Of a stretch of DNA of 42,139 nt, positions 1 through 42,139 are shown piece after piece (the first letter of the stretch is position 1; the number at the start of each line of letters is the position of its first letter). Made by a program: the position numbers and the translations under genes. The DNA lies in NCBI GenBank assembly GCA_041497195.1, contig JBGQGB010000002.1, positions 1 through 42,139 on the forward strand, written 5' to 3'. This DNA comes from Candidatus Doudnabacteria bacterium (GTDB lineage: Bacteria > Patescibacteriota > Doudnabacteria > UBA920 > 2-01-FULL-46-14). The notes under the pieces were generated by a model, which saw nothing but the letters and a program-made list of their open reading frames with translations, was not told the origin of the DNA and ran no database searches.

Positions 1-2466
1 ACCGCGAATCCCGCGCCGATCACGATTAATCCGGGCGACACGGTCAGCGATGTCGACTTCGGCAACTTCCATGATGTAACGATTATCGTGCATAAGTGGG
101 ACGATTTGAATGGCGACGGCATTTGGCAAAAAGGTGGCACGAATCCTGAACCGCCGCTTGCGGGTGTGCCGATAGAGCTCGACCGTGTGACACACGAGGA
201 TCCGATTCAAACCGAGCTCCTGTCTCTCAATTTGACGGGCGCTGATGGTGCTGCACAATTCGTCGTCTCTGGGCCTGGTCATCTGCAGGCAAAAGAACAC
301 ACGCCAAGCGACTCCGAGCAGACCTTCCCGGCAAACTCATTTTTTGACATCTTTGTCGACGTGAGCGGTGCCACGATCAACACGGGGACTCTACATGGCT
401 GCCAACCAACGCCAGTCACAACTTGCCAGCCGATTCCACTAGAGTTCGGCAATTTTAAGTTGATTACGGTTACAGTGCAAAAAGACGTAGTTGATCCGGA
501 CGGACACGATGCGCACGACCCGCACGAATTCCAAGTTACGTTGGACGGTGAAAACCAGAAGCCAATCAGCGACGCTATCAATCAAGGTCTTGAGGCCCTC
601 TACGGCGGCGTCGGACCCGGTTCGCACACGCTTGCGGAAATCGGTGACCCTGACTTTGATCTGCTTCGCATCAGCCACGGAAATACCGAATTGCCCAATG
701 GCCAGTTTACTCCGCAAAGCGGTCAGGACATGACGATCGTTGTGACGAACACACAGAAGAAAGCGACCATTACCATCCACAAAGATGTCGTTGGCCCGAA
801 CAATGAGTCCGTCTCTGACAGCCATCTCTTCCGTGTCACGGTCAATGGCGAACTGAAAGATCTTGCCGAAGGAACTGACGCCATATTCAGCGTCAACCCC
901 GGCACCTACTCTGTTGTTGAGTCAGCTGATTCGAATTACGTCATCGGCACAACGGACGATATCACCGTTAGTTCGCATGGTTCTGGTTCTGCGACCATCA
1001 CTAACAAGCAAAAGCCCGGCAAAATTGTAATCAACAAGATCTCGCTCGGCGGCACCGACAAGTTTACCTTTAACGTCGATCACGGCCTTGGCTCAAAAGA
1101 CATCACGACCACGCAAGCTGGCCTCGTTGCCTCAAGCTTCTTTGATGTCTTCACTGAACTCGGTTCTGAATTCACAGTCAGCGAAACCCCGTCCTCATCC
1201 TGGGATGTTGATAACGGAACGTGCAAAGTCACCGTCAACCCGGGCGAGACCAAAACCTGCTCATTCACGAACACGCTGAAGAAAGGAACGATTACAGTTC
1301 ACAAGATTGTGAAAAATCATGGCCTGACCAATGATGCGTCCCACTTCGCTCCGTACAGGGTTGATACCACGACGGTCGTGCTCGACCAGGCAACGGCGTT
1401 CGATCCGGGTGATCACACCGTATCCGAGACATCCGACTCGAACTATACGGCGACCTTTAGCGGGGATTGCGGTCCAAACGGCTTAATCCAACTCGCCCCA
1501 GGCACCACCAAAACCTGCACGATTACCAACGAAGAGAAACTGGGAACACTGATCGTGAAGAAGGTGGTGATCAACAACAGCGGCGGCTCGAAGCAGCCCC
1601 AGAATTTCTCCTTCAAGGTCAACAATGGTGTCTCAACTCCATTTGTCGCCATCACCACGACCACCGGCGAAAATGATCTTACCGTAAATGCCGGGAGTTA
1701 TTCGCTAACAGAAGTTGCCGACGCGGGCTACGCTACAACCTATGCCAACTGCACGAACGTTGTGGTTCCGAACGGTGGATCTGTCACTTGTACCATCACC
1801 AATGACGACATCGCCCAAACCGCCACCCTGAGCATCAACAAGGTTCTCCTGCCGAACACTGACCCGGGCGAATTCAATCTCTTGATTGATACCGTTGTTG
1901 CTGGAACTGGAGCCAATGTTTCCAATGGCGGAACAACCGGCGCGGTAACGGTTTCTGCTGGACCACACACGGTGGCGGAGAGTGCTAGCGCTGGCACGAA
2001 TCTTAGTGATTACACTACGGTTATCAGCGGAGATTGCGCTCTAAACGGCACCATTATCCTTGCTGCGGGCGCAAACAAAACCTGCACCATCACAAACACC
2101 CGCAAAACCACCCAGACCACGGGCACCATCAAAGGTATGAAGTTCAGTGATCTGAACCGGAACGGCCTCAAAGACGCAGGTGAACCGGGCCTCGCCGGCT
2201 GGACGATCCGAATCGTGCGCAATCATAACTCACTCGTACGCACGGCGGTGACCGACGCGAACGGCAACTACAGCTTCACCAACCTTCCTCTTGGCACCTA
2301 CAAAGTCCGCGAGATCCACCAAAAGGGCTGGAAGCGCATGACCAAGAATCCGAAACCGATTGTGATTTCGGCCGGCTCCAATGTGTCGGGCGTGAACTTC
2401 GGCAATGCGACGAAGAAACAAACTGAACAGGATGATACCGACGCTAGAGATCTTCAGGATGACTAG
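1..2466 (+). CDS. Large surface/secreted protein with SdrD-B-like and prealbumin/SpaA-like Ig repeats (5'-truncated by the window)
   Basis: Frame 1 is open from base 1 (TANPAPITINPGDTVSDVDFGN...) into the listed ORF 88..2466. It has DLNGDG/DLNRNG..GEPGL loops, repeated Cys-paired units (SGDC...TCTITN) and ends in ...VNFGN, typical of SdrD-B domains. Confidence 0.8.
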   Translation, partial: TANPAPITINPGDTVSDVDFGNFHDVTIIVHKWDDLNGDGIWQKGGTNPEPPLAGVPIELDRVTHEDPIQTELLSLNLTGADGAAQFVVSGPGHLQAKEHTPSDSEQTFPANSFFDIFVDVSGATINTGTLHGCQPTPVTTCQPIPLEFGNFKLITVTVQKDVVDPDGHDAHDPHEFQVTLDGENQKPISDAINQGLEALYGGVGPGSHTLAEIGDPDFDLLRISHGNTELPNGQFTPQSGQDMTIVVTNTQKKATITIHKDVVGPNNESVSDSHLFRVTVNGELKDLAEGTDAIFSVNPGTYSVVESADSNYVIGTTDDITVSSHGSGSATITNKQKPGKIVINKISLGGTDKFTFNVDHGLGSKDITTTQAGLVASSFFDVFTELGSEFTVSETPSSSWDVDNGTCKVTVNPGETKTCSFTNTLKKGTITVHKIVKNHGLTNDASHFAPYRVDTTTVVLDQATAFDPGDHTVSETSDSNYTATFSGDCGPNGLIQLAPGTTKTCTITNEEKLGTLIVKKVVINNSGGSKQPQNFSFKVNNGVSTPFVAITTTTGENDLTVNAGSYSLTEVADAGYATTYANCTNVVVPNGGSVTCTITNDDIAQTATLSINKVLLPNTDPGEFNLLIDTVVAGTGANVSNGGTTGAVTVSAGPHTVAESASAGTNLSDYTTVISGDCALNGTIILAAGANKTCTITNTRKTTQTTGTIKGMKFSDLNRNGLKDAGEPGLAGWTIRIVRNHNSLVRTAVTDANGNYSFTNLPLGTYKVREIHQKGWKRMTKNPKPIVISAGSNVSGVNFGNATKKQTEQDDTDARDLQDD

Positions 2467-2485
2467 GAGATAGAAGCGTGTCCTA

Positions 2486-2516
2486 AACCACGCGGGGCTT
2501 TGGCCCCGCGTTGGTT
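2486..2516 (+). terminator. GC-rich hairpin downstream of the surface-protein gene
   Basis: AACCA-CGCGGGGC-tttg-GCCCCGCG-t-TGGTT inverted repeat, 20 nt after the stop; weak U tail. Confidence 0.65.
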
Positions 2517-2988
2517 ATCAAGAAGGGCGGCGAAAGATGGAAAGGGCTTACGACATACTCTTTGATGAGGTGCTGAAAAGACGGCAGGAACAGAAACGAT
2601 AGCGACGATATTTTTCCACTCTTTCAGATTCTACCTGTACACTCGCGTGCAGGGGGATCCTATTTTGATGTATATACCCTCTAAAAAGAATCCGGTTTTT
2701 CGGGCTGGGGGTCGGTTCCATAAGCTTCAGGCAGAAAACAAAATTTAAGGCAGAATGGCAGCCGGCACTCTTCAGCAGATTAGCCAGCCATGCTATACTA
2801 GGAGCATAAGAGTTTAGTTTCGCCTTATTTTAAGCGGCAAATGCGAGTTGTGTATCAACCTTAAGTTGTTGCCACTGCTGCAATTCCTCTATAATTTGGT
2901 TCCACTGAACTCGCACAAAGTCCACCATAGAAGAGTTTTCGATGTATTTGGTGCGGGGTGAAAGTCCTGCCTTAGCGACTACGAAATT

Positions 2989-3018
2989 TTGACAAAATGG
3001 TATAATGTGTGCTATACT
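2989..3018 (+). promoter_or_regulatory. Sigma70-type promoter(s) for the two-component cluster
   Basis: TTGACA (2989-2994), 18 nt, TGcTATACT (3010-3018); a second extended -10 TGgTATAAT at 2998-3006. Confidence 0.7.
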
Positions 3019-3146
3019 AAAGGCACAAATTGAGGCTAATAATTGAAACAAAGTTAGATTTTTTAGTATTAAATAAATTAAACTCCCTTTTTATAGAGGC
3101 GGCAAGGTGTTGATTCATGCCACTGAATTGAGGGACAAAAAAATTT

Positions 3147-3533
3147 ATGGCAGACAAAGCCAAAGCCAAAGTCTTAGTGGTCGAGGATGAAGAAATTCTA
3201 CTGACAGGGTTAAAAGAAGAACTGGAAACAGGCGGCTATGTGGTCGAGGGCGCAGGTGATGGAGTTGAAGGCTTGGAAAAGGTCAAAACTTTTAAACCCC
3301 AGCTGATTTTGCTCGATCTGTTGATGCCGAAAATGGACGGGATGGAGATGTTGCAGAAGCTCAAAGCGGACAGCGCCAGTCGGGATATCCCAGTCGTCAT
3401 TCTGACAAACCTTTCTGATTACGAAAAAATTTCCGAAGCGCTGTCTCTAGGAGCGATGGATTACTTAGTCAAAGCCAATTACAAGCTCGAGGACCTTTTG
3501 GATAAAGTTCGAACCGTTTTGGCCCGAAAATAG
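3147..3533 (+). CDS. Single-domain response regulator (receiver)
   Basis: LVVEDE acidic pocket, LILLDLLMPKMDG phospho-Asp motif, VVILT and YLVK motifs; no output domain. Confidence 0.95.
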   Translation: MADKAKAKVLVVEDEEILLTGLKEELETGGYVVEGAGDGVEGLEKVKTFKPQLILLDLLMPKMDGMEMLQKLKADSASRDIPVVILTNLSDYEKISEALSLGAMDYLVKANYKLEDLLDKVRTVLARK

Positions 3534-3548
3534 CTAAGGATTTCCTTT

Positions 3549-3821
3549 ATGGATTCAGCTGAGAATTACAAAAATCTTATTAGTGAGATTATACACAAAC
3601 AGATGGATATCCTGGGATCGGAGATTGCCATCCGCAAAGCCAAAAACGTTTCCGGTCTGAAAGTCAACGACGCCGGGGAAGTTTCCCAAATTTCAGGGGA
3701 TCCGACGCAGGTTCTGCAAAAATTAATTGATGAATATATTTCTCTCTCGGGAGAAATCGTAAAAAACATTCTCGGCCCCGTTTTTGCCAAATATCCCGAC
3801 ATAAAACTAAATCTAAAATAA
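3549..3821 (+). CDS. Small hypothetical protein in the two-component cluster
   Basis: 90-aa ORF tightly packed between the receiver gene and the next ORF; no recognisable catalytic motif. Confidence 0.8.
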   Translation: MDSAENYKNLISEIIHKQMDILGSEIAIRKAKNVSGLKVNDAGEVSQISGDPTQVLQKLIDEYISLSGEIVKNILGPVFAKYPDIKLNLK

Positions 3822-3822
3822 A

Positions 3823-4116
3823 ATGGATTTTGAGTTACTGATTCAGGTGTTTGTTGCAGTAATAGTGGTAGGGGTAATCTACAGCCTCTGGAGAACTACC
3901 CGGACTTACGGGGGGTTGGTGGGGGCAGCTCTGAAGTGGATTGGTCTCGGCGTAGTATTTTTTTCGATAGAAGGGCTGGACAGAGCGTTGGGAAATTTGA
4001 GCGTCGTCAGCCACCTGACCGTGACTTATGCAGATCCCATACACGACGCAATATTGATTTTTGGATTGATGTTTTCCGGAATTGGTTTTTCCAAACTTAC
4101 CAAGATTGCCAAATAA
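3823..4116 (+). CDS. Small membrane protein (about 3 TM)
   Basis: 97 aa with three hydrophobic segments; starts 1 nt after the previous stop. Confidence 0.8.
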   Translation: MDFELLIQVFVAVIVVGVIYSLWRTTRTYGGLVGAALKWIGLGVVFFSIEGLDRALGNLSVVSHLTVTYADPIHDAILIFGLMFSGIGFSKLTKIAK

Positions 4117-4172
4117 AACCGCAGGACCAAAATAGTTCCACGGTGTCGGTTTTGAAACAAAAATAAAAAATC

Positions 4173-5939
4173 GTGCCAATTTACACCTCGCAGTCCTTGT
4201 TGTGGGCTGCAATTTTTTCAGGAATCGTATTGATTATTTTTTGGCTTGAATACCGGCGGGTGCGAGCCAGGCTTTTGACGCGCGAGGAACAAATGAAGCA
4301 TAGGATGTATGAGCTCTCCATTTTGCGGGAATTGGGAGAGCGCATCGGCTATTCTTTGAACGTGCATAAAATCGTGGATGTGATCACAGGGAGTCTGGGC
4401 AGACTACTGCCTTATTCGAGCGTGTCGTATATATTGCCCACTGAAGATGGGCGATTGGCTTTCAATATTTCTCTGGCAGAATCGGTCAATAAAGCTTTTA
4501 TCAGCGAGGTTCGTGCCCGGATGCTCAAGGCCGTCACAGTTTTGTTTGGTAAAAATTATATCGATCACGATATAGAGGAGAGCGTTTCTGGAGTTATCAC
4601 TGATCCAACGAGTACGCACAAGGTCGAGTCGTCTTTTAATGTTCCTATTGTGATCAACGGGAAGCCATCCGCTATTTTGACAGTGGCGTCGACCGAGGCT
4701 GGCTTGTACAAAACTAGCGATGAAGTGGAAATACTTTACACGATCATGAACCAGGCCTCAGAAGCGGTCTCCAAACTGCAAACTGTTTTGGAAATTGAAA
4801 AAGGCAAACTCAATTCCATGGTGGCAAGCATGGCAGACGGAGTGATGATGGTCGATATACAGAATCGGCTGTTGGTCATCAATCCTCAGACACAAAAGAT
4901 GCTCGGTCTGAAAAGCTCCGCGCCATCGATATTTGACGTATTGGACGCCGTTTCTAGTCACCTTGATCTCCGCACAAAGATAGAGGAAAGTATTAAAAAC
5001 AACGAGCTGATAGTCGAGGAAAATCTTCAGATCAATAACCGTTTTTTGCAGATCCTCATTACCCCGGTGAAAGACAACAAAAACGAGCCTTTGGGAAGTG
5101 TCGTTCTGTTTCACGACGTCACTCATGAAAAAGAGTTGGAAAAAATGCGTGAAGATTTTACCTCAATGATGGTGCACGAGCTGCGCTCCCCTCTGACCGG
5201 CATCAGAAGCATTGCCACGCTTCTCAAAAACGACAAAGTCAAGAACGAAGAAAAAAAGTATCAGGAATTTGTCGATCTCATCACTACCAATTCCAGCTCA
5301 ATGCTAGCCCTAGTGAATGATTTGCTGGACGTGGCCAAGCTGGAGTCGGGAAAATTTGAGGTTTTCAGGCGCCCAACAGATTTGCGCCATGTCATCCAAA
5401 CGAGAATTGAATCATTTGCCGGGCTGGCTCAGGAAGGCAAGTTGACATTGGAGCAAAAAGTTTTGCCGGAAGTACCGCAAACTCTGGCGATTGATGACAA
5501 CAAAATCCCCCAGGTTTTGAATAACCTATTGAGCAACGCCGTCAAATTTACTCCTGAGGGCGGAAAAATCCAAATTGGCGCATTTGTTTGTGAGTCTGGC
5601 CAAGATATTGTGCGCGAAGCCCTTCGCAATAATCTTGGCTGGCCAGGGGCGGCGAGCGGAGTTTTGTGCCAGACCCCATCCGTGGTAATAAGTGTTTCTG
5701 ATAACGGGGTTGGCATTCCAGCGGTAGAAATACCAAAATTGTTCAACAAGTTTCAACAATTATCCACGGCCAGCAAGTCCGAAAAAAAGGGGACAGGCTT
5801 GGGGCTAGTGGTAGTCAAAGGCGTGGTCGAAGCGCACGGCGGACAAGTCGGGGTCGTTTCCGCAGAGGGTCGCGGCACGACTTTTTATTTTACCTTACCC
5901 TTATCGGAAACGGTGGGAGTAAGCTCGGCCAAAGTTTGA
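4173..5939 (+). CDS. Sensor histidine kinase (TM, GAF-like, PAS, HisKA, HATPase)
   Basis: H-box MMVHELRSPLT, N-box NLLSNAVKFT, G1 DNGVGIP, G2 GTGLGL; PAS-like SMADGVMMVD...VINP; N-terminal TM. Confidence 0.93.
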   Translation: MPIYTSQSLLWAAIFSGIVLIIFWLEYRRVRARLLTREEQMKHRMYELSILRELGERIGYSLNVHKIVDVITGSLGRLLPYSSVSYILPTEDGRLAFNISLAESVNKAFISEVRARMLKAVTVLFGKNYIDHDIEESVSGVITDPTSTHKVESSFNVPIVINGKPSAILTVASTEAGLYKTSDEVEILYTIMNQASEAVSKLQTVLEIEKGKLNSMVASMADGVMMVDIQNRLLVINPQTQKMLGLKSSAPSIFDVLDAVSSHLDLRTKIEESIKNNELIVEENLQINNRFLQILITPVKDNKNEPLGSVVLFHDVTHEKELEKMREDFTSMMVHELRSPLTGIRSIATLLKNDKVKNEEKKYQEFVDLITTNSSSMLALVNDLLDVAKLESGKFEVFRRPTDLRHVIQTRIESFAGLAQEGKLTLEQKVLPEVPQTLAIDDNKIPQVLNNLLSNAVKFTPEGGKIQIGAFVCESGQDIVREALRNNLGWPGAASGVLCQTPSVVISVSDNGVGIPAVEIPKLFNKFQQLSTASKSEKKGTGLGLVVVKGVVEAHGGQVGVVSAEGRGTTFYFTLPLSETVGVSSAKV

Positions 5940-5959
5940 CTTTTTAAAAGCTTTACACT

Positions 5960-6700
5960 ATGAAATTCAAGAATATTTTAGGAAAAGGCGAAAAAGCCAG
6001 CATCGAGAACATTACCTCGGATTTTGTTTCCCTGGCTTCTCACCAATTGCGTACCCCGCTGTCTGCCGTCAAATGGAACACGGAAATTTTGCTCTCGCAA
6101 AAATCCGGCCACCTGAATCCCAAACAACTTCGATATCTGCAGGAAATTTATCGTTCCAATGAACGCGCCATCAGCTTGGTCAATGATCTTTTGGATGTCT
6201 CTCGCATTCAGGAAGGGGAAATTCACCTTGACTTGCGTCCGGCCAGGGCGGAAGATATAATCAAAGAAGCCATTGACAACCTCGATGATCTCATAAAGTC
6301 GAGTAAGGCAAATGTCAATTTTGAAATCATGAAGGGGCCGTTGCCGCAGGTCGAGACTGACACGGAAAAGTTGAAACGTGTGATTATCAACCTGCTGACC
6401 AATTCCATCAAATATACTCCCGCTGGTGGCGATATCTCCATAATCGTGGAAAAGCTGCCGACACACTTGAGAATCAGCGTGACGGATTCGGGAGTCGGCA
6501 TTGCCAAAGCCGATCAGAAAAAAATCTTTAAAAAGTTTTTCCGAAGTACCAAAGTGCTCAAGATTTCTCCCGACGGCACGGGTTTGGGTCTATTTATTGC
6601 CAAGTCTTTAGTTCAAGCAATGGGAGGAAAGATCAGTTTTCGCTCCGAGGAAAACGCCGGGACGACTTTCTTTTTTACACTGCCGTTGAAATTTAAATAA
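5960..6700 (+). CDS. Histidine kinase with HisKA and HATPase only (no sensor domain)
   Basis: ASHQLRTPLS, NLLTNSIKYT, DSGVGI, GTGLGL; only about 20 aa precede the H-box. Confidence 0.92.
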   Translation: MKFKNILGKGEKASIENITSDFVSLASHQLRTPLSAVKWNTEILLSQKSGHLNPKQLRYLQEIYRSNERAISLVNDLLDVSRIQEGEIHLDLRPARAEDIIKEAIDNLDDLIKSSKANVNFEIMKGPLPQVETDTEKLKRVIINLLTNSIKYTPAGGDISIIVEKLPTHLRISVTDSGVGIAKADQKKIFKKFFRSTKVLKISPDGTGLGLFIAKSLVQAMGGKISFRSEENAGTTFFFTLPLKFK

Positions 6701-6714
6701 TTTTTTAAAAATAC

Positions 6715-7278
6715 ATGCCGAAAAAAAAACTTTCAGTGAATGGGGCCAAAACGAAAAAAGCGCGTGCCACGTCTATCCCAACCAATATTGAGCGCCTTAG
6801 CGGGCAACGGATAATGGACGACAAGCTCGTCAATTCCAAGAGCGACAAGTATTCGTACGCCGCCGCTGTTTTTATTGCCCTAGGAATTTTGGTTGCCGCC
6901 GGAGTGGTCGGATATCTGTTTTTCTATAAAAATAACAATCAGTCAGTACTTGAACCCAACATTATCGTTCCAAGCGATACGCAATCACAAGAGGGCATGC
7001 CACCTGAGCAAGCAGCGACAACGCCGACAACTACCACTCCTGTCGCTCCTGCGCCGCCGCCTGTTCTGACGCAGAGCGTGAAAATTTTGGCCACACCAAC
7101 GGGCTTTTTGAACGTCCGTTCGGGGCCTGGAACGAATACGGCCAAAGTCGGGCAGGTCAATCCCGGAGAGGTTTATCAGGTCCTCTCCGACTCTTCAGCC
7201 AACGGCGGCTGGTATCAGATTCGGTTGAGTGATGCGCTGACGGGCTGGATTGCCAAAAAATACGGGAAACTTCAATAG
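6715..7278 (+). CDS. Membrane-anchored bacterial SH3 (SH3b) domain protein
   Basis: One TM, a Pro/Thr-rich linker, then LNVRSGPGT...WYQIRL...GWI SH3b signature. Confidence 0.88.
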   Translation: MPKKKLSVNGAKTKKARATSIPTNIERLSGQRIMDDKLVNSKSDKYSYAAAVFIALGILVAAGVVGYLFFYKNNNQSVLEPNIIVPSDTQSQEGMPPEQAATTPTTTTPVAPAPPPVLTQSVKILATPTGFLNVRSGPGTNTAKVGQVNPGEVYQVLSDSSANGGWYQIRLSDALTGWIAKKYGKLQ

Positions 7279-7290
7279 CAACACTTTTCG

Positions 7291-7329
7291 ATTACCGGAA
7301 GGGTTTTGACTTTTCCGGTAATTTTTTTT
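7291..7329 (+). terminator. Intrinsic terminator after the SH3 gene
   Basis: ATTACCGGAA...TTCCGGTAAT 10-bp stem followed by a T run. Confidence 0.8.
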
Positions 7330-7334
7330 ATACT
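7306..7334 (+). promoter_or_regulatory. Sigma70 promoter for the tRNA-Thr/rpmG unit
   Basis: TTGACT (7306-7311), 17 nt, TATACT (7329-7334). Confidence 0.7.
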
Positions 7335-7388
7335 GCTTCAAGTACGTTTGCAGAAAGGGGCTTCCACCGACGCTCTCGAGTACTCGAT

Positions 7389-7500
7389 CTTTGGCGGACA
7401 AGTGACCGTTTGAAATGCGGTACTCGCCCATCGTAGCTTTGGGTAGTCCAAAGCGAAGTTGGGCCCAAGTAGCTGAAGTTTGTAGACCTGCCCGCCAGAG
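7389..7500. repeat. Nested REP-like palindromic element
   Basis: Outer arms CTTTGGCGGACAAGT / ACCTGCCCGCCAGAG (13 of 15 positions pair) enclose an inner hairpin GCCCA..GCTTTGG..CCAAAGC..TGGGC (7426-7464). Confidence 0.6.
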
Positions 7501-7510
7501 TCGCCAATAC

Positions 7511-7548
7511 GCCGTTGTAGCTCAGCTGGTAGAGCAACTCCATGGTAA
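7511..7548 (+). pseudogene. Orphan copy of the 5' half of tRNA-Thr(GGU)
   Basis: 38 nt identical to the 5' exon at 7672-7707 plus the AA that starts the 3' exon; no acceptor 3' strand follows. Confidence 0.85.
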
Positions 7549-7671
7549 TAAACAGGTCTACTGTCATTATCAGGAAATGCTTGTAGCGACTGGCTAAAAT
7601 GGCGATAGAGTGAGAGATGGGGCCACCTCTCACAGAAAACAGGTCGCCGGTTCTTTGGAAAAATCATATAT

Positions 7672-7938
7672 GCCGTTGTAGCTCAGCTGGTAGAGCAACT
7701 CCATGGTGGGGCATAAGCTCCCTGCCCATTGCCGGAGAAATCCGACAGTGAATCCCGAATTACGGTCAAAGGCTCGAAAGAGTTAAGACCGTGGCGAGCA
7801 ATCGCCCGAACGACTGACAAGGGTGGCTAAATCCGAAAGGATACGCCAAAGATACAGTCTAATCCCCATATAAGTTTTACGAAATTGGGGTGCAAATGAA
7901 GGAGTAGGTCGTCGGTTCAATTCCGACCAACGGCTCCA
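7672..7938 (+). tRNA. tRNA-Thr(GGU), exons 7672-7707 and 7899-7938, interrupted by a group I intron; CCA encoded
   Basis: Joined exons give a full cloverleaf: GCCGTTG/CAACGGC acceptor, GCTC/GAGC D stem, ACTCC-ATGGTAA-GGAGT anticodon arm, GTCGG-TTCAATT-CCGAC T arm, U discriminator, CCA. Confidence 0.93.
7708..7898 (+). ncRNA. Group I intron (191 nt) at tRNA position 36/37
   Basis: 5' exon ends in U and the intron ends in G. P1 has U7707-G7724 wobble; P7 GACTG/CAGTC; S-like AAGATACAGTCT; GAAA/GCAA tetraloop hairpins; P9 CCCCA/TGGGG. Confidence 0.88.
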
Positions 7939-7985
7939 GGCTTTGGCAGGCGGGGCAACTCTCCGCCAGAGGCGGATCAGCTTAA
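7939..7985. repeat. REP-like palindrome after tRNA-Thr
   Basis: Contains TCCGCCAGAGGCGGA and shares CCGCCAGAG with the element at 7492-7500. Confidence 0.55.
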
Positions 7986-8006
7986 CTAAATAATCAAGGA
8001 ATCAAA

Positions 8007-8165
8007 ATGGCGCAAGAGAATTTGGTAAAGATGCAATGCACGGTCTGCAAGCGAATCAATTACTATACGACCAGAAATAAAAAATCTACGCCCGAGGCGC
8101 TGGAACTCAAAAAGTTTTGCAAATGGGATCGCAAAAAGACAGTGCATAAGGAAATGAAGAAGTAA
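8007..8165 (+). CDS. rpmG: 50S ribosomal protein L33 (52 aa; too short for the ORF track)
   Basis: MAQENLVKMQCTVCKRINYYTTRNKKSTPEALELKKFCKWDRKKTVHKEMKK; SD AAGGA upstream. Confidence 0.95.
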   Translation: MAQENLVKMQCTVCKRINYYTTRNKKSTPEALELKKFCKWDRKKTVHKEMKK

Positions 8166-8169
8166 AAAG

Positions 8170-8190
8170 ATCCCGCTCGCGCGGGATTTT
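8170..8190 (+). terminator. rpmG terminator
   Basis: ATCCCGC-tcgc-GCGGGAT followed by T run. Confidence 0.8.
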
Positions 8191-8202
8191 GATTTGCGAA
8201 GC

Positions 8203-8249
8203 AGCCAGCCCTATTTTTTTATTCAAATTTTATCTTCACGATATCTGGG
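8203..8249. repeat. Direct repeat copy A (metallophosphoesterase 3'-end-like)
   Basis: 42/47 identical, ungapped, to 8957-9003; 8217-8249 is 29/33 identical to 10995-11027. Confidence 0.9.
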
Positions 8250-8258
8250 ATTTTGTCC

Positions 8259-8287
8259 TTGATATCCAAAACGATTTCTGATACGCT
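8259..8287 (+). promoter_or_regulatory. Promoter of the 174-aa orphan gene
   Basis: TTGATA, 17 nt, TGaTACGCT. Confidence 0.6.
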
Positions 8288-8374
8288 GGACTGTCAGTTC
8301 ATGCTGACGATGTCCGAGCCTACAAGGGGAGGACATAGCTCCAAAAACCTATAAGGTGAATAGGAGGAAAAAAT

Positions 8375-8899
8375 ATGAAGGCGAGAGTCGCGAGGTTGTA
8401 TTTCCGCAGACATCCATGGCTGGGTGATTTATTTCGGGAATGGGGCTACGAATTTCGAGATAGTTGGCTGCAGGAGCGGCTGCACTTCATTGCGTTTAAG
8501 CCGTTCCGGTCTCTCGACTTGGATGCGTCTTTTCCCACAGAGGAAAACCGGTGTTGTCTCCATCACGGCGGACCCCTCGAAAGTTCGATGCATGCGTTTG
8601 TTATGTTCCACTATGTGGGGCCGCCGACAGAGGCACCTTGGGATCGGGCCACGAAACCCTTTTTTAAGCACCTCGGTCGTGTACGTGAGGGTCGCCCCCT
8701 GATCCAGGAGCTCAGGAGTATTTGCAATCAGCGTAGCAGTGATGATTATGCGCTGAGACCAGACGCAATTGTGGTGCGGTTTCAACTGAAGAGCGCCCAC
8801 CTCGGGATTTTAAATGCCGCTGTTGAAGTCTATCTGATTCCCGAGTCGTGGGAGCCACCTGTCGCTCCCGCGAAATCAAAGCGAGCAAAAAAGCCTTAG
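8375..8899 (+). CDS. Hypothetical protein (174 aa)
   Basis: Strong SD AGGAGG, own promoter and terminator; no recognised motif. Confidence 0.8.
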   Translation: MKARVARLYFRRHPWLGDLFREWGYEFRDSWLQERLHFIAFKPFRSLDLDASFPTEENRCCLHHGGPLESSMHAFVMFHYVGPPTEAPWDRATKPFFKHLGRVREGRPLIQELRSICNQRSSDDYALRPDAIVVRFQLKSAHLGILNAAVEVYLIPESWEPPVAPAKSKRAKKP

Positions 8900-8934
8900 C
8901 CAGGAGAAAGGCCTCTTGCGAATGCTTGTTTTGA

Positions 8935-8974
8935 AGGGTCGGTCTGCCTCACGGCAAGCCGGCCCTATTTTTTT
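8935..8974 (+). terminator. Terminator of the 174-aa gene; right arm lies inside repeat copy B
   Basis: AGGGTCGG..TGCC-tcac-GGCA..CCGGCCCT followed by a 7-T run. Confidence 0.8.
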
Positions 8975-9006
8975 GCTCAAATTTTATCTTCACGATCTCC
9001 GGGCGG
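8957..9006. repeat. Direct repeat copy B
   Basis: 8971-9006 is 32/36 identical to 10995-11030 (3' end of the metallophosphoesterase gene). Confidence 0.9.
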
Positions 9007-9027
9007 GTTTAAAATGCCCAAGCAAAT

Positions 9028-9588
9028 TTAGTTCTTTAGATATTCATTTTTTAAGAACTCAGTGAAGTCATCCATTTCTTTTTTGTATAGCAGCCGCCTC
9101 TCATTTCTCGTTTCTTCCGGAAGGTCGGGCAGTACCTCGAGCCCGTTGCTTTGAATACGGAAGCCGTATGCAATGTTATCGAATCCAAGCATTGCGTCGT
9201 AAGGGACTTTTCTGTCGTTGACGCGATAAAATTGATCTAAAAGTCTTATTGATTTGAGTCGTAATTCTCGTCCTTCTTTGTCCACTTTTTCCCGAAGCTC
9301 GTCATTATACTGCCACTTTTCGACATCCGGTTCTTCTGGGTACACTTCGACCCAAGGGGCGAGCGTTTGTTCCTCCAAGACCCTATCAGTCTCGGAATGT
9401 CCTTCGCAGGATTGCCTGGTGCGCAGTCCGTGAGCGTTAAACATTATGACTGCTTCTTTGATGCCCGGTTCAATAGGTCTGCCTGTCGCGTCAGTAATTT
9501 GGTCGATCTCCTTTCGGATTTCCTGAAGGTGATGCTCTTTGGCTGGCCTTCCTTGATCTCCGTGCAGTTCGTCAGAATTTGATGCCAT
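9028..9588 (-). CDS. Hypothetical protein with an N-x2-G-x2-T-x2-SCEGH motif
   Basis: 186-aa ORF coupled 5 nt downstream of the 442-aa ORF. Confidence 0.8.
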   Translation of the reverse strand: MASNSDELHGDQGRPAKEHHLQEIRKEIDQITDATGRPIEPGIKEAVIMFNAHGLRTRQSCEGHSETDRVLEEQTLAPWVEVYPEEPDVEKWQYNDELREKVDKEGRELRLKSIRLLDQFYRVNDRKVPYDAMLGFDNIAYGFRIQSNGLEVLPDLPEETRNERRLLYKKEMDDFTEFLKNEYLKN

Positions 9589-9593
9589 AGATT

Positions 9594-10922
9594 TTAGAGC
9601 TTAGATCTTAGATAGCCCAAAAGGTCTCCCATAACGCGTTCTTCAGATGGCCATCCTGTAACACTACCTGAAACTAATAATAGTCTAGTATTTATAGTAT
9701 TTAATAATATTTTTTTTTCTCGATCAGTGAGCGCTTGAAGAATCTGTTTGTCTGCTATAGTCGAGTGTACAAAGGCATCTTTGTCAGGGTTAGCTTTCAT
9801 TGCTTGAGTCATTAAATTTTCGTACTCTTTTTTGAGGTTTTTAAGTCTCTGAAGAAATCTATCTCCATCAGGATAAAGCATCCTAAAAGCGTCTAGGATG
9901 GCTGCTGTATTTTTTTGTTGGGTTTCCTGGTCTTTGCGGTTATCTCTGCGACCTTCTTCAATGTAGGGGGCATTCAGAATTTGATCGACGGCTTCTCTAG
10001 CGCTGTTTTTATTTCCTCGTTCGTTTAGCTTGGCCCGAATGTTATTGAGCTCGTTTTGGTTATTCTTTTGGTTTCTCGCGACCACTGCTTCTTTTGTAAA
10101 TTTTTTGGTTACCAAATTCCTAAGCGAGGCATCCAGATTCCTTTTGTCACCGGTTCGGCTGAATTGGGTGCCGATTGTTCTCAATTCACCAGTCAAGAAA
10201 TGCATTTCTTGTTCCGACATATTTCCGACACGTCGCAGCAGCTCCTGTCGAGAAGGAACATCTTCGGGGACGCCAGCAAGCGAATACAATTTTTCCAGAG
10301 AGCTAGTCGTCGATGAGCGACCCTGCATCTCTTGTTCACGAGCCCGTTGTCCAGTAGAAGTCCGTTCCGCCCTTGCTTGTTTCTCCATAAACAAAGCGTC
10401 TCTTATGGCTCGGCGCTCATCCCAGGATTGCTTGATTTCCGGTGTAAGGTTCCTTTGCGAGGTGGCGCGTGTTTGCAATAAGCCTTCCACGTATTTTAGT
10501 GTTTTTTCAATGCCCTGCATTCCCTCCTGCCCTGGTTGGTTCATCTGCAGAATTGTGCTTTGAATTTCCAAAGCATCCCGTCTATCACTATGATCTCCAA
10601 GAGATCCCAGTTCTTCCGCGTTTCGATTTAGGGTAGCCTGAGATTCTTGAAAAGACAGAGGCTCCCTGCCCGTCCTTTGGTTTTCCAGTCCATTAGCTTG
10701 GGTGGCTACATAGCGTAGCTCGTCATTCCAGTTTCCTGGCTGTTCCAAAAGCTGCTGGCCTTTGTGATAGTTTTCTTGAGCAAATTCCGTACCTGCGCGG
10801 ATATAAGTATCATAAAACGCAGATCGCCCCATTGAAGCGCTTCTATCGGCAATTTCATACATTTTTCTAGCTACTTCCTGGGATTGATTTTGTGTGGTTT
10901 CTTGGCTTTCGACGTATGGCAT
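9594..10922 (-). CDS. Hypothetical charged, helical protein (442 aa)
   Basis: Long ORF rich in E/Q/R/K, no TM; TATAAT on the minus strand just upstream. Confidence 0.82.
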   Translation of the reverse strand: MPYVESQETTQNQSQEVARKMYEIADRSASMGRSAFYDTYIRAGTEFAQENYHKGQQLLEQPGNWNDELRYVATQANGLENQRTGREPLSFQESQATLNRNAEELGSLGDHSDRRDALEIQSTILQMNQPGQEGMQGIEKTLKYVEGLLQTRATSQRNLTPEIKQSWDERRAIRDALFMEKQARAERTSTGQRAREQEMQGRSSTTSSLEKLYSLAGVPEDVPSRQELLRRVGNMSEQEMHFLTGELRTIGTQFSRTGDKRNLDASLRNLVTKKFTKEAVVARNQKNNQNELNNIRAKLNERGNKNSAREAVDQILNAPYIEEGRRDNRKDQETQQKNTAAILDAFRMLYPDGDRFLQRLKNLKKEYENLMTQAMKANPDKDAFVHSTIADKQILQALTDREKKILLNTINTRLLLVSGSVTGWPSEERVMGDLLGYLRSKL

Positions 10923-10996
10923 CGGAGAAAGTTTACGCTGCTTTTTGCGAGTTTATTATAACCTAGTAAAATAAAGACCGCCATTCTCAGGCAGTT

Positions 10997-12169
10997 TTAT
11001 TCAAATTGTATCTTCACAATCTCCGGGCGGTTGCCGACGCGCATCAGCGGGCCCCAGGTACCGACACCATTGGTCGTGTAGATGGTCAAACGGCCTGATT
11101 TGTTGAGCCCGTAGTGAAAACGTCCGTAAATCAGGCGACTGACGTAATTAAAAGGAAAAATTTGCCCTTTGTGCGTATGACCAGAGAGCATCAGAGAAAC
11201 TCCCGCCTGTTCAATTTCTTTTATATTTACTGGCGCGTGAAACAGTAAGATGCTCGGCTTGTTGCGGGCAAAAGCGAGATGAGCCAGCACATCGCTTATT
11301 TTGCCAAATTTTTCGCTCATTCGGTAGTCGAGGCCCATAATCTGCATGCCCTGGACCTCGATAAAGCTATCCCGCAAGATGTTGACCCCGATTTTTGTGA
11401 GAGCATCGGTGACGAGCTGGTCGTTGCCGACAAATTCGTCGTGATTGCCGAACGCGAAGTGAATTCCCATACTCGGCTGGAGTTTTGCCAATGGGGACAC
11501 GCCATCCACAAAATCCATGGTGGGCCCGTCAAAAACATCCCCGGCGATAAAGATGACGTCTGGGTTGAGCGCGGCCGTTGTTTCGACAATTTTTCGCATG
11601 AATTTTTTTCCGTGAATCAGGCCCAGGTGAGAGTCTGCAAAAAGTACGGCGGTTTTATGCTGCCAGGCGGGCGGGAGATTTTCGAGTTTGATGCTCAATT
11701 CCCTGATGGCCGGTCTTCGCCCATTCCACAGGCCATAGCCACAAACGATAATCGCGATCGCGAATACGGTTTGATGAACGATTGCTCCTGCTTGGGGGTT
11801 GAGGGGAGCGCCCTGGAGGATATAGATAATCCAGGACAGAAATGAGGCAAAGAACAAATAGGTGATGATCCCGAGCCAGAAGGACGATACTGAATAAAAA
11901 AACCGAAGTGTAGAATTGTTTCGGCTTCGGGAAAGAAATGAGGTCAAAATAAACATCACGGGTAGGACCGCGAAAATAGGCAGGGCCGCGTCTAAAAGAT
12001 ACGGTTCAGGAAGAACCCCAAAGTACGCGACAGTGTGGTAAACGAAGTAGGTCGCCAACCCGAGAACAAGTGAAAAAACCAGGAGGAAAATTATGAAAGC
12101 GATGCGCACGGGAACTCTTGGGATTAATTGCAAACCGAGCTTGTTTTGAATTATATCGAAAATAGGCAA
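10997..12169 (-). CDS. Membrane-anchored metallophosphoesterase (YkuE-like)
   Basis: ADSHLG, AGDVFD, GNHD, LLFHAP, SGHTHKGQ calcineurin-like motifs; N-terminal TM helices. Its last codons are repeat copy C (10995-11030). Confidence 0.93.
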   Translation of the reverse strand: MPIFDIIQNKLGLQLIPRVPVRIAFIIFLLVFSLVLGLATYFVYHTVAYFGVLPEPYLLDAALPIFAVLPVMFILTSFLSRSRNNSTLRFFYSVSSFWLGIITYLFFASFLSWIIYILQGAPLNPQAGAIVHQTVFAIAIIVCGYGLWNGRRPAIRELSIKLENLPPAWQHKTAVLFADSHLGLIHGKKFMRKIVETTAALNPDVIFIAGDVFDGPTMDFVDGVSPLAKLQPSMGIHFAFGNHDEFVGNDQLVTDALTKIGVNILRDSFIEVQGMQIMGLDYRMSEKFGKISDVLAHLAFARNKPSILLFHAPVNIKEIEQAGVSLMLSGHTHKGQIFPFNYVSRLIYGRFHYGLNKSGRLTIYTTNGVGTWGPLMRVGNRPEIVKIQFE

Positions 12170-12297
12170 AAATTGGAACTACCAGGCTGGTAAGAACCTG
12201 GATAGTTTTGCGTCAGTATAGTCAAGATTGCGTTCATTCCAGAGCTGCCTCTTTGTGATTTTACTGACATCCGATATAATGGATTGAGAATAGACAC

Positions 12298-12873
12298 ATG
12301 GCCCAAGCTTTAGAAAATTTTACTGATGAAGAATTAGTCAGCCAGGCTGGTTCTGGAGAAAGGGAAGCCTTGGAGGTTTTGATTCGCCGTTATTTATGGC
12401 CGGTTTTTCACTTTGTCTATAAGATTTTGAGGACCAAGGAAGAGGCTGAAGACGTGTCCCAGGAAGTTTTTGTCAAAGTCTGGCGCAACTTGGCTAAATT
12501 TGACCACAATTTGCGTTTTGAACCATGGCTCTTTCGGATTGCAAGAAATACGGCTCTCGACAGGCTCAAAAAGAAACAGAGTATTCCTTTTTCCGCCTAT
12601 GATACGGATGACCAGGAAAATTGGTTGGCAGAGACTCTAGTGAGTCTTGAGCCAACGCCCGAGGAAGCGGTTGACAGCTCTGCGGCGAAGGGGGTGCTGG
12701 ATGCTGCTTTGGAAAAACTGTCTCCTCATCAGCGACAGGTGGTTCGGATGCGTCATTTTGAGCAGTTAAGCTTTCGGGAGATAGCAGCCAGCCTCGCTGA
12801 GCCGACAAATACGGTCAAGAGCCGGTACCGCAGGGCCCTTCAGCAACTGCGCAAGATATTGCCGGATTTTTAG
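12298..12873 (+). CDS. ECF (sigma70 group 4) sigma factor
   Basis: AEDVSQEVFVKVW, WLFRIARN region 2; LSFREIA...NTVKSRYRRA region 4. Confidence 0.95.
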   Translation: MAQALENFTDEELVSQAGSGEREALEVLIRRYLWPVFHFVYKILRTKEEAEDVSQEVFVKVWRNLAKFDHNLRFEPWLFRIARNTALDRLKKKQSIPFSAYDTDDQENWLAETLVSLEPTPEEAVDSSAAKGVLDAALEKLSPHQRQVVRMRHFEQLSFREIAASLAEPTNTVKSRYRRALQQLRKILPDF

Positions 12874-12880
12874 GTAATTT

Positions 12881-12909
12881 TGCACCAAAAATAGCAAACT
12901 CCTCGTATT
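12881..12909 (+). promoter_or_regulatory. Putative ECF-dependent promoter
   Basis: TGCACC, 17 nt, CGTATT between the sigma and anti-sigma genes; resembles SigW-type TGAAAC-N16/17-CGTA. Confidence 0.5.
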
Positions 12910-12934
12910 AACTACGGGGGGTTATGTTTTTTGT

Positions 12935-13363
12935 ATGAGTCAAAATACTAGCCAGCTGAACCACAATGCCAACTTTTTGCCAGAACCGTCGCCGGACCTT
13001 TTCCGCAAGGTCATGCTTCGTGTTGCGCGCGAGCAGCGGGTTTTGATGCTCAAAAAATTATTTTTGTTTGTTTTTTGTTTTGCCGGTTCCGTGGCGCTGA
13101 CTATTCCGGCGTGGCGAACTCTTCAAGGGGAACTCAGCCGTTCGGGATTCTGGCAATATTTGACTATCGCCCTGTCTGATTTGCACGTAGCTTCTCAATA
13201 TTGGCAGGATTTTACCTGGTCGCTTTTGGAGTCTTTGCCAGCTATCAGCGCAGCCGCGTTGTTGGCGGCATTTGCGGTTTCGCTGATTTCGCTGAAGTTC
13301 ATCATCCGTTATTCGAAATTTATTTTTGGCAACCCGCAAATTTTGCGCACGCAGCGCCATTAA
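12935..13363 (+). CDS. Probable membrane anti-sigma factor
   Basis: Follows the ECF gene; PEPSPDLFRKVM N-terminus and 2-3 TM segments. Function inferred from position. Confidence 0.6.
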   Translation: MSQNTSQLNHNANFLPEPSPDLFRKVMLRVAREQRVLMLKKLFLFVFCFAGSVALTIPAWRTLQGELSRSGFWQYLTIALSDLHVASQYWQDFTWSLLESLPAISAAALLAAFAVSLISLKFIIRYSKFIFGNPQILRTQRH

Positions 13364-13366
13364 GAT

Positions 13367-13864
13367 ATGGATTTAAATAAATTTTTTCAGTCCAGAATTT
13401 TTTCCAGCACGCTGGTGGTCGTGTCAGCAGTTATAGTTTTGCTTTTGGTCTTTGCGCTCGGCGCTTTCGTCGGTTTTCAGAAAGCAAGGTTTTCTTTCGG
13501 CTGGGGGGAAAACTACCATCGCGTTTTCGGTGGTCCCAGAGGGGGATTTTTACCTAATTTTGTCGGCGACGATTTCATAAACGGGCATGGCACTTTCGGC
13601 ACCATCATCAAGCTTGAACCAGGCTTGCTTGTCGTGAAGGGCCAGGATGGCGTGGAAAAAGCCTTTAGCATTGGCGATGACACGACTATCGAGAAAGGGC
13701 GCACTGTTTTGACAAGTAACGATTTGAAAGTCGACGAGCAGGTCGTAGTGATTGGCTCGCCTAAGACAGACGGCTCGATTGAGGCTAAATTAGTAAGGGT
13801 ATTTGATCGGTCGGACAGTAGATCAGCAGTGCCCTTGGGTCTTCCCCCTGTTGGGCCGAAATAG
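13367..13864 (+). CDS. Membrane-anchored protein with a DUF5666-like beta domain
   Basis: One TM; GTIIKL...LVVKG...DDTTI...VVVIGSPKTDGSIEAKLVRV pattern. Confidence 0.65.
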   Translation: MDLNKFFQSRIFSSTLVVVSAVIVLLLVFALGAFVGFQKARFSFGWGENYHRVFGGPRGGFLPNFVGDDFINGHGTFGTIIKLEPGLLVVKGQDGVEKAFSIGDDTTIEKGRTVLTSNDLKVDEQVVVIGSPKTDGSIEAKLVRVFDRSDSRSAVPLGLPPVGPK

Positions 13865-13873
13865 TCTCAAATT

Positions 13874-15655
13874 ATGAAAAAGTTTTTTCAGTATATACTG
13901 CGGCACAAAATCGCTTCTGTAATAATTCTAATCTTGGCTGCGACAGCTGGATATTATCTGTACAAATCAGTCGCACCGAAAGGCGCCGCTGTTCGCTATG
14001 TCACGGGCCAAGTGCAAAAAGGGACGATTGTGGTCTCTCTCAGCGGCACCGGCCAGGTTTCCGCATCGAACCAGTTGGACCTCAAACCAAAAGCCTCCGG
14101 GGACGTTACTTACGTAGGCGTGAGGGCCGGCCAACCAGTCAAAGCGGGAACTTTGATTGCTCAGTTTGATTCGACCGCAGCCCAAAAGTCAGTCAGAGAC
14201 GCACAAGCCAACGTGCAGAGCGCAAAACTTTCCCTACAGAAGTTGCAACAGCCTCCGGCTTCGCTTTCTATCACGCAAGCGGAAGATGCCGTGGCGCGCG
14301 CGCAAGAGTCGAAACAAAACTCGGAAAATGGCCTGGTAAAAGCCTACCAAGACGGTTTCAATAACGTGGCAAACGCTTTCCTTGATTTGCCCACCATCAT
14401 GACGGGTTTACAAAATATTCTTTATTCAAGCAGCCCGGGTTTGGGCGGGGGTAATCAAACCAATATCAATTATTACGGCGACGTGGCTACGCAATATGAT
14501 AGTCGGGGAAAACCATACCGCAACGACGCGGATCAAAAGTATCAGTCCGCCCTGAGCGCGTACAATCAAACCTTTGATGACTACAAAGCTGCGAGTAGGA
14601 CCTCGCCTACCAGCACGGTAGAGTCCCTCATTGATGAGACTTACCATACGACCAAGAGCATCGCCGAGTCGGTCAAAAGCGTAAACAATTTGATTCAATT
14701 GTACAAAGACGTCCTGACCAAGCAAAATCTCTCCCCGGCGTCGCTTGCTAGCACGCATCTGGACAGCCTCAATACCTACGTGGGAGAGACAAATACTCAT
14801 CTCACTAATCTCCTTTCATCTCAAACGACTATTCAGAGCGACAAGACGGGGATAGTCGATTCCCAAAGAACGATTAACGAAGATACCCAGTCGCTAGCTA
14901 GTCTCCAGGCTGGGCCTAATGCGATCGACCTGCAATCAGCGCAATTGTCCCTGCAGCAGAAAGAAAACGCACTTTTGGACGCTCAGCAAACGCTGGCGGA
15001 CTATTCGGTTTACGTTCCTTTTGACGGGACGGTTGCCAAAGTCAATGTCAAAAAAGGGGATACCGCCAGCAGCGGGACCGCAGTCGCCACTCTCATCACG
15101 AATCAGCAACTGGCAACGATTTCGCTCAATGAAGTGGATGTCGCAAAAGTGAAGCTCGGCCAGAAAGCCACTTTGAGTTTTGACGCGATTGATGGATTGA
15201 CCATCACCGGGGAAGTTGCGGAAATTGATCCTATCGGGACAGTCTCCCAAGGGGTAGTCAACTACAGCGTACAAATCGGTTTTGATACCCAAGACGACAG
15301 GGTCAAATCCGGTATGAGTGTTTCGGCGGCCATAATCACGGAGGCCAAACAGGATGTTTTGACCGTGGCGAATTCTGCCGTCAAATCAGACAATATCGGT
15401 ACTTACGTGCAAATTTTGGACGCCCGCGGGCAGCCTCAGAATCAAACGGTCCAAGTTGGCATATCCAATGACACCCTTACGGAAATCACCAGCGGTTTGC
15501 AGGAAGGGCAGAGTGTCATTACCCAAACAATTAATACTAGCAGCAGCAGCGCCACAACCGGCACGACTCAACGCAGTACCGGAGGGCTTGGGATACCAGG
15601 CTTAGGCGGCGGCGGGGCTGGCGGGGGCGCTATTAGAAGGGCAGCGGGGGATTGA
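13874..15655 (+). CDS. MacA/HlyD-like periplasmic adaptor with a long helical insertion
   Basis: SGDVTYVGVRAGQPVKAG and PFDGTVAKVNVKKGD lipoyl halves; Gly-rich C-terminus. Confidence 0.9.
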   Translation: MKKFFQYILRHKIASVIILILAATAGYYLYKSVAPKGAAVRYVTGQVQKGTIVVSLSGTGQVSASNQLDLKPKASGDVTYVGVRAGQPVKAGTLIAQFDSTAAQKSVRDAQANVQSAKLSLQKLQQPPASLSITQAEDAVARAQESKQNSENGLVKAYQDGFNNVANAFLDLPTIMTGLQNILYSSSPGLGGGNQTNINYYGDVATQYDSRGKPYRNDADQKYQSALSAYNQTFDDYKAASRTSPTSTVESLIDETYHTTKSIAESVKSVNNLIQLYKDVLTKQNLSPASLASTHLDSLNTYVGETNTHLTNLLSSQTTIQSDKTGIVDSQRTINEDTQSLASLQAGPNAIDLQSAQLSLQQKENALLDAQQTLADYSVYVPFDGTVAKVNVKKGDTASSGTAVATLITNQQLATISLNEVDVAKVKLGQKATLSFDAIDGLTITGEVAEIDPIGTVSQGVVNYSVQIGFDTQDDRVKSGMSVSAAIITEAKQDVLTVANSAVKSDNIGTYVQILDARGQPQNQTVQVGISNDTLTEITSGLQEGQSVITQTINTSSSSATTGTTQRSTGGLGIPGLGGGGAGGGAIRRAAGD

Positions 15656-15656
15656 A

Positions 15657-16376
15657 ATGATTGAATGTCAGCACATAAATAAATCTTATTTTAACGGCGG
15701 CATCGAAACCAAGGTTTTACAGGATATATCTTTTACGATAAGCGAAGGAGAATTTGTGGCTATCACCGGCCCATCTGGTTCGGGCAAATCCACGTTGATG
15801 CATATTTTGGGGGCCTTGGATACGCCGACTTCCGGTAAATATATTTTGGATGGAAAAGACGTTTCCACGCTTTCTGACGACGAACTGGCCGATATCCGAA
15901 AAGAAAAAATTGGTTTTGTGTTTCAATCCTTCAATCTGCTGCCGCGCGCCAGTGTTTTGCGAAACATCGCTTTGCCCCTAGTCTATGCCGAAATGGATCG
16001 CACTCGTCGTGAAGAAATAGCCAAACAGGCTGCTGTGCAAGCAGGGTTGGATGAGACCCGATTTCACTATTTGTCCAATCAGCTGTCCGGCGGCCAGATG
16101 CAGCGCGTCGCTATTGCCCGTGCGCTCGTGAATAATCCCCATTTGCTTTTGGCAGACGAACCGACTGGCAATCTGGATACTAAAACCGGGGATATTGTAC
16201 TGGCTACGTTTCAAAGTCTTAATATTCAAGGCCGTACGATCATATTAATAACGCATGAGCCATACGTCGCTGAACACGCTGATAGGATTATCCGGATAAA
16301 AGACGGGAGGATTTTGGACGACGTGAAAAATCGCGCGAAAAAGCTCAGAGTGGACTACCAAACCCATGAAGGTTAG
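15657..16376 (+). CDS. ABC transporter ATP-binding subunit (MacB/LolD type)
   Basis: [37 protein letters not shown]. Confidence 0.96.
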
Positions 16377-17589
16377 AGATTTATTTGAAGAAACCTACAG
16401 TGCTCTGACTGTCAACAAAGTCCGATCCAGCTTGACTATGCTAGGTATCGTTATCGGCATCAGTTCCGTGATCGCCTTGGTTGCGATCGGGCAAGGAGCA
16501 CAAGGCTCGATTCAATCCCGGATCCAGTCGCTGGGGTCGAATCTGATCATTGTCTCCCCGGGAGCCCAACGCGGGCCGGGAGCGTTTGTCAGTGCCGGAA
16601 GAGGGTCGTCTCAGACCTTGACGCTAGAGGATGAGCAGGCACTTGAAAAAAATATTACCTTGGCCATGGCAATTGATCCAGAGGTGTCGCGCAGGTTTCA
16701 AATCACCGCCAAAGGGACAAATACCAACACCCAAGTCATCGGGACCAATTACAACTATACTACGGTGCGAAATGTCAGTGTTGATGAAGGTTCTTTTATT
16801 ACGGATCCGCAAGTGCAAAATTCAGCCAAGGTTGCAGTCCTGGGACCCACCACGCGAGATGATTTGTTTGGGGCAGGAGCCAGTGCCATCGGGCAGACTA
16901 TCAGGGTAAGCGGAGTCGAATTTAAAGTAATTGGAATTACGAAGTCAAAAGGGGGCACTGGTTTTTTCAATCAAGACGACGTCATTTTTGTTCCTTTATC
17001 AACCGCGCAGCATTATTTGGCTGGCGGTAATTACCTCACGGGTATTAGCATCCAGGCCAGCAGTCCGGATGTAATGACTACTATCCAGCAACAGGTCACT
17101 GATTTATTGTTGCAGCGCCATAAGATTGGCGACTCGACGCAGGCGGATTTTAGCGTGACCAACCAGGCGGACATTGTGGCTTCGGCATCGAGTGTTACCA
17201 ACACCTTCACCACCCTGCTCGCTTCAATTGCGGGAATCTCACTCCTGGTCGGAGGGATTGGCATCATGAACATGATGCTCACGACCGTCACTGAACGTAC
17301 TCGCGAAATCGGCCTCAGGAAAGCCATCGGGGCTACGAGAAAGGACATCAATGCGCAGTTTTTGATGGAAGCACTGATGCTGACCTTTATCGGTGGGATA
17401 ATTGGGATAGTACTCGGGTGGGGGGTGTCTCTCTTGGTTGCCAAGTTTGCCAGCACTCCGACGCAGATGTCCATATCCTCGGTTCTGTTGGCTTTTGGCG
17501 TTTCCGCCGCCATCGGCTTGGTGTTTGGCTATTATCCGGCGCGGCGGGCGTCGAGGCTGAATCCGATTGAAGCCTTGAGATTTGAATAA
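16366..17589 (+). CDS. ABC transporter permease (MacB/FtsX type)
   Basis: RSSLTMLGIVIG, GGIGIMNMMLTTVTERTREIGLRKAIGA, YYPARRASRLNPIEALR. Confidence 0.95.
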   Translation: MKVRDLFEETYSALTVNKVRSSLTMLGIVIGISSVIALVAIGQGAQGSIQSRIQSLGSNLIIVSPGAQRGPGAFVSAGRGSSQTLTLEDEQALEKNITLAMAIDPEVSRRFQITAKGTNTNTQVIGTNYNYTTVRNVSVDEGSFITDPQVQNSAKVAVLGPTTRDDLFGAGASAIGQTIRVSGVEFKVIGITKSKGGTGFFNQDDVIFVPLSTAQHYLAGGNYLTGISIQASSPDVMTTIQQQVTDLLLQRHKIGDSTQADFSVTNQADIVASASSVTNTFTTLLASIAGISLLVGGIGIMNMMLTTVTERTREIGLRKAIGATRKDINAQFLMEALMLTFIGGIIGIVLGWGVSLLVAKFASTPTQMSISSVLLAFGVSAAIGLVFGYYPARRASRLNPIEALRFE

Positions 17590-17632
17590 ACTTAATCACT
17601 ATAATTAATCTTAACAAGTTAAGGAGATAAAT

Positions 17633-18070
17633 ATGAAAAAGTCTATTTTGATAACTGTTGTAGTCGCGCTTATTGCAGCGGGTGTTGGCTTTTACGGCGG
17701 CATGTTGTATCAGCAGAAAAAGGACGTCTCGCAGCGGGGGCAGCGTGCTGCGCAGTTTGGGTTCGGTGCTGGCGGGCCGGGCGGCACTGGAACCAGAAGA
17801 GGAGCTGGCAATGGAGCGGGTGGTTTTGTGTCGGGGCAAATCATTTCCCAGGACAGCCAGGGTATCACTGTCAAATCCAATGACGGCAGCTCGAAAATTG
17901 TTCTCGTTTCCGGCAGCGCGCAAATCAGCAAGTTTGATCCGGGTACCAGTACAGATCTGCAGATCGGCAAGGATGTGACAGTTATGGGCACTACAAATTC
18001 GGACGGGAGCGTGACCGCGCAGAATATCCAGATTCGTCCCAATCCGCCGGCGCAACCGCAGCAGCAATAG
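17633..18070 (+). CDS. Membrane-anchored Gly-rich DUF5666-like protein
   Basis: SD AAGGAG; TM, Gly-rich linker, SGQIISQDSQGITVK...DGSVTAQNIQI. Confidence 0.75.
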   Translation: MKKSILITVVVALIAAGVGFYGGMLYQQKKDVSQRGQRAAQFGFGAGGPGGTGTRRGAGNGAGGFVSGQIISQDSQGITVKSNDGSSKIVLVSGSAQISKFDPGTSTDLQIGKDVTVMGTTNSDGSVTAQNIQIRPNPPAQPQQQ

Positions 18071-18092
18071 TAGGGAAGTTTCTTTGGATTTT

Positions 18093-18120
18093 TAAAAACG
18101 GGGTGAAGACCCCGTTTTTA
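18093..18120 (+). terminator. Terminator of the ECF/MacAB operon
   Basis: TAAAAACGGGG-tgaaga-CCCCGTTTTTA. Confidence 0.85.
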
Positions 18121-18244
18121 GTTTTGGCAGAGGCAAACGGGAATGGAGCTTGCTGCCGCTTGTTCAAACACGCCGGCACTTTTGTTTGAACGAACTTGTA
18201 AACCATGCCCAAAGTTGATACTCTTATTTGAGTAAAGTTTCAAC

Positions 18245-19774
18245 ATGGAACAGCAACAATACGAAGTCAGCTCCAAGCCAGGACGGCTCATTCTCGCGGC
18301 CACGATTATCGCCAGCGGCATGGCGTTTTTGGAAGGAACGGCTGTAAATTTGGCTGTCCCTCCGATTCAGCTGGCCTTTGGGGCCAGCCTCACCCAAATC
18401 CAATGGGTGATAAATTCGTTTGCCCTGACCCTGGCCGCTTTTCTTTTGATCAGCGGTTCGCTCTCGGACCGGTTTGGCCGCAAAAAGATTTTCACCTGGG
18501 GGATTGTCCTGTTTGTCATTTCCTCGCTCGCCTGCGGGTTGGCCAGAAATATTACAGTTCTGATTGCTTTTCGGGCGCTCCAAGGGTTGGCGGGAGCCAT
18601 GATGATTCCCGGCAGCTTGACCATTATCAGACTGGCGTTTAAATCCTCTGACCAAGGGCGCGCGATCGGGCTGTGGTCCGGCCTGTCCGGAGGCGTGGCG
18701 GCTTTGGGCCCGTTCATCGGCGGAGCCCTGATCCAGGTGTTCGGCTGGCCGTCGGTGTTCTATCTGAATCTTCCGCTCGGGATTCTGGCTTTTTTCCTGA
18801 CGATTTATTACGTCCCTGAAAGTCGAAATACAGAAGCGACCAAACTTGATTGGTGGGGGACCACTCTCATCACCCTGAGTTTGTTTGGTCTCTCTTACGG
18901 CCTCATCAACGCGCCGCTTTTTGGTTGGCACAACTATTTGGTGCTGTCGAGTTTCATCGGAGGTCTGGTCCTGCTGGTTTTGTTTGTAGTTGTGGAACTG
19001 AAGACCGAGCAGCCGCTGGTGCCGCTGAAAATTTTTCATTCGTCCCTGGTCAGTGGCGCCAATTTGGTCACCCTGCTTCTGTATTTTGCCTTGTATGGCA
19101 TGATTTTTTTCGTGGCCCTCAATCTCGAGCAGGCGCAAGGGCTGAGTCCGTTTCAGGCCGGACTGGGCTTGTTGCCCGCCATAGTTTTGATAACTTTTCT
19201 GTCCGGGCCGGCGGGCCGCTTGGCCGACCGGATTGGTTCCAGAAAGCCGATGATTTGGGGACCCTTGATCGTATGTGCGGGGATGGCGCTTTTGGCGACC
19301 CCGGGAGTGCATGCAAATTATTTTCTTTATTTTATGCCAGGACTGATCCTCTTTGGCGGGGGCATGGCGCTCCTCATCCCCGCCTTGGTCAAATGCGCTC
19401 TGGCCGTGGATGAAAAATATTCCGGCTCGGCGTCCGGGGTGAACAACGCCGTTTCCCGGGTCGCCGCCCTTTTGGCCGTGGCAGTGCTGGGCGTAGTGGC
19501 GCTATCCCTTTTTTCCGGGAAGCTGCACCGAGCCGTGGCTGCCTCACCCGAGCTCAGTATCGCACAGAAGACTATTGTTCTTGACCAAACAAACAAACTA
19601 GGCGGCATCGTCTTGCCGAATGATTTTGCCCCGGGTGCCAGACTCACCGCTGACCACATCATCAAGCAGTCTCTAGTCTCGAGTTTCCGCCAGGTCATGA
19701 TTATCAATGCCATCCTGGCCTTTTGCAGTGCGGTCATCGCGTATTTTTTGATCAAGGACCGTGAGGCCAGCTAA
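18245..19774 (+). CDS. MFS drug:H+ antiporter, 14-TM (EmrB/QacA family)
   Basis: GSLSDRFGRKKIF motif A, FRALQGLAGA, GPFIGG, WPSVFYLNLPLG. Confidence 0.93.
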   Translation: MEQQQYEVSSKPGRLILAATIIASGMAFLEGTAVNLAVPPIQLAFGASLTQIQWVINSFALTLAAFLLISGSLSDRFGRKKIFTWGIVLFVISSLACGLARNITVLIAFRALQGLAGAMMIPGSLTIIRLAFKSSDQGRAIGLWSGLSGGVAALGPFIGGALIQVFGWPSVFYLNLPLGILAFFLTIYYVPESRNTEATKLDWWGTTLITLSLFGLSYGLINAPLFGWHNYLVLSSFIGGLVLLVLFVVVELKTEQPLVPLKIFHSSLVSGANLVTLLLYFALYGMIFFVALNLEQAQGLSPFQAGLGLLPAIVLITFLSGPAGRLADRIGSRKPMIWGPLIVCAGMALLATPGVHANYFLYFMPGLILFGGGMALLIPALVKCALAVDEKYSGSASGVNNAVSRVAALLAVAVLGVVALSLFSGKLHRAVAASPELSIAQKTIVLDQTNKLGGIVLPNDFAPGARLTADHIIKQSLVSSFRQVMIINAILAFCSAVIAYFLIKDREAS

Positions 19775-19811
19775 CTCAGAGCCGTATTGGTTGTTTCCAA
19801 TCAGGGCAAAT

Positions 19812-19845
19812 AAAAACCCCCCCCGATTCACCGGGGGAGTTTTTT
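19812..19845. terminator. Bidirectional terminator between the MFS and cold-shock genes
   Basis: A-run + C-run / G-run + T-run inverted repeat. Confidence 0.75.
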
Positions 19846-19852
19846 CAAGATC

Positions 19853-20050
19853 TTAAACGCGTTGTACGTTTTTTGCGTTCATTCCCTTAGCTGACTCTTC
19901 TGTCTCGAAGGTAACCTTGTCACCTTCTTTGAGCTCGTCGAAAGTAACACCAACGAGAGAGTTGCTATGGAAGAACAAATCTTTTGACTGACCATCTGGG
20001 GTGATGAACCCAAAACCCTTGTCAGTTTTCTTTTTCACTACGCCGTCCAT
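19853..20050 (-). CDS. Cold-shock domain protein
   Basis: KGFGFI (RNP1) and LFFH (RNP2); 65 aa. Confidence 0.96.
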   Translation of the reverse strand: MDGVVKKKTDKGFGFITPDGQSKDLFFHSNSLVGVTFDELKEGDKVTFETEESAKGMNAKNVQRV

Positions 20051-20140
20051 AGATATATATTATTAATGAATGAAATTTGCAAATTTAAATTTATTTATGA
20101 AACTCGACGATTTTTCTAAAGATAAATATTTTGCAAAGCA

Positions 20141-20169
20141 ATCATAGCAGGTCTAGAAAATAAAGTCAA
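20141..20169 (-). promoter_or_regulatory. Promoter of the cold-shock gene with a long AT-rich leader
   Basis: Minus strand TTGACT, 17 nt, TGcTATGAT. Confidence 0.75.
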
Positions 20170-20324
20170 AAAATAGGACTGCGTAAGAAAAACAGGCAAA
20201 CGTTGGCGAAGGATGGCAGGAGCATCGTAGAGGACGTTAGAATCGTGATTCAGAGGCAAACCAGTATATTTATATACTAGATTTAACTCAACAGGCTTGG
20301 TTTAGCAAATTAGAGCAAAAAAAA

Positions 20325-20361
20325 GCGGGGCGACTGCCTGTGATAGCACAGTCGCTCCCGC
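20325..20361 (-). terminator. Terminator of the Ala-rich membrane protein gene
   Basis: GCGGGGCGACTG...CAGTCGCTCCCGC stem preceded on + by an A run. Confidence 0.8.
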
Positions 20362-20374
20362 CCGCAGATGGAAT

Positions 20375-20833
20375 TCAGCTTACCTGGAGCTCGTGGTTAG
20401 AAGTTTTGCTTGAGAACCAATAGAGCAGGAACAGGACCGCTGCTCCGGGGAAAACCCACCACCACAGGTGCGTAAGGCAAACGTAGACAGCCAGCCCCTC
20501 CACGACCAGGACAGCCATGGCCCGCCAATAAGACACCAGCAATTTCTCGGTGAACGCGGCGGCGAAGGTGGCGAGGGTGAGGGCGGCGACGATGCCGAAA
20601 GTGGTGAGGGTGGCGGTGAACGCGGCGGCGGCGACGACGATGGCGACGATGCCGAGGGGGAGACGGACAGCTTTGAAAGCGGCGTCGGCGAAGGAGACGA
20701 CGGCGACGTAGGCGGCGGTGAAGATGACGCCGAGAATTGCGTACCGAGGGTCAACCCCCAGATGCAGAGCACCTCGATGCACCGTCACTACTAGTGCAAA
20801 CAACGCAACTGCAGACCCAGTAAGTTTTTTCAT
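20375..20833 (-). CDS. Ala/Val-rich polytopic membrane protein, unknown function
   Basis: SD GGAGG upstream; about 5 hydrophobic segments; GC-rich, repetitive codons. Confidence 0.78.
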   Translation of the reverse strand: MKKLTGSAVALFALVVTVHRGALHLGVDPRYAILGVIFTAAYVAVVSFADAAFKAVRLPLGIVAIVVAAAAFTATLTTFGIVAALTLATFAAAFTEKLLVSYWRAMAVLVVEGLAVYVCLTHLWWWVFPGAAVLFLLYWFSSKTSNHELQVS

Positions 20834-20954
20834 AGATTCCTCCTACTGCAACAAACAGCCTATGATAGCACAAACCATTTCGACTGTGAATGGGGAGCCT
20901 CTTGCGCAACAAAAAAACCGCCTCTGGGGCGATTGAATATTTCGAGGAATGCAA

Positions 20955-20983
20955 TTGACATGGAAAACAAATTAGGCTACTAT
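20955..20983 (+). promoter_or_regulatory. Promoter of the 113-aa/76-aa gene pair
   Basis: TTGACA, 17 nt, TACTAT; SD AAGGAGG before ATG 21007. Confidence 0.8.
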
Positions 20984-21006
20984 TACGAATTGTTTAAGGA
21001 GGATCG

Positions 21007-21348
21007 ATGTCTAAAAAATCGAAAGAGAAAGATCAGTCCAGGCGCGAATATGCTGCCACGCATGCTCAAGAAGTAAGCGCTGCTATAGTTTCCGCCTTGT
21101 ATACGCCAAAAGAAGCCCTGGCAATCAGTCCCTCAAACAGAACCTGGCTCGAGGTAATCAGAAATGTTGCCGCCCGTTTGGGCAAGGTCTCCTTCAGGAA
21201 AATTCTCGAGATACAAGAAGCTGACGATCACAAGAACTTCAAGCTGTCAGATATGGACGGCGCAAACGTGAAGATAGCTCTTCAACAGGAAAACCCGAAT
21301 ATTTCTACTTACCCCTCTTTGGAGGCGAGGCATTTCTCAAGCATATGA
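21007..21348 (+). CDS. Hypothetical protein (113 aa)
   Basis: Promoter and strong SD; no motif recognised. Confidence 0.75.
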   Translation: MSKKSKEKDQSRREYAATHAQEVSAAIVSALYTPKEALAISPSNRTWLEVIRNVAARLGKVSFRKILEIQEADDHKNFKLSDMDGANVKIALQQENPNISTYPSLEARHFSSI

Positions 21349-21575
21349 CCCGCTGTCCTTATTGTCTGGCTCTTCTGAGCTCCGAAGAAGCTGCCGAGGA
21401 GCCTACCGAAGAAGACGAGGACGTTGCACAAGCGGCAAGTGCATTTGCTACAGATTTCGCAAGAATATCAACGGAAGAAATCGCCAAGGTGGGAATCCAG
21501 CGCACTGAAACAACGGAGGACACGCCAGAATTTAATACCATCCACGATGAGCTCAAAAAACCGAAATCAAACTAA
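21345..21575 (+). CDS. Hypothetical acidic protein with N-terminal CPYC (76 aa)
   Basis: ATGA overlap with the upstream stop; followed by hairpins. Confidence 0.6.
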   Translation: MTRCPYCLALLSSEEAAEEPTEEDEDVAQAASAFATDFARISTEEIAKVGIQRTETTEDTPEFNTIHDELKKPKSN

Positions 21576-21842
21576 CACCCACCCCCGCACAAGGTCACAC
21601 TGAACCAGTTTCAGTGGCGGTATACAAATGACCTTTTTGTTTTGTTCAAAAAATCGCCTGCTTGGCGATTTTGATCTGCAGGGGCTATGGGACGAGGTAA
21701 AATTTTTTTATCAAGAATCGAGAGTACACTCAAGAAACCAGAAGAAAATCAGAACCAGGGCCCCCTGCTAGTTGTACAATAAATAACATAAGGCGCTGGA
21801 TCAACTCCAACGCCTTATTGATTGCGATACACTACTATCCTT

Positions 21843-22538
21843 CTATTCTCCTCCGTGGTTGTGAGTTGTTAGATATGCATCGATCCGTGGACGAACGGCT
21901 TCTGCGAAGAAAAGCTGAAGAAACCGCAGGACTAGGGTCTCGATCTTTTGCTCTCCCAATCGGCCTTGACCCTGGGGGCAGCCTTCATCCAGATACCGTG
22001 ATCGAAGAAAACTCCAGGCAACATTGAAAAGACATTGCCTGATCTCCCCGTCGGCCCAATGGGAAAAACGATTATCGAGATGACCCATCTCCCGAGCGTC
22101 TTTAATAAGTTGGTCGACGACTCGAAATGTCTCTGACATCGCAGCAATTTTACGTCTTCCTTCTGGGCACGTCTCGATTATTCGTTCCCGCAACACGGCC
22201 TTCCCATATCCCAGGCCCTGCTCATCGTCAGTCCTAAAAACATCGAGTGTTGCCTCGAAGACGGACACAAGCTGGTCTATCGGGGATGCCATCCTGACAC
22301 TTCCAAGCGCATCTGCAACACGATCTCCGACTCTGTTGAGCAAGTCGTCGCAAATCTCATTGAAGATTGTGTCTAGTGTTGTTCGGTTTTTTGGTTTGGG
22401 GAAATGCGTGTAGACAACAGCAGGAGTGATACCCGCCTTCTTCGCTATGCAGTTAATCGTTACGCAAGCCAGGCCCCCCTTCGCTATGAGACTGGCAGCA
22501 GCAGCGAGAATTCTATTCTTAGTAACTATTGCTTTCAT
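21843..22538 (-). CDS. TetR/AcrR-family transcriptional regulator
   Basis: RILAAAASLIAKGG...TINCIAKKAGITPAVVYTHF HTH. Start moved to ATG 22538, which has an SD GGAGGG. Confidence 0.88.
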   Translation of the reverse strand: MKAIVTKNRILAAAASLIAKGGLACVTINCIAKKAGITPAVVYTHFPKPKNRTTLDTIFNEICDDLLNRVGDRVADALGSVRMASPIDQLVSVFEATLDVFRTDDEQGLGYGKAVLRERIIETCPEGRRKIAAMSETFRVVDQLIKDAREMGHLDNRFSHWADGEIRQCLFNVAWSFLRSRYLDEGCPQGQGRLGEQKIETLVLRFLQLFFAEAVRPRIDAYLTTHNHGGE

Positions 22539-22701
22539 GCTCCCTCCTTTCGGACTCATTTCCCTTCAGATCAGTCCGCAAAGAGGGTAATCTTGTAAGT
22601 TACTAAACATAGGGCAGTTAGCGTTGTTAGTCAAGCAGAGAAGAGAATATACGCCGATGAGCAAAGCAAAAACCGAGGCTTTATTCTCGGTCATTGTACG
22701 T

Positions 22702-22775
22702 TGGCAGGGGTGCAAGGAGTTGAACCCTGACTAACGGTTTTGGAGACCGTTGTGCTACCGCTACACCACACCCCC
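22702..22775 (-). tRNA. tRNA-Trp(CCA), CCA encoded
   Basis: GGGGGTG/CACCCCT acceptor, ACGGT-CTCCAAA-ACCGT anticodon arm, CAGGG-TTCAACT-CCTTG T arm. Confidence 0.96.
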
Positions 22776-22784
22776 ATTTCCTGG

Positions 22785-22813
22785 ATTATATCAAATACCT
22801 CGGGCTATCTCAA
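22785..22813 (-). promoter_or_regulatory. tRNA-Trp promoter
   Basis: Minus strand TTGAGA, 17 nt, TGaTATAAT. Confidence 0.8.
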
Positions 22814-22851
22814 TAAAATAAATGGGCCGGATGCGAGTGTTTACACTCTAA

Positions 22852-23277
22852 TCAATCCGACCCGTATTTTTTGCTGCAGTTGATCTCTACGATCTGATAG
22901 TGCTCAGAGGTTTCCGGCCAGCCGTGTTTTTTGAGTATCGGCAGCAGATGTGCCAAGGCTTTGCCAGGATCTTTATTCTCTGCAAATAATTCCGGTTTAC
23001 CCTCAAGCCAATATAGCCAGTCTCCACTAGTCTTGTCGCGGCAGCACTTGATGAACGCACGAGCTGCCGTGACTGTCACTGGCTCCTTTTTTTGCTCCTC
23101 AGCTTGAGTTTTTTTCCATCTAAGTCCGATTTCGTGCAGATGAGCGGCTAATGCTGCAAATCCACAAAAACCCGCGACAGCTAGGACGAACCAATTCGGG
23201 ACGCGTGTGTCTGCAACCATCAAAAGAAGAAAACAAAAGAAGGCCACTCGTTTTGCGTAATGCAGAAAATAAATCAT
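22852..23277 (-). CDS. Hypothetical 2-TM membrane protein (141 aa)
   Basis: Start set at ATG 23277 (SD GGAGG; promoter TTGACA-17-TAGTCT at 23328-23300). Confidence 0.75.
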   Translation of the reverse strand: MIYFLHYAKRVAFFCFLLLMVADTRVPNWFVLAVAGFCGFAALAAHLHEIGLRWKKTQAEEQKKEPVTVTAARAFIKCCRDKTSGDWLYWLEGKPELFAENKDPGKALAHLLPILKKHGWPETSEHYQIVEINCSKKYGSD

Positions 23278-23452
23278 GGTTTCCTCCTTCAGGCGAGCCA
23301 GACTATCATATTCTAGCTGCCTTGTCAATTGCCCCTGACTTGGCAATTTTTTATTTTGACCAAAGCCTTGAGAAACAGCTATTCTACTATGATAAACTCG
23401 ATTACCTAGTCGAGAGTTATCTTGCACTTTTCATCCATACAAGGGGGGTGTT

Positions 23453-26314
23453 ATGATCGTGAAATTGTACAAGAGCAGAACACTGGGTACAGACCCGATC
23501 GCTTCGAGACTTCTCAGCCAATTGCATGCTGGAGGTTACCGCACGATCAAAGCCATCAGATTGGAACAGGTTTTGCGAGCCGAAGGCGATATCTCGGACA
23601 TTGACGCTTTGAAGAGACTTTTTCACCATCCGTTGCTCGAAACAGTCGGACAGCGAAGTCGTCTGAATAGCAAAAAGCCTATTGTCGAAGTCACATATCA
23701 GCGGAGCATGACTGATCCGGAGCTTGACTCTATCATGCATGCGGCTGCTTCCATGGGGATTTGCGGCCTCGTTTGGGTGCGACTCTCTACGCGTTACGAA
23801 TTCACAGGTATTGGCAGGAAAGAAGCCAGCAAGCTGGCCGCTCAATTTTTCTACAACCCGTTGGTTCAGACGCTTTTGATTCCAGGTAAGGAATGGACCA
23901 CGCTCGTCCCACAGGGTGAGCCAGGCGGAGTGGAGCAAATCGACCTCGCGCTTATGTCCCTGCGCCAACTCAGAAAATTTTCCGACGATCGCCTCCTCCA
24001 CATGCCTTCTGAACAACTCCTCGCAGTGCAGAAGTTTTTCATCCGTGAGGGAAGGCCATCTCGTGATGCTGAGGTTGAGATGATTGCTGCCAAGTGGAGC
24101 GACCATTGCTACCATACTACGTGGAAGCGTCTCGGTCTTTTGGAGTATTTACGCAAGACCACGGAAAAGATCAACCACCCGCTCGTCGTTTCCGCATACG
24201 TCGACAACTCTGGCGTGATGCGTTTCTACGACGGCTGGGCGCTCAATTCCAAAGGCGAAACCCACATTTTTCCGACCTTTGGCGTCGACCCGTATTGTGG
24301 AATCATGACCAAACACGGGGGCGTGATTCGCGACATCATTTCCACAGGCCAGGGTGCGTGGCCGTGGGGTGGCACGACTGTCATGGCCACTTGCGATCCG
24401 CGGATCGCTCGATCGCGGGTTCCGAAAGGTGCGTTTCATCCGCAGTTCGTTTTGCATGAAAGCATCCGAGGAACCCACGATTACACCAATCCCATGGGGA
24501 TTCCGATGATGTGGTCTCAGTATCTCGTGCATCCAGACAACTGGAAAGGACTGGCACTGGGACACTCGTTCGGGATTCTGCCCGAGAACAAGGCCAAAAA
24601 GGGGGTACCGCTGCCGGGCGATTTTGTAGTGCTCATCGGCGGTCCGACCGGAAACGATGGCATTCACGGAGCGACCTCCAGCTCCGGAAACATGACAGCC
24701 AAAACCAGGACAGCTGACGCGGCTTCAGTCCAGATAGGTATGCCGATTGAAGAACGCAAGATCATGGAAGCGACACCCCTGCTTCGTGGTGCTGACTGCA
24801 TTCGTGCTTGTCAGGATTGCGGAGCGGCCGGGCTGGCTTCCGCAGTGGGAGAATTGGGCGAGGCGTGCGGCGTGTGGCTGAACCTCGCTTGGGTCCCGCT
24901 CAAATGTGCCGGATTGAAAGATTACCAAATTTTCCTGTCCGAGAGCCAGGAGCGGTGCATTCTCGTGATTCCGCGAGAAAAGCTTCCTCTGGCGTTGGAG
25001 ATTCTGGCGGATTATGAAGTGCGCGCGGCGGTCATCGGGATATTTACCGATACTCGCCGTTGCCAAGTCGTCAATTCTCCGGAAATGAACCAGGGACTTT
25101 GGTCGTCGCATCCGACAGCGCAAATGAGCGGAACAATCGCAGTCGATCTACCCTATAGTTTTCTCAATTCCAGCTGTCCGTTACCAAAGATCAAGACCAG
25201 GAAACCGGCAGTTCAACTGAAACGTTTTCAACCAAGAGTTCCGCAGACTGAATCCCAGTGGGTGCGGCTAGTGTGCGAGCATTTGGCGCACTATAATATC
25301 TGCGATCAGTCAGAGGCGGCTCACCGCTACGATCAGACGGTGCAGGGAAATACTGTCCGAACCTATATCGGCGGGGCGGATGATCGAATGCCTGATGATT
25401 TATCTGTTGTCACTCCGCTTCGCGGCCATTCCCATGGCGCGGGGACTGCCAACGCCGTCAATCAGTTTTACGGCGAAATCAGTCCATCTGTCCAGGGCCG
25501 GTTGGTGGCGGCACAGGCTTTTGCCAAACTAGTCGCGGCCGGCTTCGGCCCCGATGACATCACGCTTTGCGCCAACGTGTATTCGCCGAGAGCCACAGAT
25601 TCTCCGGAGAATGCCTGGCGGCTCAAAGCGCTAGTGAAGCGAGGCTATGGACCGGCATCCGCGATATTAGGAGCGCCCGTGATAACAGGAAAAGACAGCA
25701 GCAGCGGAACCTTCATCACCAAAAACGGCCGGCGAATTGATGCGCCCTTAACTCTCGATATCAACGCCCTGGGGCGTATGCCAGAAGTTGGCCGGCTCAT
25801 CCCCAAACCCTTTCGCAAGCCGGGGGATACGATAGTTTTGTATCATCCAGGTTTGCGGAAATTGAGGCTCGGGGGCTCGGTGTTTTACGATTTGTTCCAC
25901 GAGCGGGGCAGCGAACTCTCACAGCTTGATCTCAGGCAGCTGCGTCTAGGGCTGGAGAGGTATCACCGACTCACAGAAGCGATCAAATGCATTCGTTCCC
26001 AGTCAGTGGTATGCGAGGGGGGACTCATTCGCAGGCTGTTTGAAAAAGGTTTCGGCAGCGGACTCGGTTGTTCTGTCCGCTTACCAGGAGATTCGCTGCA
26101 GTGGTTGTTTGGCGAACCTGGCGCTGCGGTCTTGTTCACTACTGACCTTCAAACATTCACCTATTTTGAGGCGAATGATTTGCACGTGCTGGGTCAGGTT
26201 ACGGCCGAGCCTGCTATCGAAGTCTTCGCTTCAAACCAGAAACGCCTTTTCAAGGCTTCACTCGAGGAGTTTTCATGCGGGTGGTCCAAAACGTTTGCGG
26301 AGGTGGTCCAGTGA
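23453..26314 (+). CDS. purL: Divergent phosphoribosylformylglycinamidine synthase subunit PurL with N-terminal PurS-like extension
   Basis: WSDHC, IRDI, TGNDGIHGAT, VQIG, QDCGAAGL, LSESQER, LFGE motifs in PurL order. Confidence 0.85.
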   Translation: MIVKLYKSRTLGTDPIASRLLSQLHAGGYRTIKAIRLEQVLRAEGDISDIDALKRLFHHPLLETVGQRSRLNSKKPIVEVTYQRSMTDPELDSIMHAAASMGICGLVWVRLSTRYEFTGIGRKEASKLAAQFFYNPLVQTLLIPGKEWTTLVPQGEPGGVEQIDLALMSLRQLRKFSDDRLLHMPSEQLLAVQKFFIREGRPSRDAEVEMIAAKWSDHCYHTTWKRLGLLEYLRKTTEKINHPLVVSAYVDNSGVMRFYDGWALNSKGETHIFPTFGVDPYCGIMTKHGGVIRDIISTGQGAWPWGGTTVMATCDPRIARSRVPKGAFHPQFVLHESIRGTHDYTNPMGIPMMWSQYLVHPDNWKGLALGHSFGILPENKAKKGVPLPGDFVVLIGGPTGNDGIHGATSSSGNMTAKTRTADAASVQIGMPIEERKIMEATPLLRGADCIRACQDCGAAGLASAVGELGEACGVWLNLAWVPLKCAGLKDYQIFLSESQERCILVIPREKLPLALEILADYEVRAAVIGIFTDTRRCQVVNSPEMNQGLWSSHPTAQMSGTIAVDLPYSFLNSSCPLPKIKTRKPAVQLKRFQPRVPQTESQWVRLVCEHLAHYNICDQSEAAHRYDQTVQGNTVRTYIGGADDRMPDDLSVVTPLRGHSHGAGTANAVNQFYGEISPSVQGRLVAAQAFAKLVAAGFGPDDITLCANVYSPRATDSPENAWRLKALVKRGYGPASAILGAPVITGKDSSSGTFITKNGRRIDAPLTLDINALGRMPEVGRLIPKPFRKPGDTIVLYHPGLRKLRLGGSVFYDLFHERGSELSQLDLRQLRLGLERYHRLTEAIKCIRSQSVVCEGGLIRRLFEKGFGSGLGCSVRLPGDSLQWLFGEPGAAVLFTTDLQTFTYFEANDLHVLGQVTAEPAIEVFASNQKRLFKASLEEFSCGWSKTFAEVVQ

Positions 26315-27039
26315 AACCAAAAGCTCTCGTTCCTTGGATGCCAGGGACCAATTGTCATCTGGAGATGGCCCGGGCATTTGAACTTGCGGGAGCGATTGCG
26401 GAGATTGTACCGCTCCGCAGGTTTCTCGCTCAGCGCCGCAAATTCAGTGATCATCAACTCATCGGCTGGGCAGGGGGGTTTAGCTGGGGCGATCACTTAC
26501 GAGCTGGATGGATCGCAGCGATTGACCTCACGAATCCTCTTCGCGACCAGGTCCTGGAGGCAAGAGAGAAAAAAGTCCCGATGTTGGGCGTCTGCAACGG
26601 GTGCCAAATCTTGGTCTCAGCGGGATTGCTGCCGGGCCTCAGTGAGCTCGGGCATCCTACTGCGGCACTTGATACAAACTCTAGCGGGCGTTTCGAACAT
26701 CGGAATGCAGTTTCGATCTATATCCAGGAACAGTCGAAGGTAAAGTGCTTGTGGACTGAGCAGCTCGGCGGGCAAACTATCTGTCTGCCAGTTGCCAATG
26801 GGGAAGGCAGGTTCGTCTGGCTCGAGAAAACCGTCTGTCGCGTCGTTGCGACTTATGGTTCTCCACGAGGGGAGATTTCATATCCCGCCAGTCCCAGCGG
26901 CAGTCCAGTCGCAGGCATGATCAATGACGATGGAACTATCCTAGTCTTGATGCCTCACCCAGAGCGCCGCATAGATATGGATCACGGCGGCGTTCAAGGG
27001 CTAGGGATTTTTCAAGCGGGGGTGGCGGCTGTGCTCTAA
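26311..27039 (+). CDS. purQ: FGAM synthase glutaminase subunit PurQ
   Basis: PGTNC, GGFSWGDHLRAG, GVCNGCQIL (catalytic Cys), MPHPER (His/Glu). GTG start overlaps the purL stop. Confidence 0.92.
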   Translation: MKPKALVPWMPGTNCHLEMARAFELAGAIAEIVPLRRFLAQRRKFSDHQLIGWAGGFSWGDHLRAGWIAAIDLTNPLRDQVLEAREKKVPMLGVCNGCQILVSAGLLPGLSELGHPTAALDTNSSGRFEHRNAVSIYIQEQSKVKCLWTEQLGGQTICLPVANGEGRFVWLEKTVCRVVATYGSPRGEISYPASPSGSPVAGMINDDGTILVLMPHPERRIDMDHGGVQGLGIFQAGVAAVL

Positions 27040-27055
27040 ATTTCACGAGATGTTT

Positions 27056-27105
27056 GCGCCTGGTCTGCTTTCCCGAAAAGGGGAGCGGGCCAGGCGTATT
27101 TTTTT
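27056..27105 (+). terminator. purL-purQ terminator
   Basis: Long stem GCGCCTGGTC...GGCCAGGCGT with a GAAA loop and T run. Confidence 0.85.
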
Positions 27106-27111
27106 CAAAGT

Positions 27112-27140
27112 TTGACGAAACTGCCATAATTTGCTATAAT
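27112..27140 (+). promoter_or_regulatory. Sigma70 promoter upstream of yjbQ leader
   Basis: TTGACG, 17 nt, TGcTATAAT. Confidence 0.85.
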
Positions 27141-27271
27141 GTATGTACGATTCAAAAGGCTGAATAGAAACAAAACATTACAGAAGCCTCGGAGTAGTTA
27201 ATTTGGTCTTGCCCGAAGGCTTCCCTAAAAAACAAATGAAAAGAAAAGCATCCTTGGTGTTTTCCGCTCTT

Positions 27272-27310
27272 ACCCTATTTTCGCTTGAAAAGCGAGATTT
27301 GGGTTTTTTT
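27272..27310 (+). terminator. Intrinsic terminator between that promoter and yjbQ
   Basis: ACCC..TTTCGCT-tgaa-AAGCGAGA..GGGT followed by a 7-T run. Confidence 0.75.
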
Positions 27311-27444
27311 ATTTTACGTTTGATTCACAAATTTTAATTCATGCTATCCCAAATATTTTTGCAGTTTGCAGCGGAGGTCAGGTCGCATTATCGGGTTTGG
27401 ATGAGTCAAATATATAAAATTTTATCCAGGAAATAAGCAAACTC

Positions 27445-27885
27445 ATGACCACCTACGTTAAAGAGATCGAATTTGAAACTCACACGCAATTTGAAATCCG
27501 CGATATTACCAAAGATGTCCAGGACGCTTTGAGCAAAAGCAAAGTTCGTTCCGGGATCGCGGTAGTGTTTTCCCCTCACACTACGGCGGCAATTCGTATA
27601 AATCACGACGAGGCCCTGCTCAAGCAGGACATCATGAAAATGCTGTATCGGTTAGTACCAGTGGACATCAATTACGGACACGACTTTTTCGAAATCCGCA
27701 CCAATGCCAAGCCGGACGAACGTTCGAACGGGCACGCTCACGTGAAAGCATTTTTGCTCGGGGATAGCGAGACTATCCCGGTTGATAAAGGCAAGATGCT
27801 TCTCGGCGACCGGCAGAGCATTTTTTTTGTCGAGCTCGACGGTGGGCGCAAGCGCAGCGCTATCATTCAAATTTTTGGAGAATAA
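27445..27885 (+). CDS. yjbQ: YjbQ family protein (secondary thiamine-phosphate synthase family)
   Basis: PHTTAAI, NGHAHVKA, LGDRQSIFFVELDG motifs. Confidence 0.9.
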   Translation: MTTYVKEIEFETHTQFEIRDITKDVQDALSKSKVRSGIAVVFSPHTTAAIRINHDEALLKQDIMKMLYRLVPVDINYGHDFFEIRTNAKPDERSNGHAHVKAFLLGDSETIPVDKGKMLLGDRQSIFFVELDGGRKRSAIIQIFGE

Positions 27886-27921
27886 AAATTAAACACTTGG
27901 GGAAGGGGGTGATATTGTAAA

Positions 27922-28599
27922 ATGTCAACCGGAGAAGTAATAGCTATTTCGCTTCAGAGCCTCTACGACCGGCTCATCAGCTTTTTGCCGGTATTGGTTG
28001 TCGCTGTCGTGGTGCTCATTTTAGGTTGGATTCTAGGAGCCGGTTTGGGAACTATCGTGGAAAAGATTCTTGACACTATCAAAATCGACAGCCTAGCCAA
28101 CAGTCTCGGACTAGACAGATTGTCTGCCCGCGCCGGTAAGAAACTTTCCGTGGCAGCATTTGGCAATTGGCTCGTGAAGTGGTTTTTTATTGTTGCGACT
28201 TTTTTGGCGGCGGCCGATATTTTGGGCCTCGCCCAGGTCAGCAATTTTCTCTATGGCCAAGTCATTCCTTATTTTGGTGATGTCATTGTAGCGGTTGCGA
28301 TAATGCTGGTTGGGCTTGTGGCTGCTGATTTTTTGCAAGGCGTGGTGCGTCATTCGTTGCACGCCGGTGGCTTGCATGTGTCTGATACTTTGGCTCTCAT
28401 TACCAAATGGGCCATTCTGGTCTTCGCCTTTTTGGCAACGCTCGCGCAGTTGCACGTCGCTACGGATTTTGTCAAGGAGTTGTTCCTCGCGTTTGTGGCC
28501 ATGCTCGCTATCGCGGGAGGCCTAGCCTTTGGTCTCGGCGGCCGAGATCATGCCAAGAAATTCTTGGATGCTATGGAAAAGGACCTGAACGGGAAGTAA
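27922..28599 (+). CDS. TM-helix-repeat membrane protein (MscS-associated/CmpX-like)
   Basis: FLPVLVVAVVVLILGW repeat, AGGLAFGLGGRD C-terminal motif. Confidence 0.8.
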   Translation: MSTGEVIAISLQSLYDRLISFLPVLVVAVVVLILGWILGAGLGTIVEKILDTIKIDSLANSLGLDRLSARAGKKLSVAAFGNWLVKWFFIVATFLAAADILGLAQVSNFLYGQVIPYFGDVIVAVAIMLVGLVAADFLQGVVRHSLHAGGLHVSDTLALITKWAILVFAFLATLAQLHVATDFVKELFLAFVAMLAIAGGLAFGLGGRDHAKKFLDAMEKDLNGK

Positions 28600-28626
28600 A
28601 CCAAATAGGTTTTACCATGCAGCTTC

Positions 28627-28655
28627 AAAAAACCTCGCATCCAGCGGGGTTTTTT
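28627..28655 (+). terminator. Terminator
   Basis: AAAAACCTCGC-atcca-GCGGGGTTTTTT. Confidence 0.75.
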
Positions 28656-28770
28656 GTTTGGGTAATAATTAACCCCCCACTTTCCAAGATGAGAAAGTGG
28701 GGGGCCCCTAATTACTCCTAACTTTCGGAGTACGATTTGATTGTTCCCGGGCCATCTGGCGGTATTGCTG

Positions 28771-29367
28771 CTAGTTCGCTGGCGCCGGGTTTATGGCCAG
28801 CTTGGGAAGCGGGCTGCCAAACATCTGTACAGTTACGACTGCGTTCTGGCCGTTGGATTTATTGGAAACCACCGCGATGCCGACCTCGGAAAACAGGGGG
28901 GAAAGCAGATTTTCGCGGTGAGAGGGGCTTTTGAGGAAATCCCGCTCCAATTCATCAGTGTTCGTGTAGTTGATTGCCAGGTTTTCGCCGGCGAACAGAT
29001 AGGCAAAACCGGCTTGTTTTATGAAATCCCATGGCTGCAGGCCGCTCGGCGAGGTGTGGGCGAAATAATGGCGGGCCAGGATGTCGTGAGCTTTGGCCAA
29101 AGCCGCGCTTTGCAGCTGCCGATTCTCGACCAGAGGAGGAAGGCCGTTTTTGAGGCGGTCCTGATTGAGAGCGCTCAAAAGGTTGCCGCTGGTCAGGTTG
29201 GCCTGGTTCGCTTCGCGGGACGGCAAATAAATCGCTGAAAACAGGATGATAGTTGCTATCAGTAGAATTTTGAATACAGTCAGACTGGGTCTGCCGGCGG
29301 ATTCTTCGTGATACTGCGCGAAATCCGCTTGCAAGCCCAAAGTCGCCACCGCTGGGCTGTCAGTCAT
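28771..29367 (-). CDS. CAP/SCP domain protein
   Basis: LNQDR..NGLPPL, YFAHTSP, AGENLA, SPSHRENLL, EVGIAV. Confidence 0.92.
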   Translation of the reverse strand: MTDSPAVATLGLQADFAQYHEESAGRPSLTVFKILLIATIILFSAIYLPSREANQANLTSGNLLSALNQDRLKNGLPPLVENRQLQSAALAKAHDILARHYFAHTSPSGLQPWDFIKQAGFAYLFAGENLAINYTNTDELERDFLKSPSHRENLLSPLFSEVGIAVVSNKSNGQNAVVTVQMFGSPLPKLAINPAPAN

Positions 29368-29507
29368 TGCTTATTGATTTTAGTTTTTGTTTTGGCCCCA
29401 AGGCCATCACCTTGGATAGGCTTTTTTGTTTCTGATTCCTATACTTTCTTAATCTCATTATAGCAGAATTTTTGCTTCTCGTCCAGGGCTTTGCCTATAA
29501 TTAGTTC

Positions 29508-30140
29508 ATGAGAGACCTCATTGACAGGCTGAAACAGCTGGGAGTCTTGAAAACCCCTCGGATCGAGGCTGGATTTCTGAAAAATGACCGGAGAAATTTC
29601 GTTCCGCCGGAGTTGGTGGATGATACTTATGAGGATATGCCGCTGCCTATTGGGGATGGGCAAACGATTTCGCAGCCATACACCGTGGCTTTTATGCTCG
29701 AGCTTCTTGAGCCCCAATCCGGCCAGAGAGTTTTGGATATCGGCTCTGGTTCAGGCTGGACAACGGCAATTCTCGCGAGTATTGTGGGAAGCAGGGGGCG
29801 GGTCACAGGACTCGAAATCAATCCGGCTGTTTACAAATTCGGGTTGAATAATCTGCAGCGCACGAGGTACAAGAATATTGAATTGTTGAACCAATCAGGC
29901 TGGGAAGGATATGAGCCGGCCGGACCTTATGACAGGATTTTGGTCGGTGCCGCAGCGCCTGCGATCCCGGCTAAACTCAAGCAGCAGCTGAAAATTGGTG
30001 GAGTCATGGTGATTCCGGTTGGAACTGTTTTTGACTGCTCGGTGGTGAGACTGGAGAAACTAGGTGGAAATAGATTTAAAAAAGAAACTTATCCAGGGTT
30101 TGCATTTGTGCCTTTTCTAAAAAAAAGAAATAAAAACTAA
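29508..30140 (+). CDS. pcm: Protein-L-isoaspartate O-methyltransferase
   Basis: GQTISQPYTVAFML, VLDIGSGSGW, PYDRILVGAA. Confidence 0.95.
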   Translation: MRDLIDRLKQLGVLKTPRIEAGFLKNDRRNFVPPELVDDTYEDMPLPIGDGQTISQPYTVAFMLELLEPQSGQRVLDIGSGSGWTTAILASIVGSRGRVTGLEINPAVYKFGLNNLQRTRYKNIELLNQSGWEGYEPAGPYDRILVGAAAPAIPAKLKQQLKIGGVMVIPVGTVFDCSVVRLEKLGGNRFKKETYPGFAFVPFLKKRNKN

Positions 30141-31213
30141 TGCGCCATCTGACGAACATTTTGAAATGGTTCGCGATTTTGTTGCTCATCTTCGCCGCCG
30201 GTTTTGTGATCTATCTGCAAGTGAAAATACAGCAGCCGTTCAAGACCGGGGCGGGGGCAAAGCTGTTCGTGATCTCCAAGGGAGAAACGAGCAAGCAAAT
30301 CGGTCAGGATCTGAAGGATCAAGGATTCATCAGCAGCCCTTTGTTTTTCGAGCTCAATGCGCGCCTTAAAAATTTAGGCGGCAAGATTCAGGCGGGCGTG
30401 TATTCGCTCTCTCCTTCTATGTCAGTGAGCGACATCACCAAAATTTTCATCGACGGCAAAGTCGTAAACAATACTGTCAAATTGACGATTCTGGAAGGAT
30501 GGACAGCCAAAGACATTGCCAAAGCTCTGGAGAACGGCCAAATCTTGAGCGCAAATGCTTTTCTCAATCTCACCACCGCGGCGGCGAAAAACGATTTTGC
30601 CTCTCTGATCGCAAGTTTTGCCTTTCTGGCGGACAAACCCAAAAGTGCCAGTCTGGAGGGCTATCTTTTTCCTGATACTTATTTTTTTCTGAAAGACAGC
30701 AAACCGCTTGATGTGGCGAAGAAAATCTTGCAAAACTTCGACCGCAAGACTGCTGATGTCCAAACGCAGGCCCATTCTCAGGGCAAAAGCCTCTACGCCA
30801 TAGTCACCATGGCTTCTATTATCGAGCGGGAAGTCGGGCGGAATGTGGATAAACTCACACCAGCTGATTTTCAAAAACTGCAGCAGGAGCGGCGCCTGGT
30901 TGCCAGCGTGTTTTATAATCGGCTGAAGATCGGCATGGCTCTTGAGTCAGACGCAACTGTGAGTTATGTGACTGGCAGCAAATCCAACCGAGCCACTCTG
31001 GAGGAGACGAAGATCAATTCGCCCTACAACACTTACAAATACCGCGGTTTGCCGCCCGGACCTATTTCCAATCCGTCGCTTGATTCGATAGAAGCAGCCC
31101 TGAGCCCGGCCCAGAGCGATTATTTGTATTTTGTGACAGCACCGGACGGGACTGCCTATTTTGCCAAAACTCTGCAGGAGCACAATCAGAACAGGCAGAA
31201 GTATATTCAGTAA
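30140..31213 (+). CDS. mltG: Endolytic transglycosylase MltG
   Basis: LEGYLFPDTY, ASIIERE, LESDATV, SPYNTY..GLPPGPISNP, YLYFV. Confidence 0.96.
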   Translation: MRHLTNILKWFAILLLIFAAGFVIYLQVKIQQPFKTGAGAKLFVISKGETSKQIGQDLKDQGFISSPLFFELNARLKNLGGKIQAGVYSLSPSMSVSDITKIFIDGKVVNNTVKLTILEGWTAKDIAKALENGQILSANAFLNLTTAAAKNDFASLIASFAFLADKPKSASLEGYLFPDTYFFLKDSKPLDVAKKILQNFDRKTADVQTQAHSQGKSLYAIVTMASIIEREVGRNVDKLTPADFQKLQQERRLVASVFYNRLKIGMALESDATVSYVTGSKSNRATLEETKINSPYNTYKYRGLPPGPISNPSLDSIEAALSPAQSDYLYFVTAPDGTAYFAKTLQEHNQNRQKYIQ

Positions 31214-31216
31214 CGT

Positions 31217-31244
31217 TTGACAGGTCATTAGAAACCGGTATAAT
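31217..31244 (+). promoter_or_regulatory. rplJ promoter
   Basis: TTGACA, 16 nt, TATAAT. Confidence 0.85.
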
Positions 31245-31265
31245 ACCTTTATAGTTAAATAAATC

Positions 31266-31315
31266 CCTAAGACCGCAGGGGTCCGCCACAAGCGGACTTA
31301 AATAACCTGCCGAGG
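31266..31315 (+). promoter_or_regulatory. L10 leader (ribosomal protein autoregulatory RNA)
   Basis: CCTAAGACCGCAGG-[GTCCGC..GCGGAC hairpin]-TTAAATAA-CCTGCCGAGG matches the known L10-leader core, upstream of rplJ. Confidence 0.85.
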
Positions 31316-31461
31316 AACTAGAGTAGCGGTTAGCTTGTAGCTAATAGCTTTTAGAGACTCGGCCAGGATGCCGAGATTTTTTGTATCCTAAATAGCGCAC
31401 TACGAATGCGCACATCCGAATAATTCGGAACATTCGGAGGGAATTAGTAAATTAGAATCTC

Positions 31462-31980
31462 ATGCTCAAAAAACAGGAAAAAAAGGATTTGGTGAAAAAG
31501 CTGATCGCAGAGTTCAAGGACGCCAAAGGTATCGTTCTTAGTAATTTTCAGGGACTGCCGACCAAAGAGTCCCAAGTCCTGCGCACTGAATTGCGCAAAG
31601 AAAACATTACGTACAAAGTCGTCAAGCTGACCCTGATCAAACGGATTTTGCGCGGCGCCGGTATTGACGTCAGAAAGTTCGAGCACAAAGTCCCCCTGGC
31701 CCTGGCTTTCAGCAAAGAGGACGAGCTGGCACCGGCGCGGATTTTGCAGGCGTTTGCCAAGACTCATGAAAATCTCAAGGTTGTCGCCGGGGTGCTGGAT
31801 AAAAAGCTGATTGATGCGGCCGGAGTGAAAATTTTGGCCCTGTTGCCGGGCAAACAGGAATTGCTCGCCCAGGTGGTCGGAGTGATTGCCTCGCCGCTGC
31901 GCGGTTTTGTTTCAGTATTATCCGGAAATTTGCGCGGACTGGTGAATGCGCTCAAGGCGATTGAGAAGCAAAAAGCATAA
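31462..31980 (+). CDS. rplJ: 50S ribosomal protein L10
   Basis: LRTELRK..YKVVKLTL, LPGKQELLAQVVG. Confidence 0.95.
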   Translation: MLKKQEKKDLVKKLIAEFKDAKGIVLSNFQGLPTKESQVLRTELRKENITYKVVKLTLIKRILRGAGIDVRKFEHKVPLALAFSKEDELAPARILQAFAKTHENLKVVAGVLDKKLIDAAGVKILALLPGKQELLAQVVGVIASPLRGFVSVLSGNLRGLVNALKAIEKQKA

Positions 31981-31986
31981 GTAGTC

Positions 31987-32042
31987 CCTGAGCGAGTTCC
32001 GCCCATGGCGTGACGAATCGAAGGGCCTTCGACAAGCTCAGG
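31987..32042. repeat. REP-like palindromic element in the rplJ-rplL spacer
   Basis: CCTGAGC...GCTCAGG outer arms with TCGAAGG-g-CCTTCGA inner palindrome. Confidence 0.7.
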
Positions 32043-32094
32043 CAATAAATTTTGTAGATTGAAAATTGATAATTAAAAATTACTAAGGAGTAAT

Positions 32095-32520
32095 ATGGAA
32101 GAAGAAACTGCAAAAAAAGAAGTTCCGCAAAAGTTCAAAGCCCTGGTTGAGTCAGTCGATAAACTCTCAGCTTTGGAACTCTCCGAACTGGTGAAAGTTC
32201 TCGAGGATCGTTTCGGCGTCAGTGCGGCTGCTCCCATGATGATGGGGTCCGCCTTTGGCGGACAGACAGCTGGTGCTGCTGGTGGGGAAGCCGGAGCAGC
32301 CGAAGAGAAAAGCGAATTCACAGTTGAGCTGACTGAGGCTGGACCCAACAAAATTTCAGTCATCAAAATAGTCCGCGAAGTGACTGGCAAAGGCCTCAAG
32401 GAAGCCAAAGACCTTGTCGACGGCGCGCCCAAGGCCATCAAGGAGAACGTCAGCAAGGCAGATGCCGAAGAGCTCAAGAAAAAGCTCGAGGAAGCCGGCG
32501 GCAAAGTAACCTTGAAGTAA
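32095..32520 (+). CDS. rplL: 50S ribosomal protein L7/L12
   Basis: [42 protein letters not shown]. Confidence 0.97.
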
Positions 32521-32535
32521 AATTTGGTACTGTGA

Positions 32536-32565
32536 AAAGACAGCTCGCCTCGGCGAGCTGTCTTT
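32536..32565. terminator. Terminator after rplL
   Basis: 14-bp perfect stem AAAGACAGCTCGCC/GGCGAGCTGTCTTT. Confidence 0.85.
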
Positions 32566-32574
32566 GTTTGCTGT

Positions 32575-32991
32575 CTAATCATTTAGATTCTGAAAAAATT
32601 GTCTTAATTCAGATACTGTCGTAAGAAAAAATGAATTTGCAAGAGTGAAATTTTCTATAGAGCCAGTAACTTCTTTGCCGTCCACTTGAATTAGTGTTTG
32701 ATGATCGCTATATCTAATGTTGAATACATTTCCTCGATATATATCAGTTGTCGTTAGGTAATGTTTTCCGATTTTACCCCCAACGCGGTTTATCTCTACG
32801 TCGCGAAAAAAAGTAAGGTAAAATTTCATATACGGAGGGAGAAGGGATTGAAATGACAAGTTGAAATCCCTTGCTAGTTTTTCCATCCGTCTATTTCTCG
32901 TTTTTAGATATTCATATAAGAGGATGCTTGGCAAAAAAGCTAAAGACGCAAGTAGAAGGGCGAACGCTAAAAAAATAAGTAGCCCAAGCAT
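32575..32991 (-). CDS. AT-rich hypothetical membrane-anchored protein (138 aa)
   Basis: N-terminal TM; starts 5 nt after the upstream stop; visibly more AT-rich than its flanks. Confidence 0.72.
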   Translation of the reverse strand: MLGLLIFLAFALLLASLAFLPSILLYEYLKTRNRRMEKLARDFNLSFQSLLPPYMKFYLTFFRDVEINRVGGKIGKHYLTTTDIYRGNVFNIRYSDHQTLIQVDGKEVTGSIENFTLANSFFLTTVSELRQFFQNLND

Positions 32992-32996
32992 AACGG

Positions 32997-35012
32997 TTAG
33001 AAATTGAATTGCAGCAGTTCGGAGCCGGTAAGGACATACATGAGTTTTTGTTTTTGCGACTCGTCCACGTAGAGATCAGAGAGATCATGAAATTTGCTGG
33101 ATAGGATTTGTTCCTGGAATTTGCCGTTTTTGTCAAAGACGACGATGCGTTGGTTGTCTGGATCAAGGATATAGATGGATTTGGTATCAGCGGTGGCGAA
33201 GATTCGGGTCGCGTTTTTGAGCGCCGGACTCGTCACAGAGAGGCCGAAGGATTGTTTTTGACCGTTGAAGTATTTATCTACCCTGTCCGGAAATAGCAGA
33301 TACACGCTGCCATCTATCTCAAAATCGCGAATCCCAGCAAAGTTGATACCTTGGTCTTTGAGCCAGGCTTCGGCGGGAGCAAAACCTTTGTCCGAGGCTT
33401 TGCTTCGCCAGATCTGGTTTTGCTTGGTGTCCAGCAGATAGACGCGAGCTGTATTGCCGTCGCCCAAGGTCTGCAGGTCCTGGATATGCGAGTTGGTGGG
33501 GCTCACGACTGCGATTTGTCCGGCGTATCGGCTGATTTGTTGAGTGGCGACTTTGACGCTATCGAGGTTTCCGTCAGTGTCGAGAAATACGTATTCGTGT
33601 GGGCCGCCGACATAAGTGCCCAAACTCAAATTGTTTACGCTGGTACTCGTGCTATTTGGCAAAATAGAATTGGTGGCGCCGGTGCGGAAATCATAAAAAG
33701 AAAAAGTCTTGGTGTTGCGGTTGAACCCGAGGAAGCCATTGGGCGAATGCAAAAGCTCTGTGGGAATATTGGAAAATTGGGTGAGGACTTTGGGATTGTC
33801 AATATGGATTTCGTTATTGATTTTATTTTTGAGAGCGGTGACGCGGGCTGCAAACGATTGACGCTCGGCAGAGGTGCCGCTTCTGGGGTTGTCCGCGAGG
33901 AGCTTTTGCGCGTCGTTTAGAAGAGTAGTGACTTGGTTGTTGTCCTTGTAGATGAGAGCAGCTTCGGCATCGTTGAGGTCTTTGTCGATTTGGGAGACCA
34001 CCGTAGTTTTCTGCGGCTGGTTTTTATTCGCGGATTTGCGCCAGGCGATAAAGACGTTTATCAGGAGAATCGCCAAAACTATGGCAATGGCGGCGAATAG
34101 GTATTTTTTGGGCCGGCGTTTGAAAAAATTCACAACAAGGGCGAAAAGTGCTCCCAGGAGATTTGCAATGACTCCGGCTATGGTCTGCAGGCCGGACCAG
34201 GCGTAGCTGCCGATCGTCATCAGCACTCCGACCCAGCCCTCTTGCCGCCTGACGGCTCGATTGCTTTGATTTTCGGCAGCCCCCAGGGAGAGATTGATTT
34301 CGCGCTCAATGTTCACGGGTTCTTTCTCGGCAATACCTGAGCTGATTTCAAAAATAAAAGTCGCAAAGCCGATCGTTTTCACGTCTTTTAGCACGCTGAT
34401 GATTTCCTGGCAGGTATCGGCGAGATCTTCTTCGCTCAAAAATTTACGCATGCGATCAAGCGAGAGATAGTTGATGAGCTTGTTGGTGCTCAGGATGACC
34501 CGATCGCCGGAAGTGACGCGACCGCTGGAATAATTGGAAAAAATTTTGACTGCCTTGGCGTCTCCCTCGACCAGATCGTCACTGAGGGTGCTCAATTCGT
34601 TTTTTCGCAAAAGATAGACGAGCGCGTTTCCAGTGATCGAAATAGAAAGTTGGTTTTGGCAGACGGCCGCGATGGCGGCGTGAAATTTGCCATACCAGCT
34701 GACCTTGCCTTTGGCCGCCAGGCGCGAAAGAGCCGCATTGATGGCGGTGAGGGCTTGCTCAAAAGTGTTTTGGTCAATATGCGCCGCGGCGATGTACGTT
34801 TTTTTGAAAGCCGATACGAGCATTTGCGCCAGCTGTTCATATTCGAGGCGTCTCGGTTTTGACAGGTTGGCCGCGGCATCAGCTATTTCCAGGGTCACGA
34901 AAAGTTCGACATTTTGCCCGTGTTTAGAAAAAGCCTCCTCATATAGAGAAGTGAAATTTTGGTCCCGAGGATGGGTGAGGAGGATTTGTCCGACCTTGGT
35001 TTTGAGTTTCAT
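32997..35012 (-). CDS. Bitopic protein: degenerate PP2C-like N-domain, TM, helical segment, NHL/beta-propeller-like C-domain
   Basis: TGNALVYLLR and GDRVILSTNKL resemble PP2C motifs; one TM; VYLLD...IWR / IYILDPDNQRIVVFD repeats. ATG 35012 preferred as start. Confidence 0.65.
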   Translation of the reverse strand: MKLKTKVGQILLTHPRDQNFTSLYEEAFSKHGQNVELFVTLEIADAAANLSKPRRLEYEQLAQMLVSAFKKTYIAAAHIDQNTFEQALTAINAALSRLAAKGKVSWYGKFHAAIAAVCQNQLSISITGNALVYLLRKNELSTLSDDLVEGDAKAVKIFSNYSSGRVTSGDRVILSTNKLINYLSLDRMRKFLSEEDLADTCQEIISVLKDVKTIGFATFIFEISSGIAEKEPVNIEREINLSLGAAENQSNRAVRRQEGWVGVLMTIGSYAWSGLQTIAGVIANLLGALFALVVNFFKRRPKKYLFAAIAIVLAILLINVFIAWRKSANKNQPQKTTVVSQIDKDLNDAEAALIYKDNNQVTTLLNDAQKLLADNPRSGTSAERQSFAARVTALKNKINNEIHIDNPKVLTQFSNIPTELLHSPNGFLGFNRNTKTFSFYDFRTGATNSILPNSTSTSVNNLSLGTYVGGPHEYVFLDTDGNLDSVKVATQQISRYAGQIAVVSPTNSHIQDLQTLGDGNTARVYLLDTKQNQIWRSKASDKGFAPAEAWLKDQGINFAGIRDFEIDGSVYLLFPDRVDKYFNGQKQSFGLSVTSPALKNATRIFATADTKSIYILDPDNQRIVVFDKNGKFQEQILSSKFHDLSDLYVDESQKQKLMYVLTGSELLQFNF

Positions 35013-35144
35013 GTGCGAGCTTGACACAAGCATTAACTATAGGCTTATTATAGAGGAAATTCACATTGCAGGGCAAATAACACATGTGTTAGAATTGACC
35101 CATGTTGGCAAGCAGATTTGCCTGAAATCGCGTTTGGACCGGGC

Positions 35145-35173
35145 TTGCCAAAAGGCTCAAGCTGAGGCATAAT
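35145..35173 (+). promoter_or_regulatory. Promoter of the wHTH gene
   Basis: TTGCCA, 17 nt, CATAAT. Confidence 0.6.
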
Positions 35174-35196
35174 AATTTTTACCGCTCAAATCAAAC

Positions 35197-35760
35197 ATGC
35201 TCGAGAATTTATTGAACACGAAGTTGAAAAAAAGGATTTTGGCCATCCTCTTCCGCTTTCCGCAAAGGAGTTTTTCGCGAAATGAGCTCAAAGAACTTTC
35301 AGCAGGGGCAACCCAGCCAGTCGCCTTGGCTTTGCGGGAGTTTGCTCGTGGTGAGGTGGTGAATATGGCCCAGCGAGGTGCCAGAAAGTATTATCGCGTC
35401 AATCCCCGGTTTCCTCTGTATGGGGAATTGCAAGATTTGATTGCCGAAGAGGGCTTTGCTGTCGAGGATCAGGTGGCCAAAAGGCTGAAGCTAGTGCCAA
35501 ATCTTCGGCTATTGGTATTGTCCGGTATTTTTACTTTGCAACCGCATCTGCCGGTGGACGTGGTCGTAGTCGGGGATTATATCAATCGTTTGCGTCTGCA
35601 GCGAGAGCTGGCGGAAGTAGAGAGACTCATCGGACAAGAGGTCAATTTTGCCGTATTGGGGGCCGAGGAATATCAGTACCGCCGCATGATGAACGATCGG
35701 TTCATCCGGGACGTCTTTGATTATCCTCACGTCATCGTCCTCAACACTTTCAAGAAATAA
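35197..35760 (+). CDS. Winged-HTH plus degenerate nucleotidyltransferase-like protein
   Basis: N-terminal wHTH pattern (FSRNELKELS...RKYYRVN); C-terminal LSGIF...VDVVVVGD...EVNFAVL. Confidence 0.65.
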   Translation: MLENLLNTKLKKRILAILFRFPQRSFSRNELKELSAGATQPVALALREFARGEVVNMAQRGARKYYRVNPRFPLYGELQDLIAEEGFAVEDQVAKRLKLVPNLRLLVLSGIFTLQPHLPVDVVVVGDYINRLRLQRELAEVERLIGQEVNFAVLGAEEYQYRRMMNDRFIRDVFDYPHVIVLNTFKK

Positions 35761-35762
35761 AA

Positions 35763-36014
35763 ATGTCGTTTTTCAAACTCGATTCTACTTATGCTCTCTA
35801 CAATCAGTTTTTGAGTTATTTTCCGGAAAAAGTCCACGGTCTTGTCTCCCTGGTTTTGGCGGTTGTGCTGATCTATGGGATCTACAAGGTCGTGCGCAGG
35901 CAATTCGTATATTTGATCTTGCTTGTCATATTGCTGCCGGCCTCAGTTCCGATTTTGAAAAATATCTGGCAGACAGCGCTCGAAGTCTTGAAATTTTTGC
36001 TCAGTAAGAAATAA
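35763..36014 (+). CDS. Small 2-TM membrane protein (83 aa)
   Basis: Starts 2 nt after the previous stop; two hydrophobic helices. Confidence 0.75.
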   Translation: MSFFKLDSTYALYNQFLSYFPEKVHGLVSLVLAVVLIYGIYKVVRRQFVYLILLVILLPASVPILKNIWQTALEVLKFLLSKK

Positions 36015-36140
36015 TAGCGTATTCCGTCGTGAATCTTGGGGTTGACAAGTCTTGGGCCGATGTTTTAATATTCAGGACAGTTTAAATTAATCCTCCTCTC
36101 CCCGAAGCTTTTCTTTGGGGGAGCGAGAAGGAGAAAAATC

Positions 36141-36248
36141 ATGCGAGATCTCTACCTCCAGGACATGCCCGCCGGTGATGGTGATGACGACGGCGAGGAA
36201 AAGCCGAAGGGCGGCGAAGAGGCGAATGATGATGGCGACGAAGCTTAA
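36141..36248 (+). CDS. 35-aa acidic micro-protein (not in the ORF track)
   Basis: MRDLYLQDMPAGDGDDDGEEKPKGGEEANDDGDEA; promoter TTGACA 36042 / TGtTTTAAT 36061-36069, SD AAGGAG, terminator 36268-36300. Confidence 0.7.
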   Translation: MRDLYLQDMPAGDGDDDGEEKPKGGEEANDDGDEA

Positions 36249-36267
36249 TTTTGTTTGAGGGAAGTTT

Positions 36268-36300
36268 AAACCCCCTTCTTTGAGAAGGGGGTTTTGTTTT
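36268..36300 (+). terminator. Terminator of the micro-ORF
   Basis: AAACCCCCTTC-tttga-GAAGGGGGTTT followed by T runs. Confidence 0.85.
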
Positions 36301-36329
36301 TCCTGAAAGTTATCCACATTTTTAAGGTC

Positions 36330-36358
36330 TTGACAAGAGGTGAACGAACGTTTACCAT
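36330..36358 (+). promoter_or_regulatory. lexA promoter with overlapping candidate SOS box
   Basis: TTGACA, 17 nt, TACCAT; GTGAAC-N4-GTTTAC palindrome at 36340-36355. Confidence 0.75.
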
Positions 36359-36366
36359 AGCAATAT

Positions 36367-36978
36367 ATGAATCTTACCAAGCGACAAAAAGAACTTTTTG
36401 ATTATATTGCCGGGAGTATTCGGGACCGGGGTATGCCACCGACTCTTTCCGAAATGGCTAAAGCTTTGCGTGTCAGGTCAAAGAATGCCGTAGCCAAGCT
36501 CTTGGCTATTTTGGAAGACAAGGGGTTTCTGAAGCGGGACGGAACAGCGCGAGGCATCCGGGTTTTTGACGAATTTGAAAATGAGGTCAGCGCCGGAGTG
36601 GTGTCAGTGCCGATTTTGGGCAGTATCCCCGCAGGCGGACCGGTAATGGTCGAGGAACATATTGAGGACTGGGTGAATCTGCCCCATTCTCTGATCCGGG
36701 GCAGGCGAGATGTATTTTTGCTCAAAGTCCGCGGAGACAGTATGGTTGGAGCCGGTATTCTCAATGGTGATCTGGTCATAGTCAAACCTACGCGTGAAGT
36801 GAGAAATGGGGATATCGTGGTGGCCTTGTTGCACGATGAAGCTACAGTGAAACGGTTTATTGAGGTCAACGGCAGACGATACCTCAAGCCGGAAAATTCC
36901 AAGTATCAGAATATCTACCCCCAGGATGAATGGACAGTGCAGGGAAAAGTTGTTGGGGTCATTAGACAGCTCGAATAA
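36367..36978 (+). CDS. lexA: SOS repressor LexA
   Basis: LTKRQ...PPTLSEMA HTH, IPAG cleavage site, GDSM (Ser) and TVKR (Lys). Confidence 0.95.
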   Translation: MNLTKRQKELFDYIAGSIRDRGMPPTLSEMAKALRVRSKNAVAKLLAILEDKGFLKRDGTARGIRVFDEFENEVSAGVVSVPILGSIPAGGPVMVEEHIEDWVNLPHSLIRGRRDVFLLKVRGDSMVGAGILNGDLVIVKPTREVRNGDIVVALLHDEATVKRFIEVNGRRYLKPENSKYQNIYPQDEWTVQGKVVGVIRQLE

Positions 36979-36979
36979 A

Positions 36980-37159
36980 ATGTCTGAACTAGACAAAACT
37001 AAATATCAAGCAATCAGCGTTTTACGCAGTCTCTGCGCGCGCTGCAAAGACGGCGTCGAGCATGTTTGTCCGGTTCGAGAGGTGACTGAGCGCATCGAAG
37101 CGATTCACGGCGTGCCAGTGATTGTCAATGACAAGTTGTGGCACGTGGTCTTCAGTTAA
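36980..37159 (+). CDS. 59-aa protein with CxxC-x5-HxC putative metal site
   Basis: ATG 1 nt after the lexA stop; MSELDKTKYQAISVLRSLCARCKDGVEHVCPV... Confidence 0.75.
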   Translation: MSELDKTKYQAISVLRSLCARCKDGVEHVCPVREVTERIEAIHGVPVIVNDKLWHVVFS

Positions 37160-37163
37160 ATCT

Positions 37164-37436
37164 ATGGCCACAGAGATGCAAGCACAAGAACCGGTTGAAG
37201 TTATCGTTTCTTTCGGGAAAAACGGGGCATTTCCCCATCTCATGAAGTGGGGCAAGGTGACTTACAAAATTCTCAAAGTCAATCTTGTCCATACGATCAA
37301 AGAGGGGGTAGTACGAATTTATTTTTTTTCAGTTTCCGACGACAGCAATGCTTGGAAGCTGGGTTTCAATACAGAAACCCTGTACTGGTGGGTGGAGGAT
37401 CAGTATAGTTTAGGCGAAGCAGAGACTCCGACCTAA
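37164..37436 (+). CDS. Small beta-rich protein (DUF6504/ImuB-C-like pattern)
   Basis: PHLMKWGKVTYKI...YFFSV...WKLGFN...YWWV; ATG 4 nt after the previous stop. Confidence 0.65.
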   Translation: MATEMQAQEPVEVIVSFGKNGAFPHLMKWGKVTYKILKVNLVHTIKEGVVRIYFFSVSDDSNAWKLGFNTETLYWWVEDQYSLGEAETPT

Positions 37437-38227
37437 ACTGTTTTGGCGATAATTTTGTCCAAAAGTTGTTTACCGTTGGCAATGCTGACCAAAGGATTGG
37501 TCTCCATGACTATGTATTGCGGCTGATGAATCCGTAAGAGCTTAGTCAGTTCATCTTGTTCACTGGGATTAGGAAGCATATGAATACCGCCGCTGTTGTA
37601 GGAGATGTGAATGATTTCCGGGCGGGACAGCCGATACATCTCCGGAATATTGATTGACGGTTGTTTGTTCAAGCCTTGGTGCAAGTGGCCGATATCAAAC
37701 ACCAGGCCGCTTTCCAAATTTTTGTCCCGCAGTACTCGTAAAATTTCCAGAGGATCCCAGTAGAAGCGCGGGTCTCGTTTGTGATAAGGGATGTTTTCCA
37801 CGACCAAGTGGAATTTTTTTGCCAAATTGTTGAAGGCAGTACCCATTTCCCAGACCAAATCGCTGTGAGCGAGGAGATAAAACGGTTCGTTTTTGGCTTT
37901 CAGCATCTCTGCCAGGCGTAGACTCGGACTCAGGCTCGCGGGGCCGAGATATATATCCCAAAGGATGGCAAAGACCTTTTGCGACAATTCTTTTTGAGCT
38001 TGGACGCCGTGCCAATGGGAGTTTTTCCACCATTCTGGAAGATGTATGCCTGCCACTTTGACCTGGTAAGCTTGCGCCCAATGCAAAACCTCATCTGGTT
38101 TGGTCCAGCGGTAGGGAACCAGTTCCAGGTATTTAAATCCGAATTTGCGGGCATTATGAAAAGCGGCCCTGATGCCGCCTACAAAAAAAGAAGTGGTATT
38201 GGACAAAACCAGTTCCGGTTTGGACAT
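37433..38227 (-). CDS. Xylose-isomerase-like TIM barrel protein (AP endonuclease 2 superfamily)
   Basis: VVENIP, LVFDIGH, IIHIS, YIVME metal-ligand pattern. Confidence 0.7.
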   Translation of the reverse strand: MSKPELVLSNTTSFFVGGIRAAFHNARKFGFKYLELVPYRWTKPDEVLHWAQAYQVKVAGIHLPEWWKNSHWHGVQAQKELSQKVFAILWDIYLGPASLSPSLRLAEMLKAKNEPFYLLAHSDLVWEMGTAFNNLAKKFHLVVENIPYHKRDPRFYWDPLEILRVLRDKNLESGLVFDIGHLHQGLNKQPSINIPEMYRLSRPEIIHISYNSGGIHMLPNPSEQDELTKLLRIHQPQYIVMETNPLVSIANGKQLLDKIIAKTV

Positions 38228-38320
38228 ATGACATATATTATATCATGACCAAAGTTATTCTCCACTCTAACCCCGATATTATTTGCCTTAGGCAAAAATA
38301 CGGGGCAAGTATGAACTTAT

Positions 38321-39553
38321 ATGATTGTTAAACCCTCGATAGTTCTCCATCTAGATATGAATTCGTATTTTGCGAGTGTGGAACAGCAGGCCAATCCGCA
38401 TTTGCGCAACCGGCCGGTCGGCGTCTGCGAGCATTTGGGCGGAATCATCATCGCGCCCTCGGTAGAGGCCAAAAGAATCGGGATAAAGCTGGGCACCACA
38501 GTCTGGGACGCGCGTAAAATTTATCCGCAGATCGTCCTGCTGCCGGTTGACCCCGAGAAGTATCGGCACGTGACTAAAAGCTTTTTGCGCGTTTTGACTG
38601 ATTATACCGACCGGGTCGAGCGATACAGCATTGATGAAGCGTTTGTGGATTTGAGTCGAATTTGCCGAGATTTTGACGAGGCTTTACTCATCGGCCTCGA
38701 GATCAAGCAGCGTTTGCGCTCCGAGGTCGGGGAGTGGGTATCCTGCTCAGTGGGAATCGGGCCGAACAAACTGGTCGCAAAGATTGCGGCAGACCTGGGT
38801 GAGGGAGATATTGACCGGATTTGCGTAGTGAAGCCGGAAGATATTCCCAAACTTTATAATCGCCTGGCCCTCACTGATATCCCCGGGATTGCGCATCGGC
38901 TCGAAGCCGCCCTCAACCAGCTCGGGATTTTTACCCTGCGCCAGCTGGCGGATTATCCGCTCGGCAACCTTTTGAATCAATTCGGTATCAGCGGATTTTT
39001 TTTGCACCAGATGGCCAATTTTGTCGATACTGCGGAAATGGTGACCCGGGATCTGGAAGAAATCAAATCTTTTGGCCATAGCTATACTGTATCCAAAGCC
39101 ATGAGCGACCCCGGCGATATCCGGAAATTGATCCTCAAACTTTGCGAGAAAGTAGGCAGGCGGATGCGGGCCAAAGGAGCGCAGGGCAATATCGTTCATT
39201 ATTTTCATTCAGACAAACGTTATTTCGGATTTCACAAACAGCGCAAGATCGGTGAGTTTATCAATGACGGCGCGGCTATTTACCGGGCGGTGTTTGCGAT
39301 TTGTCGGTCCCAATTGCCTTTGCGATTTCCTTTGAAAATCATCGGCGTCACGGTTTCGGGATTGCGATTCCAAAACTTTCCGGAGCCGCTTTTTCAGCAA
39401 TACCAAAAACCGATTTGGTTCACGCAGGTCGCCGACAAAATTAACGACAAATACGGAGAGTTTACGATTAGGCGCGCCAGATTGCTGGAAATTCCTGCGG
39501 AATGGGCAAAAGATACAGTGGGATTTGGCCGGATGAAAGAGCTTTCCTCCTGA
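38321..39553 (+). CDS. dinB: Y-family DNA polymerase (DinB/UmuC-like)
   Basis: HLDMNSYFASVEQ, YSIDEAFVD, GIGPNKLVAKIA, little-finger KSFGHSYT. Confidence 0.93.
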   Translation: MIVKPSIVLHLDMNSYFASVEQQANPHLRNRPVGVCEHLGGIIIAPSVEAKRIGIKLGTTVWDARKIYPQIVLLPVDPEKYRHVTKSFLRVLTDYTDRVERYSIDEAFVDLSRICRDFDEALLIGLEIKQRLRSEVGEWVSCSVGIGPNKLVAKIAADLGEGDIDRICVVKPEDIPKLYNRLALTDIPGIAHRLEAALNQLGIFTLRQLADYPLGNLLNQFGISGFFLHQMANFVDTAEMVTRDLEEIKSFGHSYTVSKAMSDPGDIRKLILKLCEKVGRRMRAKGAQGNIVHYFHSDKRYFGFHKQRKIGEFINDGAAIYRAVFAICRSQLPLRFPLKIIGVTVSGLRFQNFPEPLFQQYQKPIWFTQVADKINDKYGEFTIRRARLLEIPAEWAKDTVGFGRMKELSS

Positions 39554-39620
39554 TCCCTGCGTTTAGTTTGGAAACTTGAGTTTTCCACCGAAAAGTGTCG
39601 TAATTTCGATGTTTTTAATA

Positions 39621-39694
39621 TTGACAGAAAAAATGATAGTGGGATATAATGGAGCCAGTAAAGCGAATTGTGGAAAAGAGTGGGGACAAGTGGA
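39621..39694 (+). promoter_or_regulatory. dcw promoter with three MraZ boxes
   Basis: TTGACA, 18 nt, TATAAT; GTGG at 39670, 39680 and 39690 (10-bp period), the known MraZ operator architecture. Confidence 0.85.
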
Positions 39695-39711
39695 TAATTA
39701 ACAAAGGTAAT

Positions 39712-39750
39712 CCTTCGACCCGCCAGCCGTCGGGCAGGCAGGACCGGGCC
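39712..39750. repeat. Mosaic REP-like element in the mraZ leader
   Basis: CCTTCGAC (shared with 32026-32033) followed by CCCG..CGGG and GGCAGGCAGG. Confidence 0.5.
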
Positions 39751-39799
39751 GCAAACATTAGACAAATGCCCGATTTTAGGGAAGGTACCTTAAAAAATA

Positions 39800-40228
39800 A
39801 TGTTTATCGGGGAGTATTCGCTAACAGTGGATGAGAAAGGAAGGCTGTCCATACCCGTCAAGTTTCGCGTCTCGCTTAGCCGCGGAGCCGTGGTGACTAG
39901 GGGTCTGGACAGTGCCCTTTTCCTATACACTGCCAAGGAATGGGAAAATTTAGCGGGCAAGGTTGCGGCCATGCCGTTGAGCAAGGCTAACAACCGGGCG
40001 TTTTCGCGTCTGACCTTGGCGGGCGCGATGGATGTGGAAATGGATAAGCAGGGCCGTGTCATTCTGCCGGATTACTTGCGGGATTTCGCCGGGATAAAAA
40101 AGAAAGTTATCGTCGCCGGCCTCTACAATCGTCTGGAAATTTGGGATGAGGAAAAATGGAACAAATACAAAAAAGATACGGAAAAGACGTCTACTGACAT
40201 CGCTGAAAAGCTCGAGCAAATTGTTTAG
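39800..40228 (+). CDS. mraZ: Division/cell-wall cluster repressor MraZ
   Basis: MFIGEY..TVDEKGRLSIP, DKQGRVILP, RLEIWD. Confidence 0.97.
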   Translation: MFIGEYSLTVDEKGRLSIPVKFRVSLSRGAVVTRGLDSALFLYTAKEWENLAGKVAAMPLSKANNRAFSRLTLAGAMDVEMDKQGRVILPDYLRDFAGIKKKVIVAGLYNRLEIWDEEKWNKYKKDTEKTSTDIAEKLEQIV

Positions 40229-40279
40229 GGTTTAGCCGGCAGTTTTTTTGAAGCGACCGGCTTAATTTCCCGAAGAGTT

Positions 40280-41209
40280 ATGCATACTCCCGTTCTTTTA
40301 CAAGAGGTTCTCCAATATCTCGATCCAAAGCCCAAAGAGAAATATATAGATGCTACCGTGGGGGCAGGCGGCCATACCAGGGCAATTTTAGGGAGAGGCG
40401 GGCGCGTATTGGGACTGGATCGCGACAGCGAGGCAATCAAAAATTTGAGCCAGGTTTTTTCCCAGGAACTCAAAAGTGGTCAGCTCACTCTGGTCCAGGC
40501 GAATTTCGCCGAAATTGGCAACGCAGCTGAAACCGAAGGATTCACTGGCGCGGCTGGGATACTTTTTGACCTCGGCCTGTCGGGCGACCAGCTCGATGAA
40601 GCCAAGCGCGGGTTTGCTTTCCAAAAAGACGGCCCCCTGGATATGCGCTTTGATCAGAATCAGAAACTCAACGCGCACCAAATCCTGAATTATTATCCCG
40701 AGGCGGAGCTTTTGGAGATTTTCTATAAATTTGGCGAGGAGCGCCAATTTGGGCGCAAAGTCGCCAGGGCGATTATGGAAGCGCGCAAACTCAAAACCCT
40801 GGACACAACTGGAGAACTTTTCGAACTTATCAAACAAGCTCTGCCGGCAAAGTTCCGGCACCGCGGCGGCGATACCGCCAGACGCATTTTCATGAGTTTG
40901 CGGATCGCGGTCAACGACGAGTTGGGGAACATTGAAAGGGCATTGCCACAAGCCCTCGACATTCTGAAGATTCACGGAAGGCTTGTGGGGATATCGTTTC
41001 ATTCCCTGGAAGACCGGATTATTAAAACGTTTATTAATCTGGAAGCGCGCGGCTGCATCTGTCCGCCGGAATTTCCGATTTGCATTTGCGGACACAAGGC
41101 CAGGCTCAAGATTCTGACGAAAAAACCGGTTCTCGCGGGGGAGGAAGAAACAAAAATCAACTCCCGCTCTCGCAGCGCCAAACTCCGGGCTGCCGAGCGG
41201 ATTCTCTAA
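40280..41209 (+). CDS. rsmH: 16S rRNA m4C1402 methyltransferase RsmH
   Basis: HTPVLLQEV, DATVGAGGH, DLGLS, PLDMRFD, SFHSLEDR, SRSAKLR. Confidence 0.97.
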   Translation: MHTPVLLQEVLQYLDPKPKEKYIDATVGAGGHTRAILGRGGRVLGLDRDSEAIKNLSQVFSQELKSGQLTLVQANFAEIGNAAETEGFTGAAGILFDLGLSGDQLDEAKRGFAFQKDGPLDMRFDQNQKLNAHQILNYYPEAELLEIFYKFGEERQFGRKVARAIMEARKLKTLDTTGELFELIKQALPAKFRHRGGDTARRIFMSLRIAVNDELGNIERALPQALDILKIHGRLVGISFHSLEDRIIKTFINLEARGCICPPEFPICICGHKARLKILTKKPVLAGEEETKINSRSRSAKLRAAERIL

Positions 41210-41234
41210 AATCATTATTAAGTTCTGCTGCACT

Positions 41235-41585
41235 ATGGGAAGATATTTTGCCCTGACTCTGGGCATTCCCGCTCAAATCAAAACCAAACCGGCGAAGGCC
41301 ATGCCTCAGAGCCGGACCAATTGGGGTATTTGGATAGTCATCCTGTTTTTTGTCATGGGGGTCGTCTATCTCACCCAGGTCAACAGCACGGCCACCAAAG
41401 GCTACGAGATCAAAAAACTTGATACTGAGCTCAACGCCTTGAAAGAATCCAATAAGCGGCTGGACCTCGAAACCGCTTCCCTCAAATCCATCCAGCACAT
41501 CGAAGCCTCGGTAAAAAATCTCAATCTAGTGCCGAGCGGGAAGGTCCAGTATGTCGGGCAAAATGGTTACGCCTTCCAAAATTAA
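41235..41585 (+). CDS. ftsL: Cell division protein FtsL-like
   Basis: Position between rsmH and the PBP gene; one TM followed by a coiled coil. Confidence 0.7.
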   Translation: MGRYFALTLGIPAQIKTKPAKAMPQSRTNWGIWIVILFFVMGVVYLTQVNSTATKGYEIKKLDTELNALKESNKRLDLETASLKSIQHIEASVKNLNLVPSGKVQYVGQNGYAFQN

Positions 41586-42139
41586 ATGAAGTCCCGCTCC
41601 GTTTTTCTCTATATTTTTTTTCTAATTTTTACCGCCGCCGTGATCGCGCGGCTTTTTTCGCTGCAAATCCTCAACCACGAAGTCTATCAAGCCCTGGCCG
41701 ACAACCAGCACCAATTGTTTGAAAAGCTCGTCCCGGTGCGCGGCGAGATCTCCATTGCCGAGGGACAGGGCGGCAAAACCGTTTCCGTAGTGACTAATAT
41801 AGAAAAAAACCTCGTCTACGGGGTGCCGCCCGAGATTGGCGACAAGACCGGAACAGCGGCCAAACTTTCTGTCATCCTGGGTGTGCCCAAAAATGAGATA
41901 CTGGCCAAAATCTCAGACAACTCGCGCAAATGGGTGGCGATTCAAAAAGAACTGCCTGAGGATGTTTCCCTGTCCATCCAAAAATTGAAATTAGCCGGGA
42001 TTTATTTGGAAGCGCAAACGTACCGGACGTACCCCGAGGGCGCGTTTGCCTCGCAAATCCTCGGTTTCCTCGGAAACAAGGATGGCCAGCCAGCCGGCCA
42101 GTACGGCATTGAGGAGTATTTCAATTCGGCTCTGGGCGG
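41586..42139 (+). CDS. ftsI: Penicillin-binding transpeptidase FtsI/PBP2, 5' part (runs off the window)
   Basis: MKSRSVF...ARLFSLQIL...VPVRGEI...RTYPEGAFASQILGF; PBP dimerisation-domain pattern. Confidence 0.85.
   Translation, partial: MKSRSVFLYIFFLIFTAAVIARLFSLQILNHEVYQALADNQHQLFEKLVPVRGEISIAEGQGGKTVSVVTNIEKNLVYGVPPEIGDKTGTAAKLSVILGVPKNEILAKISDNSRKWVAIQKELPEDVSLSIQKLKLAGIYLEAQTYRTYPEGAFASQILGFLGNKDGQPAGQYGIEEYFNSALG

Follow-up and report, generated by a model that had tools for sequence, protein, structure and literature searches.

We examined an orphan 5′ half of a tRNA gene lying directly upstream of an intron-bearing tRNA-Thr(GGU) gene in a window of 42,139 nt, the whole stretch of DNA analysed here. 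The orphan (positions 7511-7548) is best explained as an attL relic of a family of tyrosine-recombinase islands of CPR bacteria: the tRNA gene that the island imported would have stayed, and the body of the island would have gone. Judging from sequence comparisons, we give this reading a probability of about 0.82. The locus combines the anatomy of an island junction and homology to islands elsewhere with host-type flanks and the absence of an integrase. Homologous islands in other genomes are the basis for the probable island origin of positions 7549-7938, and the route by which the island body may have been deleted is suggested by the point at which that homology ends, together with one compensatory difference in the T stem.

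The half gene and the arm beside it

A repeat search recovered a 40-nt direct repeat (7507-7546 and 7668-7707, 39/40 identical), within which positions 7511-7546 match the 5′ exon of the intron-bearing gene (7672-7707) at 36 of 36 bases. AA follows at 7547-7548, the same pair of bases with which the 3′ exon begins (7899-7900). Positions 7511-7548 thus equal positions 1-38 of the spliced tRNA-Thr(GGU), in agreement with the preliminary description, which had the orphan run through the end of the anticodon loop. On the forward strand, 7511-7541 (tRNA positions 1-31) supply the 5′ strand of the acceptor stem, the D arm and the 5′ strand of the anticodon stem, all identical to the 5′ exon. The 7-nt anticodon loop ATGGTAA at 7542-7548 is assigned as the common core, or crossover segment, of attL from the ends of the orphans and from the relatives described below. 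The left junction reads ACTCC-ATGGTAA-TAAAC and lacks the 3′ strand of the anticodon stem. Orphan and 5′ exon are identical in the window genome, and their separate origins cannot be read from the window sequence by itself.

Downstream of the core lies an arm that appears to be island-derived (7549-7671, forward strand), with TAAACAGGTC at 7549-7558 beside the core, a second site, AAACAGGTCGCCGG, at 7637-7650 and an A/T-rich, -10-like box at 7663-7671. Earlier remarks on the sequence details of this segment were all borne out. The repeat search places copies of AAACAGGTC at 7550-7558 and 7637-7645; the T-stem-like piece AGGTCGCCGGTTC (7641-7653) matches AGGTCGTCGGTTC (7906-7918), the variable loop and T stem of the complete gene, at 12 of 13 positions; and excising 87 bp (one repeat copy and the 78 bp between) yields a tRNA-like register up to TTC, with TAAAC where GGAGT, the 3′ strand of the anticodon stem, would be expected. 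Since the 9-mer AAACAGGTC has 13 occurrences in the 0.97-Mb genome, both strands counted, with 7.4 expected, a same-strand pair 87 bp apart is unlikely to have arisen by chance (about 6 in 10,000).

This arm is alignable across 10 species genomes, and TAAACAGGTC directly follows the core throughout. A second copy of AACAGGTC stands 76 or 87-88 bp downstream in seven of the 10 aligned loci, often with (G/C)NCGG next to it, and a TACAAT/TATAAT-like box precedes the complete tRNA gene by 5-10 nt in most of them. The sequence between the motif copies varies freely among genomes. With a third copy in the right arm of the islands, about 97 bp before the core, the copies lie at about -97, +8 and +95 bp relative to the start of the core. 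RNAalifold found no conserved consensus structure in the arm, and its single-sequence fold has a z-score of -0.7; on these results we rejected a structured RNA there. The combination of fixed spacing and no RNA fold fits protein-binding DNA, and the copies of AAACAGGTC are putative recombinase-binding sites.

AAACAGGTC and the T-stem-like piece are, on this comparison, conserved parts of the element's arm beside the core, and no target-site duplication. After the core only AGGTC and the CGG-type start of a T stem recur, with neither T loop nor acceptor strand; the 87-bp excision restores a tRNA-like register because the motif looks like a variable loop followed by the beginning of a T stem. 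This likeness may reflect either recognition by the recombinase or descent from a classical attP. We also considered that the 87-bp segment is a transposon flanked by a 9-bp target duplication, and rejected it: no terminal inverted repeats were seen by eye, the AAACAGGTC copies keep a fixed spacing across genomes in which the intervening sequence differs, and a third copy sits in the right arm.

The same junction at islands in other genomes

Our comparison covered 60 genomes of relatives and an exact-match scan for CTCCATGGTAATAAACAGGTC, with one genome per species. Among the 60, most have an intron-less tRNA-Thr(GGT), two members of another family (G060 and G054) have the intron together with an upstream 5′ half and the TAAACAGGTC ... 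AAACAGGTC arrangement, and seven others have the intron and no stump. The scan returned 10 loci, two of them on the same contigs as in G060 and G054, from genomes labelled Parcubacteria, Kerfeldbacteria and Giovannonibacteria among others, some of which look mislabelled. The junction, comprising ATGGTAA, TAAACAGGTC, about 85 nt, AAACAGGTC, a short spacer and a complete tRNA-Thr(GGU), is present in at least 10 other CPR species genomes. Where contigs are long enough, a 5′ half whose last bases are ATGGTAA comes first, then an arm measuring 118-142 bp, then a complete tRNA-Thr(GGT) gene; orphan plus spacer measure 156-180 nt in 10 genomes. The complete, or spare, gene carries an intron in all but one locus, seven loci being long enough to show this. 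Where the contig continues 3′ of the spare gene, a terminator-like hairpin is followed by a tyrosine recombinase ORF beginning M(D/Q)I..L...F.(D/E)YS.Y.RGYS.DTI.RY. This recombinase, Int1, has 298 aa, with a PF00589 domain (E = 2e-28) and an N-terminal SAM-like domain.

The relatives also separate the origins of the two gene copies. In four loci (L053, L054, L056 and L058) the acceptor strand of the orphan is GCCAACG or GCCGATG, against GCCGTCT or GCCGTTG in the adjacent gene, and it is not complementary to the adjacent 3′ exon. A search with the spliced tRNA found 3′ orphans in five genomes (G061, G062, G064, G066 and G069), each starting at position 32 and preceded by unrelated DNA. The 3′ orphan of G061 shares a contig with its 5′ counterpart and is found about 12 kb further downstream; it terminates in CGTTGGCTCCA, in which CGTTGGC exactly complements the 5′ orphan's GCCAACG. 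Those of G064, G066 and G062 terminate in CATCGGCTCCA, in which CATCGGC complements GCCGATG, and the G064 one has rpmG immediately after it. Only the 7-nt loop is identical between attL and attR, with 5′ orphans covering positions 1-38 and 3′ orphans positions 32-76.

Because the orphans complement each other and overlap by the 7-nt loop, they are the two halves of the host gene, and the complete gene belongs to the island. The preliminary description had proposed the scar of an element that duplicated the 5′ half while crossing over in the anticodon loop. The crossover stands, given the same junction next to integrase islands in relatives; the duplication does not, as the orphan would be the host original and the complete gene the import. 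Its other suggestion, a copy of an intron-less allele, survives only in the sense that the orphan is the stump left of an intron-less host allele. G069 has two tandem 5′ orphans, both ending in ATGGTAA, and its 3′ pieces are likewise two and nested; entry of a second island into the spare tRNA gene of the first would produce this arrangement.

The G061 island (about 12 kb) encodes Int1, a DUF4238 protein, a type I restriction-modification system, a PD-(D/E)XK nuclease and a second recombinase, Int2, and we found no phage structural genes in it. The G069 island has only a cytosine-methylase-like gene between Int1 and Int2. Both island recombinases are small and XerC/D-like, with no lambda-type arm-binding domain. 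Reading the L055 island by eye, we noted an N6-methylase-like gene as its cargo.

A probably imported tRNA gene in a host setting

The complete gene occupies 7672-7938 on the forward strand, CCA included, and its 191-nt intron occupies 7708-7898, which corrects the limits given in an earlier note. Compared with an island contig of the G069 type (L091), the orphan is 89% identical and the arm 80.5%; the 5′ exon (7672-7707) matches at 36 of 36 bases, the predicted group I intron is 94.8% identical, and the 3′ exon with CCA (7899-7938) matches at 37 of 39. The two differences in the 3′ exon, at 7912 and 7926, fall on opposite sides of a single T-stem pair, and the recombination by which the island body was lost probably took place in this exon. 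Homology to the island stops exactly at the 3′ end of the tRNA. Overall, the block from 7549 to about 7938 is 80-100% identical to the island of an otherwise unrelated genome; across 4 kb of the window we found no other DNA match to G069 beyond conserved tRNA segments, which argues that this block was transferred horizontally.

On both sides of the block the sequence appears to be of host type. A host promoter-like site, TTGACT-17-TATACT (7306-7334, forward strand, 10 of 12 matches), sits just past the terminator of an SH3-domain gene and probably drives the entire transcript from the orphan through the tRNA; TTGACA...TATACT is also found upstream of the intron-less tRNA-Thr(GGT) of the same-family genome G001. 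The host leader (7463-7510, forward strand) consists of a decayed, tRNA-like acceptor/D-arm fragment at 7463-7486, then CCTGCCCGCC at 7487-7496, then TCGCC. This composite leader recurs in the same genome before tRNA-Thr(CGT), at C2:150412-150454, and against the aligned stretch of L091 it is about 42% identical, the level of chance. It pairs with trailer sequence at 7936-7990 (-36.9 kcal/mol, z = -3.6 against shuffles), and the arm takes part in no such pairing.

The host trailer (7939-8006, forward strand) contains GGCAGGCGGGGCA at 7945-7957 and a hairpin, TCCGCC-AGA-GGCGGA, at 7962-7976, and reaches rpmG (8007-8165), which follows it directly. Its identity is 78% with the tRNA-Thr(CGT) trailer of the window genome and 45% with the island contig L091, the latter again the level of chance. 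The ACTGCA...TGCAGT hairpin and the integrase gene that lie 3′ of the tRNA in all island copies are absent after the window tRNA. In same-family relatives rpmG likewise lies 3′ of tRNA-Thr(GGT), and the gene order SH3 gene, tRNA-Thr(GGT), rpmG is kept in relatives of the family both with and without the intron.

The intron is supported as a group I intron by comparative folding. A consensus from 11 homologues, scored for helices other than the P3 pseudoknot, contains the tRNA frame and the helices P1, P2 and P4-P9, and 35 of its 69 pairs show compensatory changes. The pair of U36 with G at the 5′ splice site of P1 is present in 11 of 11 sequences, the G immediately before the 3′ exon is invariant, and P7 (GACUG/CAGUC) is invariant with AAGAUACAGUC just before it. 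Rfam scans returned no significant match to a group I intron or a tRNA, the group I model giving none even at E ≤ 10, and the comparative fold favors a group I intron despite that missing match. The intron is 91% similar to that of G069, a genome with otherwise no DNA match, 81% to those of genomes from another family and 68-70% to those of same-family genomes, so that its similarity, on these sequences, does not track the relatedness of the hosts. As a side observation, Pfam gave only weak helix-turn-helix hints for a candidate homing endonuclease, an ORF that precedes intron-bearing tRNA-Thr genes on other contigs.

The imported gene appears to be the only tRNA-Thr(GGU) gene in the cell. ARAGORN missed the interrupted gene at 7672-7938, and its standard scan of the whole genome, run with no intron search, reported tRNA-Thr(CGT) and tRNA-Thr(TGT) and no other tRNA-Thr(GGT); a DNA search of the genome likewise found no second copy. 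As judged from the genome sequence, the imported gene is probably now indispensable to its host.

The remainder of an island is missing from this genome. A tblastn search of its 13 contigs (98.65% complete) with Int1, Int2 and the methylase-like protein found no homologue apart from one distant recombinase (C1:173721-174632, 27-33% identical), and a DNA search found no 3′ orphan. With the island integrase, right junction and cargo all absent from the window genome, the window locus is a relic and no active member of the family.

An island could in principle still be present if the contig were mis-joined across the repeated 3′ half and the body lay on an unbinned contig. The assemblies of G064, G066, G062 and G069 do break at these repeats, with island ends on different contigs, and small island contigs easily drop out of bins. 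However, the 728-nt spacer at 7279-8006 is letter-identical in four separately assembled contigs from different samples (JGI 3300052992, 3300052987 and 3300053056, and NCBI GCA_041493695.1, one of which may be the window's own assembly), and tRNA, trailer and rpmG are contiguous in them. A mis-join would have to have arisen identically in all four. These four are among seven further contigs that encode the SH3-domain protein whose gene lies next upstream, and three Logan contigs stop at window positions 7536-7540, within the repeated 40 nt, where assemblies made with k=31 would be expected to break. At only about 40 nt, the shared 3′ half is exceeded in length both by the reads and by the final k-mers that current assemblers use, and neither Int1 nor Int2 turned up in the nearly complete genome. 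We regard a mis-join as very unlikely, and the agreement of the four assemblies also speaks against the earlier worry that the duplication was an assembly artefact.

Selection might instead have kept the orphan as a functional element, either an alternative 5′ exon or splice substrate, as had been suggested, or a tRNA-half-like or decoy RNA. Co-transcription from the promoter-like site at 7306-7334 is probable, the orphan is intact at 38 of 38 positions although the island has gone, and its GGU end could form the 3-bp exon part of P1. Against this, the 5′ strand of P1 is made by the last three exon bases running directly into the first intron bases, and the AAUAAA that follows the orphan does not fit the intron side of the helix. 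In relatives, the acceptor strand of the orphan (GCCGATG, GCCAACG) is mismatched with the adjacent 3′ exon and fits the distant 3′ orphan, the arm holds no conserved RNA structure, and the product would equal the normal one with no obvious gain. A function of this kind is very improbable, and the orphan is probably a relic with no evident function, co-transcribed within the leader.

There is still less reason to invoke a local, partial tandem duplication of the host's intron-containing gene by slippage or unequal crossing-over, followed by decay and involving no mobile element. The copies do stand in tandem, 161 bp apart, with 36 identical nucleotides. Yet the orphan runs past the splice site in the spliced form and ends exactly at the end of the loop in every genome, the 123 bp between the copies have homologues in at least 10 genomes, where they form the arm of integrase-bearing islands, and in relatives the orphan is unlike the neighbouring gene and fits a 3′ half far away. 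Equally hard to credit is a classical island that carried the 5′ half in its attP and regenerated the gene, leaving about 123 bp of the element behind: the order of orphan, foreign DNA and complete gene is what such an attP would give, but the integrases and cargo of relatives are located downstream of the complete gene, none of them between orphan and gene, the far end holds a 3′ half and no rebuilt gene, and an orphan-gene spacer of 118-142 bp in 10 genomes is unlike a random deletion remnant.

Proposed integration and loss, and known systems

The attL-relic reading implies the following course of events. The island would integrate into the host gene for tRNA-Thr(GGU), at the anticodon loop, where attP and attB share only ATGGTAA. 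The gene would not be rebuilt, its 5′ half coming to lie at one end of the island and its 3′ half at the other. The island would bring along a complete tRNA-Thr(GGU) gene, located about 125 bp in from the left end and behind a -10-like box of its own, and this gene would usually have a group I intron within the crossover core. From the window genome, Int1, the cargo, Int2, the right arm and the host 3′ half would since have been lost, most likely by homologous recombination between the 3′ exon of the island and the host 3′ half, which are nearly identical over about 40 nt. Left behind would be the host leader, the host 5′ half, the arm, the island's 5′ exon and intron, a possibly chimeric 3′ exon, the host trailer and rpmG.

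The position of the intron may bear on how such genes spread. Lying between tRNA positions 36 and 37, it interrupts the 7-nt integrase core, which leaves the spare gene without an intact one. On a more tentative, and rather doubtful, view the islands would practise a hit-and-run replacement: an island would cut the host gene, supply an intron-bearing copy and leave by way of the 3′ halves, with the intron-bearing allele remaining at the native site. The window locus would be an intermediate caught in this course. Because the intron splits the core, the spare gene would be hidden from the island's own recombinase, and a lineage that retains it, like that of the window, might then be closed to further integration; the spread of the intron among CPR tRNA-Thr genes would be the work of islands and not of homing endonucleases, and the stump would disappear in a later recombination between the 5′ halves. 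The only intron-less spare gene, in G061, has an altered anticodon stem of the CACC/GGTG type, and the only spare gene to have been invaded itself, the first in G069, is intron-less with a standard anticodon stem. These states, together with the pattern of intron similarity, fit masking and island-borne spread but do not prove them.

Classical elements that target tRNA genes carry a 3′ segment of the tRNA in attP and regenerate the gene at attL. Prophages and islands of this targeting type, with crossover in the anticodon loop, are said to have been described by Williams in Nucleic Acids Res in 2002. The CPR islands share with classical anticodon-loop elements the crossover in the 7-nt loop, the symmetric anticodon stem, a tyrosine recombinase and orphan tRNA pieces at the ends. 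They differ in that the arm keeps only a faint likeness to the tRNA (AGGTC..CGG), has TAAAC in place of GGAGT, and is accompanied by a whole spare gene.

Group I introns are known from the anticodon loops of several bacterial tRNAs, among them cyanobacterial tRNA-Leu(UAA), Azoarcus tRNA-Ile and Agrobacterium tRNA-Arg. Like these, the window intron is small (191 nt), has no ORF, lies in the anticodon loop and shows the U-G pair and the terminal G; unlike them, it sits in a tRNA-Thr(GGU) gene and travels on an integrative island. Accessory direct repeats occur in the recombination sites of small tyrosine recombinases such as TnpI of Tn4430. The arm motifs resemble these in being short copies in direct orientation beside the core, in an element whose recombinase has no separate arm-binding domain, a likeness that we offer as a lead only; the spacing and sequence of the motifs are peculiar to the CPR island family, and the sites are putative.

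The closest parallel is the tRNA-dependent lysogeny of actinobacteriophages (Fionnbharth, Cluster L and others), in which a tyrosine integrase acts on an attB inside a host tRNA gene, the core is short, no functional tRNA is rebuilt and the element carries the cognate tRNA (Guerrero-Bustamante & Hatfull, mBio 2024, PMC10865867). The same paper mentions prophage Lj965 of Lactobacillus johnsonii, whose integration fails to rebuild the tRNA and which encodes the cognate tRNA; compared with the CPR islands it is a prophage from a different phylum, and the mention there reports no intron. The actinobacteriophages and the CPR islands have in common a tyrosine integrase, an attB in a tRNA gene, a short core and a cognate tRNA. 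In contrast to the phages, the CPR elements are small, non-phage islands whose cargo, where seen, is restriction-modification or methylase-like, and they have two small XerC/D-like recombinases with no lambda-type arm-binding domain. Their core coincides exactly with the 7-nt anticodon loop, within which an intron usually interrupts the replacement tRNA. The window differs further in being an integrase-less relic whose replacement gene is now resident. A literature search for CPR islands or tRNA introns of this kind found no description.

So far the only description of break-and-replace integration at tRNA genes, dating from 2024, concerns actinobacteriophages. This locus and its relatives would extend the same logic to small defence islands of ultra-small CPR bacteria, and would add two features to it. 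The predicted self-splicing intron of the spare tRNA lies exactly within the crossover core of the recombinase, and a post-island state is seen in which a foreign, intron-bearing allele serves as the sole tRNA-Thr(GGU) gene in the context of a host promoter, leader and trailer. For annotation, a gene missed by both ARAGORN and Rfam means that a pipeline could report tRNA-Thr(GGU) as lacking or miscall the stump. The locus also suggests a testable route by which an intron with no homing-endonuclease gene may move between distantly related genomes. Its particular interest lies in a foreign intron-bearing tRNA allele that appears to have become fixed at a native locus after its vehicle had gone.

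A nested insertion and possible degraded ones at tRNA-Thr genes of other genomes

In a Giovannonibacteria genome (G069), a second island of the family that splits the host tRNA-Thr(GGU) gene has itself split the spare tRNA carried by a first element. Two contigs of this genome record the nested integration (L070, contig C37, 340-485; L067, contig C14, 1618-1716): a tandem pair of orphan 5' halves, each with the ATGGTAA end, is present together with two nested 3' pieces. Almost no body is left of the first element, and its spare tRNA is intron-less.

Shorter tRNA pieces were found at three further loci: L082 and L090, in both at a distance of about 125 nt on the 5' side of the tRNA, and L049 (genome G018, 1018-1010). 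Here stubs consisting of the tRNA's initial 13 nt (GCCGTTGTAGCTC) or initial 9 nt (GCCGTTGTA) are found 115-125 nt 5' of intron-containing tRNA-Thr genes, separated from them by GC-rich palindromic repeats, and host DNA follows the genes. These stubs may show the same scar after further decay, or they may be scars left by another element type.

Two intron-less tRNA-Thr(GGT) genes also have tRNA fragments nearby. About 55 nt 3' of the one in the same-family genome G001 (locus L039, ~1146-1163) is GGGTAAGGAGTAGGCC, which comprises the end of the anticodon loop, the 3' stem and the variable loop, and which a 141-aa ORF separates from rpmG. A right junction may once have stood here, with this fragment as its remnant. 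Upstream of the other gene, in genome G036 (locus L030, 1360-1500), is a pseudo-copy of tRNA-Thr in which tRNA positions 1-30 are followed by an insert of ~84 nt made up of GC-rich hairpins and then by CATGGTAAGGAGTAGGTC, ending before the T arm. This pseudo-copy is a tRNA-Thr scar of a different kind in the same order of bacteria.

Surroundings of the tRNA-Thr loci in the window's genome

In the window's genome, the leader of each of the two tRNA-Thr loci (7463-7510 of the window and, outside it, C2:150412-150454) contains a decayed acceptor/D-arm fragment that resembles a tRNA (GCCCAAGTAGCTGAAGTTTGTAGA and GCCGACCTAGCTCAATTGGCAGA). Beyond this fragment both leaders continue CCTGCCCGCC..TCGCC, and 3' of both loci lies GGCAGGCGGGGCA with a TCCGCC/GGCGGA hairpin. 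Leader and trailer are complementary at both loci (z ~ -3.5). Together they form either a stem for processing or the shell that remains from an older insertion, different in kind, that replaced the tRNA.

Downstream of rpmG, within 8203-11030, the three ORFs at 8375-8899, 9028-9588 and 9594-10922 gave no Pfam match, and nothing in the sequence was found to connect this region with the tRNA-Thr island. Elsewhere in the genome, ARAGORN predicted two unusual tRNAs (C3:49136-49210 and C1:131197-131271, both outside the window): a tRNA-Ile whose anticodon is TAT, and a 'tRNA-Ser(GCT)' of 75 nt that lacks the long variable arm.

An ORF beside stump-free, intron-containing genes

On three unrelated contigs, an ORF of ~212 aa lies directly 5' of an intron-containing tRNA-Thr(GGT) gene that has no stump (L047, genome G043, 943-1581, and the source contigs of L084 and L088). 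A Pfam search with its product returned no significant match. The product has a helix-turn-helix-like N-terminal region, carries the motif FGMGLGLYWGEG internally and ends in a C-terminus resembling ...YYHNKKLRDLICSELEKL; it could be a free-standing endonuclease tied to the intron-bearing tRNA-Thr allele.

Follow-up and report, generated by a model that had tools for sequence, protein, structure and literature searches.

A compact ORF-less intron, very probably a group I ribozyme, in the sole tRNA-Thr(GGU) gene of a Candidatus Doudnabacteria genome

Gene structure and genomic context

The window, meaning the whole 42,139-nt stretch of DNA analysed here, lay at the beginning of contig C2 in a genome of 0.97 Mb (13 contigs, 98.65% complete). 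With introns allowed, ARAGORN called a tRNA-Thr(GGU) gene at positions 7672-7938 (+), reading GCCGTTGTAGCTCAGCTGGTAGAGCAACTCCATGGT, 191 nt of intervening sequence and AAGGAGTAGGTCGTCGGTTCAATTCCGACCAACGGCTCCA. The 5' exon (7672-7707, +) covered tRNA positions 1-36 and carried the anticodon GGU at its end, the intron (7708-7898, +) lay between tRNA positions 36 and 37 with omega-G7898 as its last nucleotide, and the 3' exon (7899-7938, +) comprised positions 37-76 including the encoded CCA. This exon and intron design matched 114 homologous loci, and the omega-G was present in 114 of 114 resolved homologues. The splice junctions read AUGGU/GGGG and AAAUG/AAGGAG, and the coordinates were identical to those of the preliminary description, which had placed a 191-nt intron at 36/37, preceded by U and ending in G. 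Both exons were perfectly intact, and the spliced 76-nt sequence was called as an ordinary tRNA-Thr(GGU) with a clean cloverleaf and an encoded CCA.

Standard tRNA finders had been expected to miss this gene, and neither ARAGORN in default mode nor the Rfam tRNA model called it in the window. Default ARAGORN gave tRNA-Trp as the sole tRNA there, and Rfam at gathering thresholds gave only tRNA-Trp and the L10 leader. The program tRNAscan-SE 2.0 was not designed for finding such introns (tRNAscan-SE 2.0 paper). As first described, the intron held no homing ORF, the overlapping open reading frames being spurious (44-45 aa).

The interrupted gene was the only one of its kind in the genome. The 47 tRNA genes given by ARAGORN included ones for Thr(CGU) and Thr(UGU), but a search for a further Thr(GGU) gene, as suggested in the preliminary description, found none. 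In the long ORFs of the genome, ACC and ACU together accounted for 37 per 1000 codons and 65% of threonine codons; as the sole Thr(GGU) gene, it therefore has to be spliced and to yield a working tRNA.

The neighbours of tRNA-Thr were ordinary, with a gene for an SH3-domain protein upstream and rpmG (L33) downstream, and the tRNA-Thr/rpmG linkage recurred in 55 related loci. Right after rpmG, three ORFs (174, 186 and 442 aa; window 8375-10922) gave no match in Pfam. Another 23 kb on came the L10 leader and the rplJ region (31248-31392), which places rpmG away from the usual secE-nusG-rplKAJL block. Elsewhere, the genome encodes tRNA-Ile(UAU) and no more than two CAU tRNAs (contig C3 49136-49210 and C2 158988-160135), which suggests that AUA decoding relies on a UAU anticodon instead of lysidine-modified tRNA-Ile2. 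Copies of tRNA-Gln(UUG) at the extreme start of contig C1 (66-140) and the extreme end of C2 (240529-240603) are probably a single gene at a contig junction.

Relatives and distribution of the intron

Homologues of the intron were widespread in related bacteria. BLAST recovered them from 11 of 61 related genomes at 71-81% identity, and the conserved 17-mer CGAACGACTGACAAGGG retrieved at least 120 records from a species-representative genome collection. Among the loci from these records, 114 of 115 were tRNA-Thr(GGU) genes with UGGU before the intron, G at its end and AA after it, once the splice rule was applied together with the anticodon stem. Labels of His, Arg, Phe, Pro or Leu given by ARAGORN to homologous loci were boundary miscalls, arising because the intron boundaries were ambiguous to the program; all were Thr(GGU) under the same rule. 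The window intron shared the lineage core CCCGAAUWACGGUY...AGACCGU...CGAACGACUGACAAGGG...AAGAUACAGUCUA with this CPR lineage (loci L002-L132), along with the host tRNA and the site.

Homologous introns were 171-269 nt long (median 194 across 114 loci). The initial characterization of the intron as very small thus holds against the Azoarcus intron (205 nt) and not within its own family, where 191 nt is close to the median and typical rather than extreme.

Records containing the 17-mer were mostly from CPR bacteria (Saccharibacteria, many Parcubacteria lineages, Peregrinibacteria and others), with a few MAGs labelled as non-CPR and one isolate, Niastella populi. The exact 17-mer occurred in 19 of 401 genomes sampled evenly across the phylum, which sets a minimum for its prevalence. 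In Niastella populi strain CCTCC AB 208238 (contig10, 300 kb), a 181-nt intron of the same lineage occupied the same tRNA-Thr(GGU) site, and the lineage thus extends beyond CPR bacteria to a cultured member of the Bacteroidota. Further matches came from MAGs recorded under the labels Pedobacter, Gammaproteobacteria and Bdellovibrionales (loci L020, L067 and L022, respectively). Matches in Halomonas aquatica (L043), in a Methanobacteriota MAG (L051) and at L116 were due to chance in unrelated sequence without introns. One relative (G043, L002 2493-2701, -) also contained a canonical group I intron, which RF00028 scored above threshold at 57 bits, about 0.8 kb from its Thr intron.

Secondary structure and covariation

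The fold was examined in an alignment of 111 distinct sequences (A1), in which every entry covered the intron with 9 nt of exon on its 5' side and 8 nt on its 3' side. Unguided RNAalifold on this alignment returned the anticodon stem, P1, P2 and P4-P9, with compensatory changes in 31 of 46 pairs. In the full model (P1-P9 including P3, plus P9.0), 96.5% of cells were paired, against 78.1% in shuffled alignments and 32-43% with slid partners, and double, compensatory changes occurred in 32 of 50 pairs, those of P3 and P9.0 counted. Covariation was found in P2, P5, P6, P8, P9 and P9.0. Folded as a single sequence, the window intron had a z-score of -4.2.

The P1 hairpin (7705-7726, +) paired GGU/GGGG (7705-7711) with CCCUGCC (7720-7726) around L1 CAUAAGCU (7712-7719), with only three base pairs formed by the exon. 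RNAalifold and pair counts bore out the U7707•G7724 wobble noted at the outset, which marks the 5' splice site (U•G in 110 of 111 sequences), and the two pairs on the 3' side of that site covaried. P2 (7729-7748, +), capped by a GAAA tetraloop (L2, 7737-7740), had compensatory changes in all eight of its pairs.

The helices assigned in the preliminary description (ACGGUC/GACCGU, which is P4; P6; P7 as GACUG/CAGUC; P8 with its GAAA loop; P9) were recovered by RNAalifold on the 111 homologues and by pair counts. P4 (7762-7792, +, with the elements it encloses) paired ACGGUC (7762-7767) with GACCGU (7787-7792) and was invariant; within it, the A-rich J4/5 (AAAG) and J5/4 (UAA) flanked P5, GCUC-GAAA-GAGU (7772-7783), which showed compensatory changes in three of three counted pairs. 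P6 followed as GGCGA-GCAA-UCGCC (7793-7806, +), with such changes in four of its five pairs. The signature 17-mer CGAACGACUGACAAGGG (7807-7823, +; exact in at least 120 records) spanned J6/7, the 5' strand of P7 (GACUG, 7812-7816), J7/3 (ACAA) and the 3' strand of P3 (GGG). P8 (7824-7848, +), UGGC-UAA-AUCC-GAAA-GGAU-AC-GCCA, had compensatory changes in four of four counted pairs and contained a variant 11-nt GAAA-receptor motif, CUAAA/AUACG. It was followed by J8/7 (AAGAUA) and the 3' strand of P7 (CAGUC) at 7849-7859 (+), invariant in the family.

The pseudoknot formed with P7 relied on a short P3, in which CCC (7754-7756, +) paired with GGG (7821-7823). All P3 cells were paired (100%), and its only changes were C to U, which kept a G•U pair. 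Because the search pattern dictated its GGG strand, the alignment carries no information on covariation in P3; P4 and P7, being invariant, spoke neither for nor against pairing, and all three helices are consistent with the model. P3 ran straight into P8, with no J3/8. In P7, G7812-C7859 is the putative G-binding pair, as judged from its position alone.

The 3' part of the intron (7860-7898, +) comprised J7/9 (UAAU), the P9 hairpin, in which CCCCA (7864-7868) paired with UGGGG (7886-7890) with compensatory changes in five of five pairs, and the 3' tail UGCAAAUG. Positions 3-4 of J7/9 paired with the two nucleotides preceding omega-G to form P9.0 (A7862·U7897 and U7863·A7896). Its pair types were nearly evenly divided (GC 59 and AU 46; CG 55 and UA 44), with 98% of cells paired. 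P10, which had been proposed between AAGGAG of the 3' exon and CUCCCU, did not hold up: 53.9% of its cells were paired across the family, against 54.4% after shuffling, and covariation was absent.

Tertiary contact and a pairing between L1 and the 3' tail

The L2 tetraloop covaried with its predicted receptor in P8. A GAAA loop was found in 48 of 50 sequences with a P8 motif of the GCUAAG...UAUGC type and in 1 of 61 sequences with a plain P8, the remaining 60 having GUAA, GCAA or a different loop (Fisher p = 8e-28, computed ignoring phylogeny). The window intron combined a GAAA L2 with a receptor variant in P8.

A second long-range complementarity linked L1 to the end of the intron. Nucleotides C-A-U of L1 (7712-7714, +) were the complement of the last three intron nucleotides, A7896-U7897-G7898 (A1 columns 14-16 with 389-391), and in sequences with a long P1 extension C-R-Y in L1 was complementary to the terminal R-Y-G(omega). 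An exact complement was found in 69 of 111 sequences, against 27.6±3.9 after shuffling, and 88% of 248 cells were paired, against 12-39% with slid partners. Since two nucleotides of the tail serve both this pairing and P9.0, the two are mutually exclusive, and the pairing of L1 with the tail might act as a switch, possibly holding omega-G out of the G site before the first step. To our knowledge, no such pairing has been described for group I introns.

Group I membership

The features expected of a group I intron were present at the splice sites and in the core. The 5' splice site followed the U of the U•G wobble in P1 and the intron ended in omega-G; the core displayed the P3-P8 and P4-P6 domains and the P3/P7 pseudoknot in canonical order, P3, P4 and P7 being invariant or fixed by the search. 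J8/7 and the 3' strand of P7 (AAGAUACAGUCUAA) matched the Rfam group I consensus AAGAUAUAGUCuaa.

The covariance model RF00028 had no match, at its gathering threshold or at E<=10, to the window, to the whole genome or to the intron alone (216 nt; queries of 216-700 nt), and the window intron fell short of the 50-bit threshold of the model. The preliminary description had counted the lack of such a hit against its own reading, and formally this is what was found. In eight relatives, the homologous introns scored 17-22 bits, below the gathering score, and were mostly misaligned; in a homologue, the alignment was correct for P8'-J8/7-P7'-P9 only. Together, the missing match here and the low scores in relatives point to a divergent group I lineage rather than a canonical IC3 member. 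The comparison of 111 homologues, together with the weak matches in relatives, outweighs the missing match. The initial assignment to group I at 36/37 was thus upheld by the splice-site and core features and by helices that covaried in 111 homologues. It is very probable that the intron at 36/37 in the sole tRNA-Thr(GGU) gene of this CPR genome of about 0.97 Mb is a compact group I ribozyme without an ORF, the gene structure, the helices and their covariation, the conserved splice-site nucleotides and the lack of a second Thr(GGU) gene being directly supported.

Comparison with known introns

The Azoarcus intron has a 3-nt exon pairing and a GAAA L2 loop with its receptor in P8. The window intron resembled it in its short pairing between exon and guide, its U•G wobble and its omega-G, and also in a GAAA L2 with a P8 receptor, indicated here by covariation. 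Both introns occupy position 36/37 in the anticodon loop of a bacterial tRNA, have no ORF and consist of a compact core of P2-P9 and P9.0 without P5abc or peripheral domains, the Azoarcus intron being known as a self-splicing, 205-nt intron of this architecture at an anticodon-loop site (PMC13168695). In contrast to the latter, the window intron lies in another host tRNA and is 14 nt shorter; its P3 has just 3 bp and runs directly into P8, its P10 is unsupported, and its J6/7-P7-J7/3 segment CGAACGACUGACAA is distinct. The Rfam model finds canonical bacterial tRNA introns, whereas the window intron was left unscored.

An intron in tRNA-Thr at this site had already been listed. The preliminary description had deferred to the literature on whether Thr(GGU) was a reported host, and Thr at 36/37 appears there as class 'Thr.5Ug' in a covariance-model seed (seed Rba53.Thr.5Ug; Williams 2020, bioRxiv 10.1101/2020.01.27.920355), in a study that expanded the settings of bacterial tRNA introns to 21. 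The window intron shares with Thr.5Ug the host (tRNA-Thr, ..GGU), the insertion after the fifth nucleotide of the anticodon loop (36/37), U(-1) and omega-G. Unlike the window intron, the Thr.5Ug seed has a canonical IC3-type core, AAAUUCGGGGAAA ... CAAUCCCGAGCC, and the GACUGAC motif was found nowhere in the Williams 2020 seed alignment; the window lineage is thus a distinct intron at this site, and the more divergent of the two. Group I introns had also been said to occur in tRNAs of Patescibacteria, and CPR tRNAs are on record as bearing such introns, to the detriment of their detection (PMC8172020).

Proposed splicing mechanism

Transcription of the pre-tRNA would probably start from a putative promoter at 7306-7334 (TTGACT-17-TATACT, 10/12), the sole sigma-70-like match near the tRNA. 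This site lay upstream of the orphan half-gene described below and overlapped a terminator-like hairpin 3' of the SH3 gene. Shuffled sequence yields about one match of this sort as well, and the site is therefore weak as promoter evidence. The pre-tRNA is predicted to fold into P1-P9, with the GGU at the end of the exon paired to GCC of the internal guide, which would set U7707•G7724 at the 5' splice site. The GAAA loop of L2 would dock onto the P8 receptor, P3 (3 bp) and P7 would form the core pseudoknot, and G7812-C7859 would bind guanosine. An exogenous guanosine would attack after U7707, omega-G7898 would next occupy the G site, placed by the 2-bp P9.0, and ligation of the exons would give the normal 76-nt tRNA with the anticodon loop AUGGUAA.

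We infer that the intron would be catalytic and would act without proteins. Alternatively, the group I fold could be present with no autonomous self-splicing in the cell, a protein cofactor or chaperone perhaps being needed given the 3-bp P3, the 3-bp pairing between exon and guide and the lack of a P10. The short P3 with its absent J3/8, the unsupported P10 and the divergence from the Rfam model would fit this dependence. We nevertheless consider it improbable, as no maturase or endonuclease gene was found in or adjoining the intron, and covariation of the tetraloop with its receptor and within P9.0 indicates a self-contained tertiary fold. The Azoarcus intron likewise has a 3-nt exon pairing. 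Robust splicing is described for that intron (PMC13168695).

An orphan 5' half upstream of the gene

An intron-less copy of tRNA positions 1-38 lay at 7511-7548 (+), 123 nt upstream of the gene and 100% identical to positions 1-38 of the spliced tRNA. It was followed by a decayed piece of variable loop and T stem and by a 9-bp repeat, AAACAGGTC, that flanked about 87 bp of spacer (window 7511-7671). Five other genomes (L004, L036, L061, L067 and L096) had an orphan 5' half as well, 155-174 nt upstream of tRNA-Thr. In each of the six genomes, no more than one difference separated the orphan from the 5' exon of its own gene, and the agreement extended to lineage-specific positions; the spacers, in contrast, had diverged. 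The six genomes formed no clade in the intron tree. Nothing suggestive of a structured RNA was seen in the 123-nt spacer, and the six homologous spacers aligned poorly.

Either gene conversion or selection may keep the orphan intact. Gene conversion is the simplest account of its identity to the gene, and a second usable 5' splice site a bolder one. In the bolder account, the ribozyme would serve two 5' exons: the orphan, which also ends in AUGGU, would base-pair with the guide used by the gene's own 5' exon, and its ligation to the only 3' exon would produce an identical mature tRNA. The orphan lies downstream of the sole promoter-like site (7306-7334) and is probably in the same transcript as the gene. 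We regard the use of two 5' exons as unlikely; if true, selection against mis-spliced, defective tRNAs would explain the identity of the orphan beside a decayed spacer, and gene conversion would explain it equally.

The orphan might instead be a scar. Under this explanation, an integrative island split a resident, intron-less tRNA-Thr and brought the intron-bearing gene as a spare, so that 7511-7548 would be what is left of the resident gene and the intron would mask the integrase target at the DNA level, a role beyond that of a selfish or neutral ribozyme. The orphan does stop exactly after the anticodon loop, and the 9-bp repeat flanks 87 bp of the spacer, as such an event might leave them. 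However, Pfam searches of ORFs between 6.7 and 15.7 kb gave no integrase and no LAGLIDADG or HNH endonuclease domain, no second tRNA-Thr 3' half to match the orphan was found in the window or the assembly, and the gene stood in its usual tRNA-Thr/rpmG context, common to 55 loci. An island or homing-endonuclease setting was rejected on the first two grounds, and the island explanation as a whole appears very improbable. A decaying pseudogene, with the insert a dead intron or another insertion that is never removed, could draw on the rearrangement evident from the upstream fragment and on the missing covariance-model match, and is hardly credible for the sole Thr(GGU) gene, needed for 65% of threonine codons, with perfectly intact exons and with splice-site nucleotides and helices kept through compensatory changes over more than 100 species.

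Significance

The reading of the insert as a compact group I ribozyme intron places it among introns of a kind already reported, and the window adds an example rather than a discovery: the same intron at the same site in more than 100 related genomes makes it a further case of a known kind. At 171-269 nt, the lineage represents a group I ribozyme that is minimal by nature, and the clean covariation among its 111 distinct sequences, seen also in P9.0 and in the switch between tetraloop and receptor types, makes it a good subject for work on ribozyme structure. For the organism, the consequence concerns its apparent translation capacity. Without intron-aware tools, the genome appears short of a tRNA for 65% of its threonine codons, a shortage that the Rfam group I model leaves in place. 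The same apparent gap in tRNA-Thr would be expected in about 1 in 20 of the Patescibacteria genomes sampled (19 of 401 by the exact 17-mer, a lower bound).

Follow-up and report, generated by a model that had tools for sequence, protein, structure and literature searches.

Small recombinase-free gene cassettes between repeated copies of a metallophosphoesterase gene end in a CPR bacterium

The metallophosphoesterase gene end and its cassettes

The window, that is, the whole stretch of 42,139 nucleotides that was analysed, lies on a 240-kb contig (C2), and in it an array of two small gene cassettes separates rpmG from the 3' end of a metallophosphoesterase (MPE) gene. The host is an uncultured ultra-small bacterium (CPR/Patescibacteria). 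The features of the array are as follows.

8007..8165, plus strand: rpmG (ribosomal protein L33), the conserved flank at the far side of the array (Pfam Ribosomal_L33, E 2.2e-18)
8170..8187, unstranded: hairpin terminator 3' of rpmG that works for either strand (terminator scan, fold)
8203..8249, minus strand: copy C, a displaced MPE end (IPDIVKIKFE*) with 17 nt of former downstream sequence (repeat search, alignment, codon table)
8250..8956, plus strand: cassette 1, a unit of 754 bp, of which 707 bp lie between the repeats (ORF list)
8935..8975, plus strand: intrinsic terminator of ORF174 (fold -30.5 kcal/mol)
8957..9006, minus strand: copy B, a displaced and chimeric MPE end (RPEIVKIKFEQ, stop lost; repeats, alignment, L043 comparison)
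9007..10994, minus strand: cassette 2, unit length 2024 bp, with ORF442 (9594-10922) and ORF186 (9028-9588) (ORF list, L043 comparison)
9028..9588, minus strand: ORF186, member of a large uncharacterised family (homologue search, structure prediction)
10995..11030, minus strand: copy A, the working MPE gene end (RPEIVKIQFE*; repeat search, codon table)
10997..12169, minus strand: gene of the membrane-anchored MPE, intact, the target (Pfam Metallophos)

The reading frame of the MPE gene is intact, and its product gave weak YaeI/LpxG-like matches under the cut-off in NCBIfam. The hairpin at 8170..8187 was probably the original terminator common to rpmG and the MPE gene.

The repeat search returned a single three-copy family (8203-8249, 8957-9003 and 10981-11027), which represents the MPE 3' end. 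The triplication described by the sequence-only reading was confirmed by this search, by alignment and by the 21-nt core pattern, which at ≤2 mismatches matched the 965,789-base genome three times, at A, B and C, while the reversed pattern used as a control gave 0 matches. No MPE-end copy outside A, B and C exists in the 966-kb genome. The repeat pairs are 88-89% identical. The 47-nt match that had been attributed to the two outer copies was recovered with the same score (42/47, 89%), but it joins B and C, the two copies closest to rpmG. This match includes the stretch AGCC(G/A)GCCC and a T run, which in copy B belong to the ORF174 terminator as its 3' arm and tail and in copy C stand without a pairing partner. 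In addition, copy B is chimeric: it matches A in the half that faces the gene and C in the half that faces rpmG. Three further assemblies (two NCBI MAGs and one Logan contig) were 100% identical across the region, which speaks against the misassembly that had been raised as an alternative, and none of the four identical assemblies held an empty, one-cassette or circular form of the locus.

The repeats enclose two cassettes, one of 0.7 kb with a single gene and one of 2.0 kb with two genes. Cassette 1 encodes ORF174 (8375-8899), which is preceded by a strong ribosome-binding site (AGGAGG), and contains the 5' arm of the terminator of this gene, whereas the 3' arm and the T run lie inside copy B. 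In cassette 2, ORF442 is preceded by a TATAAT box, which is conserved in a relative, L043, and by a weak hairpin (10977-10995). The sequence-only reading had considered all of the cassette genes orphans. This holds for ORF174, for which no homologue was found among 5.8 billion proteins; however, one relative of ORF442 was found, and the ORF186 family comprises 1085 cluster representatives at E<=1e-3, with a nearly invariant S-C-x-G-H motif, D33 and E171. The predicted structure of ORF442 was too poor to judge its fold. The fold of ORF186 was predicted confidently (pLDDT 92.4), and no fold match to this model was found in the PDB.

The three cassette ORFs had no match in Pfam, ORF174 had none in PHROG, PADLOC or NCBIfam either, and no endonuclease family (LAGLIDADG, GIY-YIG, HNH or PD-(D/E)xK) was matched within the cassettes in any of these four databases, so that the recognisable endonuclease ORF of a homing endonuclease cassette is lacking. 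No Phage_integrase or Resolvase match was obtained on C2, all of those in the genome being on C1, C4 and C5, and the earlier statement that there is no integrase thus agrees with our searches. No pseudogene fragments are visible within the cassettes in the ORF list, and no inverted repeats were found at the cassette ends, which are flanked by repeats of 33-47 nt.

Mobility of cassette 2 and the proposed mode of insertion

The relative L043 carries the ORF442-ORF186 cassette 16 nt behind a different gene, with no MPE gene near it. One tip of this copy reads '…AAACCCGCCCGGAAATCGTGAAAATC' and the other 'GATCAAATTTGAATAC…'; the two tips correspond to the 5' half and the 3' half of the MPE core, arranged as a circular permutation. 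The copy comprises exactly one unit, both of its break points fall at the same core position, and in this single case the tips have only AT/ATC (2-3 nt) in common with the target. The proteins encoded around the cassette in L043 map by tblastn to positions 17245-18844 of the window in the same order, at amino-acid identities of 85% (MFS transporter), 76% (permease) and 56% (150-aa protein). The two sites derived from this comparison are given below.

18071..18245, plus strand: empty counterpart of the L043 cassette site, a gap between the gene for the 150-aa protein and the MFS transporter gene (tblastn, L043 flank proteins)
9000..9002, minus strand: putative exchange point, with a homologous position in each copy, between …GTGAAGAT and AMAATTT… (where the L043/window homology ends and begins)

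The presence of the unit at another site, the permuted core halves and the identity of ORF186 together show that cassette 2 moves as a discrete mobile unit with its ends within the repeated core. Between L043 and the window, the DNA identity of the ORF186 part is 93.5%, compared with 77.7% for the flanking MFS gene, which indicates that the cassette was transferred recently. The alignment with L043 also identified ORF186 and the adjoining core half as the most recently exchanged block. If a circle of 2.0-2.3 kb were opened at random, the break would fall inside the 36-nt core only ~1.6-1.8% of the time; cassette 2 therefore probably moves as a circle opened mid-core, the split core being observed in one contig (L043). 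In the window, the gene-side half of copy B runs on from cassette 2 and is common to L043, while the rpmG-side half belongs to cassette 1.

The explanation that we prefer, with a probability of about 0.6, is that two self-contained foreign cassettes, probably in the form of circles, were inserted in succession into the final ~11 codons of the MPE gene by exchange in the middle of the core. The incoming DNA would most probably have been a small circle bearing its own ~35-47-nt copy of an MPE gene end as an attP-like core, and this core would have recombined with the resident gene end to give the gene, a hybrid core, the cassette, a second hybrid core and the old downstream DNA. The reading frame would thereby be rebuilt, and the earlier end would be left as a dead stub further downstream. 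Cassette 2 would then have entered in a second event, at the core next to the gene and ahead of cassette 1, to produce copies A, B and C, of which C would be the oldest stub under this order. The strand exchange would have taken place mid-core (between …GTGAAGAT and AMAATTTGA…), a position that we take from the alignment and to which we assign the chemistry only by inference, and the last 4 codons and the stop of copy A would have been brought by cassette 2. Two tiny recombinase-free cassettes would thus each have delivered a new gene-end copy to the MPE gene.

The ends of related MPE genes were compared with these copies. Stubs B and C retain the family consensus IVKIKFE, and an IVKIKF ending is also found in cassette-free MPE genes (L015 and L024), whereas the working gene ends in the unusual IVKIQFE. 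Distant MPE genes have a single end each. In the allele comparison suggested earlier, a distant relative (L014) had an MPE gene without stubs, and at the rpmG-MPE junction, where any close relative is missing, no empty or one-cassette allele was found. The unusual working end and the consensus stubs were counted in favour of the preferred explanation, as were the exactly three core copies in the genome, the chimeric copy B, the permuted halves in L043 and the empty counterpart of the L043 site. The idea of repeated att-like insertion inside a gene 3' end, each event rebuilding that end, is supported by the L043 unit, the intact MPE gene and the consensus stubs.

With regard to the enzyme, four ORFs of the genome with a Resolvase domain have the size of large serine recombinases, and one of them sits in an integrative element with a primase-polymerase. 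The only tyrosine recombinase is an Xer-like protein encoded on C1, which is the sole Phage_integrase match, and no phage-type tyrosine integrase is present in the genome. According to PMC12286644 and PMC5937489, large serine integrases have sites of 40-50 bp and can use pseudo-sites. We tentatively favour a site-specific recombinase acting in trans, which would most likely be one of these four; RecA-type recombination across short homology appears nearly as likely. Both routes that the sequence-only reading had offered for recombinase-free cargo, mobilisation in trans and recombination by short homology, are thus retained. Counted against the preferred explanation were the single contig that shows the split core, the absence of empty, one-cassette or circular forms from the four assemblies, and the absence of any core-like sequence next to a recombinase gene in the genome or in IMG/VR. 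Serine integrases do not require an attP that is like attB on either flank of the crossover alike. The mimicry of the core on its two sides seen here fits homology-driven or tyrosine-type exchange better, and it was also counted against the preferred explanation.

Another explanation is that cassette 2 is self-mobile, with ORF186 (or ORF442) acting as a nuclease or recombinase of an undescribed kind and cutting the centre of the core, comparable to a free-standing homing endonuclease gene with a replacement gene terminus. The ORF186 family is large and patchy (10/146 genomes of the class) and often close to contig ends, its near-invariant D, S-C-x-G-H and E residues might constitute an active site, and ORF186 belongs to the most recently exchanged block. 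In addition, ORF186 homologues occur in repeat-flanked single-gene units in two genomes, G124 (24+ nt) and G128 (17 nt) (p~0 vs shuffles), and weaker 11-nt repeats surround homologues in L054 and L056. However, the majority of the family members have no flanking repeats, neither Pfam, PHROG, PADLOC, NCBIfam nor the PDB gave a match despite the pLDDT of 92, and the cassettes that carry ORF174 or cargo genes for 82-aa and 81-aa proteins share the architecture without an ORF186 gene. We therefore consider self-mobility very unlikely.

Recurrence of the architecture at other loci

Every ORF end was scanned genome-wide against its own downstream DNA, and reversed queries in these scans gave 0 matches. 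The genome repeats the architecture behind uvrA and behind the gene of a secreted 160-aa protein (the C7 gene), and at ftsZ a stub of only 26 nt is present without cargo. The repeats are taken from the respective targets and differ by locus (44 nt at uvrA, 35 nt at the C7 gene); thus, one sequence-specific recombinase cannot explain all of the loci. The cassettes at the other loci are minimal promoter-gene-terminator units of 0.43-0.75 kb. An 81-aa cargo family lies between unrelated flanking repeats in two genomes, and in one of them (G112) the repeat is intergenic and 44 nt long. The uvrA stub is absent in 29/29 relatives. In a related genus (g10), a tRNA site is empty in one genome (G130) and holds 1-3 units in others. 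This architecture is therefore a general mode of gene gain in the lineage and not one special att site.

The codon differences between the stubs and the working ends are mostly synonymous (5 synonymous and 1 nonsynonymous at uvrA, 5 and 0 at ftsZ; 10/11 differing codons when pooled), so these stubs come from other functional alleles and not from decay in place. Slippage or repeat collapse during assembly can make short direct repeats, but an in-place duplication that later decayed is, like an assembly artefact, effectively refuted by the agreement of the four assemblies, by the L043 copy and by this synonymous bias, which argues against neutral decay of a local copy; the intervening sequences moreover resemble neither each other nor the gene.

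The same data bear on a possible but clearly less probable scenario, in which linear DNA from a relative, containing the 3' part of the MPE gene and the neighbouring gene or genes, displaced the resident end with no circle and no dedicated recombinase. Homologous pairing would have occurred inside the MPE gene, and the far end would have been joined a few dozen bases before the resident stop by homology-facilitated illegitimate recombination; only stubs <50 nt would persist, since recombination would remove longer direct repeats. The origin of the uvrA and ftsZ stubs from other functional alleles is expected under this scenario, as are the different repeats at different targets of one genome and the 81-aa cargo family between unrelated repeats. 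The stub starts, which range from -27 to -44 nt from the stop, would be expected from a detection floor and a stability ceiling. The cargo-free ftsZ stub resembles plain recombination patching; it favours linear DNA and, like the locus-specific repeats, was counted against the preferred explanation. In addition, insertion with 'long target duplication' is reported mainly from naturally competent species (PMC2853133). However, linear DNA leaves L043 unexplained, since an exact unit broken twice at the same core position there lies at a site to which it has no homology, and the C7 repeat, with identity at 35/35 positions up to an abrupt change in the last codon and the stop, would be odd for diverged alleles.

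Comparison with known systems

An integron or CALIN array was rejected, as no IntI is encoded on the 240-kb contig, the Xer-like gene is the only Phage_integrase match in the genome, and there is no attC folding. Integron gene cassettes are likewise small, mostly single-gene and recombinase-free, and they circularise and stack at one site; unlike them, the cassettes here have their own promoters and terminators, there is no attI, and their boundary repeat, the end of a coding gene, shows no folding advantage over shuffles (-7.1 kcal/mol, z -0.30) and is not an attC hairpin. A transposon or MITE was also rejected, given the lack of terminal inverted repeats and flanking repeats of 33-47 nt instead of 2-14 bp. 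Mobile endonuclease ORFs with carboxy-terminal duplication in fungal mitochondria and the C-terminal displacement of rhs/CDI loci likewise supply a new terminus and push old termini downstream, where they accumulate as stubs as they do here, but no endonuclease or toxin/immunity signature was found in our case, and the displaced pieces amount to only ~11 codons.

The elements e14 and phage 21 of E. coli integrate in the 3' end of icd and supply a replacement end. As in these tyrosine-integrase islands, the target of the MPE array is functional and the old ends stay as pseudo-copies (stubs B and C); the two ends in icd likewise differ mostly synonymously. Such elements are 10-50 kb long and carry their own integrase adjoining att, whereas the cassettes here have none. 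The possibility that the cassettes are eroded remains of larger integrase-bearing islands or prophages at the MPE end, in which deletions left the att repeats, would draw on this classic mode of integration and on the view that CPR genomes are strongly deletion-prone. However, the two-gene unit in L043 is similar in size, complete and again without an integrase, the cassettes elsewhere are just as minimal, a phage-type tyrosine integrase is missing from the genome, and no pseudogene fragments are visible in the two cassettes. This origin is thus very unlikely, and the array was not assigned to the tyrosine-integrase islands, whose integrase lies at the element edge.

Among the closest known systems is SCC/SCCmec of staphylococci, in which Ccr large serine recombinases use an attB in the last codons of rlmH/orfX. 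Both systems stack in tandem at a gene 3' end, the last codons of the target being repeated at every junction (A, B and C here) with the gene intact, and some stacked SCC elements without their own recombinase rely on one in trans. In contrast to SCC, the present array uses another target gene, its cassettes, at 0.7 and 2.0 kb, are smaller by a factor of 10-50, its repeats (33-47 nt) exceed those of SCC in length, and the pattern occurs at several unrelated targets of the same genome. No Ccr-like large serine recombinase is encoded in the cassettes or on the contig, and the four candidates lie unlinked elsewhere in the genome. The L043 junctions, a single case with only AT/ATC in common with the target, would be compatible with a conservative exchange at a central dinucleotide.

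The suggestion that this may be an undescribed cassette-accretion site has to be narrowed, because the site is not unique (uvrA, C7, ftsZ and tRNA) and events of this kind have to some extent been described before. The class known as 'insertion with long target duplication' (Nobusato et al. 2000; Furuta et al. 2010, PMC2853133), which was established on restriction-modification genes, places gene units without mobility genes between genome-unique direct repeats of 30-50 bp or longer, which often span a gene stop or a tRNA end; for example, 46-bp repeats overlap the 3' ends of HI0105 and HI1589, and a 47-bp repeat lies at a Thermus tRNA. Its mechanism is not known, and its cases are enriched in naturally competent bacteria (PMC2853133). 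The MPE array resembles this class in that its inserts lack a mobility gene and are flanked by direct repeats of >30 bp found nowhere else in the genome, but it contains no restriction-modification genes. Furthermore, the repeats of that class are near-identical, true target duplications, whereas the uvrA and ftsZ copies differ mainly at synonymous sites and therefore derive from different alleles. The descriptions of that class include neither tandem stacking nor an ectopic copy in permuted order, both of which are present here.

The metallophosphoesterase gene end and its cassettes

A repeat search, alignment and a core pattern scan of the whole genome confirmed the claim of the sequence-only reading that the 3' end of the metallophosphoesterase (MPE) gene is present in triplicate.

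Features of the array at the MPE gene end
10997-12169, minus strand: MPE gene (Pfam Metallophos), C-terminus RPEIVKIQFE*; its working end is copy A (10995-11030)
8957-9006: copy B, from repeat search and alignment; reads RPEIVKIKFEQ, stop lost
8203-8249: copy C, from repeat search and alignment; reads IPDIVKIKFE*
Order in gene direction: MPE gene, copy A, cassette 2, copy B, cassette 1, copy C, bidirectional rpmG terminator, rpmG

In the alignment, copies B and C were identical at 42 of 47 positions, covering 17 nt past the stop (AGCC[G/A]GCCC and a T run), and A and B matched at 29 of 33 coding bases. Copy B is a chimera, its gene-side half resembling A (…CTCCGGGCGG) and its rpmG-side half resembling C. 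A 21-nt pattern of the core, as we term the repeated gene end, searched with up to two mismatches, occurred at only three places in the 965,789-base genome, namely A, B and C, and the reversed control gave 0. Because the region was 100% identical in three further assemblies, of which two are NCBI MAGs and one is a Logan contig, misassembly, a concern raised together with the claim, is excluded; no allelic variation was seen among these assemblies. The codon differences among the MPE copies (2 synonymous against 2-3 non-synonymous) do not discriminate an origin from other alleles from decay. An explanation of the array by local duplication or assembly artefact appears extremely improbable.

Cassette 2 (2024 bp) contains a weak hairpin, a TATAAT box, ORF442 and ORF186, all in the same orientation as the MPE gene. 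In cassette 1 (754 bp), ORF174 runs the other way; it has an AGGAGG ribosome-binding site and its terminator is strong. Folding placed the 3' arm and T run of this terminator within copy B, while the equivalent arm in copy C was unpaired. The GC contents of cassette 1 (51.9%) and cassette 2 (44.6%) are unremarkable against 49.3% for the genome. None of the three cargo proteins had a match in Pfam, PHROGs, PADLOC or NCBIfam. The claim that all of the cassette genes are orphans held for ORF174, for which the protein search found no relative, and failed for the other two: a single relative of ORF442 was found, and ORF186 belongs to a large unnamed family with 1085 representatives at E<=1e-3, in which D33, an S-C-x-G-H motif and E171 are nearly invariant. 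The predicted model of ORF186 is confident (pLDDT 92.4), and the PDB gave neither a sequence match to its profile nor a fold match to its model; the model of ORF442 is unusable (pLDDT 48.5). Long fused forms of ORF186, in which no Pfam domain was found, were ruled out as relatives of ORF442, to which they are unrelated. The closest of these fusions (P0124, behind parB) lies in a context with neither the core nor repeats, and no ORF186 relative was found in IMG/VR. That ORF186 mobilises its own cassette seems very unlikely to us.

A single genome represents the genus, and identity falls to 51% for the next MPE homologue. Inspection of 10 other MPE loci revealed no stub, that is, no displaced short copy of the gene end. 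When metagenome and genome collections were scanned for the exact core pattern, chance matches and one distant, stub-free MPE gene came up. This gene (L024 4768-4803; also L035), which comes from another Patescibacteria MAG and is 38% identical, has 20 bases identical to copies B and C (ATCGTGAAGATAAAATTTGA) and continues for four extra codons (…KFENLNY*), as if the stop had been replaced. We also observed that several independent assemblies (the ends of L016 and L017, and L013 at 4888) break 6-57 nt past an MPE stop codon, which could reflect strain variation at the gene end in those populations.

Cassette 2 at another site

The sole relative of ORF442 sits on a 3.7-kb Logan contig (L043) that carries an equivalent two-gene unit. 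Its ORF186 half shows 93.5% DNA identity to window positions 9528-8986, and its ORF442 is ~70% identical to that of the window in the N-terminal part and unalignable in the C-terminal part. Homology to the window breaks off midway through copy B ('…AAACCCGCCCGGAAATCGTGAAAATC|GCAACCCC'), and the other tip of the unit begins 'CCG|ATCAAATTTGAATACAAAAATGCC…', where the distal half of the core precedes a region homologous to the sequence past copy A. The unit therefore carries the MPE gene end as two halves whose order is circularly permuted, with no MPE gene nearby; when joined, the two tips read CGC CCG GAA ATC GTG AAA ATC AAA TTT GAA, or RPEIVKIKFE.

The genes flanking this unit, an MFS transporter, a 150-aa protein and an FtsX-type permease (85%, 56% and 76% amino-acid identity, respectively), match window positions 17245-18844 with their order kept, and the matching gap in the window (18071-18245) is empty. 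The unit lies 16 nt past the stop of the 150-aa gene, within a small palindrome (TTGCG-ATCGGA-CGCAA), and has AT/ATC and nothing more in common with its target. We take this single contig as proof that one cassette, cassette 2, is mobile as a unit and that its core is permuted. In addition, the flanking MFS DNA is 77.7% identical between L043 and the window as against 93.5% for the ORF186 block, which indicates that cassette 2 was recently transferred between the two lineages.

The sample that gave L043 (SRR22388145) yielded another contig, L014, which shares the gene order of window 27.4-35.6 kb at 52-88% amino-acid identity. Its MPE gene (50% identical) ends in RPEIVRIRFK* and has a terminator; within 8 kb of it there is no stub. 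Synteny also breaks at the MPE 3' end (window 10997 versus L014 1180): in L014 the MPE gene is followed by a DUF5654-yjbQ-…-rplJ block that lies 15 kb off in the window (27.4-35.6 kb). A 5-bp inverted repeat at the centre of the core (ATTGT-GAAGAT-ACAAT) was considered and given no weight, being perfect in copy A only and weak in B, C and L043.

Gene-end repeats elsewhere in the genome and order

This architecture, first recognised here beyond the MPE locus, recurs at other loci of the genome and in other genomes of the order. For every ORF, the final 36-40 nt or final 12 residues were compared with the DNA downstream of it, with reversed-query controls giving 0; with tandem paralogues set aside, three further cases were found besides MPE. 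Between 12 and 23 kb of the window, no convincing direct repeats bracketing accessory genes were found. In uvrA (G000:C1:341658-342165; L070, L127), a second copy of the final 44 nt lies 463 nt downstream, with a convergent 82-aa membrane ORF between the two; each copy has its own terminator. No relative of this cargo was found in 146 genomes, and all 29 further uvrA loci compared within the order lacked the stub; among these the uvrA-hrcA-grpE synteny is kept with a gap varying from 75 to 1150 nt. The second case is a 160-aa secreted-protein gene (G000:C7:21105-21601; L107), in which a 35-nt portion of the gene end is repeated 462 nt downstream at 100% identity, the stub retaining its own last codon, stop and terminator. 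The repeat encloses a convergent 81-aa ORF with its own promoter and terminator, a member of a multi-copy family that 56 of the 146 genomes of the order contain, some copies having stop codons. In ftsZ (G000:C1:318837-318928), the last 10 codons (PAFIRKKMK*) are repeated after 26 nt with no cargo between.

The stubs of two of these genes differ from the genes largely at synonymous positions: the codon differences are 5 synonymous to 1 non-synonymous in uvrA and 5 to 0 in ftsZ. Synonymous changes make up about 11 of the 12 altered bases, whereas by our estimate ~38% of nucleotide changes would be so under neutral decay of a local copy (binomial P ~2e-4). This excess shows that both stubs were derived from other functional alleles, and the ftsZ stub resembles a patch by which the gene end was replaced from another allele. 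Displacement by linear DNA, in which homologous pairing at one end is combined with an illegitimate join, would account for ftsZ, for the allele-like stubs and for the variety of targets; it leaves the unit on L043 unexplained, and we regard it as somewhat improbable.

In another genome (G112; L112 58-528, on G112:C72), a homologue of the 81-aa cargo occupies a 427-bp promoter-gene-terminator unit between copies of an unrelated 44-nt repeat, which is intergenic, direct (39/44) and directly upstream of a nucleotidyltransferase/HEPN gene pair. The presence of the same cargo family between unrelated repeats shows that the repeat comes from the target and not from a fixed att site.

A tRNA locus in genus g10 (L058 3274-3956; L060 2963-4603; L067, L068, L069) holds zero to six variable genes, depending on the species, ahead of a conserved downstream gene. 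One genome (G130) has no cassette there, and three (G123, G126, G124) have one to three repeat-bounded units, one of which, in G124, is an ORF186 homologue. The repeat, in one to three copies, is made up of the final 6 tRNA nucleotides and the terminator hairpin (42 nt), and a conserved promoter lies past the tRNA terminator in all of these genomes. Recurrent stub boundaries at this locus were rejected as independent events, since the stubs and ~25 nt upstream are homologous between genomes; the stubs are partly orthologous, and their common boundaries are therefore not independent evidence.

Mechanism and relation to known systems

The genome encodes four Resolvase-domain ORFs of the size of large serine recombinases (C4:74179-75741, C1:268-1641 and two on contig C5) and a sole tyrosine recombinase, which is Xer-like, and none of these genes is on the 240-kb contig that holds the window. 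The search for the core beside a recombinase that had been proposed came back empty: the pattern scan found no core-like sequence beside the recombinase genes of this genome and IMG/VR gave no relevant core match. That the cassettes are eroded integrase islands is highly improbable.

The L043 unit is exactly one repeat period long, and its two ends fall at one and the same position of the flanking repeat. A circle formed between copies A and B and reopened at that position would give such a unit, and the predicted junction of the cassette-2 circle would be …AAACCCGCCCGGAGATCGTGAAGAT joined to ACAATTTGAATAAAACTGCC…. By computation, a random break of such a circle would fall within the 36-nt core only ~1.6-1.8% of the time. 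The absence of homology at the new site of L043 excludes homologous integration there; together with the permuted ends in the core, it points to a defined exchange point at the centre of the core and hence to site-specific activity, and this is the main argument for both. We consider it probable (roughly 0.6, site-specific and short-homology versions together) that a circular cassette recombines, through the gene-end copy it bears, with the resident gene end, a model that would explain the geometry, the rebuilt frame, the stacking, the chimeric copy B and L043. We infer both the enzyme and the circular form. A site-specific enzyme acting in trans is tentatively proposed because of the 2-3-nt overlap in L043; serine recombinases leave an overlap of 2-3 nt. 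Campbell-type exchange by short homology is favoured by the two-sided resemblance of core and gene end and by the diversity of targets, and we hold it to be rather unlikely. In outline, the L043 unit and the intact MPE reading frame support the proposal of the sequence-only reading that recombinase-free cargo was repeatedly inserted at a gene 3' end, rebuilding it each time.

Among working systems, SCC-type accretion at rlmH comes closest, with its stacking, its junction repeats of last codons and its recombinase-less members moved in trans; however, the locus here has no linked Ccr-like gene and its units are far smaller. The e14/icd system has the replacement-end logic in common with the MPE locus, but e14 has an integrase and the cassettes have none. 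The array is not an integron, having neither IntI nor an attC fold. 'Insertion with long target duplication' describes unique 46-47-bp repeats over gene 3' ends or tRNAs bounding units without mobility genes, chiefly in naturally competent bacteria and by an unknown mechanism (PMC2853133). The MPE locus fits this description save for its cargo and the allele-like divergence of its copies. No account of such gene-end cassettes in CPR bacteria was found in the literature searched.

The genomes of CPR bacteria (Patescibacteria) are tiny and have few recognisable mobile elements, and the route by which they gain new genes is poorly understood. The MPE locus documents such a route, in which minimal expression units enter the last codons of intact genes without harm, stack, and hop between related lineages. 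A bolder reading, which we judge doubtful, is that CPR bacteria gain genes via an undescribed class of recombinase-free mini-cassettes. These would be promoter-gene-terminator units of 0.4-2 kb, carried as circles bearing a ~35-50-nt copy of the 3' end of a host gene or tRNA, and cut and rejoined at a fixed mid-copy point by a dedicated enzyme; candidates would be a trans-acting serine recombinase with relaxed specificity or a protein of the widespread ORF186 family, with its confidently predicted fold and no solved relative. Such a class would be a functional analogue of integrons, with gene ends replacing attC/attI. Confirmation of a dedicated enzyme or of a circular intermediate would make the cassettes a new gene-capture system, one that might also offer a handle for genome engineering in uncultivated bacteria. 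If ordinary recombination is responsible, it would account for the 'long target duplication' class, and short gene-end stubs would be reliable markers of recent gene gain.

Other loci of note were observed in this genome. An integrative element (G000:C4:74179-81775) starts past an rpsB-tsf-286-aa gene block and extends to the contig end; it comprises a 520-aa large serine recombinase (C4:74179-75741), an adjoining 761-aa primase-polymerase-like protein and small ORFs. Elsewhere (G000:C5:72004-76654), a pair of paralogous serine-recombinase genes is spaced 4 kb apart, and the last 70 nt of the first are repeated in inverted orientation (98.6%) at 75504-75573, bracketing three small genes, so the segment between the inverted copies may be invertible. 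In the window, ARAGORN, with the intron option only, identified a tRNA-Thr(GGT) with a 191-nt intron at 36/37 directly upstream of rpmG (7672-7938), a site at which default ARAGORN and Rfam (E<=0.1) reported neither a tRNA nor a group I intron. An orphan copy of its 5' exon (7507-7546; 39/40 identical) lies 161 nt upstream of the real gene and stops exactly at the intron insertion point, forming a 5'-side analogue of the gene-end stubs.

Follow-up and report, generated by a model that had tools for sequence, protein, structure and literature searches.

How do small accessory genes enter the chromosome of a CPR bacterium (Patescibacteria)? These organisms have very small genomes with few recognised mobile elements, and the gain of accessory genes in them is therefore poorly understood. 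The window analyzed here, a 42,139-nt stretch of a Candidatus Doudnabacteria genome, bears on this question. An initial annotation had described three places in it where direct repeats coinciding with terminator hairpins bracket accessory genes, and had proposed that mini-cassettes enter at hairpins, guided by structure rather than sequence.

The first of these repeats is real. Its copies at 8203-8249 and 8957-9003 are identical at 42 of 47 positions, and none of the dinucleotide shuffles yielded a pair as strong. We found a third copy at 10981-11027 (extending to 11030), and a search of the 966-kb genome returned these three copies and no others. Copy 3 is the true 3' end of a membrane metallophosphoesterase (MPE) gene, whose product ends in RPEIVKIQFE, while copies 1 and 2 are non-coding stubs of this end (Table 1). 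Since copy 3 is coding and its C-terminal peptide motif is conserved in MPE homologues from six other genera, the stubs derive from copy 3. No arrays were seen at the homologues in these six genera. A search of metagenome contigs for the MPE gene, which might have disclosed an empty site in close relatives, gave nothing; an exact-sequence look-up of MPE returned no record, and the 509-aa neighbour had relatives in metagenome contigs at 43% identity or less only.

Table 1 Features of the window discussed in the text (coordinates are positions in the window; a point marks features without a strand)
Feature	Coordinates	Strand	Remarks
rpmG (ribosomal protein L33)	8007..8165	+	52-aa ORF; Pfam Ribosomal_L33 on the identical gene in L042; conserved outer neighbour of the stack
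Bidirectional terminator hairpin	8170..8187	.	Terminator scan; fold -17.6 kcal/mol; 33 nt past the stop codon retained in stub copy 1
att copy 1	8203..8249	-	Outermost stub of the MPE end, reads ..IPDIVKIKFE and stop on the minus strand; single arm of the copy-2 hairpin
Cassette A	8250..8956	+	754-bp repeat spacing; SD, 174-aa ORFan (8375..8899), terminator hairpin 8936-8965
att copy 2	8957..9006	-	Stub of the MPE 3' end, stop followed by TRPEIVKIKFEQ..; 42/47 with copy 1, 28/30 with copy 3
Cassette B	9007..10980	-	MPE terminator 10995-10977; -10 TATAAT 10960-10955; 442-aa gene 9594..10922; 186-aa 'SCEGH' gene 9028..9588
att copy 3	10981..11030	-	Functional MPE 3' end, ..GNRPEIVKIQFE and stop (10999-10997)
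Membrane metallophosphoesterase (MPE) gene	10997..12169	-	Pfam Metallophos, 1.1e-9; 3' end triplicated
Empty site	18071..18244	+	Intergenic, between genes 17633..18070 and 18245..19774, orthologues of which flank cassette B in L024 (blastn and tblastx, L024 against the genome)
152-aa gene terminator	20325..20361	-	Loop is one copy of the second repeat ('15-bp repeat')
Third repeat, hairpin 1	20912..20934	-	Minus-strand terminator upstream of the 152-aa gene promoter
Third repeat, hairpin 2	21648..21670	.	Bidirectional terminator after the 113-aa/76-aa ORF pair (21007..21575)
tRNA-Trp	22702..22775	-	TetR, 113/76-aa and 152-aa ORFs within 2.6 kb downstream of its 3' end

The claim that the repeat lies over a terminator arm holds for one of the two copies originally described. 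Copy 2 spans the final 9 nt of the hairpin's 3' arm and the T-run of a strong terminator at 8936-8965 (-24.3 kcal/mol, z -4.2), but in copy 1 the arm sequence is present without its pairing partner and no hairpin is formed on folding. The core common to the three copies and to the cassette ends in a related organism (contig L024, below) is the coding 3' end of MPE, and DNA folds of the three copies and of the reconstructed cassette junction gave no hairpin across it. The overlap of repeat and terminator hairpin is best explained as a positional by-product, which corrects the idea of hairpin targeting: terminators adjoin the event and are not its demonstrated target. We infer that the hairpin downstream of copy 1 was originally the terminator shared by the convergent rpmG and MPE genes.

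The order rpmG, 174-aa ORF, 186-aa ORF, 442-aa ORF, MPE is 100% identical in six other assemblies (two from JGI, one from NCBI and three from Logan), and the arrangement is therefore not an assembly artefact; the copies also differ from each other at 5 of 47 positions. A decayed tandem duplication of MPE was ruled out as well, as the similarity has abrupt limits at 9006/11030 and neither insert resembles MPE or the other insert. Against a Xer/dif (IMEX) site stand the att sequences, in which no dif-like inverted arms were apparent by eye, the position of the arrays in relatives at tRNA genes, and the cumulative GC skew, which does not turn within the window.

The two intervals between the copies, cassettes A and B, are convergent. 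Cassette A has its own SD and terminator, and cassette B its own TATAAT, which is conserved in L024. The enclosed genes had been credited with a promoter and SD of their own at all three repeats; an SD is present throughout and promoters are predicted at the second and third repeats, but none was predicted for the 174-aa gene of cassette A. The genes of both cassettes are accessory: neither a set of 5.8 billion proteins nor 146 genomes of the order contained a homologue of the 174-aa ORF, and the 186-aa family is patchily distributed (12 of these 146 genomes). The 174-, 186- and 442-aa proteins had no match in Pfam, PHROG, PADLOC or NCBIfam, and the two cassettes contain no recognisable nuclease and no integration or transfer gene. 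The 186-aa protein has a confident structure model with no PDB match: Foldseek searches of PDB and BFVD returned nothing informative, and a profile search of PDB sequences with the family gave nothing below E 0.05. No viral contig carried this family, and searches for a larger relative of cassette A or B were negative (0 viral contigs; three genome contigs; metagenome scans without a close relative).

The two-gene unit of cassette B is also present on Logan contig L024, at a different, non-homologous locus whose counterpart in our genome is an empty intergenic site (Table 1). There, the right end of the cassette is the first half of att (...CCCGGAAATCGTGAAAAT) and the left end its second half (CAAATTTGAATAC...); joined, CCCGGAAATCGTGAAAAT and CAAATTTGAATAC give the MPE end CCCGGAGATTGTGAAGATACAATTTGAATAA. 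The expectation that insertion boundaries coincide with the repeats is thus borne out in L024, where the two ends of cassette B are the two halves of the repeat core. The break in att lies within a 3-nt ATC microhomology, and ATC is all that the L024 insertion site has in common with att. The insertion point is 15 nt past a stop codon and borders on a small hairpin (TTGCG-ATCGGA-CGCAA); the cassette ends themselves have no matching hairpins. At its 186-aa end, cassette B is 93.6% identical to L024 versus 73-74% for the flanking core genes, a difference that points to horizontal transfer of the cassette. Because cassette B sits at another site in this relative, the cassettes appear to be mobile, and B is demonstrably so, as read from a single 3.7-kb contig from one relative.

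We think it probable that the 8.2-11.0 kb segment is a tandem, Campbell-type stack of two circular cassettes without a recombinase of their own, inserted at the MPE 3' end by an enzyme acting in trans. The sharp borders of similarity and the unrelatedness of the two inserts support this reading. Each cassette would once have been a circle whose attP-like junction mimics the last ~35-47 nt of MPE. A single reciprocal crossover with the MPE end would insert the circle, regenerating a working gene end beside MPE while the earlier end, now a stub, is pushed farther out; two insertions would yield three copies, of which copy 3 is functional and copies 2 and 1 are stubs. What follows copy 1, the bidirectional rpmG/MPE terminator, would then be the original downstream sequence. 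Cassettes would land between the stop codon and the terminator of a gene, or carry their own copy of the terminator. What remains of the initial proposal is that small accessory cassettes enter and come to lie between direct repeats; their targets are gene ends rather than hairpins. Under the Campbell-type reading, the locus gives a concrete route for gene gain, with tiny cassettes that rebuild the target gene end, stack in tandem, pass between lineages and re-insert at a new site; it also yields a defined att sequence together with donor and empty sites for recombination assays. The model leaves the origin of the first att mimic unexplained.

Candidates for the enzyme acting in trans would be four large serine recombinase genes or a single tyrosine recombinase. 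The former are Resolvase-domain ORFs of 341-527 aa at contig ends, on contigs other than that of the window. The latter is the only PF00589 match in the genome (C1:174066), with none on the contig of the window; the search suggested earlier for an integron-like tyrosine recombinase thus produced one enzyme on another contig and no identified integron integrase. The companion search for HUH enzymes came back empty (0 matches to PF01797, Y1/HUH, in the genome; the control search matched 6 of 14 reference genomes). No recombinase was linked to any array examined in this genome, and none of the four serine recombinase ORFs, nor the tyrosine recombinase, is accompanied by a fourth att core. The tyrosine recombinases of relatives are far from the arrays or on separate contigs. 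The G011 contig departs from this pattern, as it carries both a 186-aa homologue and a Resolvase fragment.

The architecture is recurrent, as had been suggested, both elsewhere in this genome, where the pair C7:4604/5187 is one example, and among other genera. Additional stubs, likewise copies of host-gene 3' ends, were found at C1:341662/342125 and C7:21105/21567, and those at C1:342125 and C7:21105 are purely coding ends. A genome-wide scan with C-terminal peptides gave 9 downstream matches, versus 0 for reversed peptides and 2 upstream. A pair at C5:48149/49467 was rejected as a stub, being two paralogous genes for small membrane proteins. In other genera, homologues of the 186-aa gene also occur in units bracketed by direct repeats, stacked in genomes G124 and G126 at the 3' ends of tRNA-Trp and tRNA-Gln; at the tRNA-Trp end of G123, a repeat-bracketed unit carries a different, DUF2726-like gene. 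Cassettes in the 0.46-0.75 kb range are made up of a promoter, an ORF and a terminator, and of nothing else.

The repeats at different loci, which are gene ends, terminators or leaders, have no common motif, and homology-driven exchange is therefore no worse a fit than a single site-specific system. In its pure form, such shuffling would let RecA or an equivalent pop out a circle with one repeat, which after DNA uptake re-enters at a matching 30-55-nt segment. The wholly different repeat sequences at each locus and the lack of a recombinase in the cassettes agree with this, as does a repeat length of 29-70 nt, close to the minimum for homologous recombination, which lies at about that range. 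A documented analogue is provided by the PeSL mini-circles of T4-type phages (PMC2839356). We nevertheless consider homology alone an unlikely cause, since the L024 site shares only ATC with att, the opening of the B circle falls exactly within the att core, where a random break would fall in ~2% of a 2-kb circle, and the first duplication is left unexplained. That the cassettes are instead what is left of larger islands or prophages, integrated successively at one site and then reduced by deletion, and do not move by themselves, seems improbable: cassette B has the same two ends at different loci of two organisms, so the 2-kb unit itself moved, and the smallest cassettes contain just one complete expression unit. 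The large serine recombinase genes at contig ends and the lack of an assigned function for most cassette proteins would suit such decay, and CIMEs are documented to have arisen by tandem accretion with subsequent decay (PMC5704250).

Insertion directed by structure, with hairpins or terminators recognised as are integron attC or HUH/RAYT substrates, gains some appeal from loci whose repeat takes in an entire terminator hairpin (tRNA-Trp in G123 and G124, G123:234344, tRNA-Gln in G139, and C7:4604), from a compensatory change that preserves the hairpin in G124, and from the hairpin at whose edge cassette B inserted in L024. Conservation of these hairpins is, however, accounted for by their function as terminators. 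Neither the core of the MPE copies and L024 ends nor copy 1 has a hairpin, the crossover in L024 lies ~25 nt from the terminator arm, and two stubs elsewhere in the genome are purely coding. In addition, the genome has no Y1/HUH enzyme, no integrase adjoins the arrays examined here, and the cassettes have promoters of their own, unlike integron cassettes. We therefore give this mode of entry very little credence, and the initial proposal of it is not upheld.

Among known systems, the Campbell-type stack most readily invites comparison with the CIMEs of the ICESt1/ICESt3 family of Streptococcus thermophilus, which form tandem accretions at the fda 3' end (PMC5704250, references 79 and 80 therein). 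Shared features are the lack of integrase and transfer genes, att direct repeats as bounds, a tandem stack adjoining the 3' terminus of a protein-coding gene that stays intact and, under the proposed model, a recombinase in trans; the direct repeats here derive from the target 3' end, and copy 3 completes the MPE ORF. The units described here differ in being 0.46-2 kb long with one or two genes, in having no identified cognate ICE, IME or integrase, in their CPR host, and in being known from small units alone, whereas descent from a larger element has been shown for CIMEs. The SCC and pseudo-SCC islands of staphylococci likewise stack at the end of a conserved gene, rlmH (orfX), at its 3' end, with short direct repeats containing the integration site between cassettes, and some SCC cassettes lack a large serine recombinase and rely on one in trans. 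The stack described here has no linked Ccr-type gene, its cassettes are smaller by a factor of ten, and its repeats, at 30-47 nt, are longer and contain part of the target's coding sequence.

In the PeSL (promoter-early stem-loop) cassettes of T4-type phages, circles arise by exchange between neighbouring repeats (PMC2839356, PMC4122927). Both systems have ORFans between repeated regulatory modules with terminator stem-loops and a modular shuffling of small accessory genes; ours resides in a bacterial chromosome rather than a phage and is known from sequence, circles not being in evidence. The MPE repeat consists of a host coding end, a T-run and one hairpin arm rather than a promoter-terminator module, and PeSL-type units with a full terminator in the repeat occur only at other pairs, such as C7:4604/5187 in this genome and G123:234344/235389. 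Integrons also form arrays of one- or two-gene cassettes with the boundary inside the site, so that a circle would rebuild it. They differ in that no IntI gene adjoins our array, the att core lacks the imperfect palindrome of an attC-like hairpin, the cassettes come with promoters and terminators of their own rather than being mostly promoterless under a common Pc, and all sites in one array copy the target gene end. From HUH/Y1 elements (IS200/IS605, REP-RAYT) the locus is set apart by the lack of a Y1 transposase or RAYT and of matching subterminal hairpins, and by the 30-47 nt duplicated at the MPE site, where those elements duplicate no target. A more speculative idea, to which we assign a low probability, is that CPR bacteria (Patescibacteria) may host an undescribed class of autonomous-looking 0.46-2 kb mini-cassettes, made of a promoter, an ORF, a terminator and a portable mimic of a host gene or tRNA 3' end, that pass from locus to locus and between lineages with no known recombinase. 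They might be driven by an unrecognised enzyme, one candidate being the widespread 186-aa 'SCEGH' protein with its confident new fold, or by a general mechanism that makes 29-55-nt duplications at the interval between stop codon and terminator.

The second and third repeats of the initial annotation are at background level and are not demonstrable repeats. The second pair (20333-20350/20855-20872) is identical at 16 of 18 positions; its copy at 20855-20872 corresponds to the -10 region (TGcTATCAT) in the promoter of the 152-aa gene, and 9 pairs of this strength, spaced 200-1200 nt apart, occur in the window. The ORFs near tRNA-Trp (TetR, 113/76-aa and 152-aa) have no homologues in the family, and an att array at this tRNA, to which the second and third repeats would then belong, was considered and rejected, as no repeated tRNA-Trp 3' end was found in the window. 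The third pair (20912/21648) matches at 18 of 23 positions between two hairpins that are real by folding. The window holds 22 pairs of this strength, several of them around core ribosomal-protein genes, so that equally strong pairs flank core as well as orphan genes. For the second and third repeats, this is an outcome that the initial annotation had itself listed as refuting its proposal. Only 0.1% of random terminator pairs in the genome reach 18/23, and a common origin of these two hairpins is possible but unproven.

The 47-bp direct repeat that the initial annotation had placed over a terminator arm was confirmed. Its two copies (8203-8249 and 8957-9003) are identical at 42 of 47 positions, no dinucleotide shuffle of positions 7000-23000 yielded a pair as good, and a repeat finder detected a partial third copy at 10981-11027. 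When the complete genome was scanned with the repeat pattern, exactly these three places were located. Read on the minus strand, the third copy is the end of ORF 10997..12169, which ends in ..GNRPEIVKIQFE* and encodes a membrane metallophosphoesterase (MPE; Pfam Metallophos, 1.1e-9). Since MPE homologues from six other genera have similar C-terminal ends (e.g., ..PEIVVIRFE*, ..PEIILISFEE.., and ..SEIAVITFRKK*), this copy is the ancestral coding sequence. The second copy reads *TRPEIVKIKFEQ.. and the first reads ..IPDIVKIKFE*; both lie outside any ORF and are thus stubs, that is, displaced non-coding copies of the MPE gene end. These two also match over 18 nt past the stop codon (an A-run plus GGGC(C/T)GGCT), and copies 2 and 3 share three more bases (to 9006/11030), which are the CGC (Arg) codon preceding CCG GAG.

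The copies enclose two cassettes, A and B (see table). For the 174-aa ORF of cassette A, a search of 5.8 billion proteins gave no homologue. When the orphan proteins were joined end to end and searched against 146 genomes of the order, nothing was found for the 174-, 113-, and 76-aa ORFs, and the 442-aa protein of cassette B gave one partial and one weak match (E 1.5e-4). Homologues of the 186-aa protein (9028-9588, minus strand) were patchy (12/146 genomes), with none in the family of the host. No cassette protein had a match in Pfam, PHROGs, PADLOC, or NCBIfam. Across the 186-aa family, D33, S60-C61-x-G63-H64, and E171-M172 are invariant. Its AlphaFold model is confident (pLDDT 88, pTM 0.84) and matched nothing in the PDB (best E 0.93), the only matches being weak ones to uncharacterized phage proteins. 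Genes of this family adjoin tRNA genes in several genomes.

The host genome (966 kb in 13 contigs, 98.65% complete, with the window at C2:1-42139) falls among relatives of 0.6-1.8 Mb. An assembly artefact at the rpmG-MPE locus was ruled out, as six other assemblies (two from JGI metagenomes, one from NCBI, and three from Logan) show the order rpmG-174-186-442-MPE with 100% identity. Two contigs of the same population from other assemblies, L043 and L044, are 100% identical to the window from position 2922 on and both stop at 10931-10938, just within cassette B. Upstream of ~2922, their sequence is unlike window positions 1-2921 and encodes a TPR protein, so this difference is a structural variant or a mis-join.

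Cassette B was also found at another locus. A 3.7-kb Logan contig from a related organism, L024, encodes a protein (P0002) 89% identical to the 186-aa protein and aligns with this genome in four blocks (see table), which place the two-gene cassette of the relative between orthologues of two neighbouring window genes. The ends of the L024 cassette are the two halves of the MPE-end sequence, and window positions 18071-18244 are, by this alignment, the empty site. The right end reads ...TAAATTTGCTCGGGTATTTTAAACCCGCCCGGAAATCGTGAAAAT then CGCAACC..., and the left end reads ...GCGTCCGAT then CAAATTTGAATACAAAAATGCC...; joined, they give CCCGGAAATCGTGAAAAT-CAAATTTGAATA, the MPE gene end (CCCGGAGATTGTGAAGATACAATTTGAATAA). 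Neither an MPE gene nor a direct repeat was found on L024, and cassette B therefore carries the repeat (att) sequence as its own. Judging from these ends, it must have passed through a joined-ends form that was later opened inside the att sequence. The identity of 93.6% at the 186-aa end of the cassette, compared with 73-74% for the flanking core genes, suggests that at least this part was transferred horizontally, the evidence for cassette mobility being this single contig.

Coordinates of cassettes, L024 alignment blocks, and related features
Feature	Location	Content or counterpart	Identity
Cassette A	between copies 1 and 2 (8250..8956)	SD sequence, 174-aa ORF, terminator	
Cassette B	between copies 2 and 3 (9007..10980)	terminator, TATAAT box, 442-aa gene, 186-aa gene	
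L024 block	L024:19-594	509-aa gene 18245..19774	74%
L024 block	L024:739-1571	442-aa gene	70%
L024 block	L024:2366-2908	window 9528-8986 (186-aa gene and 42 nt beyond)	93.6%
L024 block	L024:2963-3740	genes 17633..18070 and 16366..17589	73%
[tRNA-Trp 3' end + terminator] copies	G124:C56 (L032) 2963-3006, 3858-3897, 4560-4603		
Resolvase-domain ORFs	C4:75274, C1:1075, C5:71947, C5:75733	large-serine-recombinase size	
(TAAGT)n-like spacer	C3:33631-33668, 35023-35060, 37949-37975; C7:4580-4625, 5160-5210		

In the simplest account, circular cassettes would have entered the MPE end by Campbell-type integration in two successive events, each rebuilding the MPE gene end and leaving one stub. The architecture of this stack resembles that of the SCC/pseudo-SCC arrays at rlmH. 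It is also that of the CIMEs and tandem accretion at the fda 3' end in streptococci, where elements are likewise stacked at a gene 3' end (PMC5704250). A serious rival is a route by homology only, for which the PeSL mini-circles of T4-type phages are a model (PMC2839356) and with which the lack of a common motif among the repeats at different loci agrees. However, the L024 target is not homologous (it shares only ATC with the att sequence), yet the circle was broken exactly in the att core, which speaks for a site-specific cut. As for enzymes that could perform Campbell-type integration, the genome encodes one tyrosine recombinase, on contig C1, and, on C1, C4, and C5, four ORFs (341-527 aa) with a Resolvase domain, mostly close to contig ends; a genome-wide search with the att pattern linked none of them to an att copy. 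Two of the four are paralogues with a common 34-nt stretch. HUH enzymes, which the initial annotation had suggested looking for, were sought in the genome, and no Y1/HUH transposase was found.

The idea that cassettes enter at hairpins in a structure-directed manner was not borne out, as no hairpin was found in the core common to the MPE att copies; the link to hairpins is thus positional, or was kept by selection for termination. In copy 2, GGGCCGGCT forms one arm of a strong hairpin at 8936-8965 (-24.3 kcal/mol, z -4.2), the terminator of the 174-aa gene; copy 1 has no partner arm and no hairpin upon folding. A bidirectional terminator at 8170-8187 lies behind rpmG, 15 nt past copy 1, and we infer that the convergent genes rpmG and MPE originally shared it. 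The MPE gene is now served by the terminator of cassette B (10995-10977). In every case, the insert lies between a gene end and its terminator or comes with its own terminator copy: for convergent cassettes, only the coding end of the host gene is duplicated, and for co-directional cassettes, the gene or tRNA end is duplicated along with its terminator.

The two other repeat pairs initially listed fared less well. The pair described as a 15-bp repeat matches at 16/18 positions (20333-20350 and 20855-20872), and the 23-bp pair (20912 and 21648) matches at 18/23. At a spacing of 200-1200 nt, a dinucleotide-shuffled window contained ~0.9 and ~3.9 pairs this good, respectively, compared with 9 and 22 in the real window. 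Core genes have such pairs in or near them, among them the ribosomal-protein genes at 29.7-32.2 kb; repeats of this strength thus flank core genes too, which the initial annotation had named as grounds for rejection. One copy of the 15-bp pair is the loop of the strong terminator of a 152-aa gene (20325-20361, -26.3 kcal/mol) and the other falls on the extended -10 box in the promoter of that gene, a match that we read as chance. The 23-bp pair is equally compromised by background, but only 0.1% of 3000 random pairs drawn from the 468 terminator-like hairpins detected in the genome reached 18/23, and a common origin of its two hairpins is possible.

All genes between tRNA-Trp (22702) and the cold-shock gene (20050) are accessory: a TetR gene and the 113/76-aa ORFs, for which the family contains no homologue, and the 152-aa ORF, for which the order gave a single weak match (E 5.9e-4). 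Since genus g10 has cassette hot spots at tRNA-Trp ends, the stretch may be an old cassette stack with decayed att copies; no repeated tRNA-Trp end was found in it, nor did searches of metagenome contigs turn up a close relative of this stretch or of the MPE locus. Elsewhere in the window, a second copy of the 40-nt 5' half of tRNA-Thr(GGU) (7507-7546) lies 161 nt upstream of the complete gene (7668-7940), which has an intron-like insert of ~190 nt after the anticodon; ARAGORN and Rfam at the gathering threshold did not report this tRNA in the window.

Accessory genes between direct repeats do recur, in this genome and in other genera, but the members differ from those originally listed. A scan of the genome with C-terminal peptides gave 9 downstream matches (about half of them paralogues or repeat proteins) versus 2 upstream and 0 for reversed peptides, and together with self-BLAST, it provided two clean extra cases. 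The last 8 codons and stop of a 946-aa gene (C1:342121..344961) are duplicated 463 nt apart (341662-341690/342125-342153) around a promoter, an SD sequence, an 82-aa ORF, and a terminator. Similarly, the last 35 nt of gene C7:20663..21145 are duplicated 462 nt apart (21105-21139/21567-21601) around a terminator, an 81-aa ORF of a multi-copy family widespread in the order, and a consensus TTGACA/TATAAT promoter. Both cassettes are ~0.46 kb, encode an ORF of ~80 aa, and are convergent to the host gene. A perfect 55-nt direct repeat with a full terminator inside (C7:4604-4658/5187-5241) surrounds a two-gene module that we read as a putative HicB-like antitoxin and HicA-like toxin with its own promoter; being 55 nt long and 100% identical, this repeat could also reflect an assembler k-mer.

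Among the other genera, G124 contains three copies of a tRNA-Trp 3' end with its terminator around a homologue of the 186-aa gene and a methyltransferase gene (see table). A compensatory T-A to C-G change in one of them leaves the hairpin intact, suggesting that all three work as terminators. In G123, a repeat of this type, 43 nt long, encloses what reads as a DUF2726-like gene, and a 39-nt terminator repeat (234344/235389) surrounds a 264-aa gene. The repeats in G126 start within the final 7 nt of tRNA-Gln, and more examples lie beside tRNA-Gln, tRNA-His, and tRNA-Trp in other genera. The DUF2726-like family, read as PD-(D/E)xK-type, is multi-copy and widespread in the order. Its genes repeatedly adjoin tRNA-Gln, -His, and -Trp genes (contigs L180, L181, L183, L184, L185, and L186 of relatives), often with direct repeats of 20-70 nt or tRNA stubs. 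Finally, a stop-rich (TAAGT)n-like spacer (e.g., GTGAGTAAGTAAATAAGTTGTAAGT) with stop codons in all three frames was observed between consecutive genes and just before terminators.

Follow-up and report, generated by a model that had tools for sequence, protein, structure and literature searches.

Does an isolated purL-purQ pair in the genome of a Candidatus Doudnabacteria bacterium encode the usual fourth step of purine synthesis, or has its substrate pocket been remodelled for another reaction? The pair lies in a window of 42,139 nucleotides, the whole stretch of DNA that was analysed. A sequence-only reading of this window had regarded the pocket motifs as rewritten, and had proposed an amidine-forming enzyme acting on a different substrate or an acquired relic. 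Judged by its sequence, the pair would rather be a three-component-type FGAM synthase (EC 6.3.5.3) of a divergent clade, set in a pathway that is incomplete here, and an undamaged survivor of a pur set that was formerly whole and probably acquired laterally. We give this reading a probability of roughly 0.8.

The purSL-purQ operon

The two genes and their expression signals are arranged as follows.

23356-23385, + strand: sigma-70-like promoter candidate TTGACC-18-TATTCT (consensus scan, 9/12 matches; weak)
23441-23448, + strand: ribosome-binding site AAGGGGGG, 4 nt ahead of the purSL ATG, read from the sequence
23453-26314, + strand: purSL (P0001), an ORF of 953 aa, with the same limits as in the sequence-only reading
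26275-27039, + strand: purQ as read from an alternative in-frame ATG at 26275
26311-27039, + strand: purQ (P0002), glutaminase subunit; likely start GTG at 26311, overlapping the purSL stop (GTGA)
27055-27105, + strand: strong intrinsic terminator, a 19-pair stem (11 GC pairs) followed by TTTTTTT

The promoter candidate sits within the 175-bp spacer 5' of purSL. The hairpin (27055-27098) begins 16 nt past the purQ stop and ends the two-gene operon, in agreement with the earlier claim that the pair has its own terminator. Its isolation is also borne out, since tblastn with a Pur reference set found no other pur gene in the window. purQ lies 3' of purSL in all relatives examined, and the sequence suggests that its translation is probably coupled to that of purSL. 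No riboswitch of the ZTP, purine or any other class was detected ahead of purSL in an Rfam scan of positions 21000-29000, in which a tRNA-Trp was the only match. The GC content of purSL is 54.5% against 49.3% for the genome (98.7th percentile), but all the pur genes and purA are similarly GC-rich (52.7-58.1%), so GC does not mark the pair as foreign. Contigs from four sediment runs showed 0 differences from the window. The low word shares in those runs reflect low coverage and not divergence.

PurSL, PurQ and the type C clade

PurSL has the layout of a large PurL minus the fused glutaminase. A PurS-like N-terminal domain (residues ~1-150) is fused to PurL, with an FGAR-AT linker at ~175-221 and the FGAM synthetase domain at ~198-951. 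Pfam detects AIRS_C (91.6 bits), FGAR-AT_linker (27 bits) and PurS (19.6 bits). The PurS match is weak, and the N-terminal domain is recognised from it together with a full-length superposition on large PurL. The AF2 model (pLDDT 88.3, pTM 0.90) matches the Salmonella and human large PurL structures over its whole length in Foldseek (1T3T, 6JTA, 9NB3; TMq 0.85-0.88), and residues 271-290 form the sole stretch with a block-mean pLDDT near 50. The two tandem PurM-like halves (AIRS N plus AIRS_C) that make the pseudo-dimer characteristic of PurL are present, and relatives show two AIRS_C matches per purSL gene. The NCBIfam PurL models align to residues 198-950, and PurSL reaches none of the curated equivalog cut-offs (NF002290, 300.2 bits against 648; TIGR01736, 281.5 against 525.75).

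Three motifs bear on the substrate pocket.

24095-24109, + strand: WSDHC, residues 215-219, aligned with WSEHC of 3VIU and 1VK3
24257-24277, + strand: ETHIFPT, residues 269-275, with Glu269 and His271 invariant
24299-24322, + strand: GIMTKHGG loop, residues 283-290, the type C form of GA(A/T)TGxGG

His218 is the counterpart of the first catalytic His of PurL, and it is invariant in the family alignment together with Cys219. His271 aligns with human H311 and Salmonella H296. The human residue touches the trapped iminophosphate intermediate (PMC13013826), and the Salmonella residue is the end gate of the ammonia channel (PMC7124931). Thr286, which corresponds to Salmonella T310, the gate partner of H296, is kept, and the adjacent Lys287 and His288 are clade-specific. 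PurSL thus retains from the Gly-rich loop that precedes (I/V)RD just the gate Thr and the final GG. Alignment with PDB PurL structures identifies the catalytic His residues and acidic Mg/ATP ligands as H218, E269, H271, D294, D455 and E497, all six invariant in the family. The translation further contains VIRD (291-294), VQIG, QDCGAAG and SESQER. The partner glutaminase is encoded by the adjoining, overlapping purQ, with an intact triad in GVCNG (Cys107) and MPHPE (His238, Glu240) and scores of 151 bits for GATase_5 and 154 bits for TIGR01737 (cut-off 177.8). The sequence-only reading was therefore right that the catalytic and metal motifs persist, in PurSL (WSDHC, VIRD, VQIG, QD, SESQER) as in PurQ.

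From these residues and from family knowledge, PurQ would hydrolyse glutamine at Cys107-His238-Glu240, and the ammonia would pass to the synthetase site. There, ATP would phosphorylate the amide oxygen of FGAR to give an iminophosphate, which would react with the ammonia to yield FGAM. All residues of this proposed mechanism are kept (His218, Glu269, His271, Thr286, Asp294, Asp455 and Glu497).

The altered motifs were read correctly as ETHIFPT and GIMTKHGG, but they are not private to this genome. More than 100 homologues, 45-59% identical to PurSL, carry GETH(N/I)xP and GG(I/V)MTKHGG and are called type C here, and YGGIMTKHGGVIRD is found in 84 of 120 homologues. Eleven positions, G287K among them, are diagnostic of type C relative to types A and B. 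Types C and D form a clade with 100% support, and the stem branch of type C measures 1.27 substitutions per site. The terminal branch of P0001 (0.50) is close to the median (0.54). ETH(N/I)xP and GG(I/V)MTKHGG thus mark an old and distinct clade, in which they are fixed, and do not reflect a local rewrite. N272I, the change behind the HIFP variant, is common within type C. In E(S/T)HNHP the second His had been taken as conserved, and this part of the earlier claim did not stand: human FGAMS reads ETHNFPT (9n9w), one canonical CPR small PurL reads ESHNSPS, and PurSL types other than C show HNSP, HNTP or HNRP. The real departures are therefore N272I and the change of GA(A/T)TGxGG to GIMTKHGG. 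A literature search for the name "PurSL" returned "purslane" alone.

PurSL also shows no excess of decay as judged by conservation. Of 177 columns conserved at 95% or more, it departs at 5 (172 kept), and its nearest relatives depart at 3-7. One of the five deviations, T454Q, brings back the canonical PurL residue (QD), and no copy-specific change affects a catalytic position.

An incomplete pathway and its interpretation

The co-occurrence and operon context of type C show that it serves as a housekeeping PurL in other bacteria. In a non-CPR order (31 genomes of 2.5-6.2 Mb, among them G201), type C is the sole PurL homologue in 30 of 31 genomes, with canonical PurM in 29 and PurN in 30. G135, from the same order as the source genome, has the operon purB-purM-purSL-purQ-purE-purC. 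In G135, G029 and G202 the AIRS_C proteins are PurSL and PurM only, apart from a 334-aa ORF in G202, and PurD is present in all three. The sister clade, type B, shows the gene orders purF-purN/D-purSL-purQ and purC-purN-purD-purSL-purQ..purM. Because type C performs the usual step in other bacteria, the most probable function of PurSL-PurQ, as far as sequence can tell, is that of a normal FGAM synthase. The surveys included one unpublished genome (G154), and the conclusions are independent of it.

The partner genes that accompany type C across the clade are only partly found in the source genome (G000; 13 contigs, completeness 98.65%). A genome-wide search of the kind proposed earlier recovered purF, a purE-like gene, purC, purB, purH and purA outside the window. 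A full pathway elsewhere had been named as counter-evidence to the earlier reading, and this is borne out by half. It did not find purD or purM (HMM and tblastn with three PurM and two PurD references), nor purN or purT. A weak purD match is Ddl, adjoining alanine racemase. A 222-aa formyltransferase sits beside NeuB and is therefore probably sugar-related. The purD site of G135 is a closed 271-bp gap in G000; this syntenic site and both former purM junctions fall within contigs, and no purM or purD remnant was detected 5' of purSL or at the gap. The purSL-purQ pair has probably been relocated from an ancestral purB-purM-purSL-purQ-purE-purC operon. PurL-like genes occur in just 24 of 201 same-phylum genomes, which fits the expectation that CPR mostly lack the pathway, and within the order of the source genome they are patchy and of mixed types. 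The proposal of an acquired relic thus holds in part: the pair is most likely what remains intact of a formerly complete pur set, probably of lateral origin, but no decay is apparent in PurSL itself.

How the pair can persist in a broken pathway allows several explanations. It may be a functionless remnant that has escaped inactivation after a recent loss of purD and purM, a tentative alternative that we hold clearly short of even odds. Two or three steps of the pathway are broken, the operon has been split, the PurE-like protein reads SADR and lacks the conserved His of the SAHR of PurE, and erosion is visible in the family-mate G247, in which purD is interrupted by an in-frame TGA. Against this, the reading frames are intact with a ribosome-binding site, coupled start and terminator, the conserved positions are kept on a branch of normal length, and the absence of any purD trace at its site argues that this loss was not very recent. 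It is unlikely that the pathway is in fact complete, with purD, purN/T and purM either missed in assembly or binning or replaced by non-orthologous enzymes that escape recognition, and with PurSL-PurQ as an ordinary fourth step. In favour are an assembly split over 13 contigs, the seven intact pur genes, and a level of constraint on PurSL equal to that in relatives with PurM and PurD. G135 and G267, both CPR genomes, keep PurD, PurM and PurSL without a recognisable PurN or PurT, which hints at replacements for at least one step, and the CPR genome G203, with a type D PurSL, has PurSL/Q/E/C without PurM or PurD. The high completeness, the empty searches and the remnant-free sites within contigs weigh against a complete pathway. 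No suggestive replacement enzyme adjoins purF (neighbours topA, DnaJ, F420-ligase-like), the purBECH cluster (alpha/beta hydrolase, PAP2) or purSL (TetR, UPF0047, MscS-like), and G000 has no homologues of the ORFs that flank PurSL in G203.

A change of substrate is the least probable explanation, and we consider it very improbable that type C, or at least this copy, now uses glutamine and ATP to make an amidine from something other than FGAR. The evidence for it is the Lys-His pair that replaces Gly-x in the loop adjoining the catalytic His and the gate Thr, the ten other clade-specific changes on the long stem, the missed curated PurL thresholds, and the conservation of the gene despite the missing PurD and PurM. 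However, a changed substrate would leave the organisms of the non-CPR order without step 4. In genomes with canonical PurM, PurN and PurD, type C stands as the sole PurL homologue, it lies within pur operons of relatives, the active human enzyme has HNFP, and P0001 has no catalytic change of its own. The different substrate proposed earlier is thus not supported. A somewhat less improbable, though still doubtful, possibility is that PurSL-PurQ is kept under selection here, and possibly in G203, with PurD, PurN/T and PurM truly absent. Non-homologous enzymes would then make GAR/FGAR and close the FGAM ring, or the enzyme with the Lys-His loop would use a scavenged or different amide. For the preferred reading, an FGAM synthase in a partly lost pathway, the same points count as difficulties: at the level of sequence, the loop and the stem changes leave room for a shifted specificity, every curated PurL cut-off is missed, the local PurE-like protein has SADR, and a constrained purSL without the makers of FGAR (PurD, PurN/T) and the user of FGAM (PurM) is a poor fit with a simple canonical step.

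The seemingly rewritten pocket motifs are therefore normal for a large and uncharacterised clade of PurSL proteins, and this corrects an attractive but mistaken inference. The clade also exposes an annotation gap. Other type C members tested against TIGR01736 score 305-432 bits, all under the cut-off, so that the NCBI PurL models miss type C (281-432 bits against 526) and whole lineages would score as lacking step 4. Such misscoring can distort metabolic reconstructions, including tallies of CPR that lack nucleotide synthesis. The source genome, a near-complete CPR assembly, clearly illustrates the partial dismantling of de novo purine synthesis, and its unusual point is the loss of the neighbouring steps purD and purM from a small genome. 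If selection without PurD, PurN/T and PurM were true, it would mean that ultra-small symbionts have a purine route assembled as a patchwork and departing from the canonical one.

Comparison with known FGAM synthases

Large PurL (Salmonella 1T3T, human PFAS 9N9W/9NB3) superposes on all 953 aa with its N-terminal PurS-like domain, linker and pseudo-dimeric synthetase domain, and shares the catalytic His, the gate Thr and the Mg/ATP ligands. Human PFAS, with ETHNFPT, shares with PurSL an F in place of the second 'His'. In contrast, large PurL has a fused glutaminase domain, is ~21-22% identical to PurSL, and reads TG(S/T)GG and DX4GAXP where PurSL has TKHGG and DX6GAWP. The small PurL, PurS and PurQ systems (T. 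maritima 3D54/2HS4, T. thermophilus 3VIU, B. subtilis) likewise have a separate PurQ. Their models give PurSL its best sequence match (NF002290, 300 bits; 3VIU, 168 bits), and the C-loop TG(R/N)DGIHGA is conserved between them. However, PurS is free in these systems and fused to the N terminus in PurSL, PurSL scores under half the small-PurL equivalog cut-off, and the Gly-rich loop is altered.

PurSL also resembles other fusions, for which 'PurSL' is the JGI/KEGG-style name. Type A, with canonical motifs, occurs in Planctomycetota (e.g. Gemmata algarum), Omnitrophota and Chloroflexota, and type B in several CPR, Chloroflexota and Bacillota MAGs. Like type C, they are PurS-PurL fusions of ~950-1000 aa followed by purQ, with the same 2-residue insertion in the DXnGAXP motif. 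Types A and B retain GGA(N/M)TG(x)GG and exceed the TIGR01736 cut-off (592 and 534 bits), whereas type C does neither. They are just 28-36% identical to P0001, and the long stem separates type C from them.

The gene pair and its surroundings

The window (C2:1-42139) belongs to a genome, G000, of 965,789 bp in 13 contigs with a completeness score of 98.65%. No pur genes were found in the window besides purSL and purQ, which are laid out as follows.

before 23453, + strand: ribosome-binding site AAGGGGGG, ahead of the purSL ATG at 23453
23453-26314, + strand: purSL ORF, 953 aa (protein P0001)
26311, + strand: likely purQ start (GTG), overlapping the purSL stop (GTGA)
ending at 27039, + strand: purQ ORF, the next after purSL (protein P0002)
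27055-27098, + strand: terminator with a 19-bp stem, 3' of purQ

The overlap at 26311 suggests coupled translation of purQ. P0001 contains an AIRS_C domain (91.6 bits) and an FGAR-AT linker (27 bits), and its residues 78-140 match PurS below the threshold. P0002 is a GATase_5/PurQ protein (151 bits), with Cys107 in GVCNG and His238/Glu240 in MPHPE. All motifs cited in the sequence-only reading are present in the translation.

A small divergent ORF (22852-23278, minus strand; about 142 aa from an ATG at 23278) with an AGGAGG ribosome-binding site, a hydrophobic N terminus and no Pfam match takes up most of the gap that precedes purSL. A tRNA-Trp (CCA) gene lies at 22702-22775 (minus strand), with a near-consensus promoter at 22813-22785. 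Directly past the purQ terminator, the region 27102-27310 carries a near-consensus promoter (TTGACG-17-TATAAT with TG), followed by a terminator-like hairpin (27279-27297) upstream of a UPF0047/YjbQ gene (27445-27885); this region matches no Rfam family.

Motifs and role of the type C clade

A scan of species-representative genomes, together with alignment, distinguished four PurSL motif types.

type A (Planctomycetota, Omnitrophota, Chloroflexota, Poribacteria): KVETHNHPS and GGA(N/G/A)TGxGG
type B: ETHNSPS and GGAMTGSGGVFRD
type C (the type of P0001): GETH(N/I)SP(S/T) and YGGIMTKHGGVIRD
type D (two Parcubacteria-group MAGs): LETHNSP and GGQ(L/M)TK(F/L)GG

The motifs of P0001 are clade-wide. 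Among its 120 best matches (45-59% identical), GETH(N/I)SP(S/T) occurs in nearly all, WSDHC in 97 and YGGIMTKHGGVIRD in 84. Type C is cleanly set apart from types A and B at only 11 alignment positions, including E217D and G287K, and P0001 agrees with type C at every one of them. In a maximum-likelihood tree, types C and D form a clade with 100% support, whose stem is long, at 1.27 substitutions per site, and whose sister is type B. P0001 is nested in a CPR sub-clade with Doudnabacteria proteins, on a terminal branch of 0.50 (median 0.54).

The catalytic apparatus is conserved. The second His of HNHP varies among clearly functional enzymes, the motif being ETHNFPT in human FGAMS and ESHNSPS in a canonical CPR small PurL. 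The counterpart of the first His touches the trapped iminophosphate intermediate in the human enzyme (H311; PMC13013826), and in Salmonella it forms the end gate of the ammonia channel together with T310 (H296; PMC7124931). The corresponding residues of P0001, H271 and T286, are both invariant.

In G135, a genome of the same order, a PurSL 59% identical to P0001 is encoded in the operon purB-purM-purSL-purQ-purE-purC; its sequence is the same as that of a protein listed under the name Candidatus Doudnabacteria. Type B genes are arranged as purF-purN/D-purSL-purQ…purH-purB-purC…purM or as purC-purN-purD-purSL-purQ…purM. An AIRS_C census found PurSL and PurM to be the sole PurL/PurM-type superfamily members in G135 and in two other PurSL-bearing genomes, G029 and G202, apart from one additional 334-aa AIRS_C ORF in G202; PurD is present in all three. 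In a non-CPR order that includes G201 (31 genomes, 2.5-6.2 Mb), the only PurL-like gene of 30 genomes is a type C PurSL with 44-52% identity to P0001, the exception being a 600-aa canonical-like fragment on a 1.8-kb contig of G201. PurM is present in 29 of these 31 genomes (above the cut-off in 28), and PurN exceeds its cut-off in 30. FGAR is made and FGAM consumed with no other gene to link them, which argues that type C PurSL is, with high probability, the FGAM synthase of these organisms. The type C clade evidently fills the PurL role and shows exclusive co-occurrence with the other pathway genes. The earlier suggestion of a different substrate is not supported, given the clade-wide motifs and this role elsewhere. 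The survey tables include one unpublished genome, G154, on which no claim rests.

An incomplete pathway in the genome

Outside the window, the genome carries these purine genes.

C1:332727-334055: purF (464 bits, above cut-off)
C1:136.8-141.9 kb: cluster purB-purE(like)-purC-purH
C4: purA

Other genes are missing from the assembly: purD, purN and purT were not found, and for purM both TIGR00878 and tblastn with three PurM references were negative, AIRS_C matching PurSL alone. The only purD match, a weak one, is Ddl. For purN, the search gave an fmt-like gene and a 222-aa protein with a formyltransferase domain (36 bits; C1:261351-262019, locus L011:1366-2034), and nothing else; the latter is encoded immediately downstream of the gene for a NeuB-family sugar synthase and, given this neighbour, is probably a sugar N-formyltransferase and not PurN. 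Neither PurT nor a PurN above the fmt-like level was found in the CPR type C genomes G135, G267 and G000, and PurD and PurM are retained in the first two. An as yet unrecognised enzyme may carry out the GAR transformylase step in these lineages.

The PurE-like gene between purB and purC (C1:139667-140188; locus L007:540-1064, minus strand) scores 71 bits, against 190-218 for typical PurE, and reads SADR in place of SAHR, whose His we take to be the conserved catalytic His (E. coli PurE H45). The site is SAEK in the family-mate G247 and SAHR in G135; G267 has no PurE match. All pur genes of the genome (C1, C2, C4) have a GC content of 52.7-58.1%, against 49.3% for the genome (sd 2.7%, 2.9-kb windows), a pattern that fits either a shared foreign source or a bias general to genes for conserved enzymes.

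A broken pathway beside a well-conserved enzyme leaves room for three readings. The absent genes may be missing from the assembly or have unknown replacements; the genes that flank purD in G135 adjoin in G000 (C2:142806-144581 and 144852-145124), with no trace of a purD remnant in the 271-bp gap, and the purB-purE junction is contig-internal, as is the stretch that precedes purSL. PurM and PurD are both present in all other PurL-bearing genomes of the order checked for both (G135, G267, G253, G270, G266 and G247). The pair could also be a slow-to-decay remnant, or have a different role. Of the 177 columns with conservation of at least 95%, P0001 deviates at 5 (R181L, G282C, T454Q, W491Y, L940F) and its nearest relatives at 3-7, and PurSL is not decaying. 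Contigs from other sediment metagenomes are all identical to the window, so present-day selection is not measurable there.

The sequence-only reading had also considered a horizontally acquired relic, and this finds partial support. Type C PurSL occurs in none of eight other genomes of the family and the order as a whole has several PurL types, so lateral acquisition with repeated loss is the best explanation; the patchy types and the missing purD, purM, purN and purT favour a relic, but the lack of decay in PurSL speaks against one. We infer that the pair is a surviving part of a once-complete, probably acquired pur set.

The purD of G247 (G247:C29:10278-11540; 326 bits) has an in-frame TGA; it could be a pseudogene or a case of recoding, and hints at ongoing pur gene erosion in the family. 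G203, a 1.2-Mb Parcubacteria-group MAG (locus L015), has type D PurSL, PurQ, PurE and PurC and no PurM or PurD match, AIRS_C matching PurSL alone; its completeness is not established, so this absence is not yet evidence of a recurrent state.

Assignment and comparison with known PurL

Two features of membership are missing from P0001 and equally from all of the type C clade: a Gly-rich loop of canonical form and scores above the curated cut-offs. The NCBIfam PurL models cover residues 198-950, with 300 bits against a cut-off of 648 and 281 bits against one of 526. Types A (592 bits) and B (534 bits) pass the latter threshold, and every type C protein tested fails it (432, 400, 305 and 281 bits). 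A search of 5.8 billion proteins found a family of about 955 aa that is named 'PurSL' or 'FGAM synthase' at JGI and, because type C scores below the NCBIfam thresholds, only 'AIR synthase-related protein' at NCBI. By descent the pair belongs to FGAM synthase, and its predicted mode of action agrees; it has the N-domain architecture of large PurL and a free PurQ, and probably converts FGAR to FGAM. We class it as a PurSL-type FGAM synthase of the type C sub-clade, which has no prior characterisation.

The fold is that of PurL. An AlphaFold2 model of P0001 from a 29-sequence family alignment has a mean pLDDT of 88.3 and a pTM of 0.90, with low confidence only at residues 271-290, the stretch from ETHIFPT to GIMTKHGG. 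Its top Foldseek matches are the Salmonella large PurL (6JTA, 1T3T) and human FGAMS (9NB3), with TMq values of 0.85-0.88, and the superposition takes in the N-terminal domain, the linker and the synthetase domain. In contrast, the small PurL 3VIU reaches a TMq of just 0.66. These matches mark P0001 as a large PurL that lacks the glutaminase domain, that is, a PurS-PurL fusion partnered by a free PurQ.
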